From a virus (taxonomy: Duplodnaviria > Caudoviricetes): a stretch of 64,000 nt of DNA. Numbering within the stretch: position 1 is the first letter of the stretch; the number at the start of each line of letters is the position of its first letter. The notes beneath the pieces are model-generated. The model was not told the origin of the DNA. It was given only the letters and a program-made list of their open reading frames with translations, and searched no databases. Made by a program: the position numbers and the translations under genes. This document shows, piece after piece, positions 1-64,000 of the stretch. Location of the stretch: IMG/VR virus record IMGVR_UViG_3300028591_000009, positions 1 through 64,000 of that record; one strand, written 5' to 3'.

Positions 1-23
1 AAGAATAAAGAATTTAAACATAT

Positions 24-1532
24 ATGAATAATACTTTACTTAATAATCTCCAGCTGTATCGTGGACGTCGTTTCAGCGACCTGGTAGATGAGAACATGAT
101 TTCTAACGCTCTGCTGACCAAGCCTCACGAGGTATCTGGTCTTCTTTCACTGGTATTCGGTACTAAGGATGATGGTATTTCAACTACCATCGACTTGCTG
201 ACTGGTGGTCTGGGCAAAACAATGATTATCGAGAACCGCGAGTTCGAATGGGCTGTTCAGGTTGATTCTGATCACGCTGTTAACATTCGTTGGGCTAAGT
301 GGAATGGTCAGGAAGTTTCTTACTCTAACTACTCTACTATCACTCCTGGTTTGAACAACACTCCTATCTACCTGGCTCTTGAAGAGCGTTGGTTCGGTCC
401 TGGTGCTGTACTCTCTTTCGATGACTACAAGTTCCAGGTTCGTACAACTGGTCTTCCTTATCAGGATGGTAGCGCTTGGGTATACGAGTGCTATGTAATC
501 GATGGTTCACAGGCTGCTTACATTCCTGGTGAGTTCCTGATGCCTGGTCGTCAGGTAAGCCGTATCGGTTCTGCTTACGAGGAGTACAGCGATGAGGCTG
601 ATATCATCAACTATCAGACCCCATTCAAGATGCGCAATCATCTGCAGAATCTGCGTCTGTCTTACGACATCACCGGTGATGCTTACAGCACTGTACTGGC
701 TATCGCTTTGAAGGATCCCGAGACTGGTAAGAGCTCTTATCTCTGGTCTGACTATCAGTACTGGAAGGCTCTGCGTGAGTGGAAGAAGAGAGAGGAAACC
801 GCTCTGTTGTTCTCTAAGAGCAACCGTCTGAGCGATGGTACTTATATCAACAAGGGTACCAATGGTCGTCCTGTTCCCACAATGTCTGGTCTGTTTGAGC
901 AGATCTCTCCAGCTAACGTTCGCTACTATACTAAGTTGACCGCTGAGCTGTTCGAGGATTATCTGTTCGATCTCTGCTACAACATCCTCGGTACTAACGA
1001 GCGTAAGTTCGTTGCTTTGACCGGTGAGATGGGTATTCGTGAGTTCGATCGTATCCTGAAGGAGAAGGTTGCTTCATTCAACCTGGTTGACAATATTTTC
1101 GTAACTGGTTCTGGTCAGAACTTGACTCTTGGTGGTCAGTTCACTACCTATAAGATGACTAACGGCATCGAGCTCTCTCTGAAGCGTTGTCCTATGTTTG
1201 ACAACATGGAGCTGTTCCGTCAGTTGCATCCTCTGACTGGTAAGCCATTGATGTCTTACACGTTCTTGTTCGTAAACATTAGCAACTTCGACGGACAGTC
1301 TAATATTGTTAAGGTTTGCCGCAAGGGTCGTGAGTTCGTTCAGTGGTACACTGGCGGTTCTGTAGCACCTAACGGTTACGCTAACAGCATTAACACTCTG
1401 CGTTCTAACAGCCGTGATGGTTACCAGGTTCACTTCCTTGGTGAGGTTGGTATCATGGTTCGCAACCCACTGTCTTGTGGTATTCTGTACTGTGACGCTG
1501 AGGATACCGAAATTCAGAACAACGGTATTTGA
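24..1532 (+). CDS. Major capsid protein (crAss-like), 502 aa
   Basis: Intact ORF with strong high-expression codon bias and no TAG; size, sequence character and position at the head of a crAss-type structural block. Confidence 0.9.
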   Translation: MNNTLLNNLQLYRGRRFSDLVDENMISNALLTKPHEVSGLLSLVFGTKDDGISTTIDLLTGGLGKTMIIENREFEWAVQVDSDHAVNIRWAKWNGQEVSYSNYSTITPGLNNTPIYLALEERWFGPGAVLSFDDYKFQVRTTGLPYQDGSAWVYECYVIDGSQAAYIPGEFLMPGRQVSRIGSAYEEYSDEADIINYQTPFKMRNHLQNLRLSYDITGDAYSTVLAIALKDPETGKSSYLWSDYQYWKALREWKKREETALLFSKSNRLSDGTYINKGTNGRPVPTMSGLFEQISPANVRYYTKLTAELFEDYLFDLCYNILGTNERKFVALTGEMGIREFDRILKEKVASFNLVDNIFVTGSGQNLTLGGQFTTYKMTNGIELSLKRCPMFDNMELFRQLHPLTGKPLMSYTFLFVNISNFDGQSNIVKVCRKGREFVQWYTGGSVAPNGYANSINTLRSNSRDGYQVHFLGEVGIMVRNPLSCGILYCDAEDTEIQNNGI

Positions 1533-1549
1533 TAATAAACAATACATCA

Positions 1550-1582
1550 GATCTCTTGGGGGCTTCGGCCCCCATACAGATC
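1550..1582 (+). promoter_or_regulatory. Stable hairpin TGGGGGC-TTCG-GCCCCCA after MCP (mRNA stabiliser or weak terminator)
   Basis: 7-bp stem 1557-1574 with C(UUCG)G tetraloop, flanked by GATCT/AGATC; no U-tract. Confidence 0.6.
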
Positions 1583-1607
1583 GATTTAAACAACTCTAAT
1601 GTAAATT

Positions 1608-2360
1608 ATGGTAGTTGAACTAAAAATTAAAAAGAAGAATCCCTGGATCGGTTTGATTAAGTATAAGAATTGCTTTGATTATATTGCACCATACTATACC
1701 CGCTCTGGGTCGATATATACGGGTCTCACCCCAGAAGATGAGAAATATTTTGAGAAAGCTTTGGGTTACGATGAAGGGCATCTTGCTAAGACATCAGATT
1801 TTTGGCAGACCTTCTGTGTAAAAGTTGGTACGCGTACTTTGCTGTTGGACGATTCAATTCCCCGTCAGGCAATGATTATTAAGTTCCTTAGTGGTCATAA
1901 GCGCGTTGCTACTTCATTAGATAAGCTGGACGCTGGTAAAGATTATCTGTTGATCAATCGTGAAGCAGAAGCAGTAGAACAGAACAAGCAGAATAAGCTG
2001 CGTAGAGATGCTATTAAAGAATTTGATAAGCTGTCACTCGATCAGATGCGTCAGTGCTTGCGTTTGTTTGGTATGTCTGCAGATCGTATGTCAAATGAAC
2101 TCGTAGAATCTACATTGTTTGGATTGGTTGATAAGCAGCCTAAGAAGTTCTTTGATAAGTGGGTTAACAATAAGTCTAAGGATACAGAGTACATGATTGA
2201 GCAGGCTATTGCTAAAGGTGTTATTCGTAAAGAGAAGACTAACTACTTCTACGGAACAGACCTGTTTGCTACTACTCTGGACGAAGCTATTGCTTATCTG
2301 GATAATAAGAAGAATCAAGACCTGAAGCTCGCAATCATTAACGAAACACAAAATAAGTGA
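1608..2360 (+). CDS. Conserved crAss-like protein downstream of MCP, 250 aa
   Basis: Intact ORF, biased codon usage, no TAG, syntenic position after MCP. Confidence 0.8.
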   Translation: MVVELKIKKKNPWIGLIKYKNCFDYIAPYYTRSGSIYTGLTPEDEKYFEKALGYDEGHLAKTSDFWQTFCVKVGTRTLLLDDSIPRQAMIIKFLSGHKRVATSLDKLDAGKDYLLINREAEAVEQNKQNKLRRDAIKEFDKLSLDQMRQCLRLFGMSADRMSNELVESTLFGLVDKQPKKFFDKWVNNKSKDTEYMIEQAIAKGVIRKEKTNYFYGTDLFATTLDEAIAYLDNKKNQDLKLAIINETQNK

Positions 2361-2379
2361 TCTAACGATCAAATGAGAT

Positions 2380-3039
2380 ATGACGCATGATAATGTAAAA
2401 ATTAAGTTCCTGATAGAGTATGACAAGGCAAATGTTACTTCGTCATATCCATCGTTAACAGACTACGAAATCGCAACGATTTTAGACAAAGCTTATTTAG
2501 CGCTAATAGCCAGGAAATTTACAGGCAACAATACTAGAAGAATACCGTTCGAATATGATATTAAATCTATAGAGGATTTAAGACCATTAATTAAAACTGC
2601 AACGTTAGCTTCTTCTAACACTCAACCGATATCGCCAAACGAGAAGGTATATAAATTACAGCCAGATCATCTATATTTTATAGAAGGACATGTAAAGTAT
2701 ACGAACGAATACAAACAAGTCGCAGAAATAGTAAGTCATAAAATAGCTGAAAAGTTTAGAAGTACAGACAGCAATCTTCCTTGGGTTAAGCGTCCCGTAG
2801 TATTTTTGGAAGGTGACGAAGCACACATACTTGTTGACGAATACAAACGTGATGACGTTGAATCGTTCACAACTACTTATATTGGTGAGCCTGCAAGTTT
2901 TATAGGTTTTAGTGGAAACTTCGAATTGTCAGATACAATGGCAGAGGAGTTGATTAGCCTAGCTATAACATTCGCACTTGAGAATGTAGAGTCTTCTAGA
3001 TTACAAACCAAAATATCAACATTACCGCTTGAAGGATGA
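2380..3039 (+). CDS. Tail ring / head-tail connector protein, 219 aa
   Basis: Intact ORF; resembles the paralogous ring proteins that follow (FEYDIKSIEDLRPL vs YEQNEKRTRDLIKL; C-terminal ENVESSRLQ vs ENQQDQRYQ). Confidence 0.7.
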   Translation: MTHDNVKIKFLIEYDKANVTSSYPSLTDYEIATILDKAYLALIARKFTGNNTRRIPFEYDIKSIEDLRPLIKTATLASSNTQPISPNEKVYKLQPDHLYFIEGHVKYTNEYKQVAEIVSHKIAEKFRSTDSNLPWVKRPVVFLEGDEAHILVDEYKRDDVESFTTTYIGEPASFIGFSGNFELSDTMAEELISLAITFALENVESSRLQTKISTLPLEG

Positions 3040-3752
3040 GTTTAGATGAAACAAGACAGCTTGGTATAGAGTTTGAGCGTAGAGTACAAACCATGATACC
3101 CGAGACCGAGATGATCTCAAAGCTAGACACAGAAACAATATACTCTTTTTTGAATCAGTATCAGGATAAGTTTATTCACGATATATACAAAGTGTTGGAC
3201 AATATCCCTTCTCCATCTAAAACATCAGCTTATGTTGAACGTATTATACAAGGTTTGCTGACATCGTATAGATAGAACAACGTAACAACGGAGAATAACA
3301 GCTATTCTATAACACTTCCAGGAAACTTTGGTTTGTACGTAGATAGTTATACCCACGTAAGCGATACATATTCATATAAATCAGAAGGACCTAACAGTGG
3401 AGTTATTCCTAACACACTAGTATCTAAATCAAAGGCGTAGGAGCTAATTACAAGGCCGTAGGACGCGTTTCGCATCATGAGGTAGCCAATTGCCTACCTT
3501 GACGATAACAACGCTCTGAGAGTGTTTTATGACCGTTATACGCAGCCTACAGATTTTGTAATGTCGTACTACAAAACACCTAGATATATGGACTTGTTTA
3601 CTGGTATGGCGTGTGAACTTCCTACAGAAGCTTTTGACGATCTTGTCACAGGTGCTGTAGATTTGTATGTATAGTATGTAGCTGGTGCTGAAGCTAGAAA
3701 ACGTTAGATGCAAGAACAACAGTAGAAACAAAATAAGAAGGAGGAACAATAA
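3036..3752 (+). CDS. Tail ring protein, 238 aa with TAG=Gln
   Basis: Frame continues through 7 TAG codons to TAA at 3750-3752, which overlaps the next ATG (TAATG); C-terminus reads KRQMQEQQQKQNKKEEQ. Confidence 0.8.
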
Positions 3753-4441
3753 TGATAGGAGTAGATATATTAGCTTCATTTGAGCTTGAAATAAATAAGC
3801 TTAACAATACATTAGAGAAGCCTCTAACCGACGATTCTTTATATTGGATCAATCAAGCTGCTGTTAAATTTGCCAAAGATCGCTTTAATGGAAATGCTCC
3901 GAAACGAACGTCCTATGAACAAAATGAGAAGAGGACCAGAGACTTAATTAAGCTGCTCCGTGAACAGGTATATACAGACATCCCAACTATTGCAGAACAT
4001 GCTAATTATGATGAATATGAATTTGAATATCCATCTGAGATGATGTTTGTTCTTAATGAGGATGTGGTTATATCTGATACAAACGACGATCATCTAATGG
4101 ATACTTGTGTATTCGAATGCACTGCTGATAACTTTATGTATAGAATAAACAATTCTCTTACAGACTTTCATTACCGTTATCACAGAGCAAGACCGTTGCG
4201 AATAAGAACAAAAGACGGGTTTAGGCTTCTTACAGACAAGAAGTATAAAATCAATAAATATACTCTGGGTTACCTTAAGGTCCCAGAAGAAATAACAAAC
4301 GATAATCCGTTGAAAGATTATACGGATTTCGAAAATCACACTTGGTTAGAAATAGTTAAGATAGCCGCTCAAATGTATATCGAAAATCAGCAAGATCAGA
4401 GATATTAGACTATTACAAACGAAGTTCTAACACAAGAATAA
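3752..4441 (+). CDS. Tail ring protein, 229 aa with TAG=Gln
   Basis: One TAG at 4406-4408; frame ends RYQTITNEVLTQE-TAA(4439-4441); paralogous to 2380..3039. Confidence 0.8.
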
Positions 4442-4518
4442 TTTTTAACGTGGAAACCCCAGCTAGTTAGGTCTAGCCATAGAAATAGAGGGGGAGTAGA
4501 AAAAAATTAAATTAAATT

Positions 4519-5679
4519 ATGGTAAATTATGTAAATACTGTGCTCGTTAGCAACAAGACCTATTCAAATGCTGGCGACACCTTGTTCGTACCTGCTGCAG
4601 GTAATAACTATAAGCCTTCAACTTCAGATGCAGGTAAGTTTATTATCATGAATTGTGATCCTAATCTCAATTCAAATGGTCAGAAGTTGTATGACGTAAG
4701 TGCTTCTAACGCAGGTTCTATTCAGACTATTAAGGTTGGTTATATCACTAACAAGTCTATGACTCTGCGTAAGCCTGATGGTACTACCGCTCAGGAGCCA
4801 ATCATCAAGTGGTCTAACGAGATTAAGGCTGCTGACATCAAGAGCTACACTTATACTGCATACGCTGCAGATACTGAGGATGTTGCTAACATCAACTTCC
4901 GTAGCCTTGACGCAAGTCTTGTAGGAAGTGGTAAGACATTGTCTACTGCAGGTAAGCGTATTATTGTTCGCTTGACTTTTAAGGATATGCCTCATCGTTA
5001 TCGCAAGTGGACTGAGAGTTACGAGTACATCACTAAGGATGGCGATACTGTTAACTCTATTGTTAGAGGTATTGTTAGCATGATCAACAATGATTGGAAG
5101 CGTGCTCGTGTAGTTGCTTCTCTTGGTACCGCTTCTGCTGGTACTAATACTGGCGATCCAGATACTATTGCAGCTACCGCTGCTGGCTCTGAAGCTGGTG
5201 CCAACACTGTCATTTTGACAGCTATGCCTTATGATGACGATAACAGTGTAGATTCTTTGAACTGGGCCAACAAGGTTCGTTTCAACGCCAACATCTACTA
5301 CACAGATCCTGCTGCTGAGGGTTGGGAGTCTTTGAACAAGCACTTCCCCATTGGTGTACAGATCACCAAGACTCCTGGTAAGACTCACGTTGCTTCAGCT
5401 AAGCTGGTTCGTGATCGTGAAGCTTGGGGCATGGGTTATCAGGGCATCCTGAATCGTGGTGAAGGCACTTGGCCAATCATCAAGCCTGAGATGGTTACCG
5501 AGCTCGACAAGCACTACAACGCTATTACTCTCGAGTTCGAGAATATGTATCGTGCTGCCGACGATATTCAGCGTAAGACAAAGCAGAACCTTGAGGTCTA
5601 TGCAGTTGATGCTACTGAGATCAAGGCTGTTCTTGATGCTTTCGTTGCAGGCACTCAGCAGGATGAGATTGTTGACTGA
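4519..5679 (+). CDS. Abundant virion protein, probably auxiliary capsid protein, 386 aa
   Basis: Same codon bias as MCP, no TAG, followed by a terminator; position matches the crAss auxiliary capsid gene. Confidence 0.65.
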   Translation: MVNYVNTVLVSNKTYSNAGDTLFVPAAGNNYKPSTSDAGKFIIMNCDPNLNSNGQKLYDVSASNAGSIQTIKVGYITNKSMTLRKPDGTTAQEPIIKWSNEIKAADIKSYTYTAYAADTEDVANINFRSLDASLVGSGKTLSTAGKRIIVRLTFKDMPHRYRKWTESYEYITKDGDTVNSIVRGIVSMINNDWKRARVVASLGTASAGTNTGDPDTIAATAAGSEAGANTVILTAMPYDDDNSVDSLNWANKVRFNANIYYTDPAAEGWESLNKHFPIGVQITKTPGKTHVASAKLVRDREAWGMGYQGILNRGEGTWPIIKPEMVTELDKHYNAITLEFENMYRAADDIQRKTKQNLEVYAVDATEIKAVLDAFVAGTQQDEIVD

Positions 5680-5695
5680 TTAGTACTAACGATAT

Positions 5696-5736
5696 AAGCT
5701 AGGGGTGGGGCACTGCCCTGCTTCTAGCTTTTTTAT
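5696..5736 (+). terminator. Rho-independent terminator
   Basis: AAGCTAG...GGG-CACTG-CCC...CTAGCTT hairpin followed by a T-run. Confidence 0.8.
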
Positions 5737-5747
5737 TATAACAGCTT

Positions 5748-6650
5748 ATGTAGAAAATAAGAATTGGAAACGACATAAGACTTGCTGTAGAACTTCGTTA
5801 GTATATTAGTGGCAATAAAGTCCAAGAGCGTCAGGTATATAATCCCAATGATTCTAACTTCGAAAGTCTAGATAATAACCCATTTGTTAACTGGGGGGAA
5901 GTATATCCAGGACAGGAACAAGAAGGAGAATCTACAGACGTTAATGCTGGAACAAACTCTGTATGTATAAGAAGTGTAAAGGCTATACTTATAAACGAAA
6001 CTCTTAAGGAAAAACGTGAGAAGGATCTTAAGAATAAGAGTCGCTTCGTATCACGCTTCCCAATGGAGCCGCTTACGAGAGCTTTTGCTTCTTCTCCATA
6101 TAATATCCACAATAGTGGATATCCTTCATGGAAAGCGTATCCAAAAAATCATATGTTTGCTACGTACCATGGATTTGGAGTAAATCCTGATTGGGATAGT
6201 ATATACAGAAATGTTCCAATGAGAAACGATATTGAATACTTGGCAAATGTTGCTGCTACTGATAAATAGAGTGTTGTAGAAGTAATGTTCCCAGCAGAAC
6301 ATCAGCTTCATACAGGTGTATACTCATTGATTATCGTAGCAAAGGTATATGCTCCCGGATTTAATAGTCACAATCTTAAAACTTATACAATAGACGTACC
6401 TAACGTATTCGAACTTGTCAGCACATCTGCAGAGGGTATCGACTCAGACATGTATGTTGATGTTACTGCATTGATGGACAAGTTGCCAGAAGATGTAGTA
6501 TATACTCCAGATGTAACTGACGTATTCGTGAGACAAGGTTGGGCTTCTACTGAAGGTGGGGATGATATCCTTAACCTTAACAGAACTGACGATTCTACGG
6601 TACAAGTAAATCTAAATAGTATCACAGGTTGGTACAACGAGGAGGACTGA
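5748..6650 (+). CDS. Structural protein (tail hub-like), 300 aa with TAG=Gln
   Basis: ATG TAG AAA ATA AGA ATT GGA AAC GAC = MQKIRIGND; joins track ORFs 6063 and 6285 in one frame; ends TGA. Confidence 0.75.
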
Positions 6651-6652
6651 TC

Positions 6653-6940
6653 ATGGAAAGGTGGAAAGATATTACTTAGTATGCTACGGCTGTAGCCGCA
6701 TTTGCTAGTGGTGTAACTCTGGCATTCATACAGTATTTTGACACTGGTGATCTGACTAACGGAGTGTTAGGTTATGTTGCTCAAGTATTAGTATATGCTG
6801 CTGGTATTTTTGGAGTAACAATGTATTGGAATGGCAAATATCGCGAGACAATGAACATGATGGATGCCAGATATAGTAAATTAGAAAAAGCATTGTATGA
6901 TAGGAACGACGCTAACGTGGTTAGTAGTCAATCGAAATAA
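6653..6940 (+). CDS. Putative holin, 95 aa with TAG=Gln (absent from ORF track)
   Basis: MERWKDITQYATAVAAFASGVTLAFIQYF...GVLGYVAQVLVYAAGIFGVTMYW...; two hydrophobic helices and a charged C-terminus; TAG at codon 9. Confidence 0.7.
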
Positions 6941-7544
6941 GCTCGTAAAGTCCGTTTTAGGCGTCGCTGTGGCGATTTTGTTGTCTTGGGGAATGATTCT
7001 CCACAAACAAAACAAAAACCTGTCAGAAAGCCTAGAAAGGGCTTAGAATAACATTGAGGCCTATTAGGGCTCCCTAGCGGGGTCCTAGTAGGCTAATAAT
7101 GTTTTAAGGCTTACCGTTGACGAACTACAAACACAAAATGATATACTCGTGCACAAAGTCGATAGTGTTAGAGAAAAACTTAAGATTAAATCTAAACAAC
7201 TTAAGACCGCTGCAACTTAGAGTTAGAGTATAAACGTTAATTAGAGTAAAGAGATAAGAGATACTTTATATAGAGATAATATATATAAAGACTCTATTAA
7301 GTTTAATGATTTAACTACTGTGTCTTACTGTATTGGTAAAGATAGTATAAACATAGGGTTAAATATAAATAATCAACAGTATTTGTATGTATTTAATGAT
7401 AGGCACTACAAGAACAAAAAGAGTTTCTTGAAGCGCTTATTTACTTTTGACTTTAAGAAAGTAACTACTACAAAATATAAGATAGAGAATACTAATGATC
7501 TAATACAAACAGATAGTGTTAGAGTCATAGAAATAAATAAGTAA
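6897..7544 (+). CDS. Spanin-like membrane-anchored coiled-coil protein, 215 aa with TAG=Gln
   Basis: N-terminal TM helix (VLGVAVAILLSWGMIL), coiled coil, beta-rich C-terminus; overlaps the holin; 7 TAG codons. Confidence 0.6.
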
Positions 7545-7545
7545 A

Positions 7546-8295
7546 ATGGCGAAGATTTCATTGAAAACAATAACCGATGATATACTTCTCCTTGTACGTA
7601 ATAACAACATTAGTGAAAGCGAAGATCTCTCTAGAGCCTAGATACATGCTTGGGTAAAAGCATATCGTCATAGACTGTGGAAAGAAGAAAAGGATCGTAG
7701 AAAGCAGCAGGCTTTGTTTGGTCAGCTGATGTGGGAAGATCTCGTCGACGATGAATATGTTCGCAAAATTGAATCTGGTCCTATGAAGTTGGTACCGGTT
7801 GATTCAAATGACGATAGTCCTACGTTTACAAAAGTAACTGAAGATGCTCTAGAGAACGTTCTAAACAATAGCGAAGTAGGTATCTTGGCTATACACGACG
7901 AGAACGGAGAGAACATTCAGTATATGAATCACATACGCAGACACTATAATTACTGGAGAAAGTACACATTTGGAGAACTGACAGCTTTCTATAAAGCTGA
8001 CGTAGAAGATAGCAATAAAGGTCATATTTATGTTCAAGGTCTTGCAGACGAAGGACAACTTGAATATATCTACGTACTATGGTTGAAGGAGCTTGATGAA
8101 GATGCTGATGACAACAACAACGATGATGATCCAGACGAAGAGGATATAAAGATCCCAGCTTGGATGGTTCCTCATATCAAAGAGTTGATTATGAAGAACG
8201 AGTTAGCATTCATGCTCAACAGACCTAGTGACGATAGCAACAATGCTACGTTGGCAAGCGTAAAGCCGCACGGACCACAGGATGATGAAGAATAA
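7546..8295 (+). CDS. Tail ring protein, 249 aa with TAG=Gln
   Basis: MAKISLKTITDDILLLVRNNNISESEDLSRA(Q)IHAW in frame with track ORF 7714; acidic loop near the C-terminus. Confidence 0.75.
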
Positions 8296-8728
8296 ACAGT
8301 CCGTTACATTTAGGGACATGTATAAGACAATGCCAATAGAGGTCGATTACGGCCTCTATAAGCGTATATTAGAGGAGATGTGTAAAGTTATACTAGAACA
8401 CGTCTTAGAGCGCTCAGAGGGCTTTAAAATGCCTCTAGGGCTAGGCTTTATCCAAATAGGAAAGTATAGACCTAAGACATTGTCACCAGAATCCCTATCT
8501 GTAGATTATAAAGCTAGTAAAGAATACGACAAACGTATATACCACCTCAACGAACATTCGGATGGGTATAAATATAGATTATACTGGTCTAAGATACCCA
8601 GAACGTTCCCTGATAGATACAAGTATCAGTTGAGTATGGTAAGAAAAAATAAACGAAGACTAGCACAGTTAATATTTAATAAACAAGACTATTTAGATAT
8701 AAATGATATACAATTATACAAAGTGTGA
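8282..8728 (+). CDS. IHF/HU-like DNA-binding protein, 148 aa
   Basis: Basic protein with helix pair followed by FKMPLGLGFIQI; position matches the crAss IHF-like gene. Confidence 0.65.
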   Translation: MMKNKQSVTFRDMYKTMPIEVDYGLYKRILEEMCKVILEHVLERSEGFKMPLGLGFIQIGKYRPKTLSPESLSVDYKASKEYDKRIYHLNEHSDGYKYRLYWSKIPRTFPDRYKYQLSMVRKNKRRLAQLIFNKQDYLDINDIQLYKV

Positions 8729-9647
8729 ATCAGTCATTGCTAAAATTATGGCTGATTTGGATTCTACTGAAGTTAGGAATAGAATATCCGACATCAGAGA
8801 ATGGATATTTGAAGCCGTAGACAAGATTGGTGCTCCTATGTAGTATATCAGAAAAGAATCTGGAGCGGACGATGTTCCGGTATTTCAAATACACGACAAT
8901 CAAATACCATTGCCTTCAGATCTAGTACATTTGGACGGAGTTGCTTATTCTAATGGACCTAAAGGACCTTGGGTTCCTATGTAGCCAACTACATCTATAT
9001 TCAGAGAACCTAAACACAAACACCATCCAAAAGGAATGGTTGTAAGCACACCGCAGCATGACGAAGAGAATTATGCCATAGACGATAGGGTTGAGTTTAT
9101 ACAGGAACATCAACCGATGGCGCATAAGATGATTACTTCATAGTCACAGCTGTATGGAATAAACACCACTAAATATTTGAATAGAATATTCGGCGATAAG
9201 ATACACGAAAAGCCTGAATATTTTATTAAGCCTGGTTGGCTTGTTGTAAATAAACCCAAAGGGTTTGTAAAACTCTCATATAAAGCTATTGCTACAGATG
9301 AAAGAGGTTATCCACTGATACCAGATCTTACTTCTTATCAAGAAGCTATATACTGGTATGTTGTAATGAAGCTTACGTTCCCTAAATTCATGATGGGTAA
9401 GTTGTCAAATACAAATTCTAAATATGCAGCTAAATACGCAAGTCAGACTTATTTCTATACTTAGCAACAGTGGAACTTCTACAGAAATCAAGCATATGCG
9501 GAAGCTATGATGCCTACTGCAGGAGATATGGAGAATATAAAGAACGAATGGAATCGATTGTTGCCTGAGATGGACTTCGATAAACAGTTCTTTAAAGATA
9601 TAAGTGACGAATAGACTATATACTCAGATTACTACAATGGTTATTAA
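8703..9647 (+). CDS. Tail tubular / ring protein, 314 aa with TAG=Gln
   Basis: MIYNYTKCESVIAKIMADLD...EWIFEAVDKIGAPM(Q); continuous frame to TAA 9645-9647. Confidence 0.8.
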
Positions 9648-12600
9648 TGAAAACAATTCATATATAAATTCTTTTACAAAAGGAATGAATTCCGATCAGG
9701 CGTTTGATCAAATATAGAATTCATAGTATACTTTTGCAAAGAATATTAGAATAACTAAGAATTAGTTACTTGGAGGCGCGAGTGATTATTCTTCAGTTAG
9801 AGAGGGTATAGTAGCACCTGTTCCTGACGGAATTCATTCTGCAACCATAGCTGATTTTACAGATACCATTCTTTCTGTTAAAAGCGTAGATAATCTATGT
9901 GTAATAATTACCAAAAATAATGCAGGAGATTTAAATGTATATCGATGTTATATTGACGAAATAGATGGTAGTACAAACAACTTCGAATTGTTGTGGAAAT
10001 CTCCTGGATTTTGGAATGGTGACGCACCTGATCAAGTTTCTACAGTATTATATAAAGAACTTGAAAACGTAATAAAATTATATATAGCTACTGGCAAAGT
10101 TCCTGTCATTGTTCTTAGAGTAGATGAAGAAGGAGAAAATACAATACGAAAGTTTAATAATGGAACATATGAATATACAGACGTAGATTATCTCATAAAT
10201 AACCGTATCATACCAAGAAAACGTGTATTTATTAGCAATAAGATTTCCGGTAGATTAAAAACATCGCAGGTTCAATATACATACAGATATTATAATAAAT
10301 ACGCCAATACTACACAGTTAGCACCACTTACAAATAAAATATAGATAATCGATCCGTCTAGATCAAAGGAGATTGGAAATGCTGAAGATACAGAAACGTC
10401 TGTGGGCCTCACAATAACTATCGATGCAAAAGATTATAGCGGTGTATATGAAAGATTGTAGGTATACAGATTGTCTTATATTGTTCCTGGGCAAGATGCG
10501 GAAATAGCATTAATATACGATGGTAAGTTTGATGATAATTTTATTCTAAACGACGTTGGTATAGATCCTCTACAAACATTGACAATAGAAGAATTTGCAG
10601 CCATGTCTGGAGTAATGTTGATTCCTCAGGTCATAGAATAGAATCAAGAATATATGTTCTGTTCTAACGTTAGTGACGATACAATAATAAAAGATCTAGA
10701 GATTACTGTCGACGAAAATCCTTATGAGTTGGTTGAAAGTAAAGTAGTACTTGCTACAAATTTAACAGGATCTATTCCAGATGAAGGAAATTATACATTC
10801 GGACAGATAGGAGTTAATTTAGATGATTATTTTAAACAACGAAGTATAAACGTAGATCTAGCAAAGCCTAGTTATGATAATATATTTACATCAAGTCTAT
10901 TACGATCGTTAAGACGTGGAGAATAGTATAGATATGGCATTGTATATTACGATAAATACGGTAGACGCAGCGATGTTAAAACTATATGTAGCGTTGATGT
11001 AGAACCAATAAGCGATTAGAAGATGCCGTTCGGTACTGAAATCATAAACGGACAAGAAATACTTATTGCGTATCCAAAAGGTGTAAAAATAAAAATACCT
11101 CAAATAACAGGAGTAAATCCAGAAGACATAATAGGTTGTCAAATAGTAAGACGTTCTTCTTCTGAAATATACCAAAATACTTTAATGCAAGTTGCATTGG
11201 CCAGACCGTTACAACAAGGATTAAGTGAATTACATAATGAGTTAACACCAAACAAACAGTCTCCATTTTATCCTTCCGGTTTTCTATCTGTAAACGATAT
11301 GACAATTTTGCCAAGCTATTATACAAATGACGTCGGTGGCAATTGGAGGTATATAGGAGAAAACGCAGTCCCTCTTGGTGCGTCTACAAAAAATAATTCG
11401 TTATTTTAGATATTCTCGTCAGAGATTGATTTTAGACGAGACGATGTATTATCAAAACTAAACGTTTCTGATACTTTAATACAAGAATAGTTTTATATAC
11501 CGTCTACATACTCGGTATATAAAAACGGTGTATTAGATGAAGTAAATTCTTTCGAAGGTGTTGTATCTTCAAATACAACTTCTCCAACAGATATAAATAC
11601 AACCTGGAACGAGTATGAATCTAACGATGACTATTCATATGTGATAAATGCAGACCAGTTTAATCTGAACGCAAACAATATATGGTTATAGCCATCCTAG
11701 AAAGAATCTAACACACATCACTGGACTTTTTCATTTTACAGTAACGATGTACCTTTGTTTTAGGTGTACGAAGGCGAAAATATAATTCCTAAAATAGGAG
11801 CACTTTCTGACCCAAGCGTGTTTTCTGGAAACTTAAGAATATAGACAAATTACATAACACATTTTACGATAAGTAGTGGTTTTGGAATGTCGGTGCCTGG
11901 AATAGTAAATTTAGAAATTGCTACTCAGATTGTTTAGTACTCACCAACTTCGAGCACTGCGATAGGAATAGATAGAGCATATGTTAAAAAATTAACACCC
12001 GAAGACAAAAAAGATTTCTATTATATATTTAATTATTTTAAAACAGGAACTCCGTATCATTCTAATTTTAATAGCTCCGCATCAAACGGAAAAATAAAAA
12101 TACAAAAAATAAAAGATGTAAAAATACCAAATTGGAACGACGGTTTTGATCGAGTTGATTTTGATGATGACGGCGATGTTTTACGTGCAAATAAAGAATA
12201 CACAGGGTTTAATACAACAATAGATAAATATTCTTATAATAACTGGGTGTCTTTTGGAAAATATGACTTGAATGCTGGAAATGAATATAGTCCAAATCAG
12301 TCTTGGGACGCTCCACAAACAAAAGAATTAATTGGACATAAAGATAGGTACTGGGATTGGCTGCACGCTTCTAGGAAAGAGGGAGAAGGCTTTTTAAGAA
12401 ATGGTTATATAGGACCAGGTCCTTCGTGCTTTTTGTTAGTTACAGAAAGAGAAACTGGAGGATTCCCTACACAAAATCTAAATTTTTATACATCGGTATG
12501 TAATATTTAGCACGTGTCAAAATAGGACAATGTTGAGTCTGATGAACAAGTACAATTTTTTGGATTTGGCAATTATTTTGAACTTGAATATAAAAACCAG

Positions 12601-13974
12601 AAGTTATAGCTTTTAGGAGGTGGAGATAAAATGACCGTGTTTGACGGAGATATATATATAACACCGCACGAGTTTACAACTATATACAAAGCGTATAACT
12701 TCGAATCTGTAGATACACTTCAGTCAATGCAAATAACAAATTACATTCCACTAGAATCTAAAGTAAATACTTATTTTGATTATGGAATGAATTTAAGGAA
12801 TACTGTTAGTGCGAATCTTATGTATGAACCAGGATCAATAGACGGAGTCACAACACAAGAAAGACCGGCACATCAGTATAATATGATTTATTCTGACAAT
12901 GACGCGTCTAATGATGTATTTACCCTTATATCTACAGATAAAAACGAAACAAACATGTTTAAACAGAGAGCGTATTTCTCAGAACTAAAGAATAATGGTG
13001 AGTTTATAGATAACTTCCTTATTTTTAAAGCTCTTTCGTTTATTGACGTAGATAGTAAATATGGATAGATAACCAATCTTTGTACAGACAAAAACTTGTT
13101 GTATTATTGGCAAGAACATGCGTTTGGTAAGTTTAGTGTAAATGAACGTTCACTTATCAACGATCAGAACGGAAATACTATAATGCTTGGTCAAGCCGGT
13201 ATTCTTAGTCGTTATGACTATTTGAGTACAAAATATGGCATGCGTCTATATGATTTCTGTGCAAGACCGACTGAAAACGGTGTATACTGGGCAGATATGA
13301 ATAATAAAGCTATTGTAGCATCTTCAGGAAATCAAGTTATAAATTACGGAGAGCAGATAGGCGTTTAGAATATAATTAACGACAGAATTGATATAACTAA
13401 AATACCAAATATAGACTATGACATTCAGAATAACGAACTGTTGTGCCAAATTTTGAAAGACGGAGAGCAACTTGTATTGAATACCAAATACAATATTCCG
13501 GTCTCTATTTACGACAGAAGTTATAACGAAATGTCATATATAAAAAATCATCTGTTTGGATTGTATAAAAACGAAGAGGGCTTAATTATAACAAAACATA
13601 ATTATTTAGATAATTACAGCGAAGTAAAATACTTAGCTCCAATGATTCTGGATTTTGTTGTAAACCCAAACGTTTCTGTTGTAAAAGTATTTGACAACCA
13701 ACAAATAGTTCCAATCAAGCGTTCTGGATCGATAATTCCGAATATATCTATATCCGTAGAAACAGATTTATATGAAAAAACTGATGTGAATATAAATAAT
13801 ATACGCACTGACAGAGAAGGTAATTTGTTATATGCAATTCCTAGATTTGGCAACGAAGATTATGGAAACAGAATGCGAGGTAAGTGGATGAAAGTAAGAA
13901 TATAGAATGAAGAACCTACTGATTATTCTACTCTATCTCACGTAATAACAAAGTTTAGACAATCCTATAGTTAA
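9637..13974 (+). CDS. Muzzle / tail stabilisation protein, ~1445 aa with TAG=Gln
   Basis: N-terminal NSFTKGMNSD...QYTFAKNIR and C-terminal RMRGKWM...ITKFRQSYS; all track fragments 9988-13905 share one frame, and the gaps I read contain only TAG. Confidence 0.8.
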
Positions 13975-13975
13975 T

Positions 13976-15961
13976 ATGAAAAAGAATAGTAAAAAGAAAC
14001 TTCCTAGATATTGGCTAGGAACTAGAAAACCTACAACTCTCGGCTATCAACCTAACAAAGGGATTGGAGACTCTTTGACATCCACAAACCCTGGTATAAG
14101 TTTGTAGCCAGAAGTAAACGCTATGAAGTAGAACCAAATACCAAATGCACTTGGAAAAGCAGGACAATCTTTACAATTTCCTATGTAGATGTTCTAGGGA
14201 ATGAAAAGTGTATTACCAACAACTGGCACAGCAGGTTCTATAATTGCTGCATCTTCTGCTGCTCCTGCTGGGACTGGAGTGGCCCTTGGCTTGGGAGGCA
14301 AACAAGTTGCTTCTGTAGCTCCAGAGATAGCTGAAAGTGCAGCAACCAAAGCGACATTGGGCACTGTTGGTAAAGTAGCCGGAGCCTTGGGTACTGCGTA
14401 CGGATTGTATTCCATCGGTTCTGATATAGCAGATGCCGGATCGCATAGATCTCTTGGTGAAATGCGTAATACTCTAGGTACAAATACGTATACAACAGCC
14501 GGCGGTAATACATATACAGAAAGACTTGGTGTGGACTCAGCATCAGAGTTGGAATATGAGCGTCAAAATAGAAAATCCAAACAGCTTGGTCTTACTATGG
14601 ACTCCATAGGATTAGGAGCGTCTGCTGGAGGATTGGTCGGAGGCACCGCGTTAGCTGGTTCTGTAGGAGGTCCTTTAGGAGCTGCACTTGGCGCTGGATT
14701 AGGACTTCTTGCTGGAGGTATAGCTTCGTTGTTTGGATTTGGCGATAACGAGGAAGAAATCAAAAAGCAGATGGAAATCCTTGGAGAAGAAACAGCTAGA
14801 ATAAACAGACAGTCTAGTTCTGAAGCTAAGGATGCAGATATAAAGAATGCATTTTATAGTGGAGAAGCTAGTGCTGCTGACGGTAAGCGTCCAGTATGGA
14901 CTCCGGCAGGATTGGTAAATAGAAAAGCTACGGCAAGAGTATCTAGTGGAGAGCTTATAGGTAATTTTTAGGACGGTACTGTAACTAGAGTTGCTGGAGA
15001 GAAAAATAATAAAGATACAAAACTTGCAGCTCTTAAAAACAGTGATTTTGTAATAAGTAATAAATTCGGCCTTTCTGATTATGCTGCTTAGACAGGTGAC
15101 TATGAAGGTGCCTTAAATATGTAGGATATACTAATGAAGAATTATAAAAACGGAAAGATGCCGAGATATTGGGGAGGCAAACTTGGTGATTACCTTATGA
15201 CAGGATTACCAAGACTTGCAGAAATGGCGCTTGTATAGAAAAATATAAATGCTGATAAAACAGCAGACGTTTATGCACCAGATACATATGTAGATGATGC
15301 AGAAGGTCGTAAGGCTGTAAATATTCTAGCTAGTCAAAGATTTGATGAGCGTCCTTATTTGTATGATGCAACAAAGCAACTAAATATGGCTAATTGGGCT
15401 GCTAGAAGAATGGCGGGCGTTGGTCTTGGTGGTAGAGCTATGTTGGAACGTATGAATTTTGCAGACTATCTGAATAGTATTGCAAAAATACACACAACAA
15501 AGAATGAAATGGACGCCAAGAACAGTCAAGTGTATGCCAATGCTTTGGCAGCGCTTGGCGCTAAAAATCAACAAGCTCGCATAGCAAGTAACGTCAATAA
15601 ACACAATTGGTTACAATAGGCATACGGAGCTAGATTTGGAGCTCTTCGTTCTGATATGGCTCAGCTTGGTAGTTTGATAGCAGCTGGGGCAAAAGATTTA
15701 TACGGAGTATCAAAAGATCAAAGTGCAAATGCATATCGCGATCGCATGGAAGGGTTGTATAATAGACAGTTGGATAACGACGAAATAAAAATATAGATAG
15801 ATGCAGAAAATGCCGCTGCCAATAGATAGTTAGCCGCAAGTATGTATGGAGGATATTCTACAGCGCAAGATGGATTGTCCGATATGCCGTGGTGGTATAA
15901 AAATTATAGATTGGGACAAGCTGCTAGAGCGTATCAAAATTCACTAACACGGGGAGCTTGA
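13976..15961 (+). CDS. Cargo / ejection protein with glycine-zipper segments, 661 aa with TAG=Gln
   Basis: Continuous frame to TGA; Gly/Ala-rich hydrophobic stretches; repeated KLPRYWLG / KMPRYWGG motif. Confidence 0.7.
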
Positions 15962-15963
15962 TT

Positions 15964-17679
15964 ATGACATTTTTAGGATTAGAAAGGCCGCAGTTATATA
16001 CGCCAACACAAATATTTGATCCTGCTGCGGCTAATATTGAAGCACAAGCTAGAGATTTATACATAAACGCGTTGTATAACGATTACTAGCAGGGTGTAAA
16101 GGATATGAAAGAGTTCTATAAGGAATATGGAGGCTTTCTTAGTCCTATACAAAAAGATATGGATTGGTATGCAAACAATGTCACTGGTGTTATTTAGGAT
16201 TATGTAAACGATTTGTATGCCAAAGGAATAGACCCTTTACGTTCTGCAGAAGGTAGAGCTGGTATAAGCAGACTGATAGCAGGTATGCCATATGGAAAAA
16301 TAGCTCAGCTTCGTCAGAGCGCAGAAACTGCTAAGAAGTATTTGGACTCATTCGATGAATTTACAAATCCTGAGTTAGAAAAGGCGCTTGGTAGAGATTT
16401 GTCACAATGGAGCACCATAGACGATGGGTTGTGGAGTACAAAAGAACGTACTAAGTTTTAGGATCTTAATCAGTGGACTCATCATTTATTTGATGATATG
16501 GAGTTGTCATTTGACCCAGAAGAAAGTAAGAAATATCCTGGGTACAAAGCTTACACAAAAAGTAAGGACACAATGAATACTATTGTAGATACTCATATTG
16601 CACAACTTCTGAATTCTGATCTTGGAAAATTCTACCTCGGCGAAGTACTAAAATCTATACCAGAAGGTACTGAAGATAGAGTTGGAGCTGCTGTAAACGA
16701 ATTAAAACGCAGAATAGTAAATGCAAACTGGGAACAAAACCAAGTAAAACTAGAATCCGATCCTTATGCGCTAGCAAGATATCAAAATAGATTAAGAGGA
16801 AGCGGCGGTGGAGGATACAGACAGCAGCAACAAAAACTTTCGTTTAATTATATGAATGGCATATTCCAACGCGGATTGACAAATGCTTTCGGATATGATG
16901 CAAATACACAAGAAGAAACAGCTTTAAATAATATCATGTCTGATCAAATAGGATTTGGTCAATCTATGAGAAAAGGTTCGTTTAGTGGACCGTGGGCTGC
17001 TTATAAAGCAAACACAAACGATTATGTAAATAAGTTTACTATTTACGAAAACCCAATGATGTTTGCAGGCATAATTGGTAGAAAGATGGACAATGAAGGA
17101 AGCGTCCCTTTGACCAGAGCGGACTTGTAGAATTTAAGAAGTTAGGCAGACGTTGTTACAAGTACATATGGTTATCCATATTCACATATTCCAACCAATT
17201 CTGACAAGATTCGTACAATGTTTGATTCAGCTCCAGTTTAGAAAGTAAACACTACAGATGGCGAAGGAAAAGAAACGGTAGAATACGAAGGAATACGAAT
17301 GGTTCCGTATCAAGATGTATATACATCATATCAAAGATTCGGACAGAACGGTGCTATGGATCAACAGTGGAAAGTTGCCATTATAAATACACACACCGGA
17401 AAACACATGGGAGATTTCTGGTATACTATACCAAATACTAGAGAATATAATATTAACATTCCGTCTATAAAAGAATGGAAGAAAGATAAAGATGGACGTT
17501 ATGTCATGCAAGACGATGAATTAAGAGGTCGTGCTAAAGCAGGTATTAACTCTAGAGTAAGAGGAGCAAATGAAAGAGCTTCTTGGGGTACAACAGGTAT
17601 GTATGGAGTTACAACACATCCATTTAATAGGGATGTTACATACAACCAAGAAGGAGTTTCGCTTTCACCTTATAGATAA
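15964..17679 (+). CDS. Cargo / ejection protein, 571 aa with TAG=Gln
   Basis: Joins track ORFs 16213, 16498 and 17299 in one frame; ends TAA. Confidence 0.7.
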
Positions 17680-17684
17680 TAAAA

Positions 17685-20600
17685 ATGAAACAAGAAAAAA
17701 AGAAATTGTGGGTTCCTAAAGAAGATTTTAGAACTCGCTTTGCACAAAGAGATCTGGAAATATCTATAAGCGAATATAATAGAATTCGTGATCAATATTT
17801 GGCATCTCAGCGCAAGAAAAGAGAACAAGAGGAGAAAATCCGCGAAGAAATAGAAAAACAAGAAGCTATTGAAAAAGAAAGAAAGCTTCAGCAGTAGAAA
17901 TAGGCAGAAGATACATTAAAACAGTCTGAACCTGCTGGTCAGCCTAAATAGAGACAAAAAAAGGTTGATCAGCAGAAAACTGCTGTTTCAGATATAAAGA
18001 TACCTAGCATACAAGAGATAGCAGATAGCAATAGGGCAAGTATCAATAGTTTTCTAAATCGCAAAATAACATCTAGAAGAGCGGATGCTCCATAGGAAAA
18101 GAAGGAACAATACCTAGACATAAGTGTTCCATCGATAACCGGCCTAATGGATGACTACACGAAACCTGTAGTATATAATACTACAAGCGGAATGTTCTAG
18201 GTTATAAATGATCCCGAAGAAACAATTTCTTCCGCAAGACAAGCCTTATTGAATAGACCAACTCCAGAAGGTCTTTCTGATTATGAAAGTAGATATTTAC
18301 AAGCTACAGACCCAATATAGAGATTAAATGATGTTCGCAATAGATATAATGTACCAAGAGATCCTGTTGACATAAGAGAAGAACAGGAAGCAAAAGGTAC
18401 ATTTTGGGAAAATATTGCTTCAAATTTAATGACTCCTGGGTATGGAGCTGGACAAGGTAATGTATATGCCACACAACCTTTAAATAATATAATATCTAAT
18501 AATATCAACAGCAATATAAAAACACAATACAATATTGCTGACAAGAAAGACAAACAGTATATAGACGATATAATTAGTACATGGTCTGTTGGTAAGAACA
18601 ATGCGGAGTTTGATGCATATGTAGACTCTGCTGTGCGTCTTGGCGAAAAAAAGCAATATGCAAATATCATCAAACAGTATAGCGACAATATAGATCAGTA
18701 TATACAACTACAGCAACAGTTTAATGAATCTATAGAAGATCCTAACGTATCCGATGAAGAAAAGAGGCAGATAGTTGTTCAAATGAACAATATTCTTGCA
18801 CAAAATGAAAAACTGCGCCCAAAGGTAGAAGAGGCAGCATCATATAAATACAGTCCTACAGTAGGTGGTACTGTATTTAAAAGTATTAGAGACTTCTTCT
18901 TTAATATACTAGATGGTGGAGATTATGGAAAACAGTTTAAAAAGAAGCATAACCTTCCAGTAATTTCGGATATTATACCAGATGATGTTGGAAATTATGG
19001 ACAATAGCTATTAGACTTAGCTAAATCATACAAACTGACTCCTGGTAGAAATATAAATGAATAGTTCTTAGCACAATTTGAAAATCTTAAAAACAATATA
19101 AATTCTACAAATGACAAATTCCAGTCTGATGTAGATGAGGAAATAAAGAAAGATAAAGAATTGGCTCTTAGAAACAAACAAGAAGCGTTAGATTGGCTTG
19201 AATGGCACACGCCGTCTGCAGAATTTAAAGCAAAGGAAAAGGCTGCATAGGCAAACTATCTTACAGATTTCGATACGTACAAATACGGAATGTGGGGTGT
19301 TTTGGGATCTTCCGCTTCGTTCAATGGAATTCAACTTCTGTCTACAGGACTTAACTGGCTTGGAGCTGGCTTGTTGATGGCACCTCATCCTGGAGCAAAA
19401 GCTGCTGGTGCCGTATCTACTGCAGCTGGAGCTGGACTTGGTATTGTATCTGGTGTATATGAAAATAGAGCTGAAGTTACATAGAACTATATATCAGGTC
19501 TTCGTAACTCTTTACAAGAAAGAGGCTTATTAAAGAAGTTCTTGGAAGATGGTAAGAAACAGCTAGAACATAAAGGAATCGTTGTTAGAGATGATGAAGA
19601 TGTATTTAGACACTTTATATTAAAAGACTATAAACCAAACAATCCAGTAATACAAGATCTTGCTTTACGTCATATGTTCGGCGCAAATAATGCGTTCCAA
19701 AACGATATGATGGCTGTATCAGCAGACGTTGCATTTAATGCTGGATTGAACGTATTTGGTGCAACAGGTAAAGTCGCTGAGGCTATGAAACTTTTGCCTC
19801 AGGGTAGTAAGTATGCAATTCTTAGAAAAGTTGCAGAAAACGATTTGGGTTCTGCAGCATATCACGCTACAGCAAAAATGGCAAAGCCTAATGTGTTGGC
19901 CAGCGCATTGTCACCATTGGCTAATATACCATACAACGTTGCAGTAAAACCTATTGTGACGTCTATAAGCGGCGCTATGAAGCCAATGATTAAGTAGGCT
20001 GCTACATACATGGCAAGAGCTGCAGAATGGGCGAGAATTGCTCCAAAAGGCATATTTAGTACATCTACCGTAGGTAAATACGCATTCAATTTCCTCGGTA
20101 AGCAATTAGCAAGAGGTTTTTCTGAGGCAGTCGAAGAAGGTAAGCAGTATGAATACGGTAAAATGTTCTCAGAAGGAAAATTTGCCGGAAAGAGTAATTC
20201 TATATTTAGTACGCTTATAGATGATTTATCAACTGGACTGTATACTGGAACCGCATTTATAGGGAGTCAGTTCTTAGGCATAGAGCCCGATAAAGAGCTG
20301 ATGTCAAATATGCGCGGCGGCTTCCTCGGAGGTATACTCAATAGTGGAGCTTTTATTACTGCTACACAAAACACAATAAACGCTGTTGGCGAATTGCGCG
20401 CAGGCGATGTATTTTTCAACAATATAATGGCTGAAAAATTAAGACAGCGCAGCAATATTATTAACGGCGAGGAGATGGCAAAATATGCATCTAGAAGCGG
20501 ATACGTAAATATGATGAACGCAATAGATAGAGCCGAGCGTATTCATCAACATATATCAGAATCTGCTTCAGATAAAGTTGGTTTGTCGGAAGAAGAAATA

Positions 20601-23600
20601 GAAAATCAAAGAAATCAGTTTAAAAGAATTGCTGCGATCGCAAACTCAACAGAAGCTAAAAACAGAGCTAAAAAATTGGGTATAAAAGAAGGTAGCGATA
20701 GATTTAGATCTATGGTGTCTTTGATGAACTATGCAGACCAAATGCAAATGGAGAATATTAACCTGTTTAATGATTTAGTAGATTAGGCATAGCAAATTCT
20801 AGAAAAAGACGGAATTAGCCTTGATGTTACTAAATTATTTGAACAAGCATGGAATTCTGCATATACCGACGAACAAAAAGAGTTAATAAATAAAGCAGCT
20901 GAATTTGTGGAATGGGCACAACCATTAAACAATCAGATTGTGGGACAATATAATGCTCTTAATAACCTTATTTCTGAATTAGAATCTAGATCAGAATTCC
21001 TTACTAGAGCCGAGCGTAGAAACTTAAATCACTACAAAGCTCAGCGCGAAAAGTTAGATTCAGTTGTAGAAGACATTAAATCAAAGATTGGTGGTACAGA
21101 AAACATGCAATTCATGAATAATGTTCCACAAGATATCTTAGATAAATATACTTCTATTTACAGAACTCTTTATTAGGCTTCTGCACAATTAGAAACATCT
21201 ACTCTCGTTTTAGACAATCTTTGGGGTAGAAATAATGCAAAAGTTCATGCTAATGACTATGTTGCAGATCAGCTAGATTTTATCAACAGTAGAATAAATG
21301 AACTGAATAAAGAAAAAGATAAGGCAGTAAAAAGTTCTAAAAAGAGCGCCAGAGATCGTGCTGCACTAGAGTTTATTGAACAATATGAAAAGTCTGTATA
21401 GGACGACATTGAGTTAATGGCAGAAATTGCCGACAGATTTGATAAGGAGCAGGACGATAGAAATAAAGGTTTATATGGTGCCGTAGAAGAGGAATAGGAA
21501 GAGCCAGAAGAGCCTGGGTTGCCTGGACCTGTAGTAAATGAAGAGCAACAGTAGCAACCAGAAGATCGTAGCGTTCAAGGATTGCCTACAGATACAACAC
21601 AATTAGCGTTGCCTGTAATATCTCAATTCCCAGTTGGATCTACAATAGAGAGTATTAACGAACCTGGAAATGTATTTACAATACGCGATATAAAGATAAA
21701 TCCGTCCACGGGCCAATTCTTGATAGAAGCTCAAGATCAGAAAGGTAACACTGTTACAATAGAAGATACTGAAGCCGATCAATATCAAAAGGCATTGCCT
21801 GCACCATATCATTTTGAAAAAGTATTCGAAAAACAAAAACAAGATTCTTGGTTGAGATTTAAAAAGAATTCGCCGTTTGCATAGGCATTTGAAGCTGCAA
21901 AGAATACACTTCTTCCTGCAGTAATAGACGATTCTTTTGTTGAACAAGCTAGAGTTTTATTTAAAGCGAGAATACCAAGAGGCTGGGATGTAGATAGTTC
22001 TTAGTACGACATGATGGAGAATCTTATGACCGTAGATTCTGTATATAGCAACAAGATGGTAGAATGGAATCCCATTTACGGCTGTATATATAAAAATAAT
22101 AACGGCCAATATTTCTATGTACCGTCATTTACTAAGCTTACTCCAAGTATATATCCAGATTTTAGAGCTAGACGAGATGCTAAACTTAAGATTGTAAAAC
22201 AGATTTCAGATCTTAGGGATAGTAATATGTTGGAAGAGATATCAAAACTTTTGGAAGATCACAACATAAATGCAGAATATATCAACGTCATAAACGACAA
22301 TGCTGCACTAATGTCTATTGCCGAACAAATTTCTGAATTCGACAATCCATCTACAAAAGAGTGGCTGGCAAATAGAGCTAGATATACAGACCTGGAATAT
22401 CTATTAAATTCTCCAGAAGGACAGCGTATATTCGGTAGTGGTACCGTAGTTCTTACAAATATTCAAACAAGTATTGCAAATCAATCTGCATTTATAGATG
22501 CTATTAGTATTGACGAAGATGGTCGCGCAAATATATACATAATGGCATTCCCGTCTAAAATGTGGACCGATGAAGATCTTGACAATAAAGGAAATCATCA
22601 GGAAAGCACTCGCAGAGAATATTATACACAAGTAGCAAATGATTTGTTTGCAACACTAGATCCACACGTATAGCTCGCTGTAAAAGGTGTATATGTACTA
22701 CCAATCAACCAAATGGGTACTGGCACACCAATACAACTATCTATAACTACACCAATAAACAACAACACTGGACTTCAACAGAGGGCTTTAAACTACGCTA
22801 ACAGCCTGGATACAGAGCTTGCTTATTATATATCAAGACAGGAGCAGAAAAGCCGTCCTAGACCCGCTACAGAAGGCGACGGAAGTCCCGAATTAACGTT
22901 GCAAGAAATACTTGAAAGTTTAGAACAGTTTGAATAGGCGATAAACGATGTTTATAGCGGTAAACTATCGTTTAATGGCAAAATAAGAGCTGATGTAAGA
23001 TAGTTCTTGGACAATGATAAAAATGTATTAAACAAATATAGAAACTTTTTACGTCGTCAAGAACAAACACAGGAGATAAAAGACAGTATCAAACGTATAG
23101 AAACAATATGGCAGTAGATTGTAAATATATTATCTGCATACAAAACAGCAGATGTGTACAATCCTGAAGATTTCGTATACGAAGGCGAGACTGTCGATTC
23201 ACATCGTCCCATAATACCAGATAATCATCCGCTTGCAGCATTGTCTACTTCGGGTATACCAGTTACAGCATCTAGTGACTTTATAACAAACGGAAAGGCT
23301 GAGTTGATGTATGGATGGTATAATCCTACAACAAAAGAGTTTGTAAAGTTAAATGGGTATAGTACACATCCTGGATCCGGAGTATATGTTGTATTTACAT
23401 ATAACGGTGTAAAATACGATCCTATAATGGTTCAGCCTGCACATTATAAAGCAGGAATATAGGCGTATACAGAGAAAGGTGCTCAATTTGTTACTGATGT
23501 AATACAGATGCAAAATACATCGGAGGGTCTACCGATTATCGTTACTGCTAGAAGATTGATACCAAACCCAAGATACTATGGTCCAACCAAACCGTTGTTA

Positions 23601-26600
23601 GAAATTCCGTCGTTAAGAATGACAGAAGATGATATACAAGATATTACCGGAGATTCTGATAATGTCGGTATAGCAAATTCTAATAACAACGTACAACTTA
23701 TAAACAAAGGTGAAGATAAGTCTATCTTGTGGAAGTTTAAGAGTACGTAGGCAGGAAGTATATTCTTATTACATACATTTAATTTTGCAGAATATCCTGA
23801 CGGAGGTCAGATTCCTGTAAAACTCATACCGGCAAAACTAGATAAGTCTGATATCGATGTAATAATAGATATACTTAAACAAAACGCATCTGGTATAGCT
23901 ACAGGATTTAGAGGAACTCTTACTTCTAGATACCATACCAAAGACGGAAAAGAATCTCCTATTACAAACGAAGACATCCTCAGAATGCTTACAACATACG
24001 ATAATAGACCTAGCGATAGATCTTTGTTCTATGTTGACGATTATGGCCGTGTATTCTTTAGACAAAGACAGTCTGACAAAATGCCACAACCAATTGATAT
24101 TCTTACTGCGTCTGGAGAACAGACTCTAAGATCCTTACTGAGCAATGGGTACGAAGTCGCTTAGAATAGAGATGTACTTAGCGCACAACTAGGCAATCAG
24201 ATGGATCAGATGTTTAGTGGTCTTAAAAAATGGATTAAAGAGAATGGAAGTCTGGTTATAAGTAAGAATTTGGTATTTGATGAACAGGATGTAGATAGAA
24301 ACGGAAGAGGTTTTAGTGGTATAGGATGGTCTATCAGACACGGTAGATTATTAAGCAACCTCAGTGGTATATACGAACCGTCGATATCTTTATCAGATCC
24401 AAGAATTGATAACGGTACGTCTACTGCACAGGTAGAACAATCTTCTGAAGAATCTACCGAAACAAGAGAAGAGCGCATAAGAGATCCATTTGCATCTGGT
24501 CTTTTGAATAATCAATTTGAATTTGGTGTTGATTGGTATGCTACAGAAGAACTTCCAGAAGAAACTCTAACAGAAGAAGAAGCTAGAAAAGATATTGCGT
24601 CTATTTTAGGGGATGCTGCTGTAGAGTTTGTCGAGGATATTATTTGTATATTGGACAATGGATTAAAAGCCCTAGGTGCTACTTTAGATAATGTTATTAT
24701 ACTTAGTAAATTAGCAGGTGCTGGGACACAATTCCACGAGGCGTTCCACAAAATAATAGAACTTCTTATAGACGATAAGACTAGACAGAGGATATATAAA
24801 GCGTTTAGTAATTTGCATCCGGAAATAGATCCAAACAATGCAAGATAGATAACAGAAGGTCTTGCAGAAGACTTTAAGGCTTACGCTAGAAAAGAAAAAT
24901 CTTCTTCAAAATGGTCTAGATTCTGGAGACATATTTGGAAATTTATAACGACTATGTTTAATGCAGATAAGCGAGTGCTATATAAAATGTACAGAGACGC
25001 TTATCGTGGAAAATATAAGAATATAAAACCATCTCAAGAAAACATCGATCGTTTTAATAGGATATTTGATATATCTAAAGAAGAACGAGGTGTTTTGTAT
25101 CATACAATATATGATGCTTCGACTGGAGAAAACATAAACCTTCCAAATGTTCCATCTGATGTAGATTATAGAGACGCTATCAACACAATAGTTGATTATA
25201 TTGTATCAGAAAGTGGCGCCGGTTTGTTTGGTGAGAAGGTAACCAAAATACAGTTTACAAAAGAGCGTGTATAGAAACTTGGCAAAGACGGCTCAGTATA
25301 TAAGAAACTGATAGGCGGAAAGAATCCAGATGACATCAATAAAATATTTATAGATATTTTTAATAACTGGGATCATGTTTTGGGCGATGTTGTTTTAAGC
25401 CTCAAACGCTTTGGATTGCATTTTAGACACAACAAAGGTACAAACGAAATAGAAACATTTAAGACAACGTTGTCTGATATAGAAGAGACAGCAAAGAATG
25501 AGGCTGATGAAAGTAAAGCAAAGAGCGCAGATATAAATCAGTACGAGCTTGCGGACTATGAGATATCTAAAATACAAAAAATGTCCGAAAGAACTAAATA
25601 TTTCTTTGCTACTATTCCTGATATACGTTTTGTAGAAGAGTTCGATGAAGAACCGATGTACGTTGTTGAAAAGAATGTATATGGAGAACAGATAGATGCT
25701 AAGGGACGCGTTATAAAAACAGATCCAGAAACAGGTGCTAGATATATAGAAACTAAAGAAGGAGAAGTTATACACGTTCCTAGCAAAGACGGCCAACCTA
25801 TAAGTACTGCGCAAGTGCCTATAAACATGGTAAGAAATACAAAACCTGTATATAACAAGTTTGGATTCCCACAATTTGCTCCGTTCTACAATACATGTAA
25901 AGTTGCTCTGAATAGATGTTATTCTGCAAATAGCCTTGAAGAATTACTACAATTATTTATAGACGCTTCTACAGAATTCCCAGTTTTTGTTACAATTGCT
26001 CAGCGTTTTGCGTCTTTGTTAAATAATATTAAACTTAGAGGTAAGAAAGGAACTTATATAACAACAGACGGTAAGGAATATAGAAGGCTGAATAATGGTT
26101 TGTTCCAAGAAGTTATAGGCAAAGATAAATACGGAGAAGAATATTATACGGTCGACGAATTGGATTTCAAAAAGAATCGCAATAATCAAGCAATGGCTGT
26201 ATCTATATTCAATAACATTTCTGGTACAAGATTGCATTTCTTTAACATTATGAGTACTAGACCTTCTCCAAACTCAATTGTATTTTAGAGAATGGACACA
26301 GAAGGCGGGTATTCTGCCAGAAAGTATACTTAGGCATGGCACGCATTGTTTATAAACGATATAAATAAGGTGCGTCCTGCAGAAGTTATGCGACATGGAG
26401 AATAGATCGTAATATATACAGCAACAAATAAGAATCTGTTTAAAGATGTAGCAAACGAACTAAAGCTTATTGTAGACAGCTATACAGACAGACGGAGCGT
26501 TGGTTGGAGAACTGGAGAAATAAAACTTGGCGGAAAGGTTGTTTATGTTAATCGAGACCCAGAAGCAGTTAAGGCTTATTATTTAAAATTATTAAATACT

Positions 26601-29600
26601 ATAGGCATTACTGTTACCGCTAAAGAGTTTAATCATCTATTGTTCGAATTATTTGGAAAGACCGATATTCATGCTTTACGTAAGTATTTCCAGCAAGATG
26701 GCGAAGACTTTGGTAGAACAAAAGGTGTTAGTATACGTAAACTTATATTGGCTATTGAGTAGGGAATATAGGAAAATGGAGAGTATTCTAGAACAGTTGT
26801 ATCGGGATCATTCTACAGTGCAATTGGTGCAATAACTCAACTTGCTGACGGTATTTGGTCATATAGACAGACGACAAAAGATCTTATGACTAGAGCTCCT
26901 GGTAAGAATAGATATTATCAAGTGGCAAATAGAAATGCGCAAGATGTATTTATGCAGGATCTTAATACTCCCGATAGCAAAATGCTTAGAGACTTCTTTA
27001 GTAGCCCATATCACAGAGGTTCTATAATGATAGATGCTTTAATGAGAGGGGATGTATATCTGAGGAGTAATACTAACGCGGGATATGTCAGTGACAATAA
27101 GAGTGACTTTGGATAGGACTTTATGAGTATTACTGACCCAGAGGACGCAATAAGCAAGATGACACTTCTTATAGAAGGAGACATTACTCCTCCTACACTG
27201 TCTAATAAGAAAACATATCAACCTGTTTAGATTATTGATCGTAAAACAGAGCAGCAAATACAGTTACCTGGTATATATTACATAGCAAATAGAAACAATG
27301 CACAAACTGCAGATGGTACTGCAGAAGTATATAGTGCAACAAATGTTCCAATTCTTGTAGATAAACCATGGGTTAAACGTGCACAAGGTGATTATAGTCT
27401 TGAGGGAAAGGAATTTGTAGTATCTGATTAGGTATATAATACTCTAATCAAATATGCGTTCTCAGAATATTATCAGATAAAGCAGAACATTGAACGCATG
27501 AAGACAATTCCTGAAGGAGAAAAGGTTGTAAACTACGATACTGCTACTAAAGGAGCAAAGATACCTGGAGCATTAAGATTTTCAAGATTCTATGAAGTAT
27601 ACGTCAGAGAAGAGGTTGATGGAAAACAAAAGTGGATAACTGTTAACTTCAACGACAACAACGCGGAATCGTATGAAGATAATCTCAGAAGAGCTGAAGA
27701 AGTATTCTTTGGAAACGATATAACCTACGAGATGCGAAAAGCTATGCTTACTGAGATAATAAACAGACGCCTAGAGGAGAATCTAGAATATTTGGTAACG
27801 CAGGGTATTCTTAAGCATCGTAGTAAAAACTGGAAGAGTCAACCTGTATATTCTAGATATGAACCTGTTGTTATAGATACAGCACACTTAAACGCTATAC
27901 AAAAACAATACGGACAAAAAATGTCTGACCTATATGGAAACGCCGTAATGCGAAGTGTTGCAACATGTGCGTTTGTTTTAGATATAATGCTTAAACACCA
28001 AATAGGTCTCGAAGAATATCAAAGACTGTTTGTTGGTAATCCTGGATTGTTTGTTACTCTGTTTAATGAAGACGGTAGTGTTAAAGATGATACCGGAGAT
28101 CTATCAAAGCGTTTGGGTGGTCATATGTCTACAGGCGAAACTCAGTGTAGATTGGATGATGCTCCAGATGAATACACCGTTGCCGAGTTAAAAGATTTTA
28201 AGACAACTTCTTCGCAAATAACAGAACTTAAAAGTTGGTTTGAAGAAAGTGAATCGCGTTTTGTACTGTATGCAGATAAGCAAAAGTCTATTTCTATATA
28301 GATTTAGAAGTTGAGATCAAATCTACAAGCAATTGCGTTTGATATATTTAAAAAGGCATATAACGCAGACGGTATATTAAGCACATACGAAGACGTATTT
28401 AAATCAATTGAGGATGAATGGGCAGAAAAGTTTGCTTCTGCGTTAGAGGCGATAAGTAAGTCAGAATCAATGGTTGCTTATTCTATAGCCATGAAGACTT
28501 TGCTTGGAATTATAGATTCGTATAAAACCAGTGTTGTGAGTGCTGAATATAAACGACAAAGACAACTGTCTTTACAACAAGTTAAAGACGAACTAGAAGA
28601 AAGAAAACTTCTTACTGGTGTAAACACTCGTATCGCAGCATATACTTCTAATTTCGTTTCTAAGATAAATGTAGCGGACGGTGCTTCTTTTGTAAGCCCG
28701 ATTATGGTCAAATACATGCTTATGAAGATTGGTAAATTTACCGGCAAAGTCGAAAGGGCGTGGGAATCTCTACAGAAAGGAAACGTATTAGACCCGCTAA
28801 AGAGCGCTGTATTATACAAAGAAATAACAGACGCGTTGTTTGGTACATAGAAGTATACCGCTACCGGATATAGAATGAACAATGGCCAACCTATTACATA
28901 TTATACAAAATCAGCATTCTTCCCACTGTTTAGACAAAACGCACACGGAAGAACCAAGGATATTTTGGATAAAATGGAATAGGATAACGTAATGATGCTT
29001 TGTTTTGAATCAGCTAAGAAATTTGGCAGTCAGGGTAAACAAGATTTCCCAACTACTCCAGAAGAACTTAGCAGCTTCCATTTCAATGTATATAAAGAGG
29101 ATTTCAAATATCTCAGAAAACAGTTGAATACCGATCCAAAAGAAGAGAATTTACAATCTGTAGGATCTCAGACAAAGAAGATCGCGCTAACTATTCTAGA
29201 CATATACAAAGATGATTATGTAAAACGTGATGGAACTACAGAAACTGGACAGCAGCTTAAACAAAGAATATTCGACTGCGAAAGAAGCCTTGCTTCTATA
29301 GGATTCTTAGATCTAATGAACAGATTCTCTAGTGTAGAAGAAAAGGCTAAATATCTTAGAGATAATCTTGGAGAACGAGATGCTGATTCGAATATGTTAC
29401 AAGGTTTATCTTTGGTATTAAATCCAGAAACAAGACAAAAGAGAATGCGTGCCCATTTGGAAGCGTTGTCTAATTCTGGATGGATACAGTCGATCATCAC
29501 GTCTCTTGCAAACAAACATATAGTAGATATAAATCTACCAGGTAGTGCATATATACAGAGATCTGTATATGCGATGGAAGACAATAATATTCTTGGTGAT

Positions 29601-32600
29601 AATCAAGTATACGGTATTCCAAAACTACACATATCTAATGACTGGAGTAGCATGGACGCTGTTGTAAGTATTGACTACTTCTATCAGTTCTTCCCTCAAC
29701 TCGAAGACATGTCCTTCGAAGACGCAAGACAGTGGCTTATTGATCACAACGTAATTGGTGAGAATGCAAAAGCTGAAACTGTAGCATATCGTATTCCAAC
29801 ACAGGCAAACTCGTCTATACACGCTCTACGTTTTATAGATGTAATAAGTACGGTAAGAGATACTATCATACTTCCTGAGGAATTTACAGCTATTACTGGT
29901 TCTGACTTTGATATTGATAAACTGTTTTTATCTACAAAATTCTATTCTTTCGACGAAGAGACAGATGTAGTTAGTACGGAATTTGATAAGCTGAAAGATC
30001 CTATGAAACACTTCGGTAATGAACTTCTGGAGTGTTATCTAGAGCTTCTTACGCAGGATAAGAGCAAATATGCAAATCAGCTTGTTCGCTCTATTGACTA
30101 CGATACATCAATTCCTATGAAAGTTGTTAATTTGCTCAAAGAAGGTAAAGTTGATAAAGTTACGGTATACCAAGCTTTACAATTGTGGAAGCAATGTCAA
30201 ATTAAAGCTTTAAATAGAACTGGTGGAATTAGTGTAGGACCTTACGCTTTGAATAATAACAATGAAATAATGACATCGTTGTTTGAAGTAGAAAGCGATA
30301 ATGTAGGTCTTATACAAGCTCTTGATATAAGCAGATTGTATGATAAACTGGACGCAGAAGGAAACTCCGTAATGGCTACAATTGGCGCATTTATTACTGG
30401 TTCTGTGGACATTGCAAAAGACCCGTGGATTGGCGTATTGAATATCAATGAATACACTTACGATATTCATATATATCTCGCTAGAGCGGGCATGGGTTTA
30501 CGTGCTTTGTGGTTCTGTTCACAACCGATAATGCGTAAAGCAGCAGAAGTATACATACGAGCCGGTGGTTATTTGTTTGATAAGAAAAACGAAAGCGTTT
30601 GGGTTCGTAGAAATAGAGCGTTTACTTAGTTGGAAGATGAATATCTGTTGGACGACGATGGTAAAAATGGAAAGGAAGCTGAATCTACGAAACTACTTAA
30701 AGCAGTAAAAGCCTATCGTAATAGATATGACGCTCTTGGCGGTTCTAAAGCAAAAGACGCGTTAAATCATCGTGTTACAAACGCAGTATACGCAATACAG
30801 CAAATATTTGGCGTTTCTCCAGAAGATCCTTCTGTTAAAATAGACAACTTTAAAGACAATAATGGATTCGATCACGAAGGTACTATATTGCAAGATATAG
30901 CACTGTTCCACAATAAAGAAGAAGATATATTTGATCCAGAAGAAAGATATACAATAAAACAAAAAGTTATTACTGAAGACGGAGAGATTATCGATAAAGA
31001 CATAAAAATATCCGTAAAAGATGTTCAATTCTATGTTTATCTTGCTAATATAATGATTGACGATCCTGTATCAGATATGAAAAATCTTGTACAGTATAGT
31101 AAAATCGAAACAAAGAAACAAGGTAAAAATAGAGCGGAACAGTTAGCATATAATCACAAATATGATTCGTTCTTTAGCAGAGGAAATACTAAGATAATGT
31201 TACCAGAAACTGTTCAGAGAATGGTACAAGATTCTAGTATTGATACAAAGCAAAACTTGTTTACTACAGCAGTAGAGTAGATATTAGGAAAAGAGATGCT
31301 GTCTTATACTCCAGCTTACAAGTATTTTACTGAAGAATTTTCTTCTGTAGCTGTACTTCCATTTACTAAGGATGTAATGAAGAGTATTATTGATGGTGTA
31401 TCTTCTTATCAGAAATGGGAATATATTGAACAATATGCTGAGTTAAATGGTATCTCTATAAGAGACTTATTTGTTGGATCTAAGAGCATTTATAATGAGT
31501 TGATGCGAATAAAGCAGCTTATTATAAATTATCCTGCTGTATATAAAAACTATACAGATGGAAACGGAGATATTACAAATGCTCTGCTCGAATCTTTACA
31601 ACCTTCTGATATTCCAGGATATATAATGTAGGACTATGGTAAAACGCTGCCTAAATTTGTTGATTTTGGAGCAATTCAAGAAAATGAATCTAATAGTAAC
31701 AACGATATTATTGCAGGGTGGGCTCAGATGTTACATGACGAAGAACATAAAGATTTGCAACATTTTGCAAAACGATTGATAGTTTATTCGTTTATAACAT
31801 CTGGAGATACAAACAAACCTGGATCATTCTTTAATCTTGTTCCATTCTCGTGGAGAGAAGATGAATCCAAAAATAGGCTCGATTAGTCTTATATACAATA
31901 TATAGATCAGCTTATAAACGATAGCCAAGAAGGTGATGACGAAGGTAAATTTAGAATCTCAGACAGATTAGAAAATGAAGGTATTTATGAGTTGATTCTT
32001 AGAAACAATTGGTTTGATGACAATCTTGTTCCTACTATACAAGAAACATCAAAAGATGATATGGGAAATACCGTAAGTAACTATTTCTAGTATACAGTTG
32101 CCGGAGAACCTATATTAATCTCGTTGGTAAAAACTACTATAGACGGCAATGGAATGAGAAGATTCCATGAGGCAACATTAGACAAACCAAAACTCATAAT
32201 AAAGTTGCATAATTATGACGCTCATAGTTATAACAACCCACAAGACTTCAAGTTGTATAGATTTGTAAGAATGGGTACTGTATTTGATGCTGACGGAGAA
32301 CCAATAAGCTTCCCTATATATGGAAGAATATCATAGATTGGCGGAGTAATGTACGGACATCATATTATTACGTATCGAGACGATCTTGATATGTCTTGGG
32401 AGCGAGATACTAAATGGTATACAGACAATCTTGACGCCAAAATGGTCGAAGGTATTGCTCAAATAAAAGATCAATTTGAAATTGAGTTTAGGAAAAACGA
32501 AGACCAAATAGCAAAAGGTGTTGTTACAAGAGAGGAGTTGAAATTAGAAACTGCCAAAAATATGGTAGAACAACCAATTATGGGTTCATATGAAGATGGA

Positions 32601-35600
32601 ACTCCGATTGGGTATACAAGAAGTAATGCTACTTAGTTCTACGAAATGGTAAAATCCATGTCTATGTATCATGTTTTGTACGATAAGAAAAATGTTAGAT
32701 ACGATCATAATAACTCTCTTAGATCAATTAAAAAACCAGAACCAATAAAAGATTCTAGTAGATATACGCTGCATTCAGGAGGTGCTCCAGGATCAGATAC
32801 ATATTGGGGAGAAGTTGCTACTCAATATGGTATAGACAGTTAGCGTCATTATTATCACGGAGAACAATCTCCTTCTAATGCTCCAAACGCAAATACAAGA
32901 ATAACAGAAGGTGATTATAACGAGGGTAAAAAAGAAGCTGCAGCTGCTGCAAAATATAATTGGGGTTATCAATACGATTCGATGAAAGACGATCGTCTTG
33001 TTCGCAATTGGAGCCAGGTTAAATACGCAGATGGAATATTTGCAATAGGCCATATAGCTAATCCTGGTGATCCTGTATTCCCAAATCAACCAAATGACAC
33101 TCGCAAAGCAATACATCCGTGTGTTTAGGGTGGTACTGGTTATGCAGTAGGAATGGCAATACTTCACTAGAAACCTGTATATGTGTTTGACCAAGAAGAA
33201 AATCAATGGTTTGCTTGGGATGGATCACAATTTAATCCTATAGATACTCCAACGCTAACTCTTAATTTTGCAGGCATTGGAACTAGAGAGATTAACGAAG
33301 CCGGTAAATAGGCAATTAGAGATGTTTTTGAAAAGACGTTTAAAAAGGTTGTAGAAACAAAGTCAGAAGAACAAAAGAAGATAGATATTTGGAGTACTAA
33401 TCACGACAAATATGCAAATCTTTCTAATGTTGCTATAAGATCTATTGATATTACCCCATCTATCGTATCTGTTGTAAACGAGCATTTCCCGCAAAAAGAA
33501 TCTGCAAAAGCTTTAGATAAACTTGATAATATAACAGAAAGTAGAATGATAAATCGCATATTGCGATTAGCTCCAGAAGGATTTGATAAGTTTAATTCTG
33601 TAGAACAACTATTCTAGCTTATTAAGTTCGAAGCAATGAAGCAATTTATAAGAGAATCTGCTAAAGATTTATACGGATTATCTGGTGTAGATATTGCAAA
33701 AGGATCTACTGAAACTGCTGCTGCAATAAAGAGTGTACTGGATGGTATTAAAGATAAGCAGGATAGAATATTTAAGTCCACCGGATCTAAGATTACTTCT
33801 ATAAGCCATGAAATGATACCTGATATTGATGGTATTAGAGATGCGTTCTTTAACGAAAAGTGGAATCAAGGTGGTCCAGATAATGTATTGAACAGTACTG
33901 CATATGCTATTATTCGCGAGATAATGCTACAATCGTTCTTACAAAATACAGGAGCAGCAAAGTTATTGTTGTCTACAGAGGATTCTGAATTGACACACGA
34001 GAAAGGCGGACTTTATTGGAAGACTGGATTCCCAGCTGCGCTTATGAGCGTTCGTGCCGAAATAGCAGAAAACTATAATACCATTAAAGATGTTGAAAGT
34101 AGAGCTCTTACTTTATTAGGTGGAGATGAAATGGCATATAAGGAATATACGACAGCCATTAAAGCCGGAAAAGAAGGAAAGATGTTCTCTGATGTAGAAC
34201 CGTTCTTTACTCCGGAAGAAGCCGAGCAAATAAAATAGGCTATTCCTAATATGAAGTTCATGGGTAATGATGGTAAGCTTATTGTTACTAGTGCTAGCAG
34301 ACACACAGATCCTGTATTCTATGCAACAGAAGTAATAAATATACTTAGAGAAAATTCTACCAAGCCGTTTACCGATCCAACTAGAATAAATGTTATTGAG
34401 TTATGGAGTAAACATGACGGCATACCAATGTAGAACATTCTCGAGGCTTGTAAGAAGTATAGAGTTGCTCCGATGGTATCATTTAGTATTACAACGCTTG
34501 GAAATACAGTATTTGAGCCTGGTGTTATGAAAGCAGACGATTTGCTTGATAATATAGAAAAGCTTATAAATATAGGTATTCTTGATCCAAGGGTTACTAC
34601 TTTTAGAATAGATCCAATTCTTGTTGGCGTTACTAGTATTCAACAGCTTAAACATGTTATAGAACGTGGTGCGAACATGGGTATTAGAAAGTTTGTTACA
34701 TCTCCTGTACAATCGTATGCGTCTATGCCAAATAGAAGCGTAATTCCTTATGTTGACAAAGCTCTCAAGTCTGACAGTGATTCGTTTATAAAATATCCAG
34801 ATGCTGTAACACAGACTGGAGAATACAACTGGATGAAATATTATGGTAAAGATAAACATAGACCACAATACATAGCGTTTACACCAAAAGCTGAATATGT
34901 TAAACCATACATAGACATGTTCCAAGAAATGATGTCTAAATATGGAATATCTATACAAAGCTGTGCTGTACCTATGGCAGGACTTACACCTTCTGCATGT
35001 CTTGACCCAGAAATCATAGAAGCTATTACTTCTCTTAAGACAGATGCAGTAGAGGATGCTACTAGAAAGTTCTGTAAGTGTTACGGTGTACATTCTGATG
35101 TATTTAGATACAATGACGAATGTAAGAGTTCTTGTGTATATTGTTATGCAGGACAAATGAAGACAGATCCGTTTGATTATTATGACGAATATGGAAAACT
35201 AAAAGATTTTGCTTATAGTAAAGTAAATGAGTATTCTGAAATAGAAGACGGTCCTGTTAAAGTTGTAATTCGCAACGACGAATATACACTGAATGGAAGA
35301 GATGTTGTAGACGCAAATGGACAACCTGTTGACGCTGATACCAAAAATCGTGTAATATGGAAACGTGCAGTTGATATAAACAAGGCAAATCTTGTCAAGG
35401 TTGGCGGTATATATTATGTTGTAACAAACACTGGTATTATATTTAACTGGGGTACTGCTAAAGTTGAAAACTTTGGAAAATATGATACCTTAAAGAAGAC
35501 TATTTTAAGAGCTGCACAGGTTCAATATGATAAACCTGTAGTAAGCACTGTATTTAATGCAGCTGAGTTAAAACAACTTGGCGAATCACGTAAAAAATTC

Positions 35601-35612
35601 TGTAAAGTTTAA
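17685..35612 (+). CDS. Giant virion RNA polymerase polyprotein, ~5975 aa with TAG=Gln (TM segment, degenerate PD-(D/E)xK domain, zincin, double-psi-barrel RNAP core, SLOG, NADAR, DUF1848)
   Basis: Single frame with about 54 TAG (hand count) and no TAA/TGA until 35610-35612; DFDID at 29904-29918 preceded by YRIPTQ; HEAFH at 24735-24749. Confidence 0.85.
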
Positions 35613-35614
35613 TT

Positions 35615-38600
35615 ATGGTATGTATTTATAATCCGTCTACGGAACAAATAAATGCATTAGATCGATATTCACGTATACTAGGCAGCGAAGAAGCTGCCTA
35701 CTACGTGTTATCGTAGAATAATGGATTTCCGCTAGACAAAACACCGAGCGATGAAGATTCTGACTTATATATAGATCTTGTCAATCATTATGGCAACGAA
35801 GAAGAAGCTATAAGAACAAAAGCAATGTTGTATACACAGCGATTCTTTGATGCAAATGGAGACTGGACTATGGGTTCGATGACTGATCCCTCGATGTATG
35901 ATGCAAAAGGAGAACCAAAGTCAAGTTTTGTACTTGGTTCAATGACTGGTGAAATGGAAAGTCTTATGAATCACCAGTTTTTGTTGGATACAGTTCATCC
36001 AACAATAGAATAGAGCGATCTTTCCAGAATTAGCCCTACAGATGATTTATCTGATTACGCTGTAGAATAGTTGATTAGGGAAAGCTACGATTAGTATACA
36101 GAACGACATAGAAACGAATATAAAAGAAACCATCCATCTGCCACAGATACCGAACTTGCCGAGTAGGAAGTTGTTGCTAGCAGATAGTGGTATAGTCGTA
36201 AGGTGTAGTCTATATTAACCGAACAAGTTAGATCTCTAGCTGAAGCTTTTGGATTGGTATATATACAAAAACCGAATGGTACTGTAGAATTACAAACAAG
36301 AGGAAGAAATGCTGTTACTGGTGTAAAAGAGCTAAGATTGAAGTTTTTAAATAATATAATAAACGATAGATTTGAAGACGAGTTAAGACAGTCTATATTA
36401 GGAAATGTAGTATTGTCTAAAGAGTTTACACTTAAAGTTCCAGGCGCAAAAGATTACATAAACGAAGCTGTTATACAACGTCGTAAAAGCGATAAGTTAA
36501 TAGCTGCTAGTACTCTTATAAACGTAAGCCTTACAGGTGGTACATCTACAACTGTAAATAAAGCATTAGCGTATCATTATATTACAATGTTTGTAGATAG
36601 CCCTCTAATTCAAGCTGGTTTGGAGGCCGTGAGAGATACTGACGACAGAAGCGAATTGTATCTTGTAAATAAGCTAGTTGATATAATAACAACTCCAGCC
36701 ATAGTTGGTGTAGAAAATTCTTCTTACGTTGGTAAAGCTTTTGAAAATGGAGTGTCTTATGAAACGTTTAAATCGTTTTGGGACGAATTCGACGATCTTA
36801 TTCATTAGGTTATAACAAACGGTGTAAAGTCTGAAGAAGCTAAAAAGAAGATATTATCTGTAGTTGCTGCAGCATTTATAACAAATGATCAATATAACTT
36901 GTGGAATCGCTCATTTGGTTATATGACAACAGGACCGATCGATTATTATGCGCAATGGTATTCTACAAAATATAAACCTTGGGGTGAATAGAATGAGGCT
37001 TAGTTATCAGAAATAGAAGCGTTCTTCAATTTATTGGAAACGTATTATCAAAATAAAATAAAAAGACAGGAACGAGATGCCAACGTATCTGCCGAACAAA
37101 CAACAAGAACCTCATTGGCTTTATAGTTCTTATAGTAGTCTGATAAAATGGATCCTACTTCGCAAGAAGAAGTTTTTAATAGTCTGTTTGAACTTGCATA
37201 TCAAGAAATTAGAGATGCCACGGAAGCTATTCAAAACCTCCATAATATAACTGGTATAAACGATAGATTTTCTAAGCTTGGTAGTATGTATAGCGATACA
37301 ATATCGTTTTATAATTATATACTAAATAATTAGCTAACTAAACATTTTGATCCAAGCAGTACAAAATTCCCAAGACAGATTGGTATGTATAATATGTTGT
37401 CTAATATGCTAAAAACATTAGATGGCATGTATAAAGAAAAACTGTATGATGTTTCATGTGAGTTTGTCGATAAATATATAGACAAACATATGGATATAAA
37501 TCAGGTAACTGCCGAAATGGTAAGGAACGCCAAAGAAAACGCACATAGAGAGCTTAGAAATAATGCTATATATGGAGATCTTAAGAATTACGAACTGTGG
37601 ATTACAATGAACTCTTTATCCAAAAGTTCGGTAGTAAGAATGATGCATGATTCTTTGCGCAGATTGAATTATAATCGAGATCAAGAAACATTATATGTGG
37701 CTCAATAGCTGCAAAAAGCTTTAAAAAAGGCATAGAAATCTTTGCTTAAAGGTGGAATTAAGTGGGCAGGATATAGGTTTGTACCAAAGAATTTCCAGAT
37801 GTTGTTTATGGAAAGATATGATGACGGTACACCTTCTGGAATGTTTACAAGAAAACGTCATTATGGTAATTTCTTTAAACGTAGAGCAGAGCTTGTAGTA
37901 CAGTTAGTAAGAGACATCGAGAAAGATATACAAAATAAAACTGGAAACATATATTTCAAGATGGAGCTTGATGACTACGGCAACCCTATATTTCCTGACG
38001 GAGAAGAGTGGGATGAATATTGGAGAAAATATTCACACGCTGTCAATGATTTTGAATGCAAAAATGGACATAAACGCTTCTTGCAAGAATATTACGACCT
38101 AAGAATAGATACTTTATCTAGAAAAGCAATTGCTCTCGAAGATAATATATAGAATTCTATAGATATAATCGAAAGTAGTGTGACAGAAGATGAGGTTTAT
38201 CGTCCAGACAGACTAACCAGAGAAGAGCGTGCTTAGTTATAGGATTTATATAGACAGCAAGATAATCTTGGAAATGAATATACTTTACTTGGAGAAAAGA
38301 AAAATGGAGAAGACCTTAAAATAGCTTAGGAAATAAAAGAGTTTAGAAGGCTTATTAAAGATCGCGTTGTTTATGAAACAGACGAAGATAAATATGAAGC
38401 CGCCAAAGCTAAAGTAGATCCGTCTGAGTTATCAGAATTTGAAAAATGGTCTACAAGTCTAGAAATAAATCCAAAATTTTGGGAAATTTATAAAATTCTC
38501 CAAAAAGAATACAGAGATCAATTTCCAGCTTATTTGAATCCTAATTTTGAACAAATAGAACGTCTTGGTAAAGAACGAAATGATATCGTAGATATAGTAA

Positions 38601-41600
38601 AACACAGACGCGGTTTTGCAATGCCAAATTTAAGAGATTTATCAGAAAGCTCTTGGAGAAGAGTAAAAGAGATAGATGAAGAAATGGATATTGCATACGA
38701 ACCGATTGTTGCGTATATGAAGTCAATGCCAAAAGGGTCTTTAATTCCTTCAGCATTCAAACGTATAGCAAGGTTAGATGATGTTATGGACAATAAAGAA
38801 CCAGACACAACAGCGTTTGACGCGTTAATGGATGAAGCAAGACAACTAGACGATGAAGAATCTTTAGCTTTAGGTGTTCGTGTAAACACACACGAAATGG
38901 AAGCTTTGGATAAATATACAAGAACCGTTGTTACTGATGGAGGAATAAAAACAGTTCCGTTAAGTATATTTTCATATATGAAACCTTCCGTTTTCCCAGA
39001 CGACGTAAAAGCCAGATTTGGAATAGGAGACGATTTTAAATATACGTTAATGCTTCCAAATAGAAAGTATAATAAGATGGTTGAACCAAGTTCTTCTAGA
39101 TATGCAGAACCATCTCTTGTTGATCCTGAATTTGATCCAAACGAAGATTCATATGTACAACCAACAGAGTTAAATCCAATATACGAAGTACTTGAAAAAG
39201 AGGCACCAAAAGAAGTATTTGAACTATATAAGTTATGCATGCAAATAAAACAAGAAGCTGACACATATATACCAATAAGTACAAAGCTTAAATATTTCTT
39301 ACCTCAAATGAGAGCATCTGATATGGCTGTAATAAGTAGAATGTTATCAAGAGGTTTATTGTCAACAACATAGGAAGTGTTTACAAATAAATTTATCGCC
39401 AACGAAACCGATGAAGAAATCATAGATGATTTTACTACACTTCCAGACGGAACTAGAGTAAACAGTGTTCCTTTAAAATTTGTTGATAAACTCAGAGATC
39501 CTTCACTATTATCTTCAGATGTTGTAGGTTCGCTAGTGCTTTATCAACACATGGCATCTAACTATTATTATAAACAATAGGTTGAGCAGTTATATCAAGC
39601 GTTATTATAGCAACTCGGTTAGGATTCTGATATTGTTACAGACGACGGAACCAGACATCTTGTACTTGGTAAAACAACAAACCAATATGCAAAATATAAA
39701 AACGTAATGGATAATTTGTTGTATGACCAAAAACAATTATGGGGAGAACGTGGAAGTTAGAAAATAACTGGTGTACAAAAAACTTTAATAAAAACCGCAA
39801 AATTTATTGCAAAACTTGGTACTATAACTGCATTGGGAAGAAATATTCTATCCTAGACTACCGGTTTCTTTGATGCTGCCGGAAAATTACATTCGTTTGC
39901 TTTTGCAGGAGACGCGTTTAATGTTAAGAATATAACAAGAGCTATTGCAATTTTTGATAAATATTTAATATCTGGAAGACTGTTTTTGGCTACTGGATAG
40001 ATATTACCAAACAATATAATAGCTGCGATAATGCAGAAGAATAATTTGAGCACTGGAATTCAATATAAATATCAGGGTGGATATAAAAATCGCTTTAGAA
40101 GATTTGTTGGAATGGAGCGCTCTGGTATGGGTGGATTTAGAGTTAGTGATTACGCTATAAATGCAGTTACAGCATTGTCTATATACGACAATTACAGACT
40201 ATTAGACGATTAGTTTTTACCAGAACGATCATTTAAAAATAAGCTGTATAAACTAGGATATTCCTCAAAAGAAATAGATAGAATGTACGATGACGCGTTA
40301 CCGTTATTGGACGCATATAATTATAAAGATAGTGTATTCTTCTTTGGAGATCCTGAGTTTGAACTTAAACAAGAGTATAAAGATATGCTCGGTGAAGCTG
40401 GTGTTACAAAACTAGAACAAGATATAGCAATAGCTGTATAGACTTGGACTCCAAAATTTAACGGAGCTGTTGCCGATGAAGATAAAGCTGTAATACAACA
40501 AAACATACTTGCTGGTTTTACAGTTGCTCTTCGTTCGTATCTCATTAATGAATTACAAACGCGTTTTGTAAACGGTGCAGATTTTTAGGATCCAAATATA
40601 TCTGAACACAAGCTTGAAATATTATAGGCTAGAAGAAAGGCTCTTGTTAAAGTATACAAACAGTCTTTAACTGATAATAAAAAGAAAACTAAACTACAAA
40701 AGCTTTTTGATAGACGTTCTGAAATAGAAGCAGAATTAATAAGTCTTAAGAGTTCTGGTGATATTAACAGTATAAATTGGGGTAATATAAAAGATTTAAT
40801 CGGATTATCTTCTATTGAGGTTGGGCTAGGATATGTTATAGGAAGTATAGCAGGCCCTGTTGGAGCATATGTTGGAGCTGGTCTTGGATTAGCTCAAGCG
40901 GCTGCAAACTTTTATACAAACCGTAAATAGTCTTCTGGAAGTAATGTTGGTATATTTATGTCTAAAGTTCGTAAATTAGAAGTCGAACTTAAAAGTATAA
41001 ATGCCTAGATTAGAGCGTATGAAGCTAGCGATAGCCGAGATTTGATTCTTATGGAAATACAATAGATAAACGAGCAAATTGTAAACATAAAAAATAAAAT
41101 CAATGAAAATCAAGGCTATTACGACTATGCGAGAAATATGTATACAAACGGATCTAATAGACTTGCCGGAAGATTAATTATGAATCTTGCTAGAAAAGCA
41201 CAGTTTTATATAAACACAATGCTTCCAGAAAGATTTAAGAGTTTATCTCCGAAATATAATCCAAAAATAACTCCAAATCAAATAAAAGGACTTAAACGTA
41301 TTGTTTATGATCTTGTACGTTTGATGTAGTGGTGGCTTATAACAACATTCTGTTTGTCATGGTATCGTTACGATGACGGTAGAGCTTTCTTAGGTGGAAA
41401 GTTCAACGAATAGACAACTTCTGTAATGCATAAAATGGATAGTGGTATAAAATCTGCCATAGACCCTGTAATGACATCTGATACATGGATTAAATTCTGG
41501 GAAGGTGTACACGATTCTTCGACAGATGGAGTTATTAGTCATATACCATTCTTTGATAAAGTTGCAGAAAACAAGTCTGACGCAATGCTTGGTTATACTA

Positions 41601-42106
41601 AAAAAGTTAGTAGAACTACAAAAGCAGTTACACGTAAAAAAATGGATGCTGTTCAAAAACAATTAGATTTTATAAAAATAGCAGCCGCTGCTTAGTCTCT
41701 CAAAAACTTTACAGAAGGTATAGCACCATACGACTACCAGACAATCAACGACCTTACAAACTCAGTTTCTGCAACAATAAATGTAATGACAAAATCTGTA
41801 GAGGCTGGACAAAATATGATTGTTGAAGGCCAACAAGGTAAACTAGAAGATCCTATGCAAGGTGGACCTTATACGGGATATTTTACCAGATCGGAATATG
41901 GTGCTGCACATTCTTGGTATAGGCCTTTTGGTTATCCTGCTTCTTATGAACAATCTACAGAAATAGGTTTGGTTAACCGCGTTAATTATCTAGGAAATAC
42001 TGGTCTTAATAGATTTGTAATACCCAAGAAAGAATCTGTTTAGAAGAAAGGAAATAAAAAGAAGAGCGGTAGAAAATCAAATCGTGGTGGACGTAAGTTA
42101 CGTTAA
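35615..42106 (+). CDS. Large virion cargo protein of the RNAP block, ~2163 aa with TAG=Gln
   Basis: Single frame joining track fragments 35825-42043; gaps read contain only TAG; ends in a basic tail KKSGRKSNRGGRKLR-TAA. Confidence 0.8.
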
Positions 42107-42163
42107 CTTTTAAAATCAAACGAAAAGTTTCTTTTATAATATTCTGTAATATGCAGTCTTAAT

Positions 42164-42207
42164 AAAAAAAGCCTGGCTATCATTTTTCGATAGCTAGGCT
42201 TTCTTTG
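42164..42207. terminator. Bidirectional terminator at the convergence of the two genome halves
   Basis: A7-GCCTGGCTATC-loop-GATAGCTAGGC-TTTCTTT; the stem contains the TGA of the - strand gene. Confidence 0.85.
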
Positions 42208-42680
42208 TATCCTGATTCCGTTGTTAAGTCTGGATAAGAATAATCCTCCTCTGGTACAGACGCTGTATCTATACCAAGAAGAGGATTTTCACCAAGTAAT
42301 ATACGATTTACATCAGATTCTTCTAAATTCCAAAACTTTAATGTTTTTTCAACGTCGGCTCTATCAAAACTTGGAATTCCTTTTAGCAAACTTTTCATTT
42401 TACTTCCAATCAAAGATATAGTATACAATGTATAATAATGTCCTTGAATTTTAACAGTTTTCCAAGAGTATAAAGACTTCATTTGCTGTATTTTAGACAT
42501 AACAACTGCACCTTCATATGTACGGTCTTCTGCTCTATACAACAAAAATAAATGATTTAACAAGTCTGGATGATTTATATTGTTTATATAACCATTAACA
42601 AATCCAGCCTGACTAGTAAAATCATCTTTTGAAAAATTTTCATCTATTAATGGAATTATTAGTTTTACTTGTGTACTCAT
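42180..42680 (-). CDS. Hypothetical protein, 166 aa
   Basis: ORF coupled by ATGA overlap to the upstream gene. Confidence 0.75.
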   Translation of the reverse strand: MSTQVKLIIPLIDENFSKDDFTSQAGFVNGYINNINHPDLLNHLFLLYRAEDRTYEGAVVMSKIQQMKSLYSWKTVKIQGHYYTLYTISLIGSKMKSLLKGIPSFDRADVEKTLKFWNLEESDVNRILLGENPLLGIDTASVPEEDYSYPDLTTESGYKESLAIEK

Positions 42681-43693
42681 AGGTTCAATGACTCTGAGCC
42701 ATCGCCTTCATAATATTCTCTACTATGTTCCCACTTATTGTTAGTCTGATGCCAATATATATCTTGCATAGCTTTCAATATAGTATCTTTTCTAGAATAT
42801 ACATCAAACTGATCAATCTTAAATACACGAATATCACCACTTCCTGTAGTATCTATACCGATAATATAGAACTCAAAAGACCATTTATTCCAGTCTTCTT
42901 TGAGCTCATATCGCAAATACCATACGACAGCTTGATAATAATAACAAAGCTGTCTGAGATAGTCATATTGATTCATACTATCCTCAAAGTGCCATAACTT
43001 TTGTGTAGTCTTTAAGTCATATATGATAGCTTTCTTATTCTTAAAATCAAGAGTAAGACCATCTAACAATGACTTACACGCAACACCAGCTGCCATTTTT
43101 ACATAGTATGTCCAGTTTATATGAAATTCGTGATGATTCTCAAACACTACATCATCTTTATAATCACGAAGTGTTCTCGAAGCTTCTATTATAGAGTAAG
43201 CAAGTTTATGGGATTGTACATTCTGCTTAATTCTCTCAAGCATTCTGTACTCTGAAGGAGTTATCATAATACGACCATCGTTTTCTTTCAGGAAGTCTAT
43301 ATAATCCTTCAGCGTAGAGGCTATTTTCAGGCCTTCTGACAGCATTTTGTCTTCTGACTTTCCTGCTGTACTATATGCTTCTTTATAAGCGCTTAGAATG
43401 GCTCTATTCGGCTCTATTTCTAAAGAAGATGCTAAAGCCTGACAGAACTTCTCTTGCTGTGCAGAGAAAGGTCTACTTTTGTTCCAGACTACATAGTCCT
43501 TTTGAAACTCTTCAGGCTGTAACAGATACTCGTGAATCATAGTTCCACGCTCCAACACAGGGTTCTTTTCCTCTGGTGGAGGGTCTGTAAGCATCTTATG
43601 CAAAAAGGCTGGTCCCTTGTTTAGGAACCAGCCTATGTTCGAATTGGATATTCTAGTTAAATCCTCATAATAAGGAACTGATATGTCCATCAT
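42677..43693 (-). CDS. PD-(D/E)xK exonuclease (RecE/DUF3799-like), 338 aa
   Basis: ISNS..., GTMIHEYLL, CKSLLD...IYDLKTT, YLRQLCYY motifs. Confidence 0.8.
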   Translation of the reverse strand: MMDISVPYYEDLTRISNSNIGWFLNKGPAFLHKMLTDPPPEEKNPVLERGTMIHEYLLQPEEFQKDYVVWNKSRPFSAQQEKFCQALASSLEIEPNRAILSAYKEAYSTAGKSEDKMLSEGLKIASTLKDYIDFLKENDGRIMITPSEYRMLERIKQNVQSHKLAYSIIEASRTLRDYKDDVVFENHHEFHINWTYYVKMAAGVACKSLLDGLTLDFKNKKAIIYDLKTTQKLWHFEDSMNQYDYLRQLCYYYQAVVWYLRYELKEDWNKWSFEFYIIGIDTTGSGDIRVFKIDQFDVYSRKDTILKAMQDIYWHQTNNKWEHSREYYEGDGSESLNL

Positions 43694-44472
43694 CGTTTAG
43701 ATATGTTAAGGAATTCAATAATATCATCAAAGGAATCATCAGGATTATTCTTTATCTCTTCTCCAAATATAATAACATTATCATAAGATATAGTATCAAC
43801 ATTGCTGCAAATATATTCTGCTGCTGCATCTGCTTTATCTTTATCCCCAATAATATCATTAATGATTCCTTTAACACTATCCTTTGTAAGACCTCCAAAA
43901 CACTTCTTATAACGTATACGAGAACACCTATCGTTCAAATACGTATTGATTTCCTTCTCATCATTACATGTTGCAATAACCATCTTTTTACAAGTAGGTT
44001 TTACACCATCTAAAAATCCAAGGAGATAACGAGTATTCCAATACTTATCGATTTCGTCAAAGATAATACATACATCGGTTGTAAATTTCGCAAAAAACGG
44101 CTCAATGTCATCAGACGACATTTTACTGTCTACTACTATGATAGGCAGGCCAGACTCTTTAGCTATTTTCTTAGCCATAAGTGTCTTACCACATCCTTTC
44201 ATACCACTAAGAAGTATGCCTGTTGTCATCTTCTCAGTTTTATTAAACGTATCGATAGCTTTGTTTATAAATTTAATATCTTTATCGTTCAAATAGTACT
44301 TCTTTGGAAATTCGAAATCTTTGTCTTCGACTAAATAATCCACATACAAATCACGATCGTGAATTAAAGTATATACCTTACCTGGTATAAGATCATAGTC
44401 TACACCGAAAGGTTTTGGGATTATATGGCCGTTATCATTGACAAAAGAATTGTTTTTATTTTGTTTTTCCAT
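43690..44472 (-). CDS. AAA+ ATPase, 260 aa
   Basis: Walker A GMKGCGKT, Walker B IIFDEIDK, sensor TCN, R-finger DRCSRIRY. Confidence 0.85.
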   Translation of the reverse strand: MEKQNKNNSFVNDNGHIIPKPFGVDYDLIPGKVYTLIHDRDLYVDYLVEDKDFEFPKKYYLNDKDIKFINKAIDTFNKTEKMTTGILLSGMKGCGKTLMAKKIAKESGLPIIVVDSKMSSDDIEPFFAKFTTDVCIIFDEIDKYWNTRYLLGFLDGVKPTCKKMVIATCNDEKEINTYLNDRCSRIRYKKCFGGLTKDSVKGIINDIIGDKDKADAAAEYICSNVDTISYDNVIIFGEEIKNNPDDSFDDIIEFLNISKR

Positions 44473-44854
44473 TTTTACTGACTTTAAGTTCTTGAATCAT
44501 GGCGTCTACATCTTTATGATTTCTCACAAGATATAGCTTAGTTTTCGCGTGATGCTTATACAAGTAATACTTGAAAAGCTTCCAACGCAAAGGAAATGAA
44601 TCTCCCATAAGACCTTTACATTCTACTATAAAACCTCGTCCTACGAAGTCTGGTAGATATGTAATAGGTCTTATTTTTTGACCCATCCACTCGAACTTTG
44701 GTAGCAGAGTAAAATGCTTTGGCTCATATTTTACAGGTATCCCTGCTTCCATAAAAGCTTCATACGTATAGAGTTCGAGCTTACTACGAAAATGTAGTCC
44801 ATACGCATCGACCGCTGTCGCATTTTTAACCCTACCTTTAGACTTCGACATCAT
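44456..44854 (-). CDS. DUF1064 / T7 endonuclease I-like nuclease, 132 aa
   Basis: FRSKLE...YEP...YLPDF...VECKG motif series. Confidence 0.8.
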   Translation of the reverse strand: MMSKSKGRVKNATAVDAYGLHFRSKLELYTYEAFMEAGIPVKYEPKHFTLLPKFEWMGQKIRPITYLPDFVGRGFIVECKGLMGDSFPLRWKLFKYYLYKHHAKTKLYLVRNHKDVDAMIQELKVSKNGKTK

Positions 44855-45098
44855 AACAGATGTCCTTCACACCTCTATCGTCTAATCGAACTGCTGTAAT
44901 GATTTTACCATTCTTTCTTATAGCAACATAGGTATACTTGTCATTATCAAACTTTCTATCTATGGCTATCAGTTCGTATCCATCCGATAAACTCTTAATC
45001 ACATAAGGCTGTGTAGCATTCTTATATGAAATGTATAGTGATACGATTGTGGTGATAAACGCACCCAAAAACGTACCAAGGATCAATGTCTCAACCAT
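44838..45098 (-). CDS. Small membrane protein, 86 aa
   Basis: N-terminal hydrophobic helix; overlaps both neighbours. Confidence 0.7.
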   Translation of the reverse strand: MVETLILGTFLGAFITTIVSLYISYKNATQPYVIKSLSDGYELIAIDRKFDNDKYTYVAIRKNGKIITAVRLDDRGVKDICYDVEV

Positions 45099-46062
45099 AC
45101 TGTATTGTTTTTTGTAACCAATTCTTTACTTCTGTAAAGTCGTTTGACTTCACCGCGTCCGAAATATCTTTTGAGTTAAACTTCTTATGGACAAATATAG
45201 CATCTATTTTATATTTCTTACTATATTCTCTAGCTTTCCTCATACCAGTTGCATCTCTGTCAAATAGTATGACAATACGCTTCCATTTATATCGTAAAGA
45301 CTTCAATATATCATCAGGTATAAATGTAGTCTCACTCGAAGGTGATATAGCACTAAAACCCATCTCATACAAACACATAACATCTTTTAAAGACTTAGTG
45401 ATTATAAGGATATCCCCTCCCTCATAGGGCAGTTCAGCCAATCCCTGTACGTGCCGATTTGTCAGATTGGTACGCCATTTAGTATACTTTGAGGCTAAAG
45501 GTCTATAAATTTTAAATTTATCATAAACCTTATATGCATACATAGGACTGGTATCTTTGTAGGTTCCTCTGACGACTCTATTACAAAGATAGTATTTAAT
45601 GCTAAATACATTGAATTTCTTCAACGTATCCAGAGATATATGGAATTGCTTCCAGTATTTTTTATCAACTTCTGTAAATGGTTGACGAACTATTCCGATG
45701 TCAGATTCTCCAGAAGGAGTATATGACCGTGTCACAGTTGCCACACTGCTGGTTGGATTGGATCGCTTAACGATTCTCAGCAGTTCTTTCTCTAGTTCCT
45801 CACGTGTTTGAATATTCTTATAGAGTTTCATGAACTTCAGAGCATTTCCAGACACTCCTGTTCCATGATCTTTAAACAATAAAGCACCATCCTTAGTTGC
45901 GAATATAGCGAACGATGGCATCTTATCGTCTCCTCTTAAAGGACTATTCATAAGTTTCCCTGGCTTAAAAGCACCAAGATAATAAGAATAGATAGTATAG
46001 TCATCCACTTTATTCAACAAGTCTCTAAGACTCATTGTAATCGCTGTTTTTGTACTATACAT
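45091..46062 (-). CDS. DnaG-like primase, 323 aa
   Basis: SPLRGDDKMPSF (degenerate Zn-binding region), TOPRIM ITKSLKDV, FDRDATG, KDISD. Confidence 0.85.
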   Translation of the reverse strand: MYSTKTAITMSLRDLLNKVDDYTIYSYYLGAFKPGKLMNSPLRGDDKMPSFAIFATKDGALLFKDHGTGVSGNALKFMKLYKNIQTREELEKELLRIVKRSNPTSSVATVTRSYTPSGESDIGIVRQPFTEVDKKYWKQFHISLDTLKKFNVFSIKYYLCNRVVRGTYKDTSPMYAYKVYDKFKIYRPLASKYTKWRTNLTNRHVQGLAELPYEGGDILIITKSLKDVMCLYEMGFSAISPSSETTFIPDDILKSLRYKWKRIVILFDRDATGMRKAREYSKKYKIDAIFVHKKFNSKDISDAVKSNDFTEVKNWLQKTIQYG

Positions 46063-46083
46063 GGCTTATAAGCTCTTAGTATG

Positions 46084-46166
46084 TGGGAAATGAGGGATTC
46101 GAACCCTCACGGTCAACTGACCAAGGGATTTTAAGTCCCTCGCGGCTACCTTTACGCCAAAATCCC
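46084..46166 (-). tRNA. tRNA-Leu(TAA)
   Basis: Cloverleaf with AGGGA-CTTAAAA-TCCCT anticodon arm, long variable arm, GAGGG-TTCGAAT-CCCTC T arm; two U-U mismatches in the acceptor stem. Confidence 0.85.
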
Positions 46167-46170
46167 GACC

Positions 46171-46470
46171 TTATACAACTCTAAACTCATTCTTGAGTTT
46201 ATTTTTAAGTTGCCATTTGTACATTTTTTCAATTTCTTTCAATTGTGAATCATCTTCACAATAATCTACCCAAGGTGTCCATACGACACCTTCATGGGTC
46301 CAATATTGATATCGTTTTTGTATCATAACTGAAGGGGCTGACAGATTTATTCCATCAGTCTTCCACCACTGACCGTTTATTCTAACATAATCGCCAGCAA
46401 TACACTTTCGTGGGCTGTCAACGTGCGAATATACGCGTATTAAATTAGAAAGGTTGGTCGTCAGCACCAC
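46171..46470 (-). CDS. Hypothetical Trp-rich protein, ~99 aa
   Basis: GTG-start ORF in operon orientation. Confidence 0.55.
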   Translation of the reverse strand: MVLTTNLSNLIRVYSHVDSPRKCIAGDYVRINGQWWKTDGINLSAPSVMIQKRYQYWTHEGVVWTPWVDYCEDDSQLKEIEKMYKWQLKNKLKNEFRVV

Positions 46471-46476
46471 TGACTG

Positions 46477-46596
46477 TCATAACCAGTAGAACGGGTCGTT
46501 TTTTCGTCTCCATTCCCTTAGTTTCAGCCAATCATCATAATGCATATAGTATGTAATACCATTTACATTAATCTCAAAAAGGCAGGTCGTCAGCAC
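46477..46596 (-). CDS. Small ORF, 39 aa (MLTTCLFEINVNGITYYMHYDDWLKLREWRRKNDPFYWL)
   Basis: GTG start overlapping the SSB end; fills the gap between two direct repeats. Confidence 0.45.
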   Translation of the reverse strand: MLTTCLFEINVNGITYYMHYDDWLKLREWRRKNDPFYWL

Positions 46597-47164
46597 CTGT
46601 AGTCTCAGTAACCGGAGCAGTTGTTACACTGAGCGGATCTGCAGCAGGTTCTCTATCTGCTACAATGGGACGCTCCAAAAGATCGTTCTTCCAAAGCTTA
46701 ATCTGAGACTCTGTTACACTCATAGGTTCAATGAAAATACCATTCTTGGATACCTGTGTATAACCGTTCTTATCATAAGTTACCTTAAGACGAGCGGTAC
46801 CACTTTCTCCATCGTTAAGACACATCTTAGCCCAAGTAATCATCTCGATAAATGAAGAACCTTCAAAATCGTTATGACCACCTTTAATTGCATCTATTAC
46901 CTGCAGAATACGACCGAACTGCTGATTATCACGACGCTGAAGATCTTCATCCGTCTTAATCCACATATTCTTCTCATTCTTCCACTCAGTCATAGTAGCG
47001 GTCTGACCATTTTCATTCTCAAAGATAATCTCCAAGAAATCACGACCGTTAGGTGTCTTATTAACGTTTACCTCTTTTAAGGTAATATTCTCATTAATGC
47101 CCACAGGCATATATGAAGAGTTAAACTCCTCATTATTTGTTGTTGCTGTTTTTGTACTATACAT
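46574..47164 (-). CDS. Single-stranded DNA-binding protein, 196 aa
   Basis: Acidic C-terminal tail GADDLPF; lies next to an AAA_24 ATPase and primase. Confidence 0.75.
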   Translation of the reverse strand: MYSTKTATTNNEEFNSSYMPVGINENITLKEVNVNKTPNGRDFLEIIFENENGQTATMTEWKNEKNMWIKTDEDLQRRDNQQFGRILQVIDAIKGGHNDFEGSSFIEMITWAKMCLNDGESGTARLKVTYDKNGYTQVSKNGIFIEPMSVTESQIKLWKNDLLERPIVADREPAADPLSVTTAPVTETTGADDLPF

Positions 47165-47181
47165 AATTTTTAAACTCTGAG

Positions 47182-47928
47182 TTATACTTCTGGTTTATAA
47201 ACACGATCCCAATAGGTTGTTATAGTTCCATCTTCGTTACCTGTTGCTATAACAATATCTTTACCTGCGATGTGCCTAGCACGTGCTTCCATAATCGTTC
47301 CGTCTCCTCCAGACTTGAAGCTGATGTGAGTTTCATTATCTTTGCGATAGACGTACCCGACAGCGTCGGCCATACCACACACAATTTTCCCAAGTTTACC
47401 AACGAGGTCGATTTCTTTTGCGTTAACTTCTTCTCCATCTTTATCGGTGATACTGTCTTTGACATGGCCTATTAGAATAAATTCGTCACAAAGGTCCTTG
47501 AACATATCAATTACCTTCTTCACAGCGTCTCTTAGATATTTGTAACCTGCTCCACGAGCGAGCGTAGTGACATCCGTTCCTTTCCAGTTTTTTCCAAGTT
47601 CCGTTTGTCTATATAGAGTGCAAGCATAAGACATACAAATGTCTTCAAGACGTGTGGCATTGTCTATTGTAATGTGTTTATAGAAATTATGTCCCAACTC
47701 ATCATTCTTAGCTCGAACGGCTTGTGCAATCTCTCCAAGATCATTAATGGTACGTGCCTGAACAGCTAGCGCATCAATGAACTTAGATCCGCCTTCAAGG
47801 TCTATGATGAGATTATTCTCCAACTGAGCTACAGCACTGGTCTTACCTGCCTTAGGAAGGCCGTATAAAACCAAATACTGCGGATTAGTCGAAGTTGCAG
47901 GAACTTTTTGAGTTGGTAATATTATCAT
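47182..47928 (-). CDS. AAA_24 / Sak4-like ATPase, 248 aa
   Basis: YGLPKAGKT, IIDLEGG, ITIDNAT, LIGH, ADAVGY motifs. Confidence 0.85.
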   Translation of the reverse strand: MIILPTQKVPATSTNPQYLVLYGLPKAGKTSAVAQLENNLIIDLEGGSKFIDALAVQARTINDLGEIAQAVRAKNDELGHNFYKHITIDNATRLEDICMSYACTLYRQTELGKNWKGTDVTTLARGAGYKYLRDAVKKVIDMFKDLCDEFILIGHVKDSITDKDGEEVNAKEIDLVGKLGKIVCGMADAVGYVYRKDNETHISFKSGGDGTIMEARARHIAGKDIVIATGNEDGTITTYWDRVYKPEV

Positions 47929-47949
47929 ATTGACTTATAGTTCTAATGA

Positions 47950-48426
47950 TTAAAGAAGATTAATATTAATATTAGCTGCACCGTTGGTGTAGATATTAAT
48001 AATAGTCTTCTTGGTATTGGTACTCAATGACTTCAGGAAGTTGAAATCAGAGAAATCGGTATACTTATATGAATCGAAACCGATCTGGATCTCATCCTCG
48101 TAGAAAACAATGGGGGTACCATCACTCAGAGTATACATCTTACCGTAGATATACGGAATAGAGTAACTCTTCTTATACTTCTTATAATTAGCAAGAAAAT
48201 CAATAGCGTTGTCAAGCTTAGTATCATACTTCTTGCCCAGAAGAGCCTTGAAGAGGGCAGAGTCCTCATCATTCTTCTTACTGTTGTTAAACAGATAACT
48301 ATTCTTCTTAATTACATCAGCAATAACAAGATCGTCAAGAATCTTAGAATAGTTGGGTTTGCTACTAGTTGAAAAGGGAATACTATTGTTGTTGTTCTTC
48401 TTACCAAAAGTGTATGTTGTAATCAT
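47950..48426 (-). CDS. Hypothetical protein, 158 aa
   Basis: ORF in operon orientation with biased codons. Confidence 0.7.
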   Translation of the reverse strand: MITTYTFGKKNNNNSIPFSTSSKPNYSKILDDLVIADVIKKNSYLFNNSKKNDEDSALFKALLGKKYDTKLDNAIDFLANYKKYKKSYSIPYIYGKMYTLSDGTPIVFYEDEIQIGFDSYKYTDFSDFNFLKSLSTNTKKTIINIYTNGAANININLL

Positions 48427-48467
48427 AATTCAGCCTATTTTTTAAGTTAATACTAGCCATCTGCGCA

Positions 48468-49391
48468 TTAACTTTCAACCAGATTGTTGTACATCAAATC
48501 GTTCTCGAATTCAAGAATACAAGGCTTTCCTGCATCTCTGTTTTTCAACATGTGCATGTACACCTTATTTTGTGTAGGTAAACGGTTTGGACCGTACTCT
48601 TGGATGTTCAATATCTCTGGTCTATGCATCACAAGGACATAATCGCTTGCTTGGAACATTGCATCAGATGACGATAAATCACTTCTCATTGGGTAATGAC
48701 TCAATGGGTTGTTTATCCTCTCTGAAGACTCAATATTTCTATTCATCTGAGCGATCTGTATAACTGACGTCATCGGGAGCTTTTTAGCCTGGATGAATAC
48801 TCTTTCGAGTTCAGATGTAGTTTCTATAACAGAACCTACTTGTTTTGTCAGCAACGTGTGATCGTATACAATAATAAAGTGTTTCTTAGAACCCTTTATA
48901 TGTGACTCATAGAAAGATTTAATAGTTCGTTCTACCTCTGAAGGAGTAGTTGGATTATCTACAAAATAGATAGGATACTCTTTCAACTGGTTAGATACTG
49001 CAACTACGCGTTTAAACGTCTCATCGTCCAGGTCCATTTCTGAACTATACAAGGTAGAAGTAGTTATTCGAAGTTTATTCGACAACGTTCTTCCAACTTG
49101 CCTAAATCCAACCATCTCTAATGAGAAGTTTAGAATGACTATGTCTTCAGTTGGATTCAAATCAATTATGTCGGTAGTTAGCTCATTAACAAATGAGCTC
49201 TTTCCACTTCCAGATATACCAGCTATGGTAATGACAGTATTAGGTTCAATACCTCCCATACACTGCTTATTAAACTTTCTCCACCTAGTTTTAAGAGATA
49301 CAATATTATGCTCTCTTCTTCCTCTAACGTAGTTGATAGCCTCTTGGGCCACAACACTCATCGGACGTACATTAGATAAGTTCTGTTCCAT
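48468..49391 (-). CDS. DnaB-like replicative helicase (C-terminal ATPase domain only), 307 aa
   Basis: AGISGSGKS, FSLEM, VYDH, AQMNR, SDLSSSDAMFQASD, KNRD. Confidence 0.9.
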   Translation of the reverse strand: MEQNLSNVRPMSVVAQEAINYVRGRREHNIVSLKTRWRKFNKQCMGGIEPNTVITIAGISGSGKSSFVNELTTDIIDLNPTEDIVILNFSLEMVGFRQVGRTLSNKLRITTSTLYSSEMDLDDETFKRVVAVSNQLKEYPIYFVDNPTTPSEVERTIKSFYESHIKGSKKHFIIVYDHTLLTKQVGSVIETTSELERVFIQAKKLPMTSVIQIAQMNRNIESSERINNPLSHYPMRSDLSSSDAMFQASDYVLVMHRPEILNIQEYGPNRLPTQNKVYMHMLKNRDAGKPCILEFENDLMYNNLVES

Positions 49392-49938
49392 AAGAGTTTA
49401 CTGATATTTTGGAATTATCGTTCATTTCATCTTCTACAGCTTCCCATTGGCTACGTGTCAACCAATTCCACATGGTCATCATATAGCTAAGAGAGCCTTC
49501 TCTCATACGCTTAGATACTTCATAGTCGAGACACTTAATAATATGCTCGGCCATTGCAGAACTCCTTCCGCACTTGGTATTAAAGAAATGTCGACACTTA
49601 TTTACGTTCGCACGCAGATAAGATTTACTTCCATCCGCTCTCACAACATACACAGGATACATATCATAGAAAAGGTCGAAGTACTCTTTTTTAAGAGTAA
49701 CTTGTTGTAACAACTTCTCTGATGGTTCATATGTAACTGAATCACCTCTCCCTATCGAGTTGACCAAATGTTGATCGAGTAAGTATTGTATTTCGTCGTC
49801 GCTGATTAGGCTGACAATCTTGCGGACGTCTTGATATTTAGGCTGATTCTTATCCAACACAATACTCAGAAACAATAATTGATTTGCGTTTAATTCTGGA
49901 TTTTCATCCAAAATCTTTGTGTTTACTTCAATAATCAT
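49372..49938 (-). CDS. Putative replication initiator / helicase partner, 188 aa
   Basis: Possible N-terminal wHTH, FDLFYDMYP...WNWL motif; overlaps the dnaB-like gene. Confidence 0.55.
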   Translation of the reverse strand: MIIEVNTKILDENPELNANQLLFLSIVLDKNQPKYQDVRKIVSLISDDEIQYLLDQHLVNSIGRGDSVTYEPSEKLLQQVTLKKEYFDLFYDMYPVYVVRADGSKSYLRANVNKCRHFFNTKCGRSSAMAEHIIKCLDYEVSKRMREGSLSYMMTMWNWLTRSQWEAVEDEMNDNSKISVNSYGTELI

Positions 49939-49968
49939 ACTATCGACTCTTGGGTTCTAAGTGTATTA

Positions 49969-51840
49969 CTAAAATAATTCTAGTTGTTGTTCAGTAAAGT
50001 CAGCAATTATCTTTTTGGCTTCACTGGTATAGTAACGATAGTTAATTTTGCGATCTTCTATCGGTGTATCATCAAACTTATTCAGGATTGTTACTCCTGA
50101 TTTTGTTAACATATTTGTTCGGTCTCTACCATCTTCAGGATTATCCTTATAAAGGTATTCACCGTTAGTGCTTGCATAAAATCTATTGATACGTTGTACA
50201 GGTTTATCACCATGCATAACTTTAAACTTCTTATCTACAGCTTGTGACATTAAGAAATCACGGATATCTTTATCCTTCTCAATAGTTTCTGTCACTGGAA
50301 TGTTATGGACAAAGTAATTTATTACAGCTTTTGGAATGACTACTGGTGCTAGTCCCTTCCCAAGCTTTGTTTTTGTAATAAACATACCTTTTTCTTCTAT
50401 CTCTCCGCCTTTCAAGACCCCAAAGTAGTCATTGATAGCGTATTGATAGAATGCTTCGTACTCATCTACTTCAAAACCAAGTTGTGTAATCTGTTCTACC
50501 TCTGAGATGGCTCTCTCTATACCCTCTTTAAGGCTGTTTTTAGCCCTGTAGACGACGCCATCAGTGTTGACCTGAATGATTTCACATCCAAGCTCCAAAA
50601 GCCTGTCTACAAGCATTAAAAGGATTAGCTGACCGTTTATTCTAATCTTAAAAACATTGAACGGATCATACATCCAACTTACCTCCTGTTGCATTTTACC
50701 AGTAGGAGAATTAAGCACGATCTTTAGAAACAGATTCTTAATCTTTTGACCAGTACGTTTTGCTTCTATTCGTTCATAATAAATACCTTCGAATATATCG
50801 CAAAATAGTTTTCCTAAGTGTCGAGGACCCAATTGATACTTAATTAATAAGCTTGGATACATACTAGTGACGTCGGCGTGTCCTATGTGCTCGTCATCTT
50901 TAGGGTGGAATATTTTCGGAGTATGTATAGAGTGAATACCTCCTACGCCTACTGAATACACCACATTTGAGAGAACAAACTTCTTCTCATAGCCTTTGCG
51001 CTCTTTAGAGTATACGATCTGTTTCTTCATATCCTCAAGAACGTCCTGTAACTTTGGATTTTTGTATTTTATAAACGGCAGAATAACATCCTTCAATGGA
51101 ATATAATCCATAGGAGAACGCATTTCCTTTATAACATTTTTTGGAATACCTGACCGTTTAGAATATTCTTCTAACAGGAAGGTTTCTGCCATTTTAACAC
51201 TGTCCATAGAAAGACAATCTATGCCGTGTTCTTTTTCGATAAACAACCTTAAATCGATTTGCTCTTTCAAGCGGCTTAATAACTCAGTAGTCGATTCAAC
51301 ATCGTTTATATTGTATGCTATCATTTCGTCAATTTTATCTACAGGCAAGGGTTGATCGAAATCTCCCTCATACTCATAGACATTCTTATAGTGCATTGTA
51401 ACCTGCATGGTTTTCAAACCCACTCTAAGCTTTTGACTAAACTGCATTGTGAGTAAGTCCATAGACTCGAAGTAATGTGCATACTTCCATCGTTTGAGCT
51501 TCTCACGACTCCCATCTTCGTCTTCCACTATCGTAGTAGATAGATTAAACAAAGACTGACAAATCTTCCAATAAGGTAAACTTGCCAGTGTATGTGAATA
51601 ATCAATTATATAATTGATTATAACATCGTCATAATGATGGTTATTATAACCACAAAACATTCGCATGCTTTGTTTACCCTCAGATAAAAAGAAACCAACT
51701 AGATCTTCTAGTTGATTCCTTCTTTCTGATATCTCAAATTTGTATAGTCGACTTGTCTCTGTATCTTTACAGCAACAGTGGAAACAATTAGGGAATATCT
51801 CTACGTCGTATACGTAGACTATTCGATTTCGTATCCACAT
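49969..51840 (-). CDS. Family B DNA polymerase, 623 aa
   Basis: Exo motifs YDVE, GYNNHHYD, YNINDV; polymerase motifs DVTSMYPS, KIVLNSPTG, NTDG; stop is TAG TAA. Confidence 0.9.
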   Translation of the reverse strand: MWIRNRIVYVYDVEIFPNCFHCCCKDTETSRLYKFEISERRNQLEDLVGFFLSEGKQSMRMFCGYNNHHYDDVIINYIIDYSHTLASLPYWKICQSLFNLSTTIVEDEDGSREKLKRWKYAHYFESMDLLTMQFSQKLRVGLKTMQVTMHYKNVYEYEGDFDQPLPVDKIDEMIAYNINDVESTTELLSRLKEQIDLRLFIEKEHGIDCLSMDSVKMAETFLLEEYSKRSGIPKNVIKEMRSPMDYIPLKDVILPFIKYKNPKLQDVLEDMKKQIVYSKERKGYEKKFVLSNVVYSVGVGGIHSIHTPKIFHPKDDEHIGHADVTSMYPSLLIKYQLGPRHLGKLFCDIFEGIYYERIEAKRTGQKIKNLFLKIVLNSPTGKMQQEVSWMYDPFNVFKIRINGQLILLMLVDRLLELGCEIIQVNTDGVVYRAKNSLKEGIERAISEVEQITQLGFEVDEYEAFYQYAINDYFGVLKGGEIEEKGMFITKTKLGKGLAPVVIPKAVINYFVHNIPVTETIEKDKDIRDFLMSQAVDKKFKVMHGDKPVQRINRFYASTNGEYLYKDNPEDGRDRTNMLTKSGVTILNKFDDTPIEDRKINYRYYTSEAKKIIADFTEQQLELF

Positions 51841-51867
51841 GACTCATAGGTTCTTTAGTTAATACTA

Positions 51868-51948
51868 GGGACAGGTGCTGGATTCGAACCAACATTCTAC
51901 AGCTGACCTATAGCATTACTGCAGTACTACCATTATACTAACCCATCC
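51868..51948 (-). ncRNA. tRNA-like RNA with 14-nt anticodon loop
   Basis: 8-bp acceptor GGATGGGT/ACCTGTCC, D arm GTAT-AATGGTA-GTAC, T arm GTTGG-TTCGAAT-CCAGC. Confidence 0.7.
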
Positions 51949-51951
51949 TTG

Positions 51952-52050
51952 TGTACACCGAGGAATCGAACCTCTCTCCGTTTCGCGAGGACTCGCTTGG
52001 CGATGTCCACGAAGAACCGTCCTAACGTCAATTAGACTTCGGTAGTGTAC
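51952..52050 (-). ncRNA. tRNA-like RNA with expanded, branched core
   Basis: Acceptor GTACACT/GGTGTAC-A, T arm GAGG-TTCGATT-CCTC, internal stems ACCG/CGGT, TCTTCGT/ACGGAGA, GGAC/GTCC. Confidence 0.65.
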
Positions 52051-52088
52051 TAACACAGTTACGTGCTAAGCAGAGGCTTTACTGTGCA

Positions 52089-52856
52089 TTATGCGGCCTT
52101 ACGCTCAGGAAGGATTATTCGTCCTTTCTTGCGCTTATGGTCTCTCAGATTTCCAGCAACAAACTTCTCACTCTTAGCGGAAGCCTCGTTTACTTTCTTC
52201 TGAGCGTGTTTGAGAAGTTTAGAATCCTTCTTGAGTTCATTGACTTTATGACCTTCGCCATTTATGTCTTTGATCTCAGCGATCTGCTTCTCCTCAAACT
52301 TATGTTCACCAGTCTTATACCGACCAGTCAACGGTAACTTGTCAAACATTGAGACAACAAAGTCTCTGATGCGAGTCAAAGCCTCCTCACGTTCTTTCTC
52401 CCAAAGAGGAATATATTCGTCTTTGAAGAGATCGTCTGTAGGACAGGGCTTCGGATGTTTATGTTCCCACCTCTTCATCTTCTCGTCTTCATAAGCCTTC
52501 ATCTTTGCGGCTTTGCCGAGATTCTTCCAAAGCTTCTTCTCGTGGGCGTGTGCATCTGGGAACTCTGATGGATAATCCCACTTCTTAAGTTCTACGGTAC
52601 CATCTTTGTATCTTATCCACTTTTGTCCACGACATCTTTTACGAAGATTCTTTGGTTGAGGATATCCTTCTTTTGGATTTGTCCAACCACCTCCCTTAGT
52701 ACCTTTTACAGTACCCCAGGAATATTTAATATCAATGATATCTTCCTTCTTAGCCTCAGGTATTGTACAGTTTCTAACGGAATGCTGACGACTGTTGGCT
52801 GCAAGGTTCGCTACTTTTCTTCTACGAGCCTTAAGACGTATGCTGCTATGTGCCAT
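52089..52856 (-). CDS. Highly basic hypothetical protein, 255 aa, ends ERKAA
   Basis: Lys/Arg-rich ORF in operon orientation. Confidence 0.75.
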   Translation of the reverse strand: MAHSSIRLKARRRKVANLAANSRQHSVRNCTIPEAKKEDIIDIKYSWGTVKGTKGGGWTNPKEGYPQPKNLRKRCRGQKWIRYKDGTVELKKWDYPSEFPDAHAHEKKLWKNLGKAAKMKAYEDEKMKRWEHKHPKPCPTDDLFKDEYIPLWEKEREEALTRIRDFVVSMFDKLPLTGRYKTGEHKFEEKQIAEIKDINGEGHKVNELKKDSKLLKHAQKKVNEASAKSEKFVAGNLRDHKRKKGRIILPERKAA

Positions 52857-52885
52857 ATTAGTTTACTTATTAGGTTTACCATATG

Positions 52886-53761
52886 TTATGCAGCCTTTTT
52901 AACGTTCGTAGAGGCCTTTTCTGAGCCTTTAGAGCTCTTTTTAGCGTTCAGCTGTACAGTTATAGCTTTCTGCTTAGCAATGCGCTCAGCAAGGCTTAAA
53001 ACAGCCTGCGTACTGTTGGCCTTTATCCACGCTCGCTTACCAATTTTAACTTTCGTCTTATTGGTTCCGGCGTTTGGACGGGGCGACGGCTTACGTCTTG
53101 CCAGGAGTTTTCCGTTCTTATTAAACTTCTCAGAACCGTGAGTTCTAATCGGTTTAATCTCTCTTGTAATCTTATCTTTAAGTCTACCTATTTGCATTCT
53201 ATGAATGGCACGAGTAGATCCACGACCTTTGAATGTCGCTGCTTTTGCAGCAGCTTTCTTCTCAGCCGTATTGTTAGTAGGCTTCTTTACCTTCTCTCTA
53301 TCTTCCTTAGAGATTACAGACTCCATCTTCTTGGCGTAAGGATATATCTTAGCCTTAGGTGGAGCGATCTCGCGTATCTTCGCGAGTACATCCTGGTTAC
53401 CGTCAATAGAGAAAAACGTATCTCCGTGATACTTATAATGAATATTAGCCTTTGCCAGGGCTTCCTTCACCATGGGACCATCGTCACGATTCAACATTAT
53501 TAAAATGTTGTATTCCTTAGGAGCGTCGAGCTGTTCTATGAGTTTCTTTACGAGCTCTTCTGTTTTTTCGTCGTCGAACTTCATACGCTTACAACGGCGA
53601 CGCAGAGCGTTAATACGGAAACTACGGTACTGTTCCTCACGAGCCTTCTTGCGGGCTTCCGTTTCTTTCATTAGAGTTACTTTACCTGTGGGAACTTTGG
53701 ATGTATTCTTGTTGGTAGCCTGACTCTTCTGAGCAGTTTCTACCTTTGTATTGTTATTCAT
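52886..53761 (-). CDS. Highly basic hypothetical protein, 291 aa, ends VKKAA
   Basis: Lys-rich ORF in operon orientation. Confidence 0.75.
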   Translation of the reverse strand: MNNNTKVETAQKSQATNKNTSKVPTGKVTLMKETEARKKAREEQYRSFRINALRRRCKRMKFDDEKTEELVKKLIEQLDAPKEYNILIMLNRDDGPMVKEALAKANIHYKYHGDTFFSIDGNQDVLAKIREIAPPKAKIYPYAKKMESVISKEDREKVKKPTNNTAEKKAAAKAATFKGRGSTRAIHRMQIGRLKDKITREIKPIRTHGSEKFNKNGKLLARRKPSPRPNAGTNKTKVKIGKRAWIKANSTQAVLSLAERIAKQKAITVQLNAKKSSKGSEKASTNVKKAA

Positions 53762-53775
53762 ATTGATTATGCTAT

Positions 53776-53982
53776 TTATTTGTTAAAAACTTTGTTAATT
53801 AAACGAGTAATAAAACTCTTTCTCTTGAAGATATATACTATACCCTCTTCACCAGAATTGAATACAGCCTTAAGGTTGTAATCTTTGCTGTGTTTGTTTA
53901 AATCGGTGTTTGCCATAAAATGAGGCAGAACCACCTGCTTGTATTTTGGTTTCATCTTTGATAAATGAATTTTGTTAAACAT
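53776..53982 (-). CDS. Small basic hypothetical protein, 68 aa
   Basis: ATG start in A/T-rich context. Confidence 0.6.
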   Translation of the reverse strand: MFNKIHLSKMKPKYKQVVLPHFMANTDLNKHSKDYNLKAVFNSGEEGIVYIFKRKSFITRLINKVFNK

Positions 53983-54003
53983 GTTAATTATTGGGAAATA
54001 TTG

Positions 54004-54066
54004 CGATCAGTGCGGGAACGATCCGCTCGTACGTTTCTTTACACGTACGCACCAGCATTCTGATCC
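54004..54066 (-). ncRNA. D-armless tRNA-like element
   Basis: GATCAG/CTGATC closing stem, CGTACGT-8nt-ACGTACG arm, GCGG-ATCGTTC-CCGC T-like arm. Confidence 0.45.
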
Positions 54067-54075
54067 ATATGTATT

Positions 54076-54618
54076 TTACGCTGCCATATCAATCTTAAAC
54101 ATATCTGCTGTTGCAGCATCGAGATCGATAGAAGTCTTCGTATTAAAGTCCTCCATTGCAGTATCAAACTTGTTAGCCTTCAACTGGAGATCCTTAATCA
54201 TAGAAGCAATCTTTGCAGATGTGAATACCTCATCCTTACCGATATTCTTCAGACCCTTCTGAGCCTTAGTCTTCTGGTCAAGAGTAGGAATCATCTTCAA
54301 CTGACAAATAGCCTCCTTCATCTCGCAAGCCATAAAAATACTATAATTGTTCGTCTTCTTAAACGCCTCCTTGTCAAAAGTAGTAATACCCATATTCAAA
54401 TACATAAGCATACCCTTAATATAGACAAGTTTCTCGGCCATCTGTGTGATCTCATTATAGAGATTCTTCACATCATGGGAACGCAGACCAGCCTTAATCT
54501 CTTTCTTGGAGAGAAGGTTCTCTGCCTTAATATAATTCCAATACTTCTTCTTCTTAGAATTAATCTCATCGCGCATAGCGATTATCTTACTTGAATTCAA
54601 CTTAATTGATTTCGTCAT
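54076..54618 (-). CDS. Basic helical hypothetical protein, ~180 aa, ends IDMAA
   Basis: Track ORF 54076..54693; the ATG at 54618 (MTKSIKL) is the more plausible start. Confidence 0.7.
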   Translation of the reverse strand: MTKSIKLNSSKIIAMRDEINSKKKKYWNYIKAENLLSKKEIKAGLRSHDVKNLYNEITQMAEKLVYIKGMLMYLNMGITTFDKEAFKKTNNYSIFMACEMKEAICQLKMIPTLDQKTKAQKGLKNIGKDEVFTSAKIASMIKDLQLKANKFDTAMEDFNTKTSIDLDAATADMFKIDMAA

Positions 54619-54895
54619 ACTATAAACATTTGATTTAGTTAAACTTCCGTGAATTATGTTGAATTCGAGATTACCTACGTGCCTTATATCCAATCGCTTG
54701 TGTATAAAGCTAAAACTAATCTCCGAGGAGAGGGTCCCTCGAGACCCTACTCCTCAAAACACCCTCAAGTGTATAAATGAGATTGTTTTTATTGTTGTTT
54801 TTACACTTCTCAACTAAGATAAGAATTGTAATAATAAGTGTTTGTAAATCCTTGTCTGCTAATGCCTCGACATATACAGACTAAATCCCTCGAGA

Positions 54896-55483
54896 TTATT
54901 CATCGGACGTACTTACACTCATTCCTACTATCCCCGTTTCCAGGTTAAGAAATGCTTTACCAGTTGCGTCAGGAAAGTGAAATACGCGATGCTTGTCGGA
55001 TACGTTCACGTTCACGACAACGGGCTCTGCAACAGGTTTGACGACTACGCTTGAGCCTGACTTCCTCCGGTCTCCCTCGAGAGACGCTCCACCGCCTTTA
55101 TTGTTGCATACATGCTCGTGTATCTCGAATAAACGAGAAACAACCCAATCATATTCATTTTCGCGTTGTGCTTTCTTAGCAATTTCAACACCAAGTCCTT
55201 CTTCAATGGCAACTGCATTGTCACCTACAGAAAGACTCACAAGGGCATCCCATACGGCTAATGCCCAACTCTCGAACGGCAGTTTTACCTGACATCCGAT
55301 TAGTCGATTCCAGAAATCAAAGCTTGTTTCACCAAGAACTACAGTTCCATCGTCACAAACTCTGAAGATTGCGTATGATTTACCCTCTCCGCCGACAGCT
55401 TTTACTTTTTCTGCGACGGTCTCATTTTTCATCAACTGGACCATCAAACCGATAGACCAGTCTGTGAGGGATTTAACCTTCAT
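54896..55483 (-). CDS. Hypothetical protein, 195 aa
   Basis: ORF starting 1 nt after the upstream stop. Confidence 0.75.
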   Translation of the reverse strand: MKVKSLTDWSIGLMVQLMKNETVAEKVKAVGGEGKSYAIFRVCDDGTVVLGETSFDFWNRLIGCQVKLPFESWALAVWDALVSLSVGDNAVAIEEGLGVEIAKKAQRENEYDWVVSRLFEIHEHVCNNKGGGASLEGDRRKSGSSVVVKPVAEPVVVNVNVSDKHRVFHFPDATGKAFLNLETGIVGMSVSTSDE

Positions 55484-55484
55484 A

Positions 55485-56159
55485 TTACTCGTTAGATGTA
55501 TGAACGTTAATCACACTCGTAGCGCCACCATTAAGGATGTCCTTAATCTTGACATTATCCATCTTGGAGTCGTTCCACTCCTTAGAAATCTCATCTGCTT
55601 TCTTATCGTTCTCGACGATAGCGCCCTGGATGTTCTGCTTCATCTTGTTCAGAGCTGACATCAGCATGTCAATGTTCTTGAGTTCAGCGCGGTTAGCGTC
55701 GTTCAGAACCTTGGCAACCTTCTTAGCGTCCAGGAAGAAGTTCTCACCCTCAGCGTGAATAGCAGCCTCGATTGCATCTTCGATGGGCTTCTCGGTTACA
55801 ACTGGATTAACACCGTTGTTGAGCGGGAAGAACAAATCACGAGTGCCATCGGGGCGAGCATTGATAGAGATACCTACCTGCTTAGCCTCACCGATACCTA
55901 CTGTATCGAAGCAAGCACCAATGATATCCTTGGTACGGAGCGTGTACTTGCGAGGAGAACGATTGGTAATCAACAGAGCAACACCAGGAGTGTTTGCCTG
56001 CTTCTTGTCGTTCTCAAAGCCTTCCTTGCCGCCGGCCCAGATTTCCTTCATTTCAACTTCAGTGTAAGCTTTGCCTAGCAAAGCACCAATAAGACTAGCA
56101 GCCTGACGAGTGCTAGGGATGACGTTTGAAATATTAACGTCGATAGTTTTTTCTGCCAT
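55485..56159 (-). CDS. Hypothetical protein with C-terminal coiled coil, ~224 aa
   Basis: Biased codons; AAAAATGGCA start context at 56159 as in the genes at 60230 and 63833. Confidence 0.75.
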   Translation of the reverse strand: MAEKTIDVNISNVIPSTRQAASLIGALLGKAYTEVEMKEIWAGGKEGFENDKKQANTPGVALLITNRSPRKYTLRTKDIIGACFDTVGIGEAKQVGISINARPDGTRDLFFPLNNGVNPVVTEKPIEDAIEAAIHAEGENFFLDAKKVAKVLNDANRAELKNIDMLMSALNKMKQNIQGAIVENDKKADEISKEWNDSKMDNVKIKDILNGGATSVINVHTSNE

Positions 56160-56229
56160 TTTTCTTTCCTTTTTGATATCGTGGTTGATCCACCAACGAA
56201 AGATTAATAATTCCTGCTTCAAGGTGCAG

Positions 56230-58340
56230 GTTTACCTTGTTTTATATAAGTTTTACATCCGGCTCGGTGGCTCTACTAGATGTTGACGTTAGACGGTTAT
56301 TGTGATTTCAGTTGCTGTGCTTACGGGAAGCACGCTTCTATTAGAGACTAGTTACACTTCTATATTCCTTAAAATGAAGCTCAACTCATGTAACGGGAAT
56401 CCAACGGTAGGATTATCTAAGCCCATCATCTCAATAGGTTCGAAAACTTTGAACGCTGAATATGTGTATCAAACACTAACCCTATTTGTCGGTATGTTTA
56501 TATTTTCGTAAACATTTATTAAATTTATATTAAATCCAATATTCACTTTTTTCGAGTCCGTTGGCAAAATTTTGGAATTATCCAACTAATGTTCATAGGA
56601 CTCACCACAAAAATTTTGCATAGTTTCTCTGTTAGTATATTTCCCAAGTACCTTAAGAGTTAACTACACTACGATTGTCATTTAACCACAGATTTTCTCT
56701 CCTGTTGCATGATTTAAGGCTCATACTACTATTACCTTTCCTTGTTATTTCAACGTGCTTGTGTTTACCTACGTAAGGATTACGTTTCTTTATCGAACAA
56801 TCTAAGAGCTCCATAACTCTTTTCAAGTACTACGATTTAAAATTCTTCCTAGCGATTCTACGGTACTAAATATTTCTTCTCTTGGATGTGTTTACTCACC
56901 CTCATTATTTATAGTGCACGAATACTGGAGGAATTCCACCTCATACATCGCTTCTTGTCACCCACTTAATGTTCCGCTTCATCGAGTCCTAGTTTCACAA
57001 ACTATCCCAAATGCAACTGGTTGTACGGTTTGCTACTTCTATTTCCTTTACCCCTCCGAGACAGGGAGGTGATTTCACTTCGCGATAAGCTGCCCATCGA
57101 TTAAATGTATATGACTTCATGGTCTCTACCGAACACATAGATTTGCTGTCTATGCTCTGATAGGATTCATCTTGTCTATTTGCTTCTCAGGAACGGTTGG
57201 CACTCGATTTCTGGCGTGAAAGCACTCACAAACATTACAAACGGAGTCTTTCGTTGATATACAACATTAATTTCTCCCAGCCAGGGGACATCAATTTTTG
57301 TTAAACATGTTAATTATCTCTTTTGTTTTCTACTACGTATTATCTTCGTTAGAATCTTCTCCCGATAAAGTATAACGGTATATTGTATACAGTTCGTCAT
57401 CTAACTATCATCTTACTTTCGAAGGAAGCGATCTCTCTCTATACTGGAATGTATAGGCTTCGAATCGACCACCTAGATAAGAAATTTTTGGCTATCTAGT
57501 AACCATCTAAAACGCATTTCCTCATCCTTCAAACATAATACTCGCTTACCAGTACTTGTTATCAATTGAAATAGAGTTTCTCCGCGCTCTTCATCCGCGT
57601 ACCATAGGCTCCAGAACCATATGGATTAAGTGGCGCATCCACTTGTAGTCATTTCCTCTTATATCCCGCACAAACGACTAAAGCCTGGCGGTCATCTTCA
57701 TCATATTTTCCTCTGTACCCCATCCCTGGCACCCCTTCAACGGAGTTGTGCACGAATCGAACGGCAAGGATTTCTCCAAGGACCGTAGTTACGGTACGGC
57801 GCAGACAGTCACACCTTCTGCTAGGCGAATATACTCAGATATTTTTCATCCCTTCATACACGTTGTGGAGACGTGGAACACTAGACTACAGCTTAAAGTT
57901 GATACATCATTGAGTGTTTTGGCTTCAAACTCAATGTTGCGACTCCTGTTTCGTTATGCTATCCTTATGTATCATCAGATAGTATGTCGAATACGGTTCA
58001 GTTTTGCCCATCATTCGGGACTTATGCGTCTTCCTTACTAATACCCCACACTTCAAAGAGTCTGGCAAGAGCATAAAGGACTCTGCTGGTATATATTAGT
58101 GTTAGGGTCTGATACATACGCTCACCCTACTTACTATAAGCGATTCGATTATGTAGTACGCATAAAACTTATAGCATTTCATCCTACCTTTTGGATTTCT
58201 CACCATTTGAGATGGCTAACATATTCTCGGATCAAGTTGTACTATTCGCATTCTAAGGTTGATGAGACCTACTCCGTAGACGAATGCTGACGTGTGCCCA
58301 TCGGGCGGGGAATGTATGAATCCTCATACATCCCCCATGC
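56230..58340 (-). ncRNA. ~2.1-kb structured non-coding region; candidate large ncRNA(s)
   Basis: No - strand ORF of 60 aa or more; dense inverted repeats, nested helices and one pseudoknot; purine-rich - strand. Confidence 0.55.
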
Positions 58341-58350
58341 ACCGGAGTGA

Positions 58351-58833
58351 CTAACGCTTGTAGACTACCTCACCGTCGACTGTGAGGCAAATGGACGCTT
58401 TAGGAGGTCCAACAGTGTCTGGGGTGTACTCCTCGCGAACCCCACGTACTTTGTTGTTAACAATACTATCAGGAATTATAGCTGGTGTGCTCAACCCCTG
58501 ACGTTTTATTGTGGCACGAGCAGATGTACGCTTCTTCTTGTACACTAGGTTCTTTACTCTCGGAGCTTGAGATGTGTCCTTAACAACCACTATTTCTAGT
58601 GGGACATACTCTTTCTCCGTTTTGTTCTGTCTCTCAACTATAGGTTGAGTGATAGATGGCAACGGCAATGCTCGATAATCGGGCAGCGTTGCAGCGTTCA
58701 ATGTCTGATGCTTGCGCATAGACATCTCATTGTTCTCTACCTCCGCTAATGACCACCCTGCTAGGGCAAACAATAGCGAACAAATAATTGTTGTAACTAG
58801 TTTCATACCTTTGATAGATTTCGAAACTATCAC
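58351..58833 (-). CDS. Membrane-anchored or exported hypothetical protein, ~160 aa (TAG stop)
   Basis: N-terminal hydrophobic segment LVTTIICSLLFALAGWSLA. Confidence 0.7.
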   Translation of the reverse strand: MIVSKSIKGMKLVTTIICSLLFALAGWSLAEVENNEMSMRKHQTLNAATLPDYRALPLPSITQPIVERQNKTEKEYVPLEIVVVKDTSQAPRVKNLVYKKKRTSARATIKRQGLSTPAIIPDSIVNNKVRGVREEYTPDTVGPPKASICLTVDGEVVYKR

Positions 58834-58838
58834 ATCAC

Positions 58839-60230
58839 TTAACCCTTCTTCTCCTCAGGAACAGGAACTTCAACGAGATTGCTCTCCTTGTAGTTGATAG
58901 ACTGAGACAGAGGATCGGTGAACATGTTGACAATAATGCCAGCACGCTGCTGAACATTCTTCAGCAATGCCTCATTAGTCTCATCATCAAGCTCCTTACC
59001 CTTGAACTCAGGATAGTAAGTGTCAATGATATTACCAACCAGACGGTGAGCAAGTTTGTACTCCTCAGAGTCAGTCTTGTCAGACTTGTAGTTGTCAATC
59101 AAAGCGTCTACTACCTCGAATGAAGGATTGGTAGTTTCTGTGATAATCAGGTTCAACTCCTCGATGGCGGTCTCGTTTGCACGAATAGCAGTTTCAGTTG
59201 CTACCTTTGCAGCGCCCTTCTCGTTCTCAAGATGCTTCTTCTGCTCCTTGATAACTTCGTTGCACTCAGCTATTCTACTGTTACATGACCACAGTAAGAG
59301 AATGCGAACGATGTCAGCCACGTACTGATCGTCAATGGTATTGTCCTTCTCAGGAACGGCACTGCGACGATAGAGGCAGAACGACGAAATGGGACTTCCA
59401 GTCTCAGCGGAACGCTTGCGAAGAAAGTAAGCAGTGCCAGTCAATGCAAATGGGCAAGGACCAACAATCTCTGCTATCTCATCCAGCAACTTCTGGCGAG
59501 ACTTATCCTTAACTTCGTTAACGGCAGCCGTCTTGTCCTCAGTAGCATTGGCCTGGATGGTCAAATAGCCACGATAGAACTTGATGGTACGTTGTACACG
59601 TGCGTCTGGGCGATCAATACCGTCAGAGATAGGCTTTACGAGCATGGCTGTGAGAGATGCCTTTAACTGCTCAGGAGTCTTTATCTCCGCAGGATTGCTA
59701 ACTGCCTTGGCGACAGATTCCATTTCCTTCTTTTTGCTTTTGATGGTCTTTTCAGACACGTCCTTCTTGTCAATTGTAACAACACGTGTCTCAGCTGGAA
59801 GAAGGCCAACAACACCTGCCTGTTTGAGCTGTTCCTCTGTAGGAGCAGGAAGCATCTTGAACTCAGGAAGCTTAATTCCGCGCTCAATTGCCATACCCAT
59901 CAAGGCGTTGTAGTTGTTCTCGTTAGCTGTGATGATAAGACCAGCAACACTGTTGCCAGATGCTATCTCAGTAATAGCGACATCGAGGATTGATACTTGT
60001 GCAAGCATGGTGAGACCATCGATAGTGCACTGAGAAGGCTTCTCGGTATTGGTCATCAAGAATGCACGTTCGTTTTGTAGTGCGCCAATATAAGCGACTT
60101 TATCGCTCTGGCTCATACCCTTTGTGTTAGGGTTATTGTTTACAGGAAACTTCACTGTAGTATTATTTTCAGGAGCTCCCTGTGCTTCTGCTGCTGCTGC
60201 AGCTGCAGAAGTCTTGTTGTTTTTTGCCAT
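58839..60230 (-). CDS. Hypothetical protein, 463 aa
   Basis: Long ORF with biased codons and an A-rich start context. Confidence 0.85.
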   Translation of the reverse strand: MAKNNKTSAAAAAAEAQGAPENNTTVKFPVNNNPNTKGMSQSDKVAYIGALQNERAFLMTNTEKPSQCTIDGLTMLAQVSILDVAITEIASGNSVAGLIITANENNYNALMGMAIERGIKLPEFKMLPAPTEEQLKQAGVVGLLPAETRVVTIDKKDVSEKTIKSKKKEMESVAKAVSNPAEIKTPEQLKASLTAMLVKPISDGIDRPDARVQRTIKFYRGYLTIQANATEDKTAAVNEVKDKSRQKLLDEIAEIVGPCPFALTGTAYFLRKRSAETGSPISSFCLYRRSAVPEKDNTIDDQYVADIVRILLLWSCNSRIAECNEVIKEQKKHLENEKGAAKVATETAIRANETAIEELNLIITETTNPSFEVVDALIDNYKSDKTDSEEYKLAHRLVGNIIDTYYPEFKGKELDDETNEALLKNVQQRAGIIVNMFTDPLSQSINYKESNLVEVPVPEEKKG

Positions 60231-60313
60231 TTTGATAACGGTTTTTTAAATTAATTACTTGTGGTTGGTTAGTCCACTTAACTATAACCATAGGAACTGA
60301 TTGTAGTAGACTT

Positions 60314-60727
60314 TCAAGAATCGTCTACAATTTCTACACTGTTTGGCGGGTTTGGCAAAGCGTGTAGGTATAGTCTATGAGTCACCCCACAGACATCACT
60401 TAAAGTCTGGTTAGGCTCAACCATATCAGGCGTATAATCCTGACTCACAAGGCTTGAAGTTACCTTCACTGGTGTTGTATAGTCTACATACTCAGGAATA
60501 CATACGAATGTTCCCTGTGTAGCCAACAACCCTTGTGTGGGGTACGCCTGGTTGAGCATGACCTGACTTTGTTCCTTCTTTTCGATTGCCTTATGAGCAA
60601 TCGTTCCTACTGTGAAAGCTAATGTATAGCTTACAAATAGGGCCCAGAATACTTTGTTGCTATTGTTGTATCTTGCGATACCCAATATAAACAGTGTTCC
60701 GAGAATGAACAATAAAGCTACTGTCAT
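60314..60727 (-). CDS. Two-TM membrane protein, 137 aa (possible anti-sigma partner)
   Basis: Two N-terminal hydrophobic helices; ATGA-coupled to the sigma gene. Confidence 0.65.
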   Translation of the reverse strand: MTVALLFILGTLFILGIARYNNSNKVFWALFVSYTLAFTVGTIAHKAIEKKEQSQVMLNQAYPTQGLLATQGTFVCIPEYVDYTTPVKVTSSLVSQDYTPDMVEPNQTLSDVCGVTHRLYLHALPNPPNSVEIVDDS

Positions 60728-61287
60728 GATTGTAATTTTAAACGTTGTCTTAACTTACGTCTAGTCCTGGAGAGCGTGGATTTTATAGTTCCTACTGGTA
60801 CTCTAGGATTAAACGTCTTACTAATCTCTTCTACGGTTAAATTATCTACATAAAATCTTTCAAAGATCTTACGAGTGACCTCTGGAAGTTTCTCAAACTC
60901 ACGAAGTAGTTCCTTATACGTCAGATGATTGACTAAGTCATCTTCAGCACAAGCCTGAATATTGGAGTTTAGTCGGTCCTCCTTTATATCAGCTACTTGT
61001 TTGTTCTTTATACTACGCAAATAATCAATTGCAGTTCGATTAGTCAATATTCGCAGCCAACCCCCAAAGGAGTCGTATGCTACAAATTTCGAGAGTTTAT
61101 CATGCACTTTAAGAAAGACAATATTTGCCACTTCTTTAGACTCGTCCATATCTTTTAGATACTGGAACAAAAGACTCTCTACAAAGCCTTTATACTTGTA
61201 GTAAAGTGCATTAAAAGCAAGCTCATCGCCTGCTTGCGCTTTTTTGATTAAGTCAACTTCAGTTGGGGTGATTCTAGGATTCTTCAT
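60724..61287 (-). CDS. ECF-type sigma-70 factor, ~187 aa
   Basis: AQAGDELAFNALY, SFGGWLRILTNRTAIDYLR (region 2), LPEVTRKIF...VGTIKSTLSRTR (region 4). Confidence 0.9.
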   Translation of the reverse strand: MKNPRITPTEVDLIKKAQAGDELAFNALYYKYKGFVESLLFQYLKDMDESKEVANIVFLKVHDKLSKFVAYDSFGGWLRILTNRTAIDYLRSIKNKQVADIKEDRLNSNIQACAEDDLVNHLTYKELLREFEKLPEVTRKIFERFYVDNLTVEEISKTFNPRVPVGTIKSTLSRTRRKLRQRLKLQS

Positions 61288-61389
61288 AATCAAAAACAAT
61301 TTACTCGGTTTATTAAGGTGTCACTCCTGTACGCGGAACCGAAACGCTTAGTGGGCAGTGGGAATACCAATCCCGTTAGGTTTTCTGCC

Positions 61390-61824
61390 CTAGAATGGTA
61401 AATCTTCTGTGTTTATCTCAGAAAGTTCGCCATTGATTGTAGTTACAAAGTTGCGATGTATCTTGCTACTCAATTTAGCAGACAATCTTCCATCATATAC
61501 CAGTTTGTTAAGTAAACCTGTTGCTATTCGCATTCGAACACCTATCGTTCGATAATCAGCTAGCCCTAATAATAGGACTATCTTTTTGTTTACCCACACC
61601 AATATACTATGGAGATCATCATTGCGCCAAATCTCGTACAGAATTTCATCATCAACTTCGTCGTCACATAACGAAAACACCTTGGTATTTTCTACTATAC
61701 CCTTTACGCCTTGATTGTATGCGATACGTAAATGATCGTAAATAACACTAGGTTTTTGATTCTCGTCATCTACTCCTATCGGAGTCAAATATTTGGAAAA
61801 TATACTACACATACTCTTTTTCAA
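61390..61824 (-). CDS. Hypothetical protein, ~144 aa, ends EDLPF (TAG stop)
   Basis: ORF overlapping the upstream gene; SSB-like acidic tail. Confidence 0.7.
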   Translation of the reverse strand: MKKSMCSIFSKYLTPIGVDDENQKPSVIYDHLRIAYNQGVKGIVENTKVFSLCDDEVDDEILYEIWRNDDLHSILVWVNKKIVLLLGLADYRTIGVRMRIATGLLNKLVYDGRLSAKLSSKIHRNFVTTINGELSEINTEDLPF

Positions 61825-62362
61825 AACTCTTTATTAAGAAGTCAACTAATCTATCTACAAATGCATATTTAGCTTGTTTTTCTTCTTCTGAAGCGTCTCT
61901 TGAAGGCATGAGTTCGCTAAGATGAGTATTAATAATCTCAATACGTATATCAAGATCAGTTCTACCTATCTTTTTAGAGTTATCATACGTATTTTGTACA
62001 TACGCGTGATTAGTTCTGAACCAGTTTACCCATGAAGTAACCCTTTTCCAATATATTTTCGTACTTGGATCTTTTGGGTCATTTGTATCAGTAAGCTCGT
62101 CCCAATCAATACTTCTCTCAAATATAAAGTTTTTAGGTTTACCTTTAACAATTCCAAGTATAGCTCGTACGATCTCCTTCTTATTTTCAGGAGCTTTTTG
62201 TATAAGTCTGCTTTCATTATCAACTTTATCGCCTATAATCTTTACGAAATGAGTATAAGTATGTTCAACCCATGCATTTTTAGATTTTGTAAACTTCAAT
62301 GCAAGGTCTACAACTTTGGGACAGCGGTCCCGTAACATTTCACGATATCCTAGTTTTTTCAT
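61805..62362 (-). CDS. Hypothetical protein, 185 aa (TAG stop)
   Basis: ORF starting 2 nt after tRNA-Arg. Confidence 0.75.
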   Translation of the reverse strand: MKKLGYREMLRDRCPKVVDLALKFTKSKNAWVEHTYTHFVKIIGDKVDNESRLIQKAPENKKEIVRAILGIVKGKPKNFIFERSIDWDELTDTNDPKDPSTKIYWKRVTSWVNWFRTNHAYVQNTYDNSKKIGRTDLDIRIEIINTHLSELMPSRDASEEEKQAKYAFVDRLVDFLIKSFEKEYV

Positions 62363-62364
62363 AG

Positions 62365-62438
62365 TGATTCCTGAACGATTCGAACGTTCGACCGACAGAT
62401 TAGAAATCTGTTGCTCTATCCAACTGAGCTAAGGAACC
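62365..62438 (-). tRNA. tRNA-Arg(TCT)
   Basis: GGTTCCT/AGGAATC acceptor, GCTC-AGTTGGATA-GAGC D arm, ACAGA-TTTCTAA-TCTGT anticodon arm, GAACG-TTCGAAT-CGTTC T arm. Confidence 0.92.
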
Positions 62439-62499
62439 TTTTGAGGCGTTTGTTTTTATAGTGGTGTCAAGCGAGCCTCTGTAAGCATGTCCACAACAT

Positions 62500-62549
62500 T
62501 GGAATGAGTGCAGGCTTCGAACCTGCCATAGTTCCGTTATTACTCATTC
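62500..62549 (-). ncRNA. tRNA minihelix-like element (acceptor stem plus T arm only)
   Basis: GAATGAGT/ACTCATTC 8-bp stem and GCAGG-TTCGAAG-CCTGC joined by a 15-nt linker. Confidence 0.65.
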
Positions 62550-62551
62550 AC

Positions 62552-62860
62552 CGTTCACAGGCACTTAGGTAGCCTGTACACCGACTTCACGCTGCCTCCT
62601 GGAGACCCGTGTAGTCTGCAATGTTATAATTGCCAGTTAATTTTTATATCGAAGCGCTTAACGTCTTACTTTCCGCTGCCGTCAAAACCATTCAAGCCCA
62701 GATTAAAAGCTCCCGCCTCTATCCTCTGTACACCTTCTTCAGTGCCAGCGAGTACACAATTCAGGGAGCTTGGAGTGTTAATCAATAATACACGTGGACC
62801 TGGGCGGAATCGAACCGCCGTCCGAACAGCATATCCTAGGACACGCTAAGATTTCACTTG
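62552..62860 (-). ncRNA. ssrA: Circularly permuted (two-piece) tmRNA: acceptor piece ~62860-62795, intervening sequence 62794-62700, coding piece 62699-~62552
   Basis: Acceptor GGGCUUG/CAGGUCC-A with G3-U70; GGUUUUGAC D-loop analogue; GGAC-GGCGG-UUCGAUU-CCGCC T arm; tag frame 62634-62587 = GNYNIADYTGLQEAA-UGA after UUAACU. Confidence 0.88.
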
Positions 62861-63006
62861 TGAACCTCACAATGATCAGTTGTAAGATTCGATTTAAGGC
62901 TATTTACAGCCTCTCTGACGCATTTTCTATACTCTTGTGGGTAGCTAATCCTCTGGAGTATATTAAACGCTTAGAATGGCTTTTTCATAAACCTTTATTT
63001 GTAGTA

Positions 63007-63263
63007 CATTGCCCTGACTGACTCTCTGGTTCTTGCAGAATATACTCGCATTCTTGATATACAACGCGGTAGCTGCTTCCCTTAATGAAGGTTGACCGCT
63101 CACAGTAGCACCGGTTCATGACTCATACGTCGTAATTGTTGATCTAATGGCAGCATATTATTACACCGTGCTGACGGTGTTGATTTTCGCACGTGACTCA
63201 AAGGTTCTTGTGTATGTGTCAATTCACATAAAGCAGACTACTTCATCCATACCAGGCGCAATG
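63007..63263 (-). ncRNA. ~260-nt structured RNA candidate
   Basis: Closing helix CAUUGCGCCUG (63263-63253)/CAGGGCAAUG (63016-63007); internal hairpins ACACCGT/ACGGTGT and TATGTG/CACATA. Confidence 0.5.
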
Positions 63264-63338
63264 CCATTTTTACATTTTTCGACTGCTTATACACCACTGA
63301 TTCTAGGATTCTGGGTGAGTGAAAATCATATAATGGGA

Positions 63339-63833
63339 TTAATCCCACCAGTAGGCGTAACGACCCTCATAGCTGGCGCGCAGCTCTTCGAGATCCTTAC
63401 GTAACTGCTTGTTGCTCTCAGAGATCTTCTTCTCAATCTCCTCGTTCAACTTACGCTTCTCTTCCTTGTACTCGGTAGGAGTCAGGACTGGCTCTTTGCA
63501 CTTGTTCTTTGTGGGAACCAGGCGACCGTTGACAATCTCTGTCTCAAAGCCGATTACACGCTCGAGCAGCTTCTTCGTTCCGTCCAACTTCTCCTTGGTG
63601 ATGTCGTCTTCACGGCGACGTGCACGGAGTTCCGCACGGGTCTTGACGTTCTGATAGGTGGCCAGACCAATTGCATCCTTGATCTCGCGCTTCTTCTTGT
63701 CTGCCTCCTCCTTCTTCATGTCGGCGACAGCAGCCTCTACCAGAGACTCCTCATCCACGTGGTTGTTTACTTTGAAATCCTGAGGCTCTGCTGCATTTTC
63801 AGCTGCCTTCTTGTTTTCTTTCTTTTCTGCCAT
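63339..63833 (-). CDS. Charged coiled-coil hypothetical protein, 164 aa
   Basis: Biased codons, TATCAAAAATGGCA start context. Confidence 0.8.
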   Translation of the reverse strand: MAEKKENKKAAENAAEPQDFKVNNHVDEESLVEAAVADMKKEEADKKKREIKDAIGLATYQNVKTRAELRARRREDDITKEKLDGTKKLLERVIGFETEIVNGRLVPTKNKCKEPVLTPTEYKEEKRKLNEEIEKKISESNKQLRKDLEELRASYEGRYAYWWD

Positions 63834-64000
63834 TTTTGATAAATGTTTAATTGTTTAACTTAAAGTTTATTTATATTCCTCATAAGTTGAGGCTTTATGC
63901 TTTACTGTACGTGTGTACGGCACTGCATTCTTGTGTTTTGGACTCTCTGACTTAAAACGTATTGTTTTGCCATTAAATCCGTACTTACCATGACACATAT

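Follow-up and report, generated by a model that had tools for sequence, protein, structure and literature searches.

The window analysed is the whole 64,000-nt stretch covering positions 1 to 64,000 of the IMG/VR virus record IMGVR_UViG_3300028591_000009. When TAG is translated as Gln, positions 17685-35612 of its + strand form a single giant ORF, G, of 5,975 aa with 54 in-frame TAG codons. TAA and TGA are absent within these 5,975 codons, and ORF G stops at a TAA (35610-35612). An amber-suppressor tRNA(CUA) is encoded by the same genome at 77731-77805, beyond the window. ORF G is collinear with its orthologue cr272_1 gp23 (6,386 aa, 37 TAG). The next giant ORF, H (35615-42106, + strand; 2,163 aa, 38 TAG), is the final gene of the + strand late block and matches cr272_1 gp22 in position; family searches with ORF H returned no match. 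ORF G sits in this late, TAG-recoded gene block alongside other giant cargo genes, and the source is a crAss-like phage of the gut that translates TAG as an amino acid.

The RNA polymerase (RNAP) core occupies residues 3126-4287 of ORF G (27060-30545; this and all features below are on the + strand). A profile built from this region and eight relatives matched phi14:2 gp66 (PDB 6VR4) with an E-value of 1.2e-85; the catalytic SDFDIDK segment was aligned with that of 6VR4, and the DFDID motif is located at 29904-29918. In tblastn searches the core matched the crAss001 'putative RNA polymerase' and 74 Crassvirales records. Profile homology relates ORF G to gp66, the virion RNA polymerase of phi14:2. 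Behind the core lies a conserved region without known family, p1 (residues 4288-4730; 30546-31874), which jackhmmer and hmmsearch placed directly behind the RNAP core in relatives too. It is followed by p2 (31875-32711), which gave no match in Pfam, PHROG or PADLOC and is present in only four relatives.

The C-terminal part of ORF G then has the order SLOG-like domain, NADAR domain, DUF1848 domain and a 128-aa tail (Ct, 35226-35609). Family searches with Ct gave no match, and Ct recurs in eight related giant proteins, either before or after DUF1848. An earlier note on this DNA had proposed that DUF1848 ends a SLOG-NADAR-DUF1848 cassette carried on the virion RNAP. DUF1848 does share an ORF with a core whose phi14:2 homologue is a proven virion RNAP, and it is the last of the three domains, but it does not end the protein, which continues for the 128 residues of Ct before the TAA.

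The SLOG-like Rossmannoid domain (32712-33374) carries the motifs HSGGAPGSD (at 32763), RN..Q and GGTGYA, and matched PHROG 768 ('DprA-like') at positions 32757-33203 with an E-value of 2.1e-8. The window copy had no match in Pfam; its relatives gave weak Pfam matches to cpYpsA (4.7e-7 to 0.003), DprA (6e-4 to 0.0095) and Nuc_deoxyrib_tr (3e-4). An alignment of eight phage copies has 31 invariant columns, with the SGGAxGxD and GGT motifs present, and the SLOG-like profile had no match among PDB sequences. The PHROG match and the motifs hint at a SLOG assignment.

The NADAR domain (33375-34088) contains two insertions, the motif SVEQLFQLIK at 33597 and a His at 33996-33998 (ELTHEKGG). The second Gln of SVEQLFQLIK, a conserved position of the NADAR 'FQ' motif, is encoded by the TAG at 33615. 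Taken alone, the window sequence reached only E 0.005 against Pfam NADAR (17.6 bits, under the cut-off of 35.1). A family profile built from the window and ten relatives matched E. coli YbiA (2b3w, positions 5-158) with an E-value of 4e-15 and the NADAR protein 8bau with 2.7e-12; the relatives reach E 2e-15 against Pfam NADAR and also match Phage_30_3. YbiA and 8bau were also the top two Foldseek matches of the AF2 model (pLDDT 79). The 'LTH' His (33996) aligns with the catalytic Glu of YbiA 'LVEH', and this His-for-Glu replacement is the signature of the phage AdfN/T4 gp30.3-type NADAR (PMC11125620, PMC11825919). At the level of the family profile, the domain is a genuine NADAR of the phage AdfN/T4 gp30.3 type. 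The tandem arrangement proposed earlier was recovered, with NADAR confirmed at profile level and its SLOG-like neighbour supported more weakly.

The DUF1848 domain spans residues 5504-5847 of ORF G (344 aa; 34194-35225), with bounds taken from homology to relatives. The Pfam search suggested in the earlier note returned DUF1848 (PF08902) with an E-value of 9.7e-18 and 65.4 bits, over the cut-off of 30.5; the match spans model positions 4-262 of 262 (nt ~34293-35150). A genome-level search returned the same match (65.8 bits), and the PADLOC model RTasDUF1848 matched with an E-value of 6.3e-30. All the DUF1848 motifs listed earlier are present, in the frame starting at 34266 (the start given, 34265, is one base off frame), and the predicted CxxxCxxC is found exactly at 35121-35144 as CKSSCVYC (CxxxCxYC). 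Four other conserved Cys are encoded at 34962, 34998, 35073 and 35079. All seven family-invariant Cys (C257, C269, C294, C296, C310, C314 and C317) are kept, as are the family-invariant residues E108, R138, D140, P141, S170, Y175 and R291. All of these residues show little or no variation across 60 phage-type and 70 bacterial sequences. From its sequence, ORF G encodes an intact DUF1848 domain.

The domain had been described as radical-SAM-like. Its AF2 model is confident (pLDDT 93.4, pTM 0.92), and in a VIA-align search against the PDB radical-SAM enzymes made up 17 of the 19 best representatives, the other two being DUF512 proteins. Z-scores were 8.0-9.6 over 150-207 aligned residues, only slightly higher than the background of 7-8 stated for the tool. 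The matches include the radical SAM methyltransferase 6fz6 (Z 9.6), spore photoproduct lyase 4fhc (Z 8.7, 207 residues aligned), PFL-AE, Cfr and viperin; a BFVD search also returned viral radical-SAM proteins. Foldseek of the same model against the PDB returned generic TIM barrels only. Pfam Radical_SAM (PF04055) had no match to the domain at E <= 0.1, and the sole radical-SAM profile match was NF033668 rSAM_PA0069 (E 0.9). PDB sequence searches with the domain and with the family profile returned nothing meaningful; a plasmoredoxin match (E 0.0015) was rejected as a short compositional match.

When compared with the radical-SAM superfamily (4FHC and the PFL-activating enzyme 3C8F), whose partial TIM barrel is its best structural match by VIA-align, DUF1848 has a CX3CXΦC motif whose final Cys follows an aromatic residue, and its G..EP motif after strand 3 is reminiscent of the 'GGE' SAM-binding motif. 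In contrast to radical-SAM enzymes, the cluster motif occupies a non-canonical place, as it lies at the C-terminal end of the barrel and does not follow strand 1; DUF1848 also differs in having four extra invariant Cys and in the missing Pfam Radical_SAM match. Fold and Cys motif suggest a radical-SAM-like domain at the level of the model.

In a tree with bacterial members, the phage-type DUF1848 domains formed a single clade (support 1.0) on a long stem. They were found in at least 60 giant proteins and in 17 IMG/VR contigs, in all 17 of which the domain lies within the polymerase ORF. Among 62 large DUF1848 proteins, the RNAP core was detected in 44, SLOG in 30-33 and NADAR in 20-22. Across the 17 IMG/VR loci the order of the SLOG, NADAR, DUF7831 and helicase modules is shuffled, and relatives additionally carry an SF1 helicase and ART-PolyVal. 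Five GenBank Suoliviridae were compared as well; those that are DUF1848-negative carry other add-on subsets. The module is optional among close relatives, and only cr272_1 has DUF1848 among the 74 GenBank Crassvirales records with the RNAP core. The earlier note had called the module swappable and had proposed a survey of RNAP C-termini; order and content differ across the 17 loci, the ~60 proteins and the five Suoliviridae, and this sequence comparison supports a swappable SLOG-like/NADAR/DUF1848 array.

Outside phages, DUF1848 had at least 484 matches among species-representative genomes, mostly of anaerobes, and the bacterial and archaeal members are solitary proteins of 250-300 aa. No conserved neighbour gene was observed at 80 stand-alone bacterial loci, where ABC ATPases, response regulators, aminotransferases, SelA/SelB and one UvrA were seen, so that gene context gives no clue to the substrate. 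The bacterial subgroup that is sister to the phage clade has one named source, Lawsonibacter, and offers no function. DUF1848 is also the partner of the UG25 methylase-RT, and PADLOC has a DRT model for it. When compared with these stand-alone proteins (PF08902; UG25 RT-associated, PADLOC PDLC03815, Mestre et al., doi 10.1101/2021.12.02.470933), the phage domain is the same domain at full length with the invariant residues kept, but it shares only 21-31% identity with them, forms its own clade and is set in giant proteins.

We lean, if only slightly, to the reading that DUF1848 belongs as one module to a variable array of add-ons behind a crAss-type virion RNAP core, encoded by a late TAG-read-through gene, delivered in the manner of polyvalent proteins and directed at DNA or nucleotide chemistry. 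The add-ons are probably counter-defence or DNA-care tools. By homology to phi14:2 gp66 and the crAss001 vRNAP, the polymerase polyprotein would be synthesised late, loaded into the capsid as cargo and ejected along with the DNA, as described for vRNAPs of relatives (PMC10136315, PMC7886860). In this way several enzymes would reach the incoming genome on one polyvalent protein. NADAR may remove ADP-ribose from guanine in DNA and thereby counter a DarT1-like defence, if it has the activity of its relatives. Motif, fold and conservation suggest that DUF1848 would be a radical-SAM-type TIM-barrel enzyme with a C-terminal CX3CXYC cluster motif, whose four further invariant Cys may hold a second cluster or a metal site. 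Speculatively, it might draw on an Fe-S cluster and SAM either to add a modification to a nucleic-acid base or a nucleotide or to take one off. Together with NADAR and the SLOG-like module, it could in this way care for DNA or destroy a signal. Cargo proteins are believed to cross the tail partly unfolded (PMC10136315). This passage would strip an Fe-S cluster, so that activity straight after ejection would need its re-assembly in the host. The polymerase tail could be cleaved off.

An in-frame TAG (34431-34433) lies inside the DUF1848 domain, which is made only if this codon is read through. Were TAG a true stop, the DUF1848-like stretch would be a separate 379-aa protein (ATG 34473 to 35612) or a pseudogene remnant, and translation with table 11 does break the region into short ORFs, the longest of which is 34473-35612. 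However, the matches in Pfam and PADLOC, like the homology to cr272_1, cross the TAG at 34431 and begin ~90 residues before the ATG at 34473. The 54 TAG codons against no TAA or TGA, the suppressor tRNA(CUA) and the TAG on a conserved Gln also speak for read-through. In addition, at three loci of relatives (L009, L014 and L015) DUF1848 and the RNAP core are in one ORF with 0-1 TAG, so that the standard code leaves the same fusion unbroken or almost unbroken. Both readings with TAG as a stop, a stand-alone gene or a pseudogene, conflict with the sequence evidence, have negligible probability and were rejected.

It is unlikely, in our view, that DUF1848 acts late in the producer cell, e.g., by modifying phage DNA or nucleotides ahead of packaging or while it proceeds, with the fusion only positioning the domain near DNA. 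Radical-SAM enzymes are known from phage nucleic-acid modification pathways, which favours such a role. Expression from the late TAG-recoded block would make the ORF G protein abundant only late, and an Fe-S cluster loaded beforehand is hard to square with the ejection of a partly unfolded protein (PMC10136315). Nevertheless, the neighbouring modules are of types that act early on host-inflicted damage (AdfN-type NADAR, PMC11825919; polyvalent logic, PMC5512222), searches of the giant ORFs of the window detected no further domains of modification pathways, and being optional in close relatives would be unusual for a genome-wide modification on which a phage depends. Quite improbable is a non-catalytic, metal-stabilised structural or DNA-binding module, in which the Cys would hold a structural cluster or zinc and the domain would assist the folding, anchoring or plugging of the cargo. 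The DUF1848 family has no known activity, its likeness to radical-SAM structures is only moderate, and Fe-S clusters are structural or DNA-sensing elements in many nucleic-acid enzymes. Invariance of E108, R138, D140, S170, Y175, R291 and K73 in bacterial proteins and in 60 divergent phage copies is instead an active-site-like pattern, CX3CXYC with an aromatic before the last Cys is a radical-SAM signature, and the dispensability of DUF1848 in relatives argues against a structural role in the polymerase.

A bolder version of the preferred reading, an ejected enzyme module with DNA or nucleotide chemistry, is offered tentatively, and we hold it doubtful: DUF1848 would be the first radical (Fe-S/SAM) enzyme carried into the cell on a virion polymerase, where it would reverse a host-inflicted DNA modification or destroy a nucleotide-type immune product. 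If so, the same chemistry run in reverse would account for the DUF1848 protein that accompanies the UG25 defence reverse transcriptase, and a widespread orphan family would gain a function as part of a new class of counter-defence chemistry. DUF1848 has a PADLOC defence model and no known reaction. Its recurrence and strict conservation on the polymerases of gut and rumen crAss-like phages, next to a domain whose relatives strip ADP-ribose from DNA, suggest that its substrate in phage-host conflict is a nucleic acid or a nucleotide, and biochemical work has a tractable start in the confidently modelled 344-aa domain. Directly behind the core of the crAss polymerase there would be a hot spot of counter-defence module exchange, which bears on how the most abundant phages of the gut persist and on their host range.

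The earlier note knew of no description of this combination. A description of DUF1848 on crAss-like polymerases was not found in the searchable literature either, but publications exist on the pairing of SLOG and NADAR in phages and on injected polyvalent proteins (PMC9503650, PMC5512222). Among known systems, the AdfN/T4 gp30.3 anti-DarTG1 factors (PMC11825919, PMC11125620) share the NADAR family motifs and the His signature; AdfN is a small stand-alone protein, whereas the present NADAR is a domain of a cargo polyprotein with two large insertions, and this comparison bears on the neighbour and not on DUF1848 itself. ORF G resembles phi14:2 gp66 (6VR4) and the crAss001 vRNAP subunits in its homologous core with DFDID and in its late block with giant cargo genes. 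In contrast, phi14:2 gp66 has 2,194 aa vs. 5,975 aa in ORF G, and the SLOG-like/NADAR/DUF1848 tail is without counterpart in the solved 6VR4 structure. Polyvalent proteins (Iyer, Burroughs, Anand, de Souza and Aravind, 2017, PMC5512222) are virion-associated and predicted to act early against the host. Like them, ORF G encodes a giant multidomain protein that combines unrelated enzymes in variable content and order, and one of its relatives carries ART-PolyVal. Polyvalent scaffolds are of the MuF, DarB or relaxase type, whereas the scaffold here is the crAss two-barrel virion RNA polymerase; DUF1848, radical SAM, NADAR and SLOG are all unmentioned in that work. The cassette fits best as a variant of this known 'polyvalent protein' strategy.

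Translation with table 11 broke the region into a string of short ORFs. When TAG was read as Gln, the + strand block at 3036-42106 resolved into long genes, and positions 17685-35612 formed a single ORF (giant ORF G) of 5,975 codons, 54 of which are TAG; neither TAA nor TGA occurs among them. The window spans the initial 64 kb of an IMG/VR genome that is complete at 106.6 kb and has terminal repeats, and beyond the window, at genome positions 77731-77805 (+), lies an amber suppressor tRNA(CUA) (labeled 'Pyl' by ARAGORN), which fits the reading of TAG as Gln in the + strand late genes. The closest GenBank record, crAssphage cr272_1 (Suoliviridae, Oafivirinae; pig faeces), encodes gp23 (6,386 aa, 37 TAG; annotated 'hypothetical protein'), which is collinear with giant ORF G. 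In the NADAR 'FQ' motif, the conserved Gln is encoded by a TAG codon, at 33615, and the same fusion occurs in three related IMG/VR contigs with only 0-1 TAG. Together, the suppressor tRNA, the collinear gp23, the codon at 33615 and these low-TAG relatives make the single-ORF reading secure. A phage-encoded tmRNA (tag peptide GNYNIADYTGLQEAA) was found at 62496-62886 (-), adjoining a tRNA-Arg(TCT). The 5' part of giant ORF G (17685-27059, ∼3,100 first residues) is kept only in parts in cr272_1, at 20-22% identity, and matched no family in Pfam, PHROG or PDB.

The sequence GSDFDIDK lies within G residues 3126-4287, a segment that in tblastn matched the crAss001 'putative RNA polymerase' and 74 Crassvirales records. 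A profile of this core and eight relatives matched PDB 6VR4, the DNA-dependent RNA polymerase gp66 of phi14:2, with the catalytic motif aligned (E 1.2e-85), so that the cassette does stand on an RNA polymerase, as the earlier note had claimed; we infer that the polymerase protein of this phage is packaged in the virion. At the related locus from cr131_1 (L002, 1-17970), the polymerase core is interrupted by gp49 (729 nt), perhaps a mobile element, and is divided between the annotated genes gp50 and gp48.

Every motif quoted for DUF1848 was found in the frame starting at 34266, including the CxxxCxxC motif, which is CKSSCVYC at exactly 35121-35144. The Pfam match covers nearly the full model (E 9.7e-18; 65.4 bits, cut-off 30.5) and was repeated in a genome-level search; the PADLOC model 'RTasDUF1848', which represents DUF1848 as it accompanies defence-associated reverse transcriptases, also matched (E 6.3e-30). 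Comparison with cr272_1 sets the domain limits at 34194-35225, with an in-frame TAG at 34431. The domain was said to end the cassette; it is near the C-terminus, but 128 residues (35226-35609, +) still precede the stop, and DUF1848 is thus not quite the end of the protein. This tail, which matched no family, is a recurrent small module in eight related giant proteins, standing before SLOG or DUF1848 in some and after them in others.

In an alignment of 62 phage-type and stand-alone DUF1848 sequences (domain numbering), C257, C269, R291, C294, C296, C310 and C314 are invariant and E108, R138, D140, P141, S170, Y175, D302, Y316, C317 and Y318 near-invariant. These residues are also invariant across 22 stand-alone proteins, and are retained in 60 phage-type and 70 bacterial sequences. 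The AlphaFold2 model is confident (pLDDT 93.4, pTM 0.92), with strands alternating with helices. Foldseek against PDB returned generic TIM barrels only, with low TM scores. In an exhaustive VIA-align search, radical-SAM enzymes filled nearly all of the top 19 places, led by the radical SAM methyltransferase 6fz6 (Z 9.6), with PFL-activating enzyme (Z 9.4 and 8.9), spore photoproduct lyase (Z 8.7, 207 residues), Mmp10, Cfr, SkfB, SuiB, NifB, viperin and HemN. The target ranges begin past the usual N-terminal cluster loop of these enzymes, which fits a barrel with its cluster motif relocated to the C-terminus. Since the Z values are only slightly above the tool's stated background, we grade a radical-SAM-type fold of the modeled domain as likely rather than proven. 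A BFVD search gave the cr272_1 protein first (E 6e-31), followed by several viral radical-SAM proteins; Pfam Radical_SAM did not match the domain, and sequence and profile searches against solved structures gave no sequence match. The presence of seven invariant Cys, of which three lie in the CX3CXYC motif, points to a radical-SAM cluster and a further cluster or metal site. On present evidence, DUF1848 is a predicted active radical-SAM-type Fe-S enzyme that would have nucleic acid or nucleotides as its substrate.

The window NADAR (33375-34088) alone gave a weak Pfam match, under the cut-off (E 0.005). It aligned to the cr272_1 NADAR (E 2.6e-5), which itself scored E 2.8e-8, and a profile of the window copy and 10 relatives matched E. 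coli YbiA (E 4e-15) and Phytophthora NADAR 8bau (E 2.7e-12). These two structures were also the top Foldseek matches of its AlphaFold2 model (pLDDT 79), with probability far above the others. In the alignment, the His of its 'LTH' motif takes the place of the YbiA catalytic Glu, a signature shared with the T4 gp30.3/AdfN group, which overcomes DarTG1 and cleaves ADP-ribose off DNA guanine (PMC11125620, PMC11825919). Alignment, profile, model and His signature thus confirm NADAR in the cassette. The upstream domain (32712-33374) matched PHROG 768 'DprA-like' (E 2e-8), its SGGAxGxD and GGT motifs are kept in eight phage copies, and relatives' copies gave weak Pfam matches to cpYpsA, DprA and nucleoside deoxyribosyltransferase; by these sequence criteria it is provisionally assigned, at class level, as a SLOG/DrHyd-class Rossmannoid.

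Scanning 1.84 billion representatives with HMMER yielded 286 DUF1848 relatives, 62 of them large proteins (800-7,200 aa), in which jackhmmer profiles detected the RNAP core (44), SLOG (30-33), NADAR (20-22) and DUF7831 (8). A Pfam scan of 13 large proteins confirmed NADAR (best E 2e-15) and DUF7831 (1.5e-27), and found Phage_30_3 in two and cpYpsA in one. Further add-ons occupy the same variable region in the related giant proteins of alignment A2 (e.g., residues 870-1329 of P0022): an SF1 helicase (AAA_30/UvrD_C_2/PIF1) in 5 of the 13, ART-PolyVal in one and STAND-NTPase-like matches in one. On all 17 IMG/VR contigs with DUF1848 the domain is in an ORF with the RNAP core, in orders that include SLOG-NADAR-DUF1848 (as in the window), NADAR-DUF1848-SLOG, DUF1848-SLOG-NADAR-SLOG, DUF1848-NADAR, DUF7831-DUF1848 and DUF1848 alone. 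Suoliviridae without DUF1848 hold other subsets behind p1, the conserved region that follows the core (30546-31874 in the window): SLOG-NADAR-DUF7831 in cr130_1, SLOG in cr109_1 and NADAR-DUF7831 in cr131_1; none of the cassette profiles matched in cr118_1, where the record annotates the protein as a DNA helicase. The proposal that the cassette is swappable agrees with this variation. The cassette stands behind the polymerase core, as in the window, or ∼900-1,300 residues upstream of it in the same ORF (P0026, P0070, P0028, P0034, P0062 and others; loci L009 and L014), and both layouts are interleaved in the DUF1848 domain tree, which suggests repeated rearrangement. Of the 50,697 phage records in GenBank, cr272_1 is the only one with DUF1848. 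Phage-type DUF1848 forms a single clade (support 1.0) on a long stem, with a subgroup of small stand-alone proteins as sister, a tree pattern that suggests one capture followed by shuffling.

Stand-alone DUF1848 gave at least 484 matches in species-representative genomes. The 80 bacterial and archaeal loci kept (L024-L103) are nearly all from anaerobic lineages (Clostridia, Desulfobacterota, Chloroflexota, KSB1, Calditrichota and some archaea), a bias that fits an oxygen-sensitive cofactor. Clustering of 709 neighboring ORFs revealed no conserved partner; at L081 a UvrA-like gene adjoins the domain. The one context located in publications is a DUF1848 cluster tied to UG25 methyltransferase-RT fusions, an association that PADLOC encodes.

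We propose that the polymerase cargo protein would bring a variable enzyme set into the host along with phage DNA, where the NADAR module would remove guanine ADP-ribosylation, a plausible role by analogy with the experimentally characterized group. A real difficulty is that cargo probably leaves the virion in a partly unfolded state (PMC10136315), and a pre-loaded Fe-S cluster would not survive this. Either the cluster would be rebuilt in the anaerobic host after ejection, or DUF1848 would act in the producer cell.

The earlier note knew of no description of this combination. For DUF1848 this stands: in the literature that could be searched, neither DUF1848 nor PF08902 is mentioned in connection with crAss-like phages, polyvalent proteins or phage NAD/ADPr systems, and the cr272_1 protein is named 'hypothetical' or 'NTF2 domain-containing' in GenBank and UniProt. 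The SLOG and NADAR pairing in phages, however, is already published (PMC9503650), and an enzyme array on a cargo protein is itself a known strategy. The observations on the cassette agree with the concept of polyvalent proteins (PMC5512222), in which a cargo protein takes enzymes into the cell together with the DNA and the set of enzymes changes.

Follow-up and report, generated by a model that had tools for sequence, protein, structure and literature searches.

A small hairpin motif is found 0-14 nt 5' of the start codon at seven replication-module genes of a 106.6-kb rumen crAss-like phage (Suoliviridae, Oafivirinae), and copies are also found on phage non-coding RNAs, giving 12 or more copies in this DNA phage. 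The evidence supports the motif as one selected base-paired element common to the replication genes, and comparison of sequences points to a putative, undescribed RNA-level control circuit acting on these genes. The best explanation, with about an even chance of being correct, is that the hairpin is an operator for one putative RNA-binding reader that would control translation initiation, with a hairpin-bearing non-coding RNA as its decoy or platform. The window analyzed is a 64,000-nucleotide stretch of this genome; coordinates refer to the window, and all motif copies described are on the minus strand.

Motif and sites at the replication genes

The hairpin consists of 5'-A-G-A, 2-3 bp, and a three-base loop closed by C-G or U-A, with one unpaired A per strand and a closing G-C pair. 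The fixed letters (A-G-A...A...C) are in the stem and flanks, while the loop letters are variable. A sequence-only reading of the window described the bulged A as invariant, but in some lineages both of the bulged bases are U. The six sequences that the same reading assigned to replication genes were all found at their minus-strand coordinates, and the enrichment near starts that it proposed to look for is present: the strict paired pattern occurs within -3 to 20 nt of the start of seven genes in this genome, compared to 0.19 expected (100 local shuffles, maximum 2 genes), and all seven are within the replication block at 42.6-51.9 kb. Each of five sister genomes has 6-8 strict-site genes, all in the replication module, with 0.2-0.36 expected across genomes. 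Looser patterns gave a divided result, in that AGARYYNNNRARYY occurs 17 times in the window compared to 6.99±2.58 expected (0 of 100 shuffles reach 17), but the 13-mer form by itself is not enriched there (9 versus 7.06 expected). The distance from site to ATG is gene-specific with a range of 0-15 nt, and in relatives the distribution peaks at 0-4 nt.

The hairpin AGAACCTATGAGTC (51841-51854) abuts the ATG of the family-B DNA polymerase (PolB) gene (49969-51840) and is preceded by a tRNA-like gene (51869-51947). In about 40 related loci the site likewise directly adjoins the ATG (0 nt), with a variable loop and stems of the types AC/GT, GT/AC, GC/GC, or ACT/AGT. Gene 49372-49938, which has a weak ScpB-like match, has AGAACCCAAGAGTC (49945-49958) 6 nt before its ATG; in orthologues the site is 2-8 nt upstream and includes variants with a G.U pair (AGAGCC..GAGTC) or with pair 2-14 changed to U-A (TTAACC..GAGTA). 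The DnaB-like helicase gene (48468-49391) overlaps this gene and lacks a separate site. For the AAA_24/Sak4-like gene (47182-47928), AGAACTATAAGTC (47932-47944) is 3 nt before the ATG, and the orthologous variants are GC/GC, AT/AT, CG/CG, and AAAGTC..GAACT, where pair 2-14 becomes A-U. The primase gene (45091-46062) is abutted at its ATG by AGAGCTTATAAGCC (46063-46076), directly 3' of tRNA-Leu (46083-46166), with the variants GT/AC, AC/GT, GCC/GGC, and AAAGCTTAAGCTT. Downstream of primase, the overlapping genes 44838-45098 and 44456-44854 each lack a site.

The site of the SSB-like gene (46574-47164) required revision. It had been placed at 47165-47178, where AGAGTTTAAAAATT abuts the ATG and has A-U and G.U pairs only; this stretch corresponds in relatives to the spacer 3' of the true site, and its membership in the motif set is doubtful. 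The conserved site is probably AGAAGTATAACTC (47179-47191), 14 nt before the ATG, in agreement with relatives, where the SSB site is 8-15 nt upstream; it overlaps the preceding gene's stop codon. Its stem, AGT/ACT, is the transversion-compensated form of ACT/AGT.

Two sites are within overlapping coding sequence. The AAA+ ATPase gene (43690-44472) has AGAACTTAAAGTC (44480-44492) 7 nt before its ATG and within the end of the DUF1064 gene, and compensated variants occur inside this coding sequence (AGAATT..AAATC and AGAACC..GAGTC); the clade without the motif has different codons at this position. Gene 42180-42680 has AGAGTCATTGAACC (42682-42695) 1 nt before its ATG and within the end of the exonuclease gene (42677-43693). 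The motif had been recognized here as a near-copy, a label that does not hold since it is a full member with its stem letters swapped. This hairpin does not vary among 12 related loci, even though the protein encoded downstream shares only 25-35% identity; it has the form AGAGACACTGATCC (stem GA/TC) in cr272_1, and in the clade without the motif near-synonymous changes break it. Pairing is maintained within overlapping coding sequence solely in the motif-bearing clade. An identical 17-mer reported inside ssb does exist but was rejected as a site: it encodes a conserved E-P-M-S peptide, and the same codons are used in phages without the motif.

Base pairing and strand

The motif is present at the same genes across 82 related loci, where pairs 4-13, 5-12, 6-10, and 2-14 covary with at least seven stem types; those at orthologous sites are AC/GT, GT/AC, GC/GC, AT/AT, AG/CT, CG/CG, and GA/TC, and pair 2-14 switches from G-C to A-U or U-A. 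Covariation across relatives had been suggested as a check on the RNA interpretation. With positions 4, 5, 12, and 13 left unconstrained, 52 distinct 14-mers had a covariation score of 0.676 compared to 0.361±0.029 when shuffled, with 0 of 500 shuffles as high, and 88.9% of cells were paired compared to 72.8±1.7% in shuffles; slid registers scored 0.13 or less. In 959 kb of relatives, both pairs are present in 70% of matches just 5' of sense-strand starts, but the share falls to 17% for matches elsewhere and to 13% for those on the antisense strand. True orthologous sites include G.U intermediates (AGAGCC..GAGTC in loci L003, L004, and L023), while A.C combinations are at background level (2 observed versus 3.7 expected). 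Because G.U is tolerated and A.C is not, the structure is that of the sense strand and not the template strand.

Most contexts of 40-53 nt have minimum free energies of -2.4 to -3.9 kcal/mol, and none is clearly better than shuffles. The hairpin is thus unstable alone yet its pairing is selected, which implies that it is held by some partner. The free variation of the loop letters speaks against a shared RNA partner.

Copies in non-coding RNAs

Four hairpin copies (63299-63312, 63195-63208, 63113-63124, and 63020-63033), each on an extended stem, are in a non-coding RNA (63020-63312) upstream of a permuted tmRNA. Conservation of these copies extends to 10 related genomes and cr7_1, and both the inner and the flanking stems covary. 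When positions 42000-64000 were searched against Rfam (E<=0.1), only tRNA and tmRNA models matched, with no family for the four-hairpin RNA. A 2.1-kb non-coding stretch has another copy, AGAGCCACCGAGCC (56261-56274), at its 3' end. This copy is on an extended stem, 101 nt 5' of gene 55485-56159; it is at the same place in genomes G001-G005, with the covarying flanks CATCC/GGATG, GCGCTC/GGAGCG, and TCCAC/GTGGA. Since the non-coding copies are atop covarying stems, the motif works in RNA. The non-coding RNA copies were absent from the list in the sequence-only reading. A possible further member is AGAATCCTAGAATC (61270-61283), which has the same sequence as the first copy of the four-hairpin RNA and occupies codons 2-6 of an ECF-type sigma factor gene (60724-61287); at this position the motif is inseparable from the conserved KNPRIT peptide.

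Variants in bulge (A to U) and loop length agree between the non-coding RNA and mRNA copies. Genomes G009 and cr7_1 have the U-bulge variant in both the non-coding RNA and the gene starts, G008 has a 5-nt-loop GAGCC variant in both kinds of copy, and G000-G005 and G010 have the A-bulge type in both. That the two kinds of copy change together favors one reader, with 1-2 independent switches available to check. The sister clade (G006 and G007) retains the hairpin RNA, but its replication genes have no sites; this suggests that one clade added the replication operators to a more ancient pair of RNA and reader, whose primary job would be something other than control of the replisome.

Proposed mechanism

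The mini-hairpin is probably bound by one trans-acting reader, which would most likely be a protein. Sites 0-14 nt before the start codon would fall in the region that the 30S subunit must occupy, and a bound reader would therefore set the translation initiation rate, presumably for the whole replisome module simultaneously. The simplest version is repression by occlusion, in which genes overlapping a regulated gene would follow through translational coupling; however, the ATG-abutting sites put G or C at -1 to -5, and activation through reader-dependent initiation could equally fit. The four-hairpin RNA and the 2.1-kb RNA, which have more stable extended stems, may compete as decoys or act as a platform. 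An RNA operator had been proposed from the start-codon copies, by analogy to repression by T4 RegA or gp43; the shared selected pairing, the sense strand, the position 0-15 nt before the start codon, and the RNA level all agree with this, but the RegA homologue is absent. Across the whole 106.6-kb genome there is no match to RegA (PF01818, Translat_reg) with E<=1, nor was a CsrA-family protein (PF02599) found in the phage genome or a Pfam RNA-binding domain in any scanned early or middle phage protein. Two candidate reader proteins, chosen on weak grounds, gave structure models without an informative fold match, and a search for proteins tracking the A or U motif type across genomes found none.

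A more complete account can be offered tentatively: a self-contained Oafivirinae circuit in which a reader of a new family would recognize the two-bulge pseudo-triloop hairpin and be titrated or carried by the ancient four-hairpin RNA, and in which one clade copied the hairpin onto its replisome starts, giving timed translational control in a host without Shine-Dalgarno initiation. In a bolder version of this circuit, the hairpin would recruit ribosomes and the non-coding RNA would compete for them.

Alternative explanations

The sites are at cistron borders, two of them directly after tRNA genes, and in its small size and fixed flanking letters the hairpin is similar to what hairpin-specific nucleases cut. 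The motif could then be an endoribonuclease recognition site or stability element, with cleavage splitting the long tRNA-bearing replication transcripts and the non-coding RNA; copies in non-translated RNA fit this, and cuts at 44480 and 42682 would give non-stop mRNAs in a phage whose tmRNA adjoins the four-hairpin RNA. Cleavage is nevertheless rather unlikely. The gene-specific distance to the ATG (0-15 nt) would give no uniform leaderless product, a cut within either of the two overlapping genes upstream would destroy its message, and a search for a nuclease domain near the sites found none.

It is also unlikely that the hairpin is a positive element recruiting the ribosome, directly or via a reader, so that the replication genes would be translated only with the reader. 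Bacteroidota are known to initiate translation without Shine-Dalgarno pairing, and this is the host phylum inferred for crAss-like phages; moreover, the ATG-abutting sites take the place of the A-rich leader that precedes other phage genes, and the hairpin is by itself not strong enough to conceal a start codon. However, the mRNAs would then have four high-stability copies on a non-coding RNA as competitors, which is sensible only for a brake; no rRNA complementarity was noticed, and in the sister clade the same genes are translated with no such element before them.

An RNA signal acting on transcription, such as nut/put-like antitermination read by RNA polymerase or a phage factor, is improbable. 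Lambda N and boxB provide the precedent of small extruded-base hairpins bound by arginine-rich peptides, and the module has terminator-like hairpins, for example at the end of ssb. The gene at 63339-63833, just upstream of the four-hairpin RNA, encodes a charged protein that is Arg-rich over one stretch and weakly matches a 'transcription factor' PHROG (E 0.0014), with nothing other than this adjacency linking protein and RNA. Unlike boxB with its GNRA-like pentaloop, the loop here is not conserved. Antitermination needs no fixed relation to the start codon, yet seven genes have the site at 0-15 nt, and multiple sites per operon, a few hundred bases apart, would be unnecessary.

Strand-specific sites 5' of genes and a phage-encoded ECF sigma factor could also suggest a DNA-level element: a promoter for a virion RNA polymerase or ECF sigma factor, perhaps an N4-like hairpin, or a single-stranded-DNA hairpin that serves replication. 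In vitro, the virion polymerase of the crAss-like phage phi14:2 is active only on DNA that is single-stranded or denatured, and an early promoter motif for it was not identified (bioRxiv 10.1101/2020.03.07.982082); the N4 virion polymerase uses hairpin promoters (PMC4496689). N4 promoters are likewise small three-base-loop hairpins 5' of genes, in a phage that injects its own RNA polymerase, but they have 5-7 bp, are template-strand DNA, and are about 11 nt before the transcription start, whereas the hairpin here is on the sense strand, is embedded in folded RNAs, and abuts start codons. A DNA-level element is very improbable: the tolerance of G.U but not A.C is that of the sense strand, the non-coding copies at the tips of longer stems with covarying flanks are transcribed and folded as RNA, four promoters in 300 nt of one structured RNA are unlikely, the PolB and primase sites are 6-14 nt after tRNA genes, two sites are within overlapping coding sequence, and a spacing of 3 nt between the half-sites rules out -35 and -10 boxes.

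Comparison with known systems

As an operator for one reader, the motif resembles the sites of T4 RegA (and autoregulation by gp43 and gp32) in that one post-transcriptional signal occurs at the start regions of many replication genes, including polymerase, accessory ATPase, and SSB-type genes. RegA sites, however, are unstructured, AU-rich, and poorly defined, while those here are covarying hairpins, in a host that probably does not use Shine-Dalgarno-based initiation; RegA is not known to have a decoy RNA. The analogy proposed earlier is apt for the multi-gene arrangement, but without a RegA homologue in the genome the likeness to RegA or gp43 is in logic only. Given the non-coding copies, a Csr-like or decoy circuit is as good an analogy. 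CsrA/RsmA with CsrB/RsmZ also uses a hairpin motif that is single at target starts and multiple on a dedicated non-coding RNA, and the arrangement seen here has four copies at 63020-63312, one at 56261-56274, and single copies at starts. Unlike the Csr/Rsm systems, there is no GGA motif in the hairpin loops of targets or non-coding RNA, the loops are variable, the non-coding RNA has four copies and not 9-22, and the system is encoded by a phage.

The coat protein of the RNA phages MS2 and PP7 represses translation by recognizing hairpin shape and a few fixed bases, and its operator is also a small bulged-A hairpin adjoining or covering the start codon. Those operators have stems of 7-8 bp that are stable alone, a fixed loop, and one copy per genome, while the hairpin here has 2-4 bp, two bulges, and contexts no better than shuffles. 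The iron-responsive element (IRE), bound by IRP, acts on initiation when placed in the leader. It has a six-base loop in which bases 1 and 5 pair to leave a pseudo-triloop with the sixth base unpaired, and a bulged base on the 5' strand below the loop, as does the phage motif; the IRE, however, is found in eukaryotes, its stem is longer and its loop is fixed as CAGUGN, and the likeness is of form only.

Genome context and gene identities

crAss-like phages rank with the commonest viruses of the gut. Apart from the fact that they use a virion polymerase and the host polymerase, to our knowledge almost nothing is known of the timing of their gene expression. The phage studied here has a complete genome of 106,602 bp with direct terminal repeats, of which the window is the first 64 kb, and the named phages most closely related to it are the crAss-like cr272_1, cr273_1, and cr131_1 (Crassvirales, Suoliviridae, Oafivirinae). 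The phage or close strains are present in gut samples from sheep, goat, and cattle. TAG is a sense codon in the plus-strand late genes, which occupy 1-42106 (+) of the window and 75.7-106.6 kb of the genome, are open only if TAG encodes an amino acid, and include TAG-dependent proteins of 5,975 aa and 2,163 aa; with TAG read as Q, coding density is 0.92 instead of 0.69. On the minus strand, the block between 42,180 and about 75,500, comprising the replication module and the early genes, uses the standard code.

The gene names given in the sequence-only reading hold, based on family searches and the annotation of relatives. Homologues of the DNA polymerase gene (49969-51840) are annotated as DNA polymerase in cr272_1 and cr131_1. 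Family searches identify the DnaB-like helicase, the AAA_24 / Sak4-like protein, the SSB-like protein (weakly), the DUF1064 protein, and the AAA+ ATPase, while the primase and exonuclease are named from relatives. A tRNA at 51869-51947 (-) is recognized by Rfam and missed by ARAGORN, with further tRNA-like sequence just upstream (51869-52050). Terminator-like hairpins occur at the end of ssb (46583-46599, -) and, as a two-sided structure, at 42168-42202, where the replication module meets the converging late genes.

Motif sites at replication genes

The motif is an RNA mini-hairpin of about 14 nt in which positions 4-13, 5-12, 6-10, and 2-14 pair and each strand carries an unpaired base. The six sequences quoted from the initial reading were all found where it had placed them. 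There are 17 occurrences of AGARYYNNNRARYY in the window, where 7.0±2.6 are expected; the 13-mer version by itself shows no enrichment. With the strict paired pattern, seven genes in this genome have a site no more than 20 nt upstream of the start against 0.19 expected (maximum of 2 in 100 local shuffles), so that the enrichment near starts proposed as a check is present, and 7/7 of these genes belong to the replication module. Each of five sister genomes has 6-8 strict-pattern genes, and the motif is found at the same genes in 80 IMG/VR loci and three RefSeq phages.

Individual sites required some reassignment. The sequence first taken as the SSB site, AGAGTTTAAAAATT, corresponds to the spacer that follows the true site in relatives, where the site is 8-15 nt upstream of the ATG; the sequence in that place here is AGAAGTATAACTC (47179-47191), with the stem AGT/ACT. 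The supposed near-copy at gene 42680 belongs fully to the set, its stem letters being swapped. It lies inside the last exonuclease codons and is unchanged in 12 loci, while in the clade that lacks the motif near-synonymous codons at the exonuclease end break it. The AAA+ ATPase site is also within coding sequence, yet has compensated variants. The identical 17-mer inside ssb was ruled out as a hairpin site, since it codes for a conserved peptide, EPMS, and motif-less phages use the same codons there.

Base pairing and covariation

Covariation was scanned over 959 kb using a pattern with positions 4, 5, 12, and 13 unconstrained. Of the matches shortly before a sense-strand start, 70% have 4-13 and 5-12 both paired; the figure is 17% at other places and 13% on the opposite strand. 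The distance of matches to the start peaks at 0-4 nt. Among 52 distinct 14-mers selected irrespective of pairing, 88.9% of cells are paired compared to 72.8±1.7 in shuffles. The covariation score is 0.676 (0.361±0.029 in shuffles), reached in 0/500 shuffles, and no slid register exceeds 0.13. Stem types found in turn at individual orthologous sites are AC/GT, GT/AC, GC/GC, AT/AT, AG/CT, CG/CG, and GA/TC, and the G-C of pair 2-14 is replaced by A-U or U-A.

The halves of the motif resemble a direct repeat, GARYC...GARYC, but the two match exactly only where the inner dinucleotide is self-complementary (AT or GC), and otherwise they differ (AC with GT), which fits pairing and not a plain repeat. 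Reading the two GA steps as a K-turn, a T-loop, or tandem G.A pairs conflicts with the covariation of 4-13 and 5-12.

Copies on non-coding RNAs

Four copies of the hairpin are found on a non-coding RNA at 63020-63312 (-), which lies between an early gene and a permuted tmRNA and is without a usable reading frame. Every copy sits at the tip of a longer stem with compensated changes in its flanks across ten related genomes and the human-gut phage cr7_1; for the second copy the flanks include CAC/GTG, ACGTA/TACGT, and CATAC/GTATG, and the inner stems vary as well. The circularly permuted tmRNA (62587-62845, -; Rfam RF04321, 64.5 bits) is directly downstream of this four-hairpin RNA and is followed by a tRNA-Arg (62364-62438). 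One further copy, also on a covarying stem (56261-56274, -), is at the 3' end of a 2.1-kb gene-free stretch (56160-58320, -). No Rfam family matches the hairpin. The public RNA runs consist of contigs, and nothing is concluded from the greater depth of contigs covering the non-coding RNAs; contig ends at 47928 in three of these runs were taken as assembly-graph breaks at a border between conserved and variable sequence.

Two other copies were noted. Codons 2-6 of an ECF-type sigma factor gene (Sigma70_r2, r4_2, ECF) read as a possible hairpin copy, and the overlapping gene that follows (the two together spanning 60314-61287, -) encodes a protein with an N-terminus that is hydrophobic and by eye looks membrane-spanning, in an anti-sigma-like placement. 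Beyond the window, at 67564-67577 (-) of the genome, the copy AGAATCTTGGAATC has a 4-bp flanking stem (TGCT/AGCA) and is 36 nt upstream of the early gene 67147-67527.

Evidence for a common reader

By itself the hairpin is unstable. Folding energies are -2.4 to -3.9 kcal/mol for most 40-53-nt contexts, and no context clearly outperforms shuffled sequence. The loop letters vary freely, while A-G-A, the unpaired A, and the closing C are fixed. Because pairing is selected although the hairpin is weak and the loop free, a partner recognizing shape and fixed letters would be needed, and this combination usually marks a site bound by protein.

The bulged A, initially described as invariant, is replaced by U at both unpaired positions in the related genome G009 and in cr7_1, and there the U type occurs in both the non-coding RNA and the gene starts. 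Likewise, in G008 both kinds of copy show a GAGCC variant whose loop has 5 nt, and G000-G005 and G010 have the A type in both. These matched lineage variants predict one reader, a trans-acting factor common to both kinds of copy. In G006 (A type) and G007 (U type) the four-hairpin RNA is kept and there are no replication-gene sites, which indicates that the RNA-reader pair is older and that the replication-gene sites were added in one clade.

Proposed function and alternatives

No mRNA copy is more than 15 nt from a start codon, and among the cistron groups of the module that start independently only gene 47950-48426 is without one; the helicase, the exonuclease, and two small genes after the primase have no site of their own and overlap a regulated gene. 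The earlier proposal of an RNA operator for coordinated translational control stands in that a covarying element is present on the sense strand at replication starts; the translational control itself is a proposal with about an even chance, in which the hairpin is a reader-bound operator on translation initiation and the non-coding RNAs are a decoy or platform. A reader bound near the starts would control 30S access across the whole module, overlapping genes would follow their regulated neighbour by coupling, and the stable multi-copy hairpins of the non-coding RNAs would act as decoy or platform. Within the operator reading, repression is more likely than activation.

A nuclease site is rather unlikely; scans of early and middle proteins, with Pfam for all those scanned and PHROGs for 20, found no RNA-binding domain and no nuclease. 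A positive ribosome-recruiting element is unlikely, and an antitermination-type RNA signal is improbable. Four lines of evidence point to RNA: the tolerance of G.U but not A.C, the four copies at 63020-63312, the copy at 56261-56274, and positions that do not suit promoters. True orthologous sites include G.U steps (AGAGCC..GAGTC), whereas A.C combinations are at background (2 compared to 3.7 expected), which argues for structure on the sense strand; this line is modest, since many of the 23 G.U cases are overlaps or involve the doubtful SSB site. A DNA element is highly improbable, as promoters are not expected at the tips of conserved RNA helices and the PolB and primase copies are only 6-14 nt behind tRNA genes. 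The halves were also considered as -35/-10 boxes of the ECF sigma factor and rejected, the spacing being 3 nt and the stems variable. Promoter-like sites in a sigma-70 scan were at chance (55 compared to 47.4±7.9), with a model that is uninformative for this inferred host.

Candidates for the reader were sought among the phage proteins, where annotations from domain searches are limited to the ECF sigma factor, DnaB_C, AAA_24, AAA, DUF1064, and amidase. Gene 55485-56159 seemed motif-specific by presence, but has weak homologues in motif-less loci. No protein similarity tracks the A or U type (G007, G009, and cr7_1 compared to G006 and others; G009 is only 63% complete). Two genes were modelled as candidates on weak grounds: 47950-48426 (pLDDT 67) has no PDB match, and 54076-54618 (pLDDT 91.7) is a helical bundle with a best Foldseek E of 0.18 and a best VIA-align Z of 8.0, in the range of generic helical matches.

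Relation to known systems

The regulatory logic is like that of T4 RegA, an analogy already made in the sequence-only reading, and of Csr/Rsm with sponge RNAs, but the phage genome has neither a RegA nor a CsrA gene, and the GGA motif is absent here. MS2/PP7 operators are also alike in logic, while the present hairpin has no stable stem; the IRE is alike in loop geometry. None of these systems is a family match. A study of crAss-like phage transcription described host-type middle promoters, no early motif, and nothing on such hairpins (bioRxiv 10.1101/2020.03.07.982082), and no description of the motif was found in the literature.

With its length of about 14 nt and the compensatory variants available in nature, the RNA element is a testable handle, and through it the replication genes are tied to the phage tmRNA locus and to two conserved non-coding RNAs. 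Identification of the reader would define a new RNA-binding specificity and give a view of translation control in Bacteroidota-type initiation, and the U-bulge form in cr7_1 extends the motif to human-gut phages. The motif also marks true start codons, which aids annotation of these genomes. The DNA polymerase of cr7_1 (NC_055895.1; L157/L158) is annotated too short, the frame and conserved N-terminus beginning about 400 nt upstream of the annotated ATG.

Other leaders were observed in the same block. Gene 47950-48426 is preceded (48427-48467, -) by AGTATTAAC, 8-12 nt, and AGGCTGAATT-ATG, an arrangement conserved in nearly all relatives. Directly before the ATG of several early genes stands the leader AAACATTTATCAAAG (63834-63850, -; genome 65129, 68171, and 69295), and gene 55485-56159 has the related leader TATCAAAAAGGATAAG, before which there is a covarying hairpin (CGTTGGTGGATCAACCACG and variants).

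Follow-up and report, generated by a model that had tools for sequence, protein, structure and literature searches.

What does a phage keep in 2.1 kb of DNA that hold no credible gene? The window analyzed here, i.e., the whole stretch of 64,000 nucleotides, covers the initial 64 kb of a virus record (IMG/VR IMGVR_UViG_3300028591_000009) that is complete at 106,602 bp and carries direct terminal repeats, and all genes between 42 kb and 64 kb lie on its minus strand. In the direction of transcription, their order begins with a permuted tmRNA and a tRNA-Arg, followed by small genes, an ECF-type sigma factor (60724–61299), a membrane protein, a 463-aa protein and a 160-aa membrane-anchored protein with a TAG stop at 58353–58351. 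Then comes the gene-free tract, about 4 kb downstream of the tmRNA and tRNA. A 224-aa protein, several further genes including those for two very basic proteins (291 aa, pI 10.4; 255 aa, pI 9.9), and DNA polymerase B are found 3′ of it. The tract sits in an early/middle gene block, with the sigma-factor cluster on one side and replication genes on the other. An earlier note had proposed that it specifies one structured non-coding RNA of about 2 kb or two of about 1 kb. From the comparative sequence analysis described below, we consider it probable, with good confidence, that the tract is a conserved structured non-coding RNA locus.

Coding potential and protein neighbours

No ORF longer than 97 aa was present on either strand at 56223–58350, in line with the earlier statement that the tract holds no credible ORF. 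In this phage, late genes are recoded at TAG, e.g., a frame of 2163 aa with 38 in-frame TAG codons spans 35615–42106 when TAG is read as glutamine. Stop recoding therefore had to be considered, as the earlier note had also suggested. Reading TAG as Q, TGA as W or TAA as Q opened no frame in the tract. Mismatches between the window and four relatives were spread evenly over the three codon phases (e.g., 161/167/164), and indels were mostly not multiples of three. The tract hence displayed neither an open frame nor the three-base periodicity and indels in threes of a protein-coding region.

Hidden or decayed coding sequence, i.e., small proteins, a recoded gene, an intron-broken gene or a dead gene, might still be invoked because GenBank annotates ORFs inside the homologous tract: eleven of 31–102 aa in PP511876 and one of 168 aa on the opposite strand in PV686213. 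However, these annotated ORFs vary in position and strand among genomes. Group I and group II intron models gave no match to the tract at E-values up to 10, and the element, which is positioned between complete genes and present in every relative, was not identified as an intron. Moreover, a dead gene would not keep islands of 80–95% identity and covarying helices across genera. Given also the missing codon periodicity, the indel pattern and the frames closed under every stop reassignment, we regard this explanation as practically negligible.

Apart from the ECF-type sigma factor, the neighbouring proteins had no match in Pfam or PHROGs, and nothing useful came from the ESM Atlas. AlphaFold predicted an entirely helical structure for the 463-aa protein (pLDDT 78), without a recognisable fold and without a PDB match at E below 0.08. 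One homologue, P0089, was fused to ribosomal protein L11 on a 2.4-kb contig. We read this as a chimeric assembly because the join cuts both proteins at arbitrary points, and we discarded it as a clue.

Conservation and covariation of the tract in Suoliviridae

Blastn with the tract matched solely crAss-like phages of the family Suoliviridae, subfamily Oafivirinae (genera Bohxovirus, Chuhaivirus, Buhlduvirus, Cacepaovirus and Burzaovirus). Near-identical sequence was found in public runs from sheep and cattle gut or rumen. Homologous loci were collected in two sets. The first, of 34 loci from IMG/VR, was fetched via the neighbouring 463-aa protein; a query with the single protein gave nothing, and an alignment of its homologues found the loci. 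The second, of at least 100 loci, was fetched with a degenerate 36-nt pattern taken from the island of highest conservation in the tract. These sets were supplemented with five GenBank Oafivirinae genomes and Dulem virus 42. An nhmmer search with a profile of the tract gave near end-to-end matches in every locus that was long enough (39 + at least 100 + 1), at E-values from 1e-108 to 0 (2e-176 for Dulem virus 42). A colinear full-length homologue is thus found at the same genome position in at least 130 relatives within Suoliviridae, mainly Oafivirinae.

Among the matches listed, there were 108 distinct copies, which we reduced to 40 representatives by merging copies that were near-identical in megablast (at least 88% identity over 80% of length). 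Most pairs of representatives were merely 50–60% identical, with about ten colinear islands of 75–95% identity and, between these islands, variable stretches with length changes. The adjacent 463-aa protein shared 26–33% identity between genera, and homologues of the downstream 224-aa protein were detected by tblastn in just two GenBank relatives. Because its islands are 75–95% identical, compared with about 30% or no detectable similarity for these proteins, the tract is the best conserved feature of its neighbourhood, and, being better conserved than the surrounding proteins, it must matter to the phage. Three further Suoliviridae subfamilies that we checked also had an ORF-free gap of 1.9–2.5 kb at the same position. 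The gap contained two colinear nhmmer profile matches in Loutivirinae (cr52_1; E 7e-15 and 1.5e-8) and several common motifs in the same order in Boorivirinae (cr1_1); in Uncouvirinae (cr118_1), the gap alone was evident.

Five matches fell into bacterial genome bins (Segatella copri, Bacteroidaceae and Lachnospiraceae) on contigs of about 100 kb or fragments. Most likely, these are phage contigs co-binned with bacteria, and the bins are therefore at most a weak host hint.

We searched the alignments for helices without using energies, i.e., all column pairs were scanned for runs of at least 85% standard pairs, with the parallel register as control. With 22 sequences, 11 antiparallel helices had at least three compensatory pairs versus none in the control; with 40 sequences, there were 20 versus 1. 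The RNAalifold consensus of the whole alignment contained 283 pairs in about 65 helices. Of its cells, 91.1% were standard pairs versus 35–41% when the 3′ partners were slid by 1–3 columns, and 878 cells had changed on both sides versus 154–202; these and the following slid controls overstate the contrast somewhat because the folds were optimised on the alignments that were also scored, a weakness of which the parallel-register control is free. The effect was present in every segment of the element, with the fewest pairs in the A+U-rich part at 56950–56480. We also ran a counting tool on three independently made alignments. Standard pairing and double changes were 89.8% (slid, 33–48%) and 116 (15–35) in the 3′ domain, 90.4% (37–47%) and 243 (35–59) in the central domain, and 88.6% (37–45%) and 118 (17–46) in the domain opening the 3′ half, and in each of the three none of 500 shuffles reached the observed covariation score. 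Covariation in relatives, which the earlier note had named as a check of its proposal, was thus present along the whole element in the helix scan, the consensus fold and the counting tool.

The same note had called the tract densely structured. Folding energies of 250-nt windows in the tract were no lower than those of dinucleotide shuffles (z −1.8 to +1.5), so this second suggested check came out negative, and dense structure is invisible from one sequence. Its remark that the minus strand is purine-rich did not hold either, as the purine content of 56.5% is ordinary compared with 54–57% in the flanking genes.

The strand of the RNA could be read from the pairs. In paired columns, G-U cells outnumbered A-C cells (211 versus 40), and the long-range helix between 57290–57284 and 56963–56956, 99.4% paired, varied only by C to U changes that lead to G-U pairs. 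The RNA sense is hence that of the minus strand, the same as for the neighbouring genes. This bears on a DNA-level element, e.g., a replication origin, a packaging site or a protein-binding region, with hairpins forming in single-stranded DNA. Such an element would account for a large non-coding region adjoining replication genes, and the 8-nt palindrome AACATGTT contained in the core of the mid-element signal (Table 1) would suit a dimeric DNA-binding protein. However, tolerance of G-U and not of A-C pairs argues for selection on one transcribed strand, and conservation of 2 kb as colinear short helices is unlike known origins. Moreover, a search of the tract found no iterons and no inverted repeats, long ones included, and of direct repeats only one of 12 nt in two copies, and the cumulative GC skew passes straight across without a turn. 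We consider a DNA element very improbable. The tract accordingly showed no features of either a replication origin or a decayed gene, two of the outcomes that the earlier note had set against its own reading.

The domains and helices are compiled in Table 1. Several helices that had been pointed out from the single sequence were kept with compensatory changes in relatives, namely those at 56333–56317, 57936–57908, 58175–58133 and 58336–58307, and the outer helix of 57972–57968 with 57906–57902. Two proposals were not borne out: the hairpin at 57499–57473 was paired in just 45% of cells in 40 relatives, and the pseudoknot suggested at 56554–56619 was 58–63% paired and lies in a poorly aligned variable part. 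New here are a covarying H-type pseudoknot at 57691–57645 and the 22-nt mid-element signal at 57317–57296. In stem 1 of this pseudoknot, the pair 57688/57669 switched twice from C-G to A-U, once in L002/L004/L014 and once in L010, which are separate lineages. The surrounding central domain has variable-length expansion segments among invariant single-stranded motifs. Conservation was 0.8–0.85 across 58225–58176 in the 5′ domain, and 27 of the 32 pairs of the 3′ domain had changed on both sides. ARAGORN found no tRNA inside the element nor inside the L018/L023 insertion. The palindrome ACATGT, a possible kissing-loop site, was present in only 78% of the representatives.

Table 1. Anatomy of the element on the minus strand, listed 5′ to 3′, with the second copy of the 22-nt signal
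Feature	Position	Strand	Description
5′ entry	58296..58350	-	directly after the TAG stop of the 160-aa gene
TCACTCC box	58350-58344	-	conserved, in 5′ entry
13-bp hairpin	58336-58307	-	strong hairpin of different sequence here in most of 40 representatives
Small hairpin	58306-58296	-	covaries within the window's clade
5′ domain	58095..58271	-	helix scan and consensus fold, compensatory pairs
Conserved box GGUCUCAU	58269-58262	-	start of 5′ domain
5′ domain helices	58271-58255; 58235-58178 (three tiers); 58175-58133; 58129-58103	-	
Central domain	57640..58005	-	15 helices; alignment A3, 65 pairs
H-type pseudoknot	57645..57693	-	in the most conserved island of the element
Pseudoknot stem 1	57691-57688 with 57669-57666	-	
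Pseudoknot stem 2	57681-57672 with 57654-57645	-	4 pairs changed on both sides
Linker-rich part	57320..57640	-	23 pairs, 92.6% paired vs 33% slid
Short covarying hairpins, linker-rich part	57595-57568; 57554-57539; 57505-57489; 57466-57430	-	
22-nt signal	57296..57317	-	mid-element, core AACATGTTTAAC, unpaired; sharpest island of the element
Domain opening 3′ half	56956..57290	-	closed by 57290-57284 with 56963-56956; alignment A5, 40 pairs
Inner helices of this domain	57241-57225; 57203-57089; 57155-57135; 57090-57086 with 56968-56964; 57033-57013	-	
Least conserved A+U-rich part	56483..56955	-	20 pairs only
Supported helices in A+U-rich part, few	56943-56926; 56862-56794	-	
Conserved island in A+U-rich part	56798-56783	-	
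3′ domain	56300..56482	-	7 helices; alignment A2, 32 pairs
3′ domain closing helix	56460-56456 with 56311-56307	-	
Probable 3′ end	56239..56282	-	read directly from 22 aligned downstream flanks
Covarying 3′-end hairpin	56282-56278 with 56260-56256	-	conserved AGAGCC...GAGCC interior
Outside RNA	56163..56230	-	second covarying hairpin 56230-56213, then leader of downstream gene
Second, only other signal copy	53970..53991	-	14 nt upstream of ATG (53956) of a 59-aa ORF

Boundaries, transcription and the number of RNAs

A scan of the tract for sigma-70 promoters and terminators performed no better than on shuffles. At the 5′ entry, no U-tract follows the hairpins. As neither a U-tract nor a terminator separates the upstream gene from the tract, read-through from this gene is likely. 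At the other border, the 56282–56256 hairpin is followed by a U-rich run in most relatives; in the window the run is weak and not clear, and a terminator scan of the window did not call the hairpin. Together, hairpin and run may represent a terminator. The downstream gene probably starts at ATG 56159 and not at TTG 56222. Its leader has a conserved hairpin and an A-rich stretch, and its helix of 56203–56198 with 56168–56163 shows four compensatory pairs.

Parts of the stretch were contained in 14 RNA-labelled ruminant runs. In four ruminant studies, RNA-library contigs span the element and continue into the genes on both sides; their source could be carried-over DNA or a polycistronic transcript. 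Such contig coverage, related to the metatranscriptome check listed in the earlier note, extends over the element and its flanks alike. The summed word depth was 2–10 times higher over the element, but contigs of relatives, attracted by the conserved sequence, and possibly DNA contribute to this sum, and the excess is therefore no evidence of expression or of RNA ends. Transcription of the element is plausible.

A giant cis-acting UTR, i.e., a 3′ UTR of the 160-aa gene or a downstream leader that controls read-through into the replication genes, would need no free-standing RNA. It would agree with the common orientation of tract and neighbours, the upstream gene without a U-tract terminator after it, the RNA-library contigs across both borders and the terminator-like hairpin at the 3′ end just ahead of the next gene. 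However, 2 kb with some 60 conserved helices, dozens of invariant unpaired positions and a pseudoknot would be oversized for this role, and we know of no bacterial or phage leader that approaches such a size. In addition, the downstream gene owns its separately conserved leader hairpin, and conservation of the RNA greatly exceeds that of the genes under its supposed control. We hence judge a UTR quite unlikely.

The 22-nt signal occurs in exactly two copies in the 106.6-kb genome, where chance would give none. Behind the second copy, the 59-aa ORF precedes the genes for the two basic proteins, whereas no conserved ORF or ATG follows the mid-element copy. In relatives, we found 18 same-strand copies off the mid-element position; 14 of them lie 15–23 nt before the ATG of an ORF of at least 40 aa, and the gene behind the second copy varies. 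Among the matches listed, the core AACATGTTTAAC was found mid-element in 86 of the 108 distinct copies. We read the signal as putatively marking gene starts, as a promoter or as a binding site for a protein, on DNA or RNA. Because its only other copy sits before a gene start, the locus may encode two RNAs, and if the signal indeed marks gene starts, two RNAs of about 1 kb are a serious alternative to a single RNA of 2 kb, and the 3′ half would be tied to the expression of the two basic proteins.

Two independent RNAs would be a variant of the RNA locus proposed here and do not exclude it. RNA-A (58350–57320) would be co-transcribed with the upstream genes and RNA-B (57290–56250) would start from its own promoter, the 22-nt signal. 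Such an arrangement agrees with the position of the signal elsewhere, 15–23 nt before gene starts and on the same strand only. Within the element, the signal is unpaired and flanked by poorly conserved linker, and the strand that follows next, 57290–57284, opens a domain that closes at 56963–56956. Position 57300 is crossed by no well-supported helix; as we found no strongly covarying helix that links the two halves across it, the view of a single RNA is left without support from pairing. On the other hand, none of about 30 relatives has a terminator-like hairpin with a U-run ahead of the signal, and read-through from the 5′ half is therefore likely. The signal is also unlike the sigma-70 promoter consensus and, presumably, unlike the Bacteroidota promoter consensus as well, which we likewise count against two RNAs. 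Alternatively, a protein might bind it on RNA or DNA, and its core was missing at up to one mismatch in 22 of the 108 copies among the matches listed. We consider two RNAs a real possibility, somewhat short of an even chance.

We therefore propose a gene locus at about 58350–56240 on the minus strand that would specify a very large structured non-coding RNA of Suoliviridae crAss-like phages and would be transcribed in the direction of its neighbours. Its 5′ half (about 58350–57320) would be read through from the upstream gene. The 3′ half (about 57290–56250) would start at, or be governed by, the signal at 57317–57296, the only other copy of which would mark the start of the operon for the two basic proteins. 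The RNA would end at the hairpin and U-rich run near 56250.

Comparison with known large RNAs and possible roles

With cmscan against Rfam at gathering thresholds, the whole window yielded only three tRNAs and the permuted tmRNA. A permissive search of 55900–58700 at E-values up to 10 added only RAGATH-18 (23.6 bits; gathering threshold 44.9) and a snoRNA (16.7 bits). The tract matched neither the GOLLD (RF01998) nor the ROOL (RF03087) model, in accordance with the earlier note, which had been unable to place it in these families, and SSU and LSU rRNA models gave no match to it at E-values up to 10. By these searches, the putative RNA locus matches no catalogued RNA family. The proposal of one RNA of about 2 kb or two of about 1 kb is thus supported by end-to-end homology, the absence of a coding signature, compensatory changes over the whole length and the lack of an Rfam match.

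The element shares the properties of large ornate phage RNAs, i.e., a long non-coding stretch, covariation-supported structure and a phage genome as origin. Like the element, GOLLD is a large, ornate, covariation-supported and phage-encoded non-coding RNA with a conserved core and variable regions. GOLLD is often found near tRNA genes (PMC12286853), comparable to the tmRNA and tRNA upstream of the element. In contrast, GOLLD is slightly longer than 800 nt, compared with about 2.1 kb or two parts of about 1 kb, and there is no match in sequence or structure. Moreover, GOLLD forms an RNA-only 14-mer cage (PMC12286853), whereas the element is known here from sequence alone, and the host lineage differs, as the element belongs to crAss-like phages of Bacteroidota-rich gut and rumen communities.

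ROOL is likewise encoded by phages and prophages. It has multiple pseudoknots and was first seen in cow rumen; the element has an H-type pseudoknot and also comes from rumen phages. No protein partner or function is known for ROOL, which can equal 16S rRNA in abundance (PMC12286853). At about 580–660 nt, it is much shorter than the element with its 2.1 kb; the secondary structures are unrelated, and there is no Rfam match. Overall, the element is two to three times larger than GOLLD and ROOL (0.6–0.8 kb).

In architecture, and not in kinship, the element resembles rRNA. Both have kilobase length, domains closed by long-range helices, short helices, invariant unpaired motifs, variable-length expansion segments and an unremarkable single-sequence folding energy. 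Unlike rRNA, the element shows no sign of ribosomal proteins or of a translational role. A further likeness is to the autogenous control sites of ribosomal-protein operons, where the mRNA mimics the binding site on rRNA. Here, too, a short motif occurs once in a big structured RNA and once before the start codon of a basic-protein operon. This likeness is pure analogy, as the motif of the element may be a DNA promoter and the gene that follows varies between relatives.

As to its mechanism, we tentatively suggest an architectural RNA, a self-assembling scaffold or RNP core that might form in the infected cell, perhaps together with the co-signalled basic proteins; this is possible, although we would not call it likely. 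The fit is poorer for a base-pairing regulator or an mRNA leader. More speculative, with a small chance of being correct, is an RNA machine or RNA-built compartment of about 2 kb that would be common to the sampled Suoliviridae and have no known counterpart. As a cage or an RNP with the basic proteins, it might serve to trap ribosomes, tRNAs or release factors of the host and thereby aid the takeover of translation, e.g., around the TAG-to-glutamine switch.

To our knowledge, very few structured RNAs of more than 1 kb are found in bacteria and phages, rRNA aside. At about 2.1 kb, a covariation-supported RNA locus in Suoliviridae would exceed all others of its kind. GOLLD, ROOL and OLE, the biggest ornate classes, measure 0.6–0.8 kb, and all form unexpected RNA-only assemblies (PMC12286853). 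Suoliviridae, the ‘delta’ group, is the largest group of the human-gut crAss virome (PMC7886860). We found no description of a non-coding RNA in crAss-like phages in the literature; in Yutin et al. (2021), the only mention is of ORF-poor regions, chiefly in the Zeta group. In public records, the region is either unannotated or occupied by spurious tiny ORFs. With a covariance model of the element, the annotation of hundreds of genomes would be corrected, and this phage family would gain a sensitive marker.

Folding and conserved structure around the element

Two 250-nt segments outside the structured non-coding element, at 54600–54849 and 60100–60349 on the minus strand, folded much better than their shuffled counterparts (z scores of −5.9 and −4.1, respectively), and both overlap intergenic spacers. 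In contrast, no such excess over shuffles was found for the element itself. The gene downstream of the element, coding for a 224-aa protein, is preceded by a strongly conserved leader (56163–56203, minus strand), i.e., a covarying hairpin and an A-rich stretch immediately 5′ of its likely ATG at 56159. Found in almost all relatives, this leader occurs only once in the window at up to three mismatches, weak matches aside.

The element and its neighborhood in relatives

In two relatives, an insertion follows the conserved 5′ box of the element (L018, about 7190–7300; L023, about 7260–7340). It carries a tRNA-like T-arm (GGGG-TTCGACT-CCCC) together with an acceptor-like 3′ strand; ARAGORN called no tRNA in these insertions. 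Public records annotate ORFs within the homologous element, namely eleven of 31–102 aa on both strands in PP511876.1 (3960–5968) and one of 168 aa on the opposite strand in PV686213.1 (5172–5678). These are likely mis-annotations. P0089, a homologue of the 463-aa protein encoded near the upstream side of the element, comes from a 2.4-kb contig and runs at residue ~321 into a truncated ribosomal protein L11; this fusion is probably a chimeric assembly. Three element-bearing contigs of ~100 kb have been placed in bacterial bins, two (L141 and L145) with Segatella copri and one (L144) with Bacteroidaceae, a placement that could point to the host or simply reflect a binning artefact.

Translation-related RNA genes and TAG recoding

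Among the tmRNA and tRNA genes called in the window are the following three, all on the minus strand. ARAGORN reported no tRNA at the site of the 42-bit Rfam call.

tmRNA and tRNA genes in the window
Feature	Position	Strand	Remarks
Permuted tmRNA	62496–62886	−	Rfam score of 64.5 bits; tag peptide predicted by ARAGORN ends in ...LQEAA
tRNA-Arg(TCT)	62364–62438	−	Adjoins the permuted tmRNA
tRNA	51869–51947	−	Rfam, 42 bits; immediately upstream of the DNA polymerase gene

Read with the standard code, the window is apparently without genes at 39.4–42.2 kb. When TAG is read as glutamine, 35615–42106 (plus strand) opens as a single frame of 2163 aa with 38 in-frame TAG codons, which points to TAG recoding of the late genes. 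TAG still serves as the terminal stop of minus-strand early genes.

Follow-up and report, generated by a model that had tools for sequence, protein, structure and literature searches.

Two-piece transfer-messenger RNAs (tmRNAs) occur in Alphaproteobacteria, some Betaproteobacteria and Cyanobacteria (Rfam models RF01849, RF01850 and RF01851; merged model RF04321), where the gene order is permuted and the tRNA-like domain is built from two strands. Permuted tmRNAs have also been described in phages, mostly marine ones, e.g., the Methylophilales phage Melnitz (PMC9004378). A tmRNA database published in 2025 screened the RefSeq viruses and reports 79 phage sequences; the forms listed in that paper include no combined permuted-plus-intron gene (PMC11915505). 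The DNA analyzed here is a stretch of 64,000 nucleotides (the window) of IMG/VR record IMGVR_UViG_3300028591_000009. It harbours a tmRNA gene that shares the permuted order and the two-stranded tRNA-like domain with the classical two-piece tmRNAs, but differs from them by the lack of PK1, a much shorter acceptor piece, a CCA end that is not encoded, resumption at GGC and a 3' tRNA-like handle. A preliminary description of the window restricted permuted tmRNAs to the three bacterial groups, a view superseded by the published phage copies and by the annotation of sister phages in RefSeq.

The closest described genes are found in Suoliviridae phages. RefSeq carries the label “transfer-messenger RNA, SsrA” in all six relatives whose annotation was inspected, namely cr272_1 (NC_055903), cr273_1 (NC_055904), cr131_1 (NC_055902), cr130_1 (NC_055901), cr52_1 (NC_055888) and cr10_1 (NC_055875). 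These copies belong to the same gene family, occupy the same place upstream of a sigma-factor gene and a tRNA cluster, and have the permuted arrangement and the core of the tag, xN(x)N(V/I)(V/A)DYT, in common with the window. The window copy is approximately 80% identical to them, a figure that refers to the coding part only, and it differs in T stem and acceptor pairs, in its longer spacer (95 nt) and in the tag variant GNYNIADYTGLQEAA. The RefSeq records give an automatic label alone, without a description, and a full-text search of open-access PMC and bioRxiv retrieved no paper on tmRNA in crAss-like phages. The gene is a further member of a family that is annotated in RefSeq but undescribed in the literature searched, and the six annotations weaken the novelty implied earlier.

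The source record is a complete genome of 106,602 bp with direct terminal repeats. The phage is a TAG-recoded, crAss-like gut phage of the Suoliviridae and Oafivirinae-like; its DNA polymerase is 78% identical to the counterparts of cr272_1 and cr273_1 (Suoliviridae, Oafivirinae). The recoding noticed before is real: ORFs of 5975, 2163 and 1456 amino acids are open solely with TAG read as sense, and a tRNA with the anticodon CUA, labelled tRNA-Pyl by ARAGORN, is encoded outside the window at genome positions 77731-77805 (+). This tRNA(CUA), an amber suppressor, is the likely agent of TAG reassignment. SmpB (PF01668), previously reported missing from the window, was not found across the complete 106,602-bp genome either, and hence host SmpB would be needed. 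As a separate observation, the window contains an odd tRNA at 51868-51947 (-), which scores 42 bits in Rfam and has a 16-nt anticodon-loop region containing CUA; in intron mode ARAGORN reads it as tRNA-Asp(GUC) with a 9-nt intron. Just upstream, at 51950-51980, lies the 3' end of another tRNA-like T arm.

Positions 62850-62551 (-) of the window are a circularly permuted tmRNA gene. Both types of search proposed for the locus were run and find it: the ARAGORN prediction is a permuted tmRNA (tmRNA*) that spans 62496-62886 (-) and encodes GNYNIADYTGLQEAA* as its tag, and RF04321 (tmRNA_permuted) matches 62587-62845 (-) over the full model (1-213) with 64.5 bits (E 3.7e-10; gathering score 47 bits). 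The original call of a permuted two-piece tmRNA is thereby confirmed by both programs, and covariation among 13-14 relatives agrees with it. The window fails the classical subtype models (RF01849, RF01850 and RF01851); the best of these is RF01850 (beta_tmRNA), where its 32 bits, well short of the gathering score (84), come solely from the model positions 75-172 that represent the tRNA-like domain. On the minus strand, the segment with T arm and 3' acceptor strand (62819-62795) precedes G1 (62699). Given that more than 20 independent contigs or records show the same permuted order and that the genome is a complete one with terminal repeats, an assembly artefact, named at the outset as a possible refutation, does not account for it.

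The neighbours of the tmRNA on the minus strand are standard-code genes, and the tmRNA is located upstream of a tRNA-Arg and a sigma-factor gene. The flanking features are as follows:

60724-61299: sigma-factor gene (PHROGs)
62364-62438, minus strand: tRNA-Arg(UCU), downstream of the tmRNA (ARAGORN and Rfam)
62862-62890, minus strand: upstream hairpin (11-bp stem, loop CUGAUCA), separated from the acceptor piece by about 10 nt

PHROGs assigned no function to the flanking small ORFs besides sigma factor and DNA polymerase. The tRNA-Arg(UCU) is probably part of the same transcription unit as the tmRNA, and a terminator-like hairpin at 63350-63331 (-) suggests that this unit is a separate one. 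A sigma-70 promoter scan, using a tool that does not cover Bacteroidota or phage promoters, yielded nothing on the minus strand. The upstream hairpin shows stem covariation in many relatives, cr130_1 and Bohxovirus among them, and keeps its CUGAUCA loop in about two thirds of the relatives, as judged from alignments read by eye; it may or may not be part of the tmRNA transcript.

The acceptor piece is transcribed first and is followed by the spacer:

62795-62850, minus strand: acceptor piece, with a predicted 5' end (Rfam alignment and covariation)
62819-62815/62807-62803, minus strand: T arm, loop UUCGAUU
62802-62796, minus strand: 3' acceptor strand (read from the sequence)
62795, minus strand: discriminator A73 (read from the sequence)
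62794, minus strand: C74, followed by GUG
62700-62794, minus strand: intervening spacer of 95 nt, starting with the invariant C74
62771-62764/62714-62707, minus strand: 8-bp spacer stem AAGCUCCC/GGGAGCUU

These coordinates agree with the arrangement first read from the DNA, in which the T arm and the 3' strand of the acceptor come first, a stem-containing spacer of about 95 nt follows and the 5' end at 62699 comes next. The spacer is presumably cut out during processing; among the relatives its length lies between 17 and 201 nt, without conservation of sequence. As C74 is followed by GUG, CCA is not encoded, as the preliminary description had it. The alanine identity elements claimed for the RNA are present as well: G3 (62697) pairs with U70 (62798), A73 is found at 62795, and G3-U70, A73 and C74 are invariant among the relatives, while the acceptor-stem positions 4-7 covary. 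In four sequences, MAFFT places the 5' acceptor strand one base out of register; when these strands are aligned by hand or script, they pair at 7/7 positions and keep G3-U70. Two relatives deviate in the T arm, with a non-canonical T loop in L129 and a damaged T stem in L125.

The second piece provides the 5' acceptor strand, the partners of three P2 helices and the tag frame. Its upstream part comprises:

62551-62699, minus strand: coding piece, 5' end G1 at 62699, 3' end predicted
62699-62693, minus strand: 5' acceptor strand, with G3 at 62697 pairing with U70
62690-62681, minus strand: D-loop analogue UGGUUUUGAC
62830-62825 with 62680-62675, minus strand: P2a, GCUGUU/GGCAGC (covariation)
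62842-62840 with 62665-62663, minus strand: P2b, GUC/GAC (covariation)
62847-62843 with 62657-62653, minus strand: P2c, AGCGU/GCGCU (covariation)

The structure was tested on 13 relatives collected from IMG/VR and RefSeq (alignment A2) with a model of nine helices: T arm, acceptor stem, P2a-c, two pseudoknot stems and two minihelix helices. In this model 87.7% of the cells are paired, with compensatory changes in 29 of the 48 pairs, and only 35-43% are paired on A2 in a control where the 3' partners were slid by 1-3 columns. The T arm (93.8% of cells paired), P2a (88%), P2b (100%) and P2c (98%) each show compensatory changes. Three helices beyond the acceptor stem had been proposed originally. 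GGCAGC/GCUGUU is upheld as P2a; the two others, ACGUUAAG/CUUAGCGU and CGCUU/AAGUG, are 41-68% paired over the 13 relatives with essentially no compensatory change and were replaced by P2b and P2c. A single-sequence cofold of the two predicted mature pieces recovers the acceptor stem, the T arm, the ORF hairpin and pseudoknot stem S2, but not P2a-c, and the P2 helices therefore rest on covariation instead.

Downstream of P2c, the coding piece continues as a single-stranded A/U-rich leader. PK1 is normally important in tmRNA. The space between P2c and the resume codon GGC amounts to about 18 A/U-rich nucleotides (62652-62635), which bears out the earlier remark that there is no room for PK1, and the hairpin positions of PK1 are deleted in the Rfam alignment to RF04321. 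The leader is followed by the tag frame and a pseudoknot:

62587-62634, minus strand: tag reading frame, resume codon GGC at 62634-62632, stop codon UGA at 62589-62587 (ARAGORN)
62606-62594, minus strand: hairpin within the tag frame, GUCUC-CAG-GAGGC, 94% paired, one compensatory change (L128)
62557-62582, minus strand: H-type pseudoknot after the stop codon (covariation)
62582-62579 with 62571-62568, minus strand: pseudoknot stem S1, GGUG/UACC
62577-62572 with 62562-62557, minus strand: pseudoknot stem S2, ACAGGC/GCCUGU

In the pseudoknot, S1 is 100% paired and shows compensatory changes from GC to CG and from GC to AU (variants CGUG/UACG and AGUG/UACU), and S2 covaries at five of its six pairs; slid controls in the test of pseudoknot and hairpin are 33-46% paired. 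More distant family members, read by eye, also possess a pseudoknot after the tag. The claim that PK2-4 find no place is thus half right: PK3 and PK4 are absent from the window tmRNA, yet one covarying H-type pseudoknot exists at 62582-62557. A further helix across the tag frame (GACU/AGUC) is 95% paired but invariant and is neutral evidence.

The tag frame runs from GGC to UGA over 15 codons and specifies (A)GNYNIADYTGLQEAA, which has an apolar C-terminus, AA; the resume context is AAUUAACU followed by GGC. Resume codon and stop, as initially read, are the same in the ARAGORN call. The tag frame is under coding-type constraint. Over 13 ungapped copies the variable columns are distributed 4/3/9 over the three codon positions, and 46% of the codon differences are synonymous in frame; for the two shifted frames the figures are 22% and 11%. 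The tags of the relatives are 12-15 residues long, change in length by whole codons only, retain a DYT core and end in EAA, VA or AA, as opposed to LAA in the host tag; among 13 copies the stop codon is TGA or TAA, never TAG.

These features bear on the idea that the RNA serves as a decoy or competitor, which would block or redirect trans-translation of the host rather than productively rescue ribosomes. Such a role is reported for the frame-less tmRNA-like RNA of mycobacteriophage DS6A, a precedent cited in PMC11915505. The missing PK1 and the unusual tag ending would suit such a role, as would the dependence of the phage on host SmpB, which the RNA could titrate. However, the frame is maintained, varies at third positions and changes in length (12-15 residues) by entire codons only, which speaks for translation of the tag rather than for a pure decoy. 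Moreover, the resume context is the same as that of the host, and all charging determinants are kept. We therefore judge a decoy function to be quite improbable and favour a productive tmRNA.

The 3' end of the coding piece is directly adjoined by a small tRNA-like element:

62501-62549, minus strand: tRNA-like minihelix (pattern search and covariation)

The minihelix consists of an acceptor stem GAAUGAG(U)/(A)CUCAUUC (7-8 bp), a 15-nt linker and a T arm GCAGG-UUCGAAG-CCUGC, which is 93.8% paired with four covarying pairs on A2, and the element was re-found independently by the pattern search. A minihelix or a full tRNA is located at the 3' end of the coding piece in every relative; full tRNAs take this place in L106, with tRNA(CAU), and in cr1_1, with tRNA-Lys, while cr10_1 and cr118_1 have 66-nt matches to the tRNA model there. 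Minihelices composed of an acceptor stem plus a T arm are RNase P substrates. On these grounds, the element at 62549-62501 is probably an RNase P handle, and a predicted cut at its 5' end would set the 3' end of the coding piece. Elsewhere in the genome, a second anticodon-less minihelix with acceptor stem and T arm occurs at 89476-89517 (+), and such minihelices may act as RNA-processing punctuation.

From the sequence we infer processing, charging, tagging and a benefit to the phage as follows. A single precursor would run from the acceptor piece through the spacer, the coding piece and the minihelix to the tRNA-Arg. Host RNase P would cleave twice, once at G1 (62699) and once at the 5' boundary of the minihelix, and a host 3' nuclease would trim the acceptor piece to A73/C74, upon which the CCA-adding enzyme would finish the end. 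The two halves, paired by the acceptor stem and P2a-c, would form a tmRNA reduced to roughly 205-215 nt. Host AlaRS would charge this RNA via G3-U70 and A73, and host SmpB would bring it to stalled ribosomes, where translation would resume at GGC and add (A)GNYNIADYTGLQEAA; the phage tag peptide expected on rescued proteins is AGNYNIADYTGLQEAA. During infection, the RNA is predicted to serve ribosome rescue and tagging in general rather than TAG recoding specifically. In sum, we hold with considerable confidence that the locus encodes a functional permuted tmRNA of a Suoliviridae phage, which most likely goes back to a one-piece tmRNA from a Bacteroidota host and would provide general rescue along with a phage-specific tag.

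How closely the gene follows the genetic code of the phage can be judged from its distribution. Searches with R1, a covariance model built on the coding piece, recover the gene in 10 of 10 further Suoliviridae records tested, including four standard-code phages:

Oafivirinae: cr130_1, 94.7 bits; Bohxovirus, 79.7 bits (a copy missed by ARAGORN)
Dulem virus 42 (record unclassified below Caudoviricetes): 50.5 bits
Loutivirinae: cr52_1, 32.5 bits; cr56_1, 27.9 bits; cr4_1, 22 bits
Boorivirinae: cr10_1, 46.7 bits (49.6 bits with RF04321); cr1_1 and cr55_1, about 23.5 bits each
Uncouvirinae: cr118_1, 35.7 bits

Upon inspection, the low-scoring matches show a recognisable tag frame, pseudoknot and acceptor strands, except for cr56_1, where no acceptor piece was found within 1.5 kb. 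Among the standard-code copies, that of cr10_1 is certain, that of cr118_1 is good, and those of cr1_1 and cr55_1 are marginal by score.

The tmRNA had initially been linked to the code switch, and a test for co-occurrence with TAG recoding had been suggested. In its specific form, this explanation holds that the RNA serves TAG reassignment, by rescue at UAG or by handling run-off on host mRNAs once the suppressor tRNA is made. It draws on the tRNA(CUA) of the genome, on tag frames that never end in TAG and on TAG recoding in this phage and in every tested relative from the Oafivirinae and Loutivirinae: a TAG-rich late gene of the window has homologues with in-frame TAGs in both groups. Yet co-occurrence within the family is confounded by shared ancestry, and the test, now carried out, finds the gene in recoded and standard-code Suoliviridae alike. 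It is present in cr10_1 (annotated in RefSeq), cr118_1, cr1_1 and cr55_1, where the late-gene homologue is an uninterrupted frame of 1342-1524 amino acids. The tmRNA thus tracks the phage family and not the code, the proposed tie to the code switch is not borne out, and we deem a dedicated function in TAG reassignment very unlikely.

Several features of these relatives deserve mention in their own right. In Bohxovirus (PV686213, W02) the late-gene homologue at 28801-33504 has both TAA and TAG in frame (4 TAG and 4 TAA in one match); the in-frame TAA could reflect frameshifts, an alignment across gene borders or a different code. In cr10_1 (L201), some 1.3 kb separate the tmRNA from a RAGATH-9 RNA (RF03146, 96.3 bits) located at 2967-3141 (-). 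An insertion of approximately 800 nt interrupts the T loop of the acceptor piece in cr4_1 (L195, NC_055893, 2233-2484 (-)), cr118_1 (L202), cr1_1 (L204) and cr55_1 (L205). The insertion carries a Cys-rich ORF of 166-170 amino acids on the opposite strand, and in cr4_1 it matches the Rfam group I intron model RF00028 with 74.9 bits from the split onward.

For the origin of the permuted form, 17 distinct one-piece tmRNAs of Bacteroidota (tag GENNYALAA, about 397 nt; examples L157-L185) served as the host comparison set. They share with the phage family the resume context AAUUUAACU followed by GGC, with a 13-nt identity between L158 and L090, and glycine as the first encoded residue of the tag. 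Also common to both are a 3' gene end CCAC with CCA not encoded, a D-loop analogue that reads U(U/A)GAC where UCGAC is usual, and the motif GUAAG, which is present in 17 of 17 host-type but only 9 of 72 beta-type copies. In addition, the acceptor stem of one of the Bacteroidota one-piece RNAs (L178) is identical to that of the window. In contrast to the phage form, the Bacteroidota RNA is not permuted, is twice as long, folds into four pseudoknots and has a tag ending in LAA; the phage RNA is split, lacks PK1, retains one pseudoknot and encodes a longer tag ending in EAA.

Descent from the one-piece tmRNA of the host would imply that the permutation arose independently, as suggested in the preliminary description. 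Of that suggestion, the Bacteroidota-like traits are real, the resume context in particular being shared with Bacteroidota one-piece tmRNAs, while the permutation event itself is plausible, not proven: the host-like traits could also reflect adaptation to host SmpB and processing enzymes instead of descent. Alternatively, the gene might stem from a pre-existing permuted lineage of the beta type, which is common in environmental phages, and might have adapted to Bacteroidota hosts later, without any independent permutation. What points in this direction is an exact 23-nt string comprising T arm and acceptor strand of the window, which recurs in more than 100 permuted tmRNAs of IMG/VR and in permuted tmRNAs of Cupriavidus. 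All nine string carriers that were scanned match RF04321 (95-136 bits), seven of the nine reach the RF01850 gathering score, and the best classical-subtype match of the window, at 32 bits, is to the tRNA-like domain of beta_tmRNA.

The same 23-nt string, however, forms the end of tRNA-Ala(CGC) in Patescibacteria, the identical acceptor stem is found in the one-piece L178, and family members with a GAGGG T stem score better on the Bacteroidota nhmmer profile; the match is thus a probe artefact. A beta-type origin deduced from the shared 23-mer was accordingly rejected as the product of probe selection. The nhmmer comparison of Bacteroidota and beta profiles is itself uninformative for the origin, because the beta set was picked by the window's own T arm. 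Furthermore, the window stays far under the RF01850 gathering score (32 versus 84 bits), and all 72 distinct beta-type copies contain UUUCGAC and almost all encode CCA and resume at GCN, in which the phage family is unlike them. We thus consider descent from the beta lineage unlikely, if less so than the decoy or the recoding device, and favour, with some reserve, a separate permutation derived from Bacteroidota. The viral contigs of IMG/VR (L004-L122, more than 100, many of them from environmental metagenomes) are of interest for their tags, too: their permuted tmRNAs encode tags such as ANDERFALAA, and several have long tags of 27-30 residues, e.g., AKTSTTGAVKVSMGRGFRFGSATKTATFA.

Taking the favoured separate permutation one step further, we lean slightly towards regarding the Suoliviridae tmRNAs as a fourth independent origin of two-piece tmRNA, which would have occurred in a phage and from a Bacteroidota one-piece RNA. 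The RNA would have been stripped to about 210 nt and furnished with tRNA-like 3' punctuation and, in some members, with a T-loop insertion. If this reading is true, permuted-plus-intron is a combined gene form that is absent from the published list (PMC11915505). Overall, the findings indicate that an abundant gut-phage family possesses a ribosome-rescue RNA of its own, irrespective of the genetic code in use. This naturally minimised tmRNA, with no PK1, one pseudoknot and a length of about 210 nt, would need SmpB, AlaRS and RNase P of its Bacteroidota hosts, and it is a compact system in which to ask what elements a tmRNA can do without, by what route permuted genes come about and what a phage may gain from a tag of its own.

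What the first reader, a model, noticed from the sequence alone, without database searches (positions are those of the whole stretch)
63007..63263. Structured RNA carrying two copies of the replication-gene motif: possible sponge
Seen: inside the closing helix are AGAACCUUUGAGUC (63208-63195) and AGAACCAGAGAGUC (63033-63020), differing from the PolB site only in the three loop positions and not near any start codon. Inference: a CsrB-like decoy that titrates the putative repressor, giving an operator-plus-sponge circuit for replication timing.
Basis: partly seen in the sequence, partly recalled or inferred. Interest (0 to 1): 0.7.

Follow-up and report, generated by a model that had tools for sequence, protein, structure and literature searches.

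The report
Four-hairpin phage RNA sharing replication-gene operator motif
A rumen crAss-like phage carries, just upstream of its own tmRNA gene, a conserved structured RNA with four stem-loops that each display the small hairpin also found at the start codons of its DNA-replication genes; this fits a shared RNA-binding regulator with a decoy RNA, but the binding factor is unknown.

Summary
Both 14-mers are exactly where stated. The motif has four exact copies in the 106.6-kb genome, all on the minus strand, where chance predicts fewer than one.

The ORF-free stretch 62887-63338 (minus strand) holds four stem-loops capped by this motif. The missed copies are 63312-63299 and 63124-63113.

The motif is a small RNA hairpin, G-A-R-Y-C / 2-5 nt / G-A-R-Y-C. 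Pairs 4-13, 5-12 and 6-10 covary. Two single-base bulges make it pseudo-two-fold symmetric.

The four-hairpin array, its flanking stems and a pseudoknot are conserved with compensatory changes in more than 25 relatives (Suoliviridae, Oafivirinae). It always lies between an ORF164-like gene and a permuted tmRNA.

Array copies and gene-start copies change type together between genomes: bulge A to U, and spacer of 2, 3 or 5 nt. That implies one shared recognition factor.

A local stem with covariation competes with it.

The sponge reading is plausible but unproven. Some relatives keep the array with few or no gene-start copies, and no discrete transcript or binding protein could be shown.

Two earlier follow-ups in this scan describe the same system on other genomes.

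The parts
63339..63833 (-). ORF164, the gene immediately 5' of the array. No known domain. Its family sits in this position in all relatives examined.
   Evidence: There are no Pfam or PHROG hits. There are 166 homologues, none with a Pfam domain on record. The AF2 model is helix-beta-hairpin-helix with only weak prefoldin-like matches. Synteny with the array is shown.
63292..63317 (-). Stem-loop 1 of the array; cap motif AGAATCCTAGAATC at 63312-63299.
   Evidence: Found. The orthologous unit 1 lies at -440 to -520 from the tmRNA in relatives. The flanks pair.
63214..63229 (-). Small conserved hairpin (AUGUG / loop AAUUGA / CACAU) directly 5' of stem-loop 2.
   Evidence: The stems covary in relatives while the loop AAUURA is kept; this is read from the sequences printed.
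63190..63212 (-). Stem-loop 2; cap motif AGAACCTTTGAGTC at 63208-63195. This is the first copy named in the finding.
   Evidence: Found. Its lower stem is replaced by other complementary pairs in relatives (for example UAUCA/UGAUA, CUCAUC/GAUGAG, UACGUA/UACGUA), as read.
63151..63179 (-). Hairpin 63179-63175/63168-63164, whose loop (63173-63170) pairs with 63154-63151: a candidate H-type pseudoknot.
   Evidence: In one search the hairpin has 96% of cells paired, and 5 of 5 pairs have changes on both sides. The pseudoknot stem has 76% paired, and 3 of 4 pairs have changes on both sides.
63099..63135 (-). Stem-loop 3; cap GAGTC-AT-GAACC at 63124-63113 (2-nt spacer).
   Evidence: Found. The orthologous unit 3 in relatives carries canonical caps.
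63004..63045 (-). Stem-loop 4; cap motif AGAACCAGAGAGTC at 63033-63020. This is the second copy named in the finding. The local lower stem is 63045-63041 with 63008-63004.
   Evidence: Found. The lower stem is 95% paired, and all 5 pairs have changes on both sides. The cap is 100% paired across 17 sequences.
62846..63003 (-). Conserved hairpins linking the array to the tmRNA (for example GAGGCU/AGCCUU and the long hairpin at about 62858-62888).
   Evidence: This block is highly conserved in the 15-sequence alignment. It is also present in G019. ARAGORN starts its tmRNA call at 62886.
62496..62886 (-). Permuted (two-piece) tmRNA gene; tag GNYNIADYTGLQEAA.
   Evidence: ARAGORN calls it. Rfam RF04321 matches 62587-62845 at 64.5 bits.
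51841..51854 (-). Cap motif abutting the ATG of the DNA polymerase gene (0 nt between them).
   Evidence: Found. The polymerase is identified. The orthologous site shows compensatory variants in 60 relatives.
49945..49958 (-). Cap motif 6 nt before the ATG of the 188-aa ORF downstream of the polymerase.
   Evidence: Found.
42682..47178 (-). Five further gene-start copies. They are 47178-47165 (SSB, 0 nt), 47944-47932 (Sak4-like AAA_24, 3 nt), 46076-46063 (primase, 0 nt), 44492-44480 (AAA ATPase, 7 nt) and 42695-42682 (166-aa ORF, 1 nt).
   Evidence: The copies are shown.
61270..61283 (-). AGAATCCTAGAATC one nucleotide after the ATG of the ECF-type sigma factor gene. It is identical to the cap of stem-loop 1.
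   Evidence: Found. The sigma factor is identified. The stretch is coding, so amino-acid conservation could also explain it.
56261..56274 (-). AGAGCCACCGAGCC at the 3' end of the 2.1-kb ORF-free stretch, 38 nt before the next ORF.
   Evidence: Found.

Best explanation
The region 63338-62887 (minus strand) encodes a conserved structured non-coding RNA, or RNA domain, with four stem-loops. Each stem-loop is capped by the same mini-helix: G-C pair, bulged A, R-Y pair, Y-R pair, bulged A, C-G pair, closed by a 2-5-nt loop. The same cap sits on or within 0-7 nt of the start codons of the replisome genes (polymerase, primase, SSB, Sak4-like ATPase, AAA ATPase, two unknown ORFs) and of the sigma factor gene. 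The cap is pseudo-two-fold symmetric, and its two bulged bases change together. I therefore infer that a homodimeric RNA-binding protein, phage- or host-encoded, recognises it. On the mRNAs, binding would cover the AUG and control translation initiation, most simply by repression. The four-site RNA would compete for, or store, the same protein. It would then act as a decoy that sets when and how strongly the replisome genes are affected. Shown here: the RNA-level motif, the four-unit array, conservation and covariation, and co-variation of motif type between array and gene-start sites. Inferred: the protein, the direction of regulation, and titration.
For: The motif is non-random and strand-specific. 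It has 4 exact copies against 0.74 expected. The generalised form has 9 copies on the minus strand and 0 on the plus strand in the genome. In 34 relatives' loci, non-redundant copies number 168 on the gene strand against 19 on the other.

The motif pairs as RNA. Among 155 gene-strand matches to the skeleton AGA..C...GA..C, 119 have both central pairs Watson-Crick, where 1/16 is expected. The four complementary classes AC/GT, GC/GC, AT/AT and GT/AC dominate. Direct-repeat classes AC/AC and GT/GT are not among the listed combinations. C6-G10 changes to U6-A10 at the primase and SSB sites and in relative L047.

The array is real and conserved. It has 2-5 (mostly 3-4) caps spaced about 80-105 nt apart at -170 to -730 from the tmRNA in more than 25 relatives. 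There are 112 sense against 21 antisense skeleton matches, and 99 of the 112 are paired. The flanks of the cap pair: 5.4 against 2.8 pairs in shuffles, and 77 of 101 instances have at least 4 pairs.

On a 17-sequence alignment, 89% of cells pair against 71.5% in shuffles. The covariation score is 0.564 against 0.230 (0 of 500 shuffles reach it). Slid controls give 23-41% pairing. G.U is the main departure in the well-aligned helices.

The array and the dispersed sites imply a common factor. U-bulge genomes (G024, G028, G021) have U-type caps both in the array and at dispersed or polymerase sites. G019 has 5-nt spacers in its array, and three of its four dispersed copies also have 5 nt, the fourth 4 nt. 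A-type genomes have A-type caps in both places.

The position fits translational control. The ATG lies 0-3 nt after the cap in 57 of 168 non-redundant gene-strand copies. The base after C14 is a nearly invariant A, which is the A of the ATG at the +0 sites.

There is weak evidence of transcription. Contigs of two RNA runs from one sheep-gut sample span ORF164, the array and the first part of the tmRNA, at about 2-3 times the depth of most neighbouring contigs.
Against: No binding protein was identified. About 45 early-region ORFs gave no RNA-binding or RNase domain in Pfam, and those also run against PHROGs gave none. The syntenic ORF164 has an Arg-rich helix only in the near clade, and its sequence does not track the motif type.

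Relatives G012, G016, G017 and G018 keep a 3-copy array but show no other complementary copy with a 2-3-nt spacer genome-wide, and only one (5-nt spacer) in the 22-kb polymerase loci of G012, G017 and G018. The array therefore has a function that does not depend on many mRNA operators.

A discrete, abundant transcript is not shown. Only contigs were available, no DNA-contamination control could be laid, and no RNA ends could be read.

G.U against A.C counts inside the cap itself are too small to exclude an ssDNA hairpin: 4 against 3 at pair 4-13.

The 257-nt segment is not thermodynamically unusual (z = -0.87).
Confidence: 0.4

Rival explanations
1. The caps are recognition sites of a symmetric (dimeric) endoribonuclease. 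The enzyme would cut the long early transcript next to each cistron start. It would also dice the region upstream of the tmRNA, in the manner of T7 RNase III sites or a miniature bulge-helix-bulge. The array would then be a processing cassette for the tmRNA/tRNA precursor, not a decoy.
For: The cap has pseudo-two-fold symmetry with two opposed bulges. The caps fill the 17-30-nt gaps between cistrons and follow tRNA or tRNA-like genes at the primase and polymerase genes. The array lies in a block of RNAs that must be processed: a two-piece tmRNA and tRNA-Arg. Contigs of RNA runs break inside the tmRNA region, which is a weak hint.
Against: No nuclease candidate was found in the early region. 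In the array the caps are apical, so cutting them would only nick hairpins. One copy lies just inside the sigma factor coding sequence. No RNA ends could be read.
Confidence: 0.2
2. The four-hairpin block is a 5' domain of the phage tmRNA precursor or of its acceptor piece. In this reading it stands in for the pseudoknot ring, or serves as an RNP platform. Its caps would recruit a factor needed for phage trans-translation. The gene-start copies in one clade would be a secondary co-option.
For: The array is always directly upstream of the tmRNA and is joined to it by a highly conserved hairpin block. It persists where gene-start copies are missing. Contigs of RNA runs run from the array into the acceptor piece. 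It was found only in the subfamily that shares this tmRNA.
Against: G019 keeps the array and the linker although its tmRNA is not detected by Rfam and its T-arm looks altered. Rfam and ARAGORN tmRNA models do not need the block. No conserved pairing between the array and the coding piece was found; the one attempt was uninformative. This reading does not explain why 8-9 start codons carry the cap.
Confidence: 0.15
3. The caps are nut/boxB-like RNA sites. They would load an antiterminator, for example the adjacent ORF164 with its Arg-rich helix, onto RNA polymerase. Transcription would then read through the early and replication region.
For: ORF164 lies immediately upstream of the array, and in the near clade it has a conserved helix ...LRARRRED... 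that resembles arginine-rich RNA-binding motifs. The caps are small bulged hairpins of the type bound by such peptides; that last point rests on general knowledge.
Against: The Arg-rich segment is not conserved in relatives that keep the same cap. Placement of the cap on the start codon itself at many genes is not a feature of nut sites. No boxA-like companion or terminators were examined. The fold search gave no RNA-binding relative.
Confidence: 0.07
4. The motif acts at the DNA level. It could be a promoter element for the phage ECF sigma factor or the virion RNA polymerase (hairpin promoter as in phage N4), or iterons or an origin in the replication module.
For: The motif is strand-specific and clusters in the replication module. 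The phage encodes an ECF sigma factor. A stem with a 3-nt loop recalls N4 virion-polymerase promoters; that point rests on general knowledge.
Against: The cap-to-ATG distance is 0-7 nt and variable, which leaves no room for a transcription start and leader. The -35/-10 spacing of ECF promoters is not met: 3 nt separate the halves. Covariation extends into long flanking stems and a pseudoknot with many G.U pairs. Direct-repeat classes are absent. In phage phi14:2, early promoters of the virion polymerase showed no common motif (bioRxiv 10.1101/2020.03.07.982082). The TGCAAC..ACGT pattern noted elsewhere in this genome has no match near the array.
Confidence: 0.06

Closest known systems
CsrB/RsmZ-type protein-sponge RNAs with CsrA/RsmA (Gammaproteobacteria)
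   Same: A non-coding RNA displays several copies, on stem-loops, of the same short motif that lies at the translation start regions of a set of mRNAs. A homodimeric binder is expected.
   Different: The motif is a bulged, pseudo-symmetric mini-helix, not a GGA loop. There are only four sites, about 90 nt apart, each on a distinct and orthologously conserved stem rather than on many near-identical repeats. It is encoded by a phage of Bacteroidota, and no CsrA-like protein was found. Titration is not shown.
Phage translational operators: T4 RegA sites, T4 gp43 and gp32 operators, and the MS2/PP7 coat-protein hairpin at the replicase start
   Same: A small RNA element on or next to the AUG of replication genes. 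The MS2/PP7 operators are hairpins with a bulged purine bound by a protein dimer. RegA controls a regulon of early and replication mRNAs.
   Different: This cap has two opposed bulges and internal symmetry. None of the scanned ORFs hit any Pfam translational-repressor or RNA-binding family. None of those systems has a multi-site non-coding RNA partner.
T7 RNase III processing sites and the archaeal bulge-helix-bulge motif
   Same: Conserved irregular hairpins lie between cistrons of a phage early transcript. In the BHB motif, two bulges on opposite strands are recognised by a symmetric enzyme.
   Different: The BHB motif has 3-nt bulges separated by 4 bp; here 1-nt bulges are separated by 2 bp. 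T7 sites are hairpins of about 60 nt with internal loops. No cleavage is shown here.
Two-piece (permuted) tmRNA genes of RefSeq crAss-like phages cr273_1, cr272_1 and cr130_1
   Same: The locus is the same: the array lies directly 5' of the annotated tmRNA in these records.
   Different: The array is outside the annotated tmRNA and outside the Rfam and ARAGORN models. It is unannotated in the two records whose feature tables I read (cr273_1 and cr272_1).

Membership tests
CsrB/RsmZ-type sponge RNA | Multiple copies of the mRNA-operator motif presented on stem-loops of a non-coding RNA. | tested here: met
   Four capped stem-loops lie in 63338-63004. The same cap lies at 8-9 gene starts.
CsrB/RsmZ-type sponge RNA | The motif is a GGA-containing loop bound by CsrA/RsmA. 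| tested here: not met
   The motif is G-A-R-Y-C/N2-5/G-A-R-Y-C. No Rfam CsrB/Rsm match was found even at E <= 10. No CsrA-like Pfam hit was found in about 45 ORFs.
CsrB/RsmZ-type sponge RNA | A discrete, abundant, untranslated transcript. | tested here: inconclusive
   RNA-run contigs cover the region at higher depth than most neighbouring contigs. Contigs cannot show ends or exclude DNA.
CsrB/RsmZ-type sponge RNA | Sequestration of the regulator relieves its effect on the target mRNAs. | not testable with these tools
   This needs binding and competition assays or genetics.
Phage translational operator (RegA, MS2-coat type) | The RNA element overlaps or abuts the initiation codon of the regulated genes. 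| tested here: met
   The cap lies 0-7 nt before the ATG at seven genes in this phage. It lies 0-3 nt before the ATG in 57 of 168 non-redundant copies in relatives.
Phage translational operator (RegA, MS2-coat type) | A cognate repressor protein is encoded by the phage. | tested here: inconclusive
   No known RNA-binding family was found among the early ORFs. Most of them are of unknown function.
Bulge-helix-bulge (splicing endonuclease substrate) | Two 3-nt bulges on opposite strands separated by a 4-bp helix. | tested here: not met
   The bulges are 1 nt each and are separated by 2 bp.
lambda-type nut/boxB site | A hairpin bound by the arginine-rich motif of an N-like antiterminator, with a boxA companion, placed promoter-proximal in early operons. 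| tested here: inconclusive
   The Arg-rich helix of the neighbouring ORF164 is present only in the near clade. boxA and terminators were not examined. Placement on start codons is atypical.
tmRNA (RF04321 / ARAGORN permuted model) | The region is covered by the tmRNA model. | tested here: not met
   Rfam covers 62587-62845 and ARAGORN covers 62496-62886. The array lies at 63004-63317.
Any Rfam 15 family | A covariance-model match. | tested here: not met
   There is no match in 62887-63338 at the gathering score or at E <= 10.
ECF-sigma promoter | A -35 (G)GAAC and a -10 CGT/GTC separated by about 16-17 nt, upstream of a transcription start. | tested here: not met
   The two halves are 2-5 nt apart and covary as base pairs. 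The caps abut start codons.

The most novel reading that the evidence does not exclude
A dsDNA phage of Bacteroidota runs an operator-plus-decoy circuit. In this reading, a dimeric RNA-binding regulator sits on a symmetric bulged hairpin at the start codons of the whole replisome and the phage sigma factor. A four-site structured RNA, co-located with the phage tmRNA, titrates it and so times replication. This would be the first protein-sponge RNA described in a phage. It would also be the first global post-transcriptional regulator of this kind in a phylum that, to my knowledge, lacks CsrA, Hfq and ProQ.
Probability: 0.3. Interest if true: 0.85.

Novelty: new variant of a known kind. Interest (0 to 1): 0.66.

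Why it matters
crAss-like phages are among the most abundant gut viruses, and almost nothing is known about how they time gene expression after transcription. This work defines a conserved RNA element, with a precise and testable consensus, that marks the replisome genes. It also occurs four times in a structured RNA beside the phage tmRNA across a whole subfamily, found in ruminant, pig, macaque and human samples.

The element gives a direct bait for finding the regulator. If the regulator is host-encoded, it would also be a handle on translation control in Bacteroidota, which do not use Shine-Dalgarno pairing. The concerted switches of bulge identity and spacer length between genomes are a natural specificity experiment.

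Tried and rejected
1. It is strong in this phage (-18.6 kcal/mol, z -2.4) and in L125 (z -1.5). In 13 other relatives it is not clearly better than shuffles (z from -1.46 to +1.8). The local stem around cap 4 is favoured in nearly all relatives and covaries.

2. Thermodynamic stability of the 257-nt segment. It is not unusual: z = -0.87 on the minus strand and -1.12 on the plus strand.

3. Direct-repeat reading of GARYC..GARYC. I rejected it because AC/GT and GT/AC are common while AC/AC and GT/GT are absent.

4. The TTGACA upstream of cap 2 as a -35 box. I rejected it because it is the loop and 3' strand of a small hairpin whose stem covaries.

5. ORF164 as the binder. The fold search gave only weak prefoldin-like matches (E > 0.5). 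The protein atlas gave nothing. Its Arg-rich helix is not conserved where the cap is, and its sequence does not follow the A/U type.

6. Pfam scans of about 45 early ORFs, and PHROG scans of about 20 of them, for RNA-binding or RNase domains found nothing relevant.

7. RNA-run contigs. They cover the region, but no transcript ends, strand or level can be read.

8. Duplex search for pairing between the array and the 3' part of the tmRNA coding piece. The output was sprawling and uninformative, and one run timed out.

9. RNAalifold on the plain MAFFT alignment found only two helices, because the alignment is not structure-aware. I then scored a hand-set structure.

10. The literature searches listed no paper describing this element in crAss-like phages.

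11. The ECF-type pattern TGCAAC..ACGT has no match near the array.
Full report
CONTEXT. The window is the first 64 kb of a 106.6-kb virus record with direct terminal repeats. Its DNA polymerase is 78% identical to those of crAss-like phages cr272_1 and cr273_1 (Crassvirales, Suoliviridae, Oafivirinae). The sequencing runs that hold it are from sheep, goat and cattle gut. Genes from about 42 kb to 75 kb lie on the minus strand. They form the early and replication module: polymerase, DnaB-like helicase, primase, SSB, Sak4-like ATPase, AAA ATPase, exonuclease and an ECF-type sigma factor. The finding lies in an ORF-free stretch (62887-63338). This stretch sits between a 164-aa ORF (63339-63833) and a permuted tmRNA (ARAGORN 62496-62886, Rfam RF04321 62587-62845), which is followed by tRNA-Arg.

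OBSERVATION. Both 14-mers are at the stated coordinates on the minus strand. They share all 11 fixed positions with the copy that abuts the polymerase ATG. There are four exact copies in the genome, all on the minus strand. The expected number is 0.74 even with one mismatch allowed, and 0 of 100 shuffles reach four.

WHAT THE MOTIF IS. I relaxed the motif to AGARYCNNNGARYC. This gives 9 copies in the genome, all on the minus strand, with none for the reversed control. It gives 33 copies in five relatives, all but one on the gene strand. In 80 polymerase loci (914 kb), the skeleton AGA..C...GA..C occurs 155 times on the gene strand and 22 times on the other.
- 119 of the 155 have positions 4-13 and 5-12 both Watson-Crick, where 1/16 is expected.
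- They fall into four classes: AC/GT, GC/GC, AT/AT and GT/AC.
- The direct-repeat classes AC/AC and GT/GT are not seen.

At the orthologous polymerase site the cap is kept while its letters change: AGAACC..GAGTC, AGAGTC..GAACC, AGAGTT..AAACC and AGTATC..GTATC. In this phage the primase and SSB copies have U6-A10 in place of C6-G10.

The element is therefore a hairpin with this order of parts: G2-C14, bulged base 3, pair 4-13, pair 5-12, bulged base 11, pair 6-10, and a spacer. Read 5' to 3', both strands say G-A-R-Y-C, so the duplex has a pseudo-dyad. The two bulged bases switch together from A to U in some genomes. The spacer is 2, 3 or 5 nt. I read this as the footprint of a dimeric recogniser. 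That is inference.

THE FINDING REGION IS HALF OF A FOUR-UNIT ARRAY.
- AGAATCCTAGAATC lies at 63312-63299.
- A 2-nt-spacer copy, GAGTC-AT-GAACC, lies at 63124-63113.

In more than 25 relatives there are 2-5 (mostly 3-4) caps, spaced about 80-105 nt apart, from -170 to about -730 nt from the tmRNA model start. I reached these relatives through the ORF164 homologue, the polymerase and the tmRNA family. The arrays themselves are shown. Each unit is orthologous to the same unit elsewhere and has its own flanks.

Skeleton matches in these upstream regions number 112 on the sense strand and 21 on the antisense strand, and 99 of the 112 are paired. The 14-nt flanks of the caps pair with each other. 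They form 5.4 pairs against 2.8 in shuffled flanks, and 77 of 101 instances have at least four pairs.

On a 17-sequence alignment I scored a hand-set structure: a hairpin plus loop-to-downstream pseudoknot between units 2 and 3, the lower and middle stems of unit 4, and its cap.
- 89.3% of cells pair, against 71.5% in shuffles.
- 18 of 21 pairs change on both sides.
- The covariation score is 0.564 against 0.230, and 0 of 500 shuffles reach it.
- Sliding the 3' partners by 1-3 columns drops pairing to 23-41%.
- G.U is the commonest departure in the well-aligned helices, which points to RNA of this strand.

Rfam has no family here, even at E <= 10.

It is present and stable in this sequence (-18.6 kcal/mol, z -2.4) and fairly so in L125 (z -1.5). 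In 13 other relatives the corresponding segments are not clearly better than shuffles (z from -1.46 to +1.8). The local stem around cap 4 is favoured almost everywhere and covaries: 95% of cells pair, and all five pairs change on both sides. The two helices compete for bases 63008-63007. The whole 257-nt fold is not unusually stable (z = -0.87). The architecture is therefore four local stem-loops plus a pseudoknot, not one closed domain.

LINK BETWEEN ARRAY AND GENE STARTS. In this phage the cap lies 0-7 nt before the ATG of seven genes: polymerase, the 188-aa ORF after it, Sak4-like ATPase, SSB, primase, AAA ATPase and a 166-aa ORF. It also lies 1 nt after the ATG of the sigma factor gene. 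In relatives, 57 of 168 non-redundant gene-strand copies have the ATG 0-3 nt downstream. The nearly invariant A after C14 is the A of the ATG at the +0 sites.

Motif type is genome-specific and is shared by the array and the dispersed copies.
- U-bulge caps occur in both places in G024, G028 and G021.
- G019 has 5-nt spacers in its array, and three of its four dispersed copies also have 5 nt; the fourth has 4 nt.
- A-type caps occur in both places elsewhere.

A caveat: G012, G016, G017 and G018 keep a three-cap array but have no other complementary copy with a 2-3-nt spacer genome-wide. The 22-kb polymerase loci of G012, G017 and G018 show just one copy, with a 5-nt spacer, and that of G016 shows none. 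The array therefore cannot exist only to buffer many mRNA operators.

DISTRIBUTION. The array and the caps are present in RefSeq Oafivirinae: cr273_1 and cr272_1 (pig), cr130_1 (macaque) and a Bohxovirus from human airways. A Bohxovirus is reported to target Prevotella jejuni (PMC12697116, abstract listed). The pattern gave no array in cr52_1 (Loutivirinae).

TRANSCRIPTION. Two RNA runs of one sheep-gut sample hold 95-96% of the stretch. Their contigs span about 63850 to about 62735-62801, which covers ORF164, the array and the start of the tmRNA. The depth is 320 and 1505, against about 100-220 and 200-560 for most neighbouring contigs. Contigs cannot show ends, strand or level, and DNA in the libraries cannot be excluded, so this is only a weak hint. 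In the crAss-like phage phi14:2, two long intergenic regions are transcribed above most genes, and early promoters share no motif (bioRxiv 10.1101/2020.03.07.982082).

WHO BINDS IT. This is unknown. About 45 ORFs of the early region gave no RNA-binding or RNase family. ORF164 always sits just 5' of the array. Its model is helix, beta-hairpin, helix, with a conserved Arg-rich helix in the near clade. However, the fold search found only weak prefoldin-like matches. The Arg-rich segment is lost in relatives that keep the same cap, and its sequence does not track the A/U type. I do not claim that it binds.

MECHANISM AND ODDS.
- Best reading (0.40). A dimeric RNA-binding factor recognises the cap. 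On the mRNAs it controls initiation at the AUG it covers. The four-site RNA competes for or stores it.
- Rival 1 (0.20). The caps are recognition sites of a symmetric endonuclease that processes the early transcript and the tmRNA precursor.
- Rival 2 (0.15). The array is a tmRNA-linked RNP domain, and the mRNA copies are a secondary co-option.
- Rival 3 (0.07). The caps are nut-like antitermination sites.
- Rival 4 (0.06). The motif acts at the DNA level as a promoter or iteron.

COMPARISON AND NOVELTY. Functionally the nearest model is CsrB/RsmZ with CsrA, combined with phage translational operators (RegA; the MS2 coat hairpin with its bulged purine). The element is not a member of any of these families. 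The motif differs, no homologous protein is present, and titration is untested. The literature searches listed no description of it. Two earlier follow-ups in this scan reached a similar reading on other genomes. They are not independent evidence.

What this report adds:
- the pairing register and symmetry of the cap;
- the concerted bulge and spacer switches shared by array and gene-start copies;
- the pseudoknot and the local stems that replace the proposed closing helix;
- the relatives that keep the array without operators;
- the restriction to Oafivirinae.

Noticed in passing
62470-62530 (-): A 'top-half' tRNA mimic lies right after the tmRNA coding piece. It has an acceptor stem GAAUGAGU/ACUCAUUC and a T arm GCAGG-UUCGAAG-CCUGC, and it ends in CA. 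A weak Rfam YrlA hit at 62386-62550 (E 0.053) overlaps it.
   Followed up: no
51869-51947 (-): A tRNA-like element scores 42 bits with Rfam, but ARAGORN does not call it. It lies 14 nt upstream of the polymerase cap. A T-arm-like sequence sits upstream of the polymerase gene in most relatives.
   Followed up: partly
56199-58171: In the RNA-run contigs X2 and X3, many joints skip 70-1093 nt inside the 2.1-kb ORF-free stretch (table 5). These could be strain indels, collapsed repeats or RNA processing.
   Followed up: no
60724-61287 (-): This is a phage ECF-type sigma factor (Sigma70_r2/r4). Codons 2-6 spell the cap AGAATCCTAGAATC, identical to the cap of array unit 1. The same holds in four relatives.
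   Followed up: partly
63339-63833 (-): The ORF164 family has 166 homologues and no domain on record. Its model is helix, beta-hairpin, helix, with a conserved aromatic C-terminus (..YWWD). It is always the gene immediately 5' of the array.
   Followed up: yes
L134:1687-2200 (relative G019): This relative keeps the four-cap array (5-nt spacer) and the linker hairpins. Its tmRNA is not detected by Rfam, and its T-arm region looks altered.
   Followed up: partly
67564-67577 of the genome (outside the window; L153:3664-3677, -): A further cap copy, AGAATCTTGGAATC, lies on the gene strand in the early region upstream of the window.
   Followed up: no
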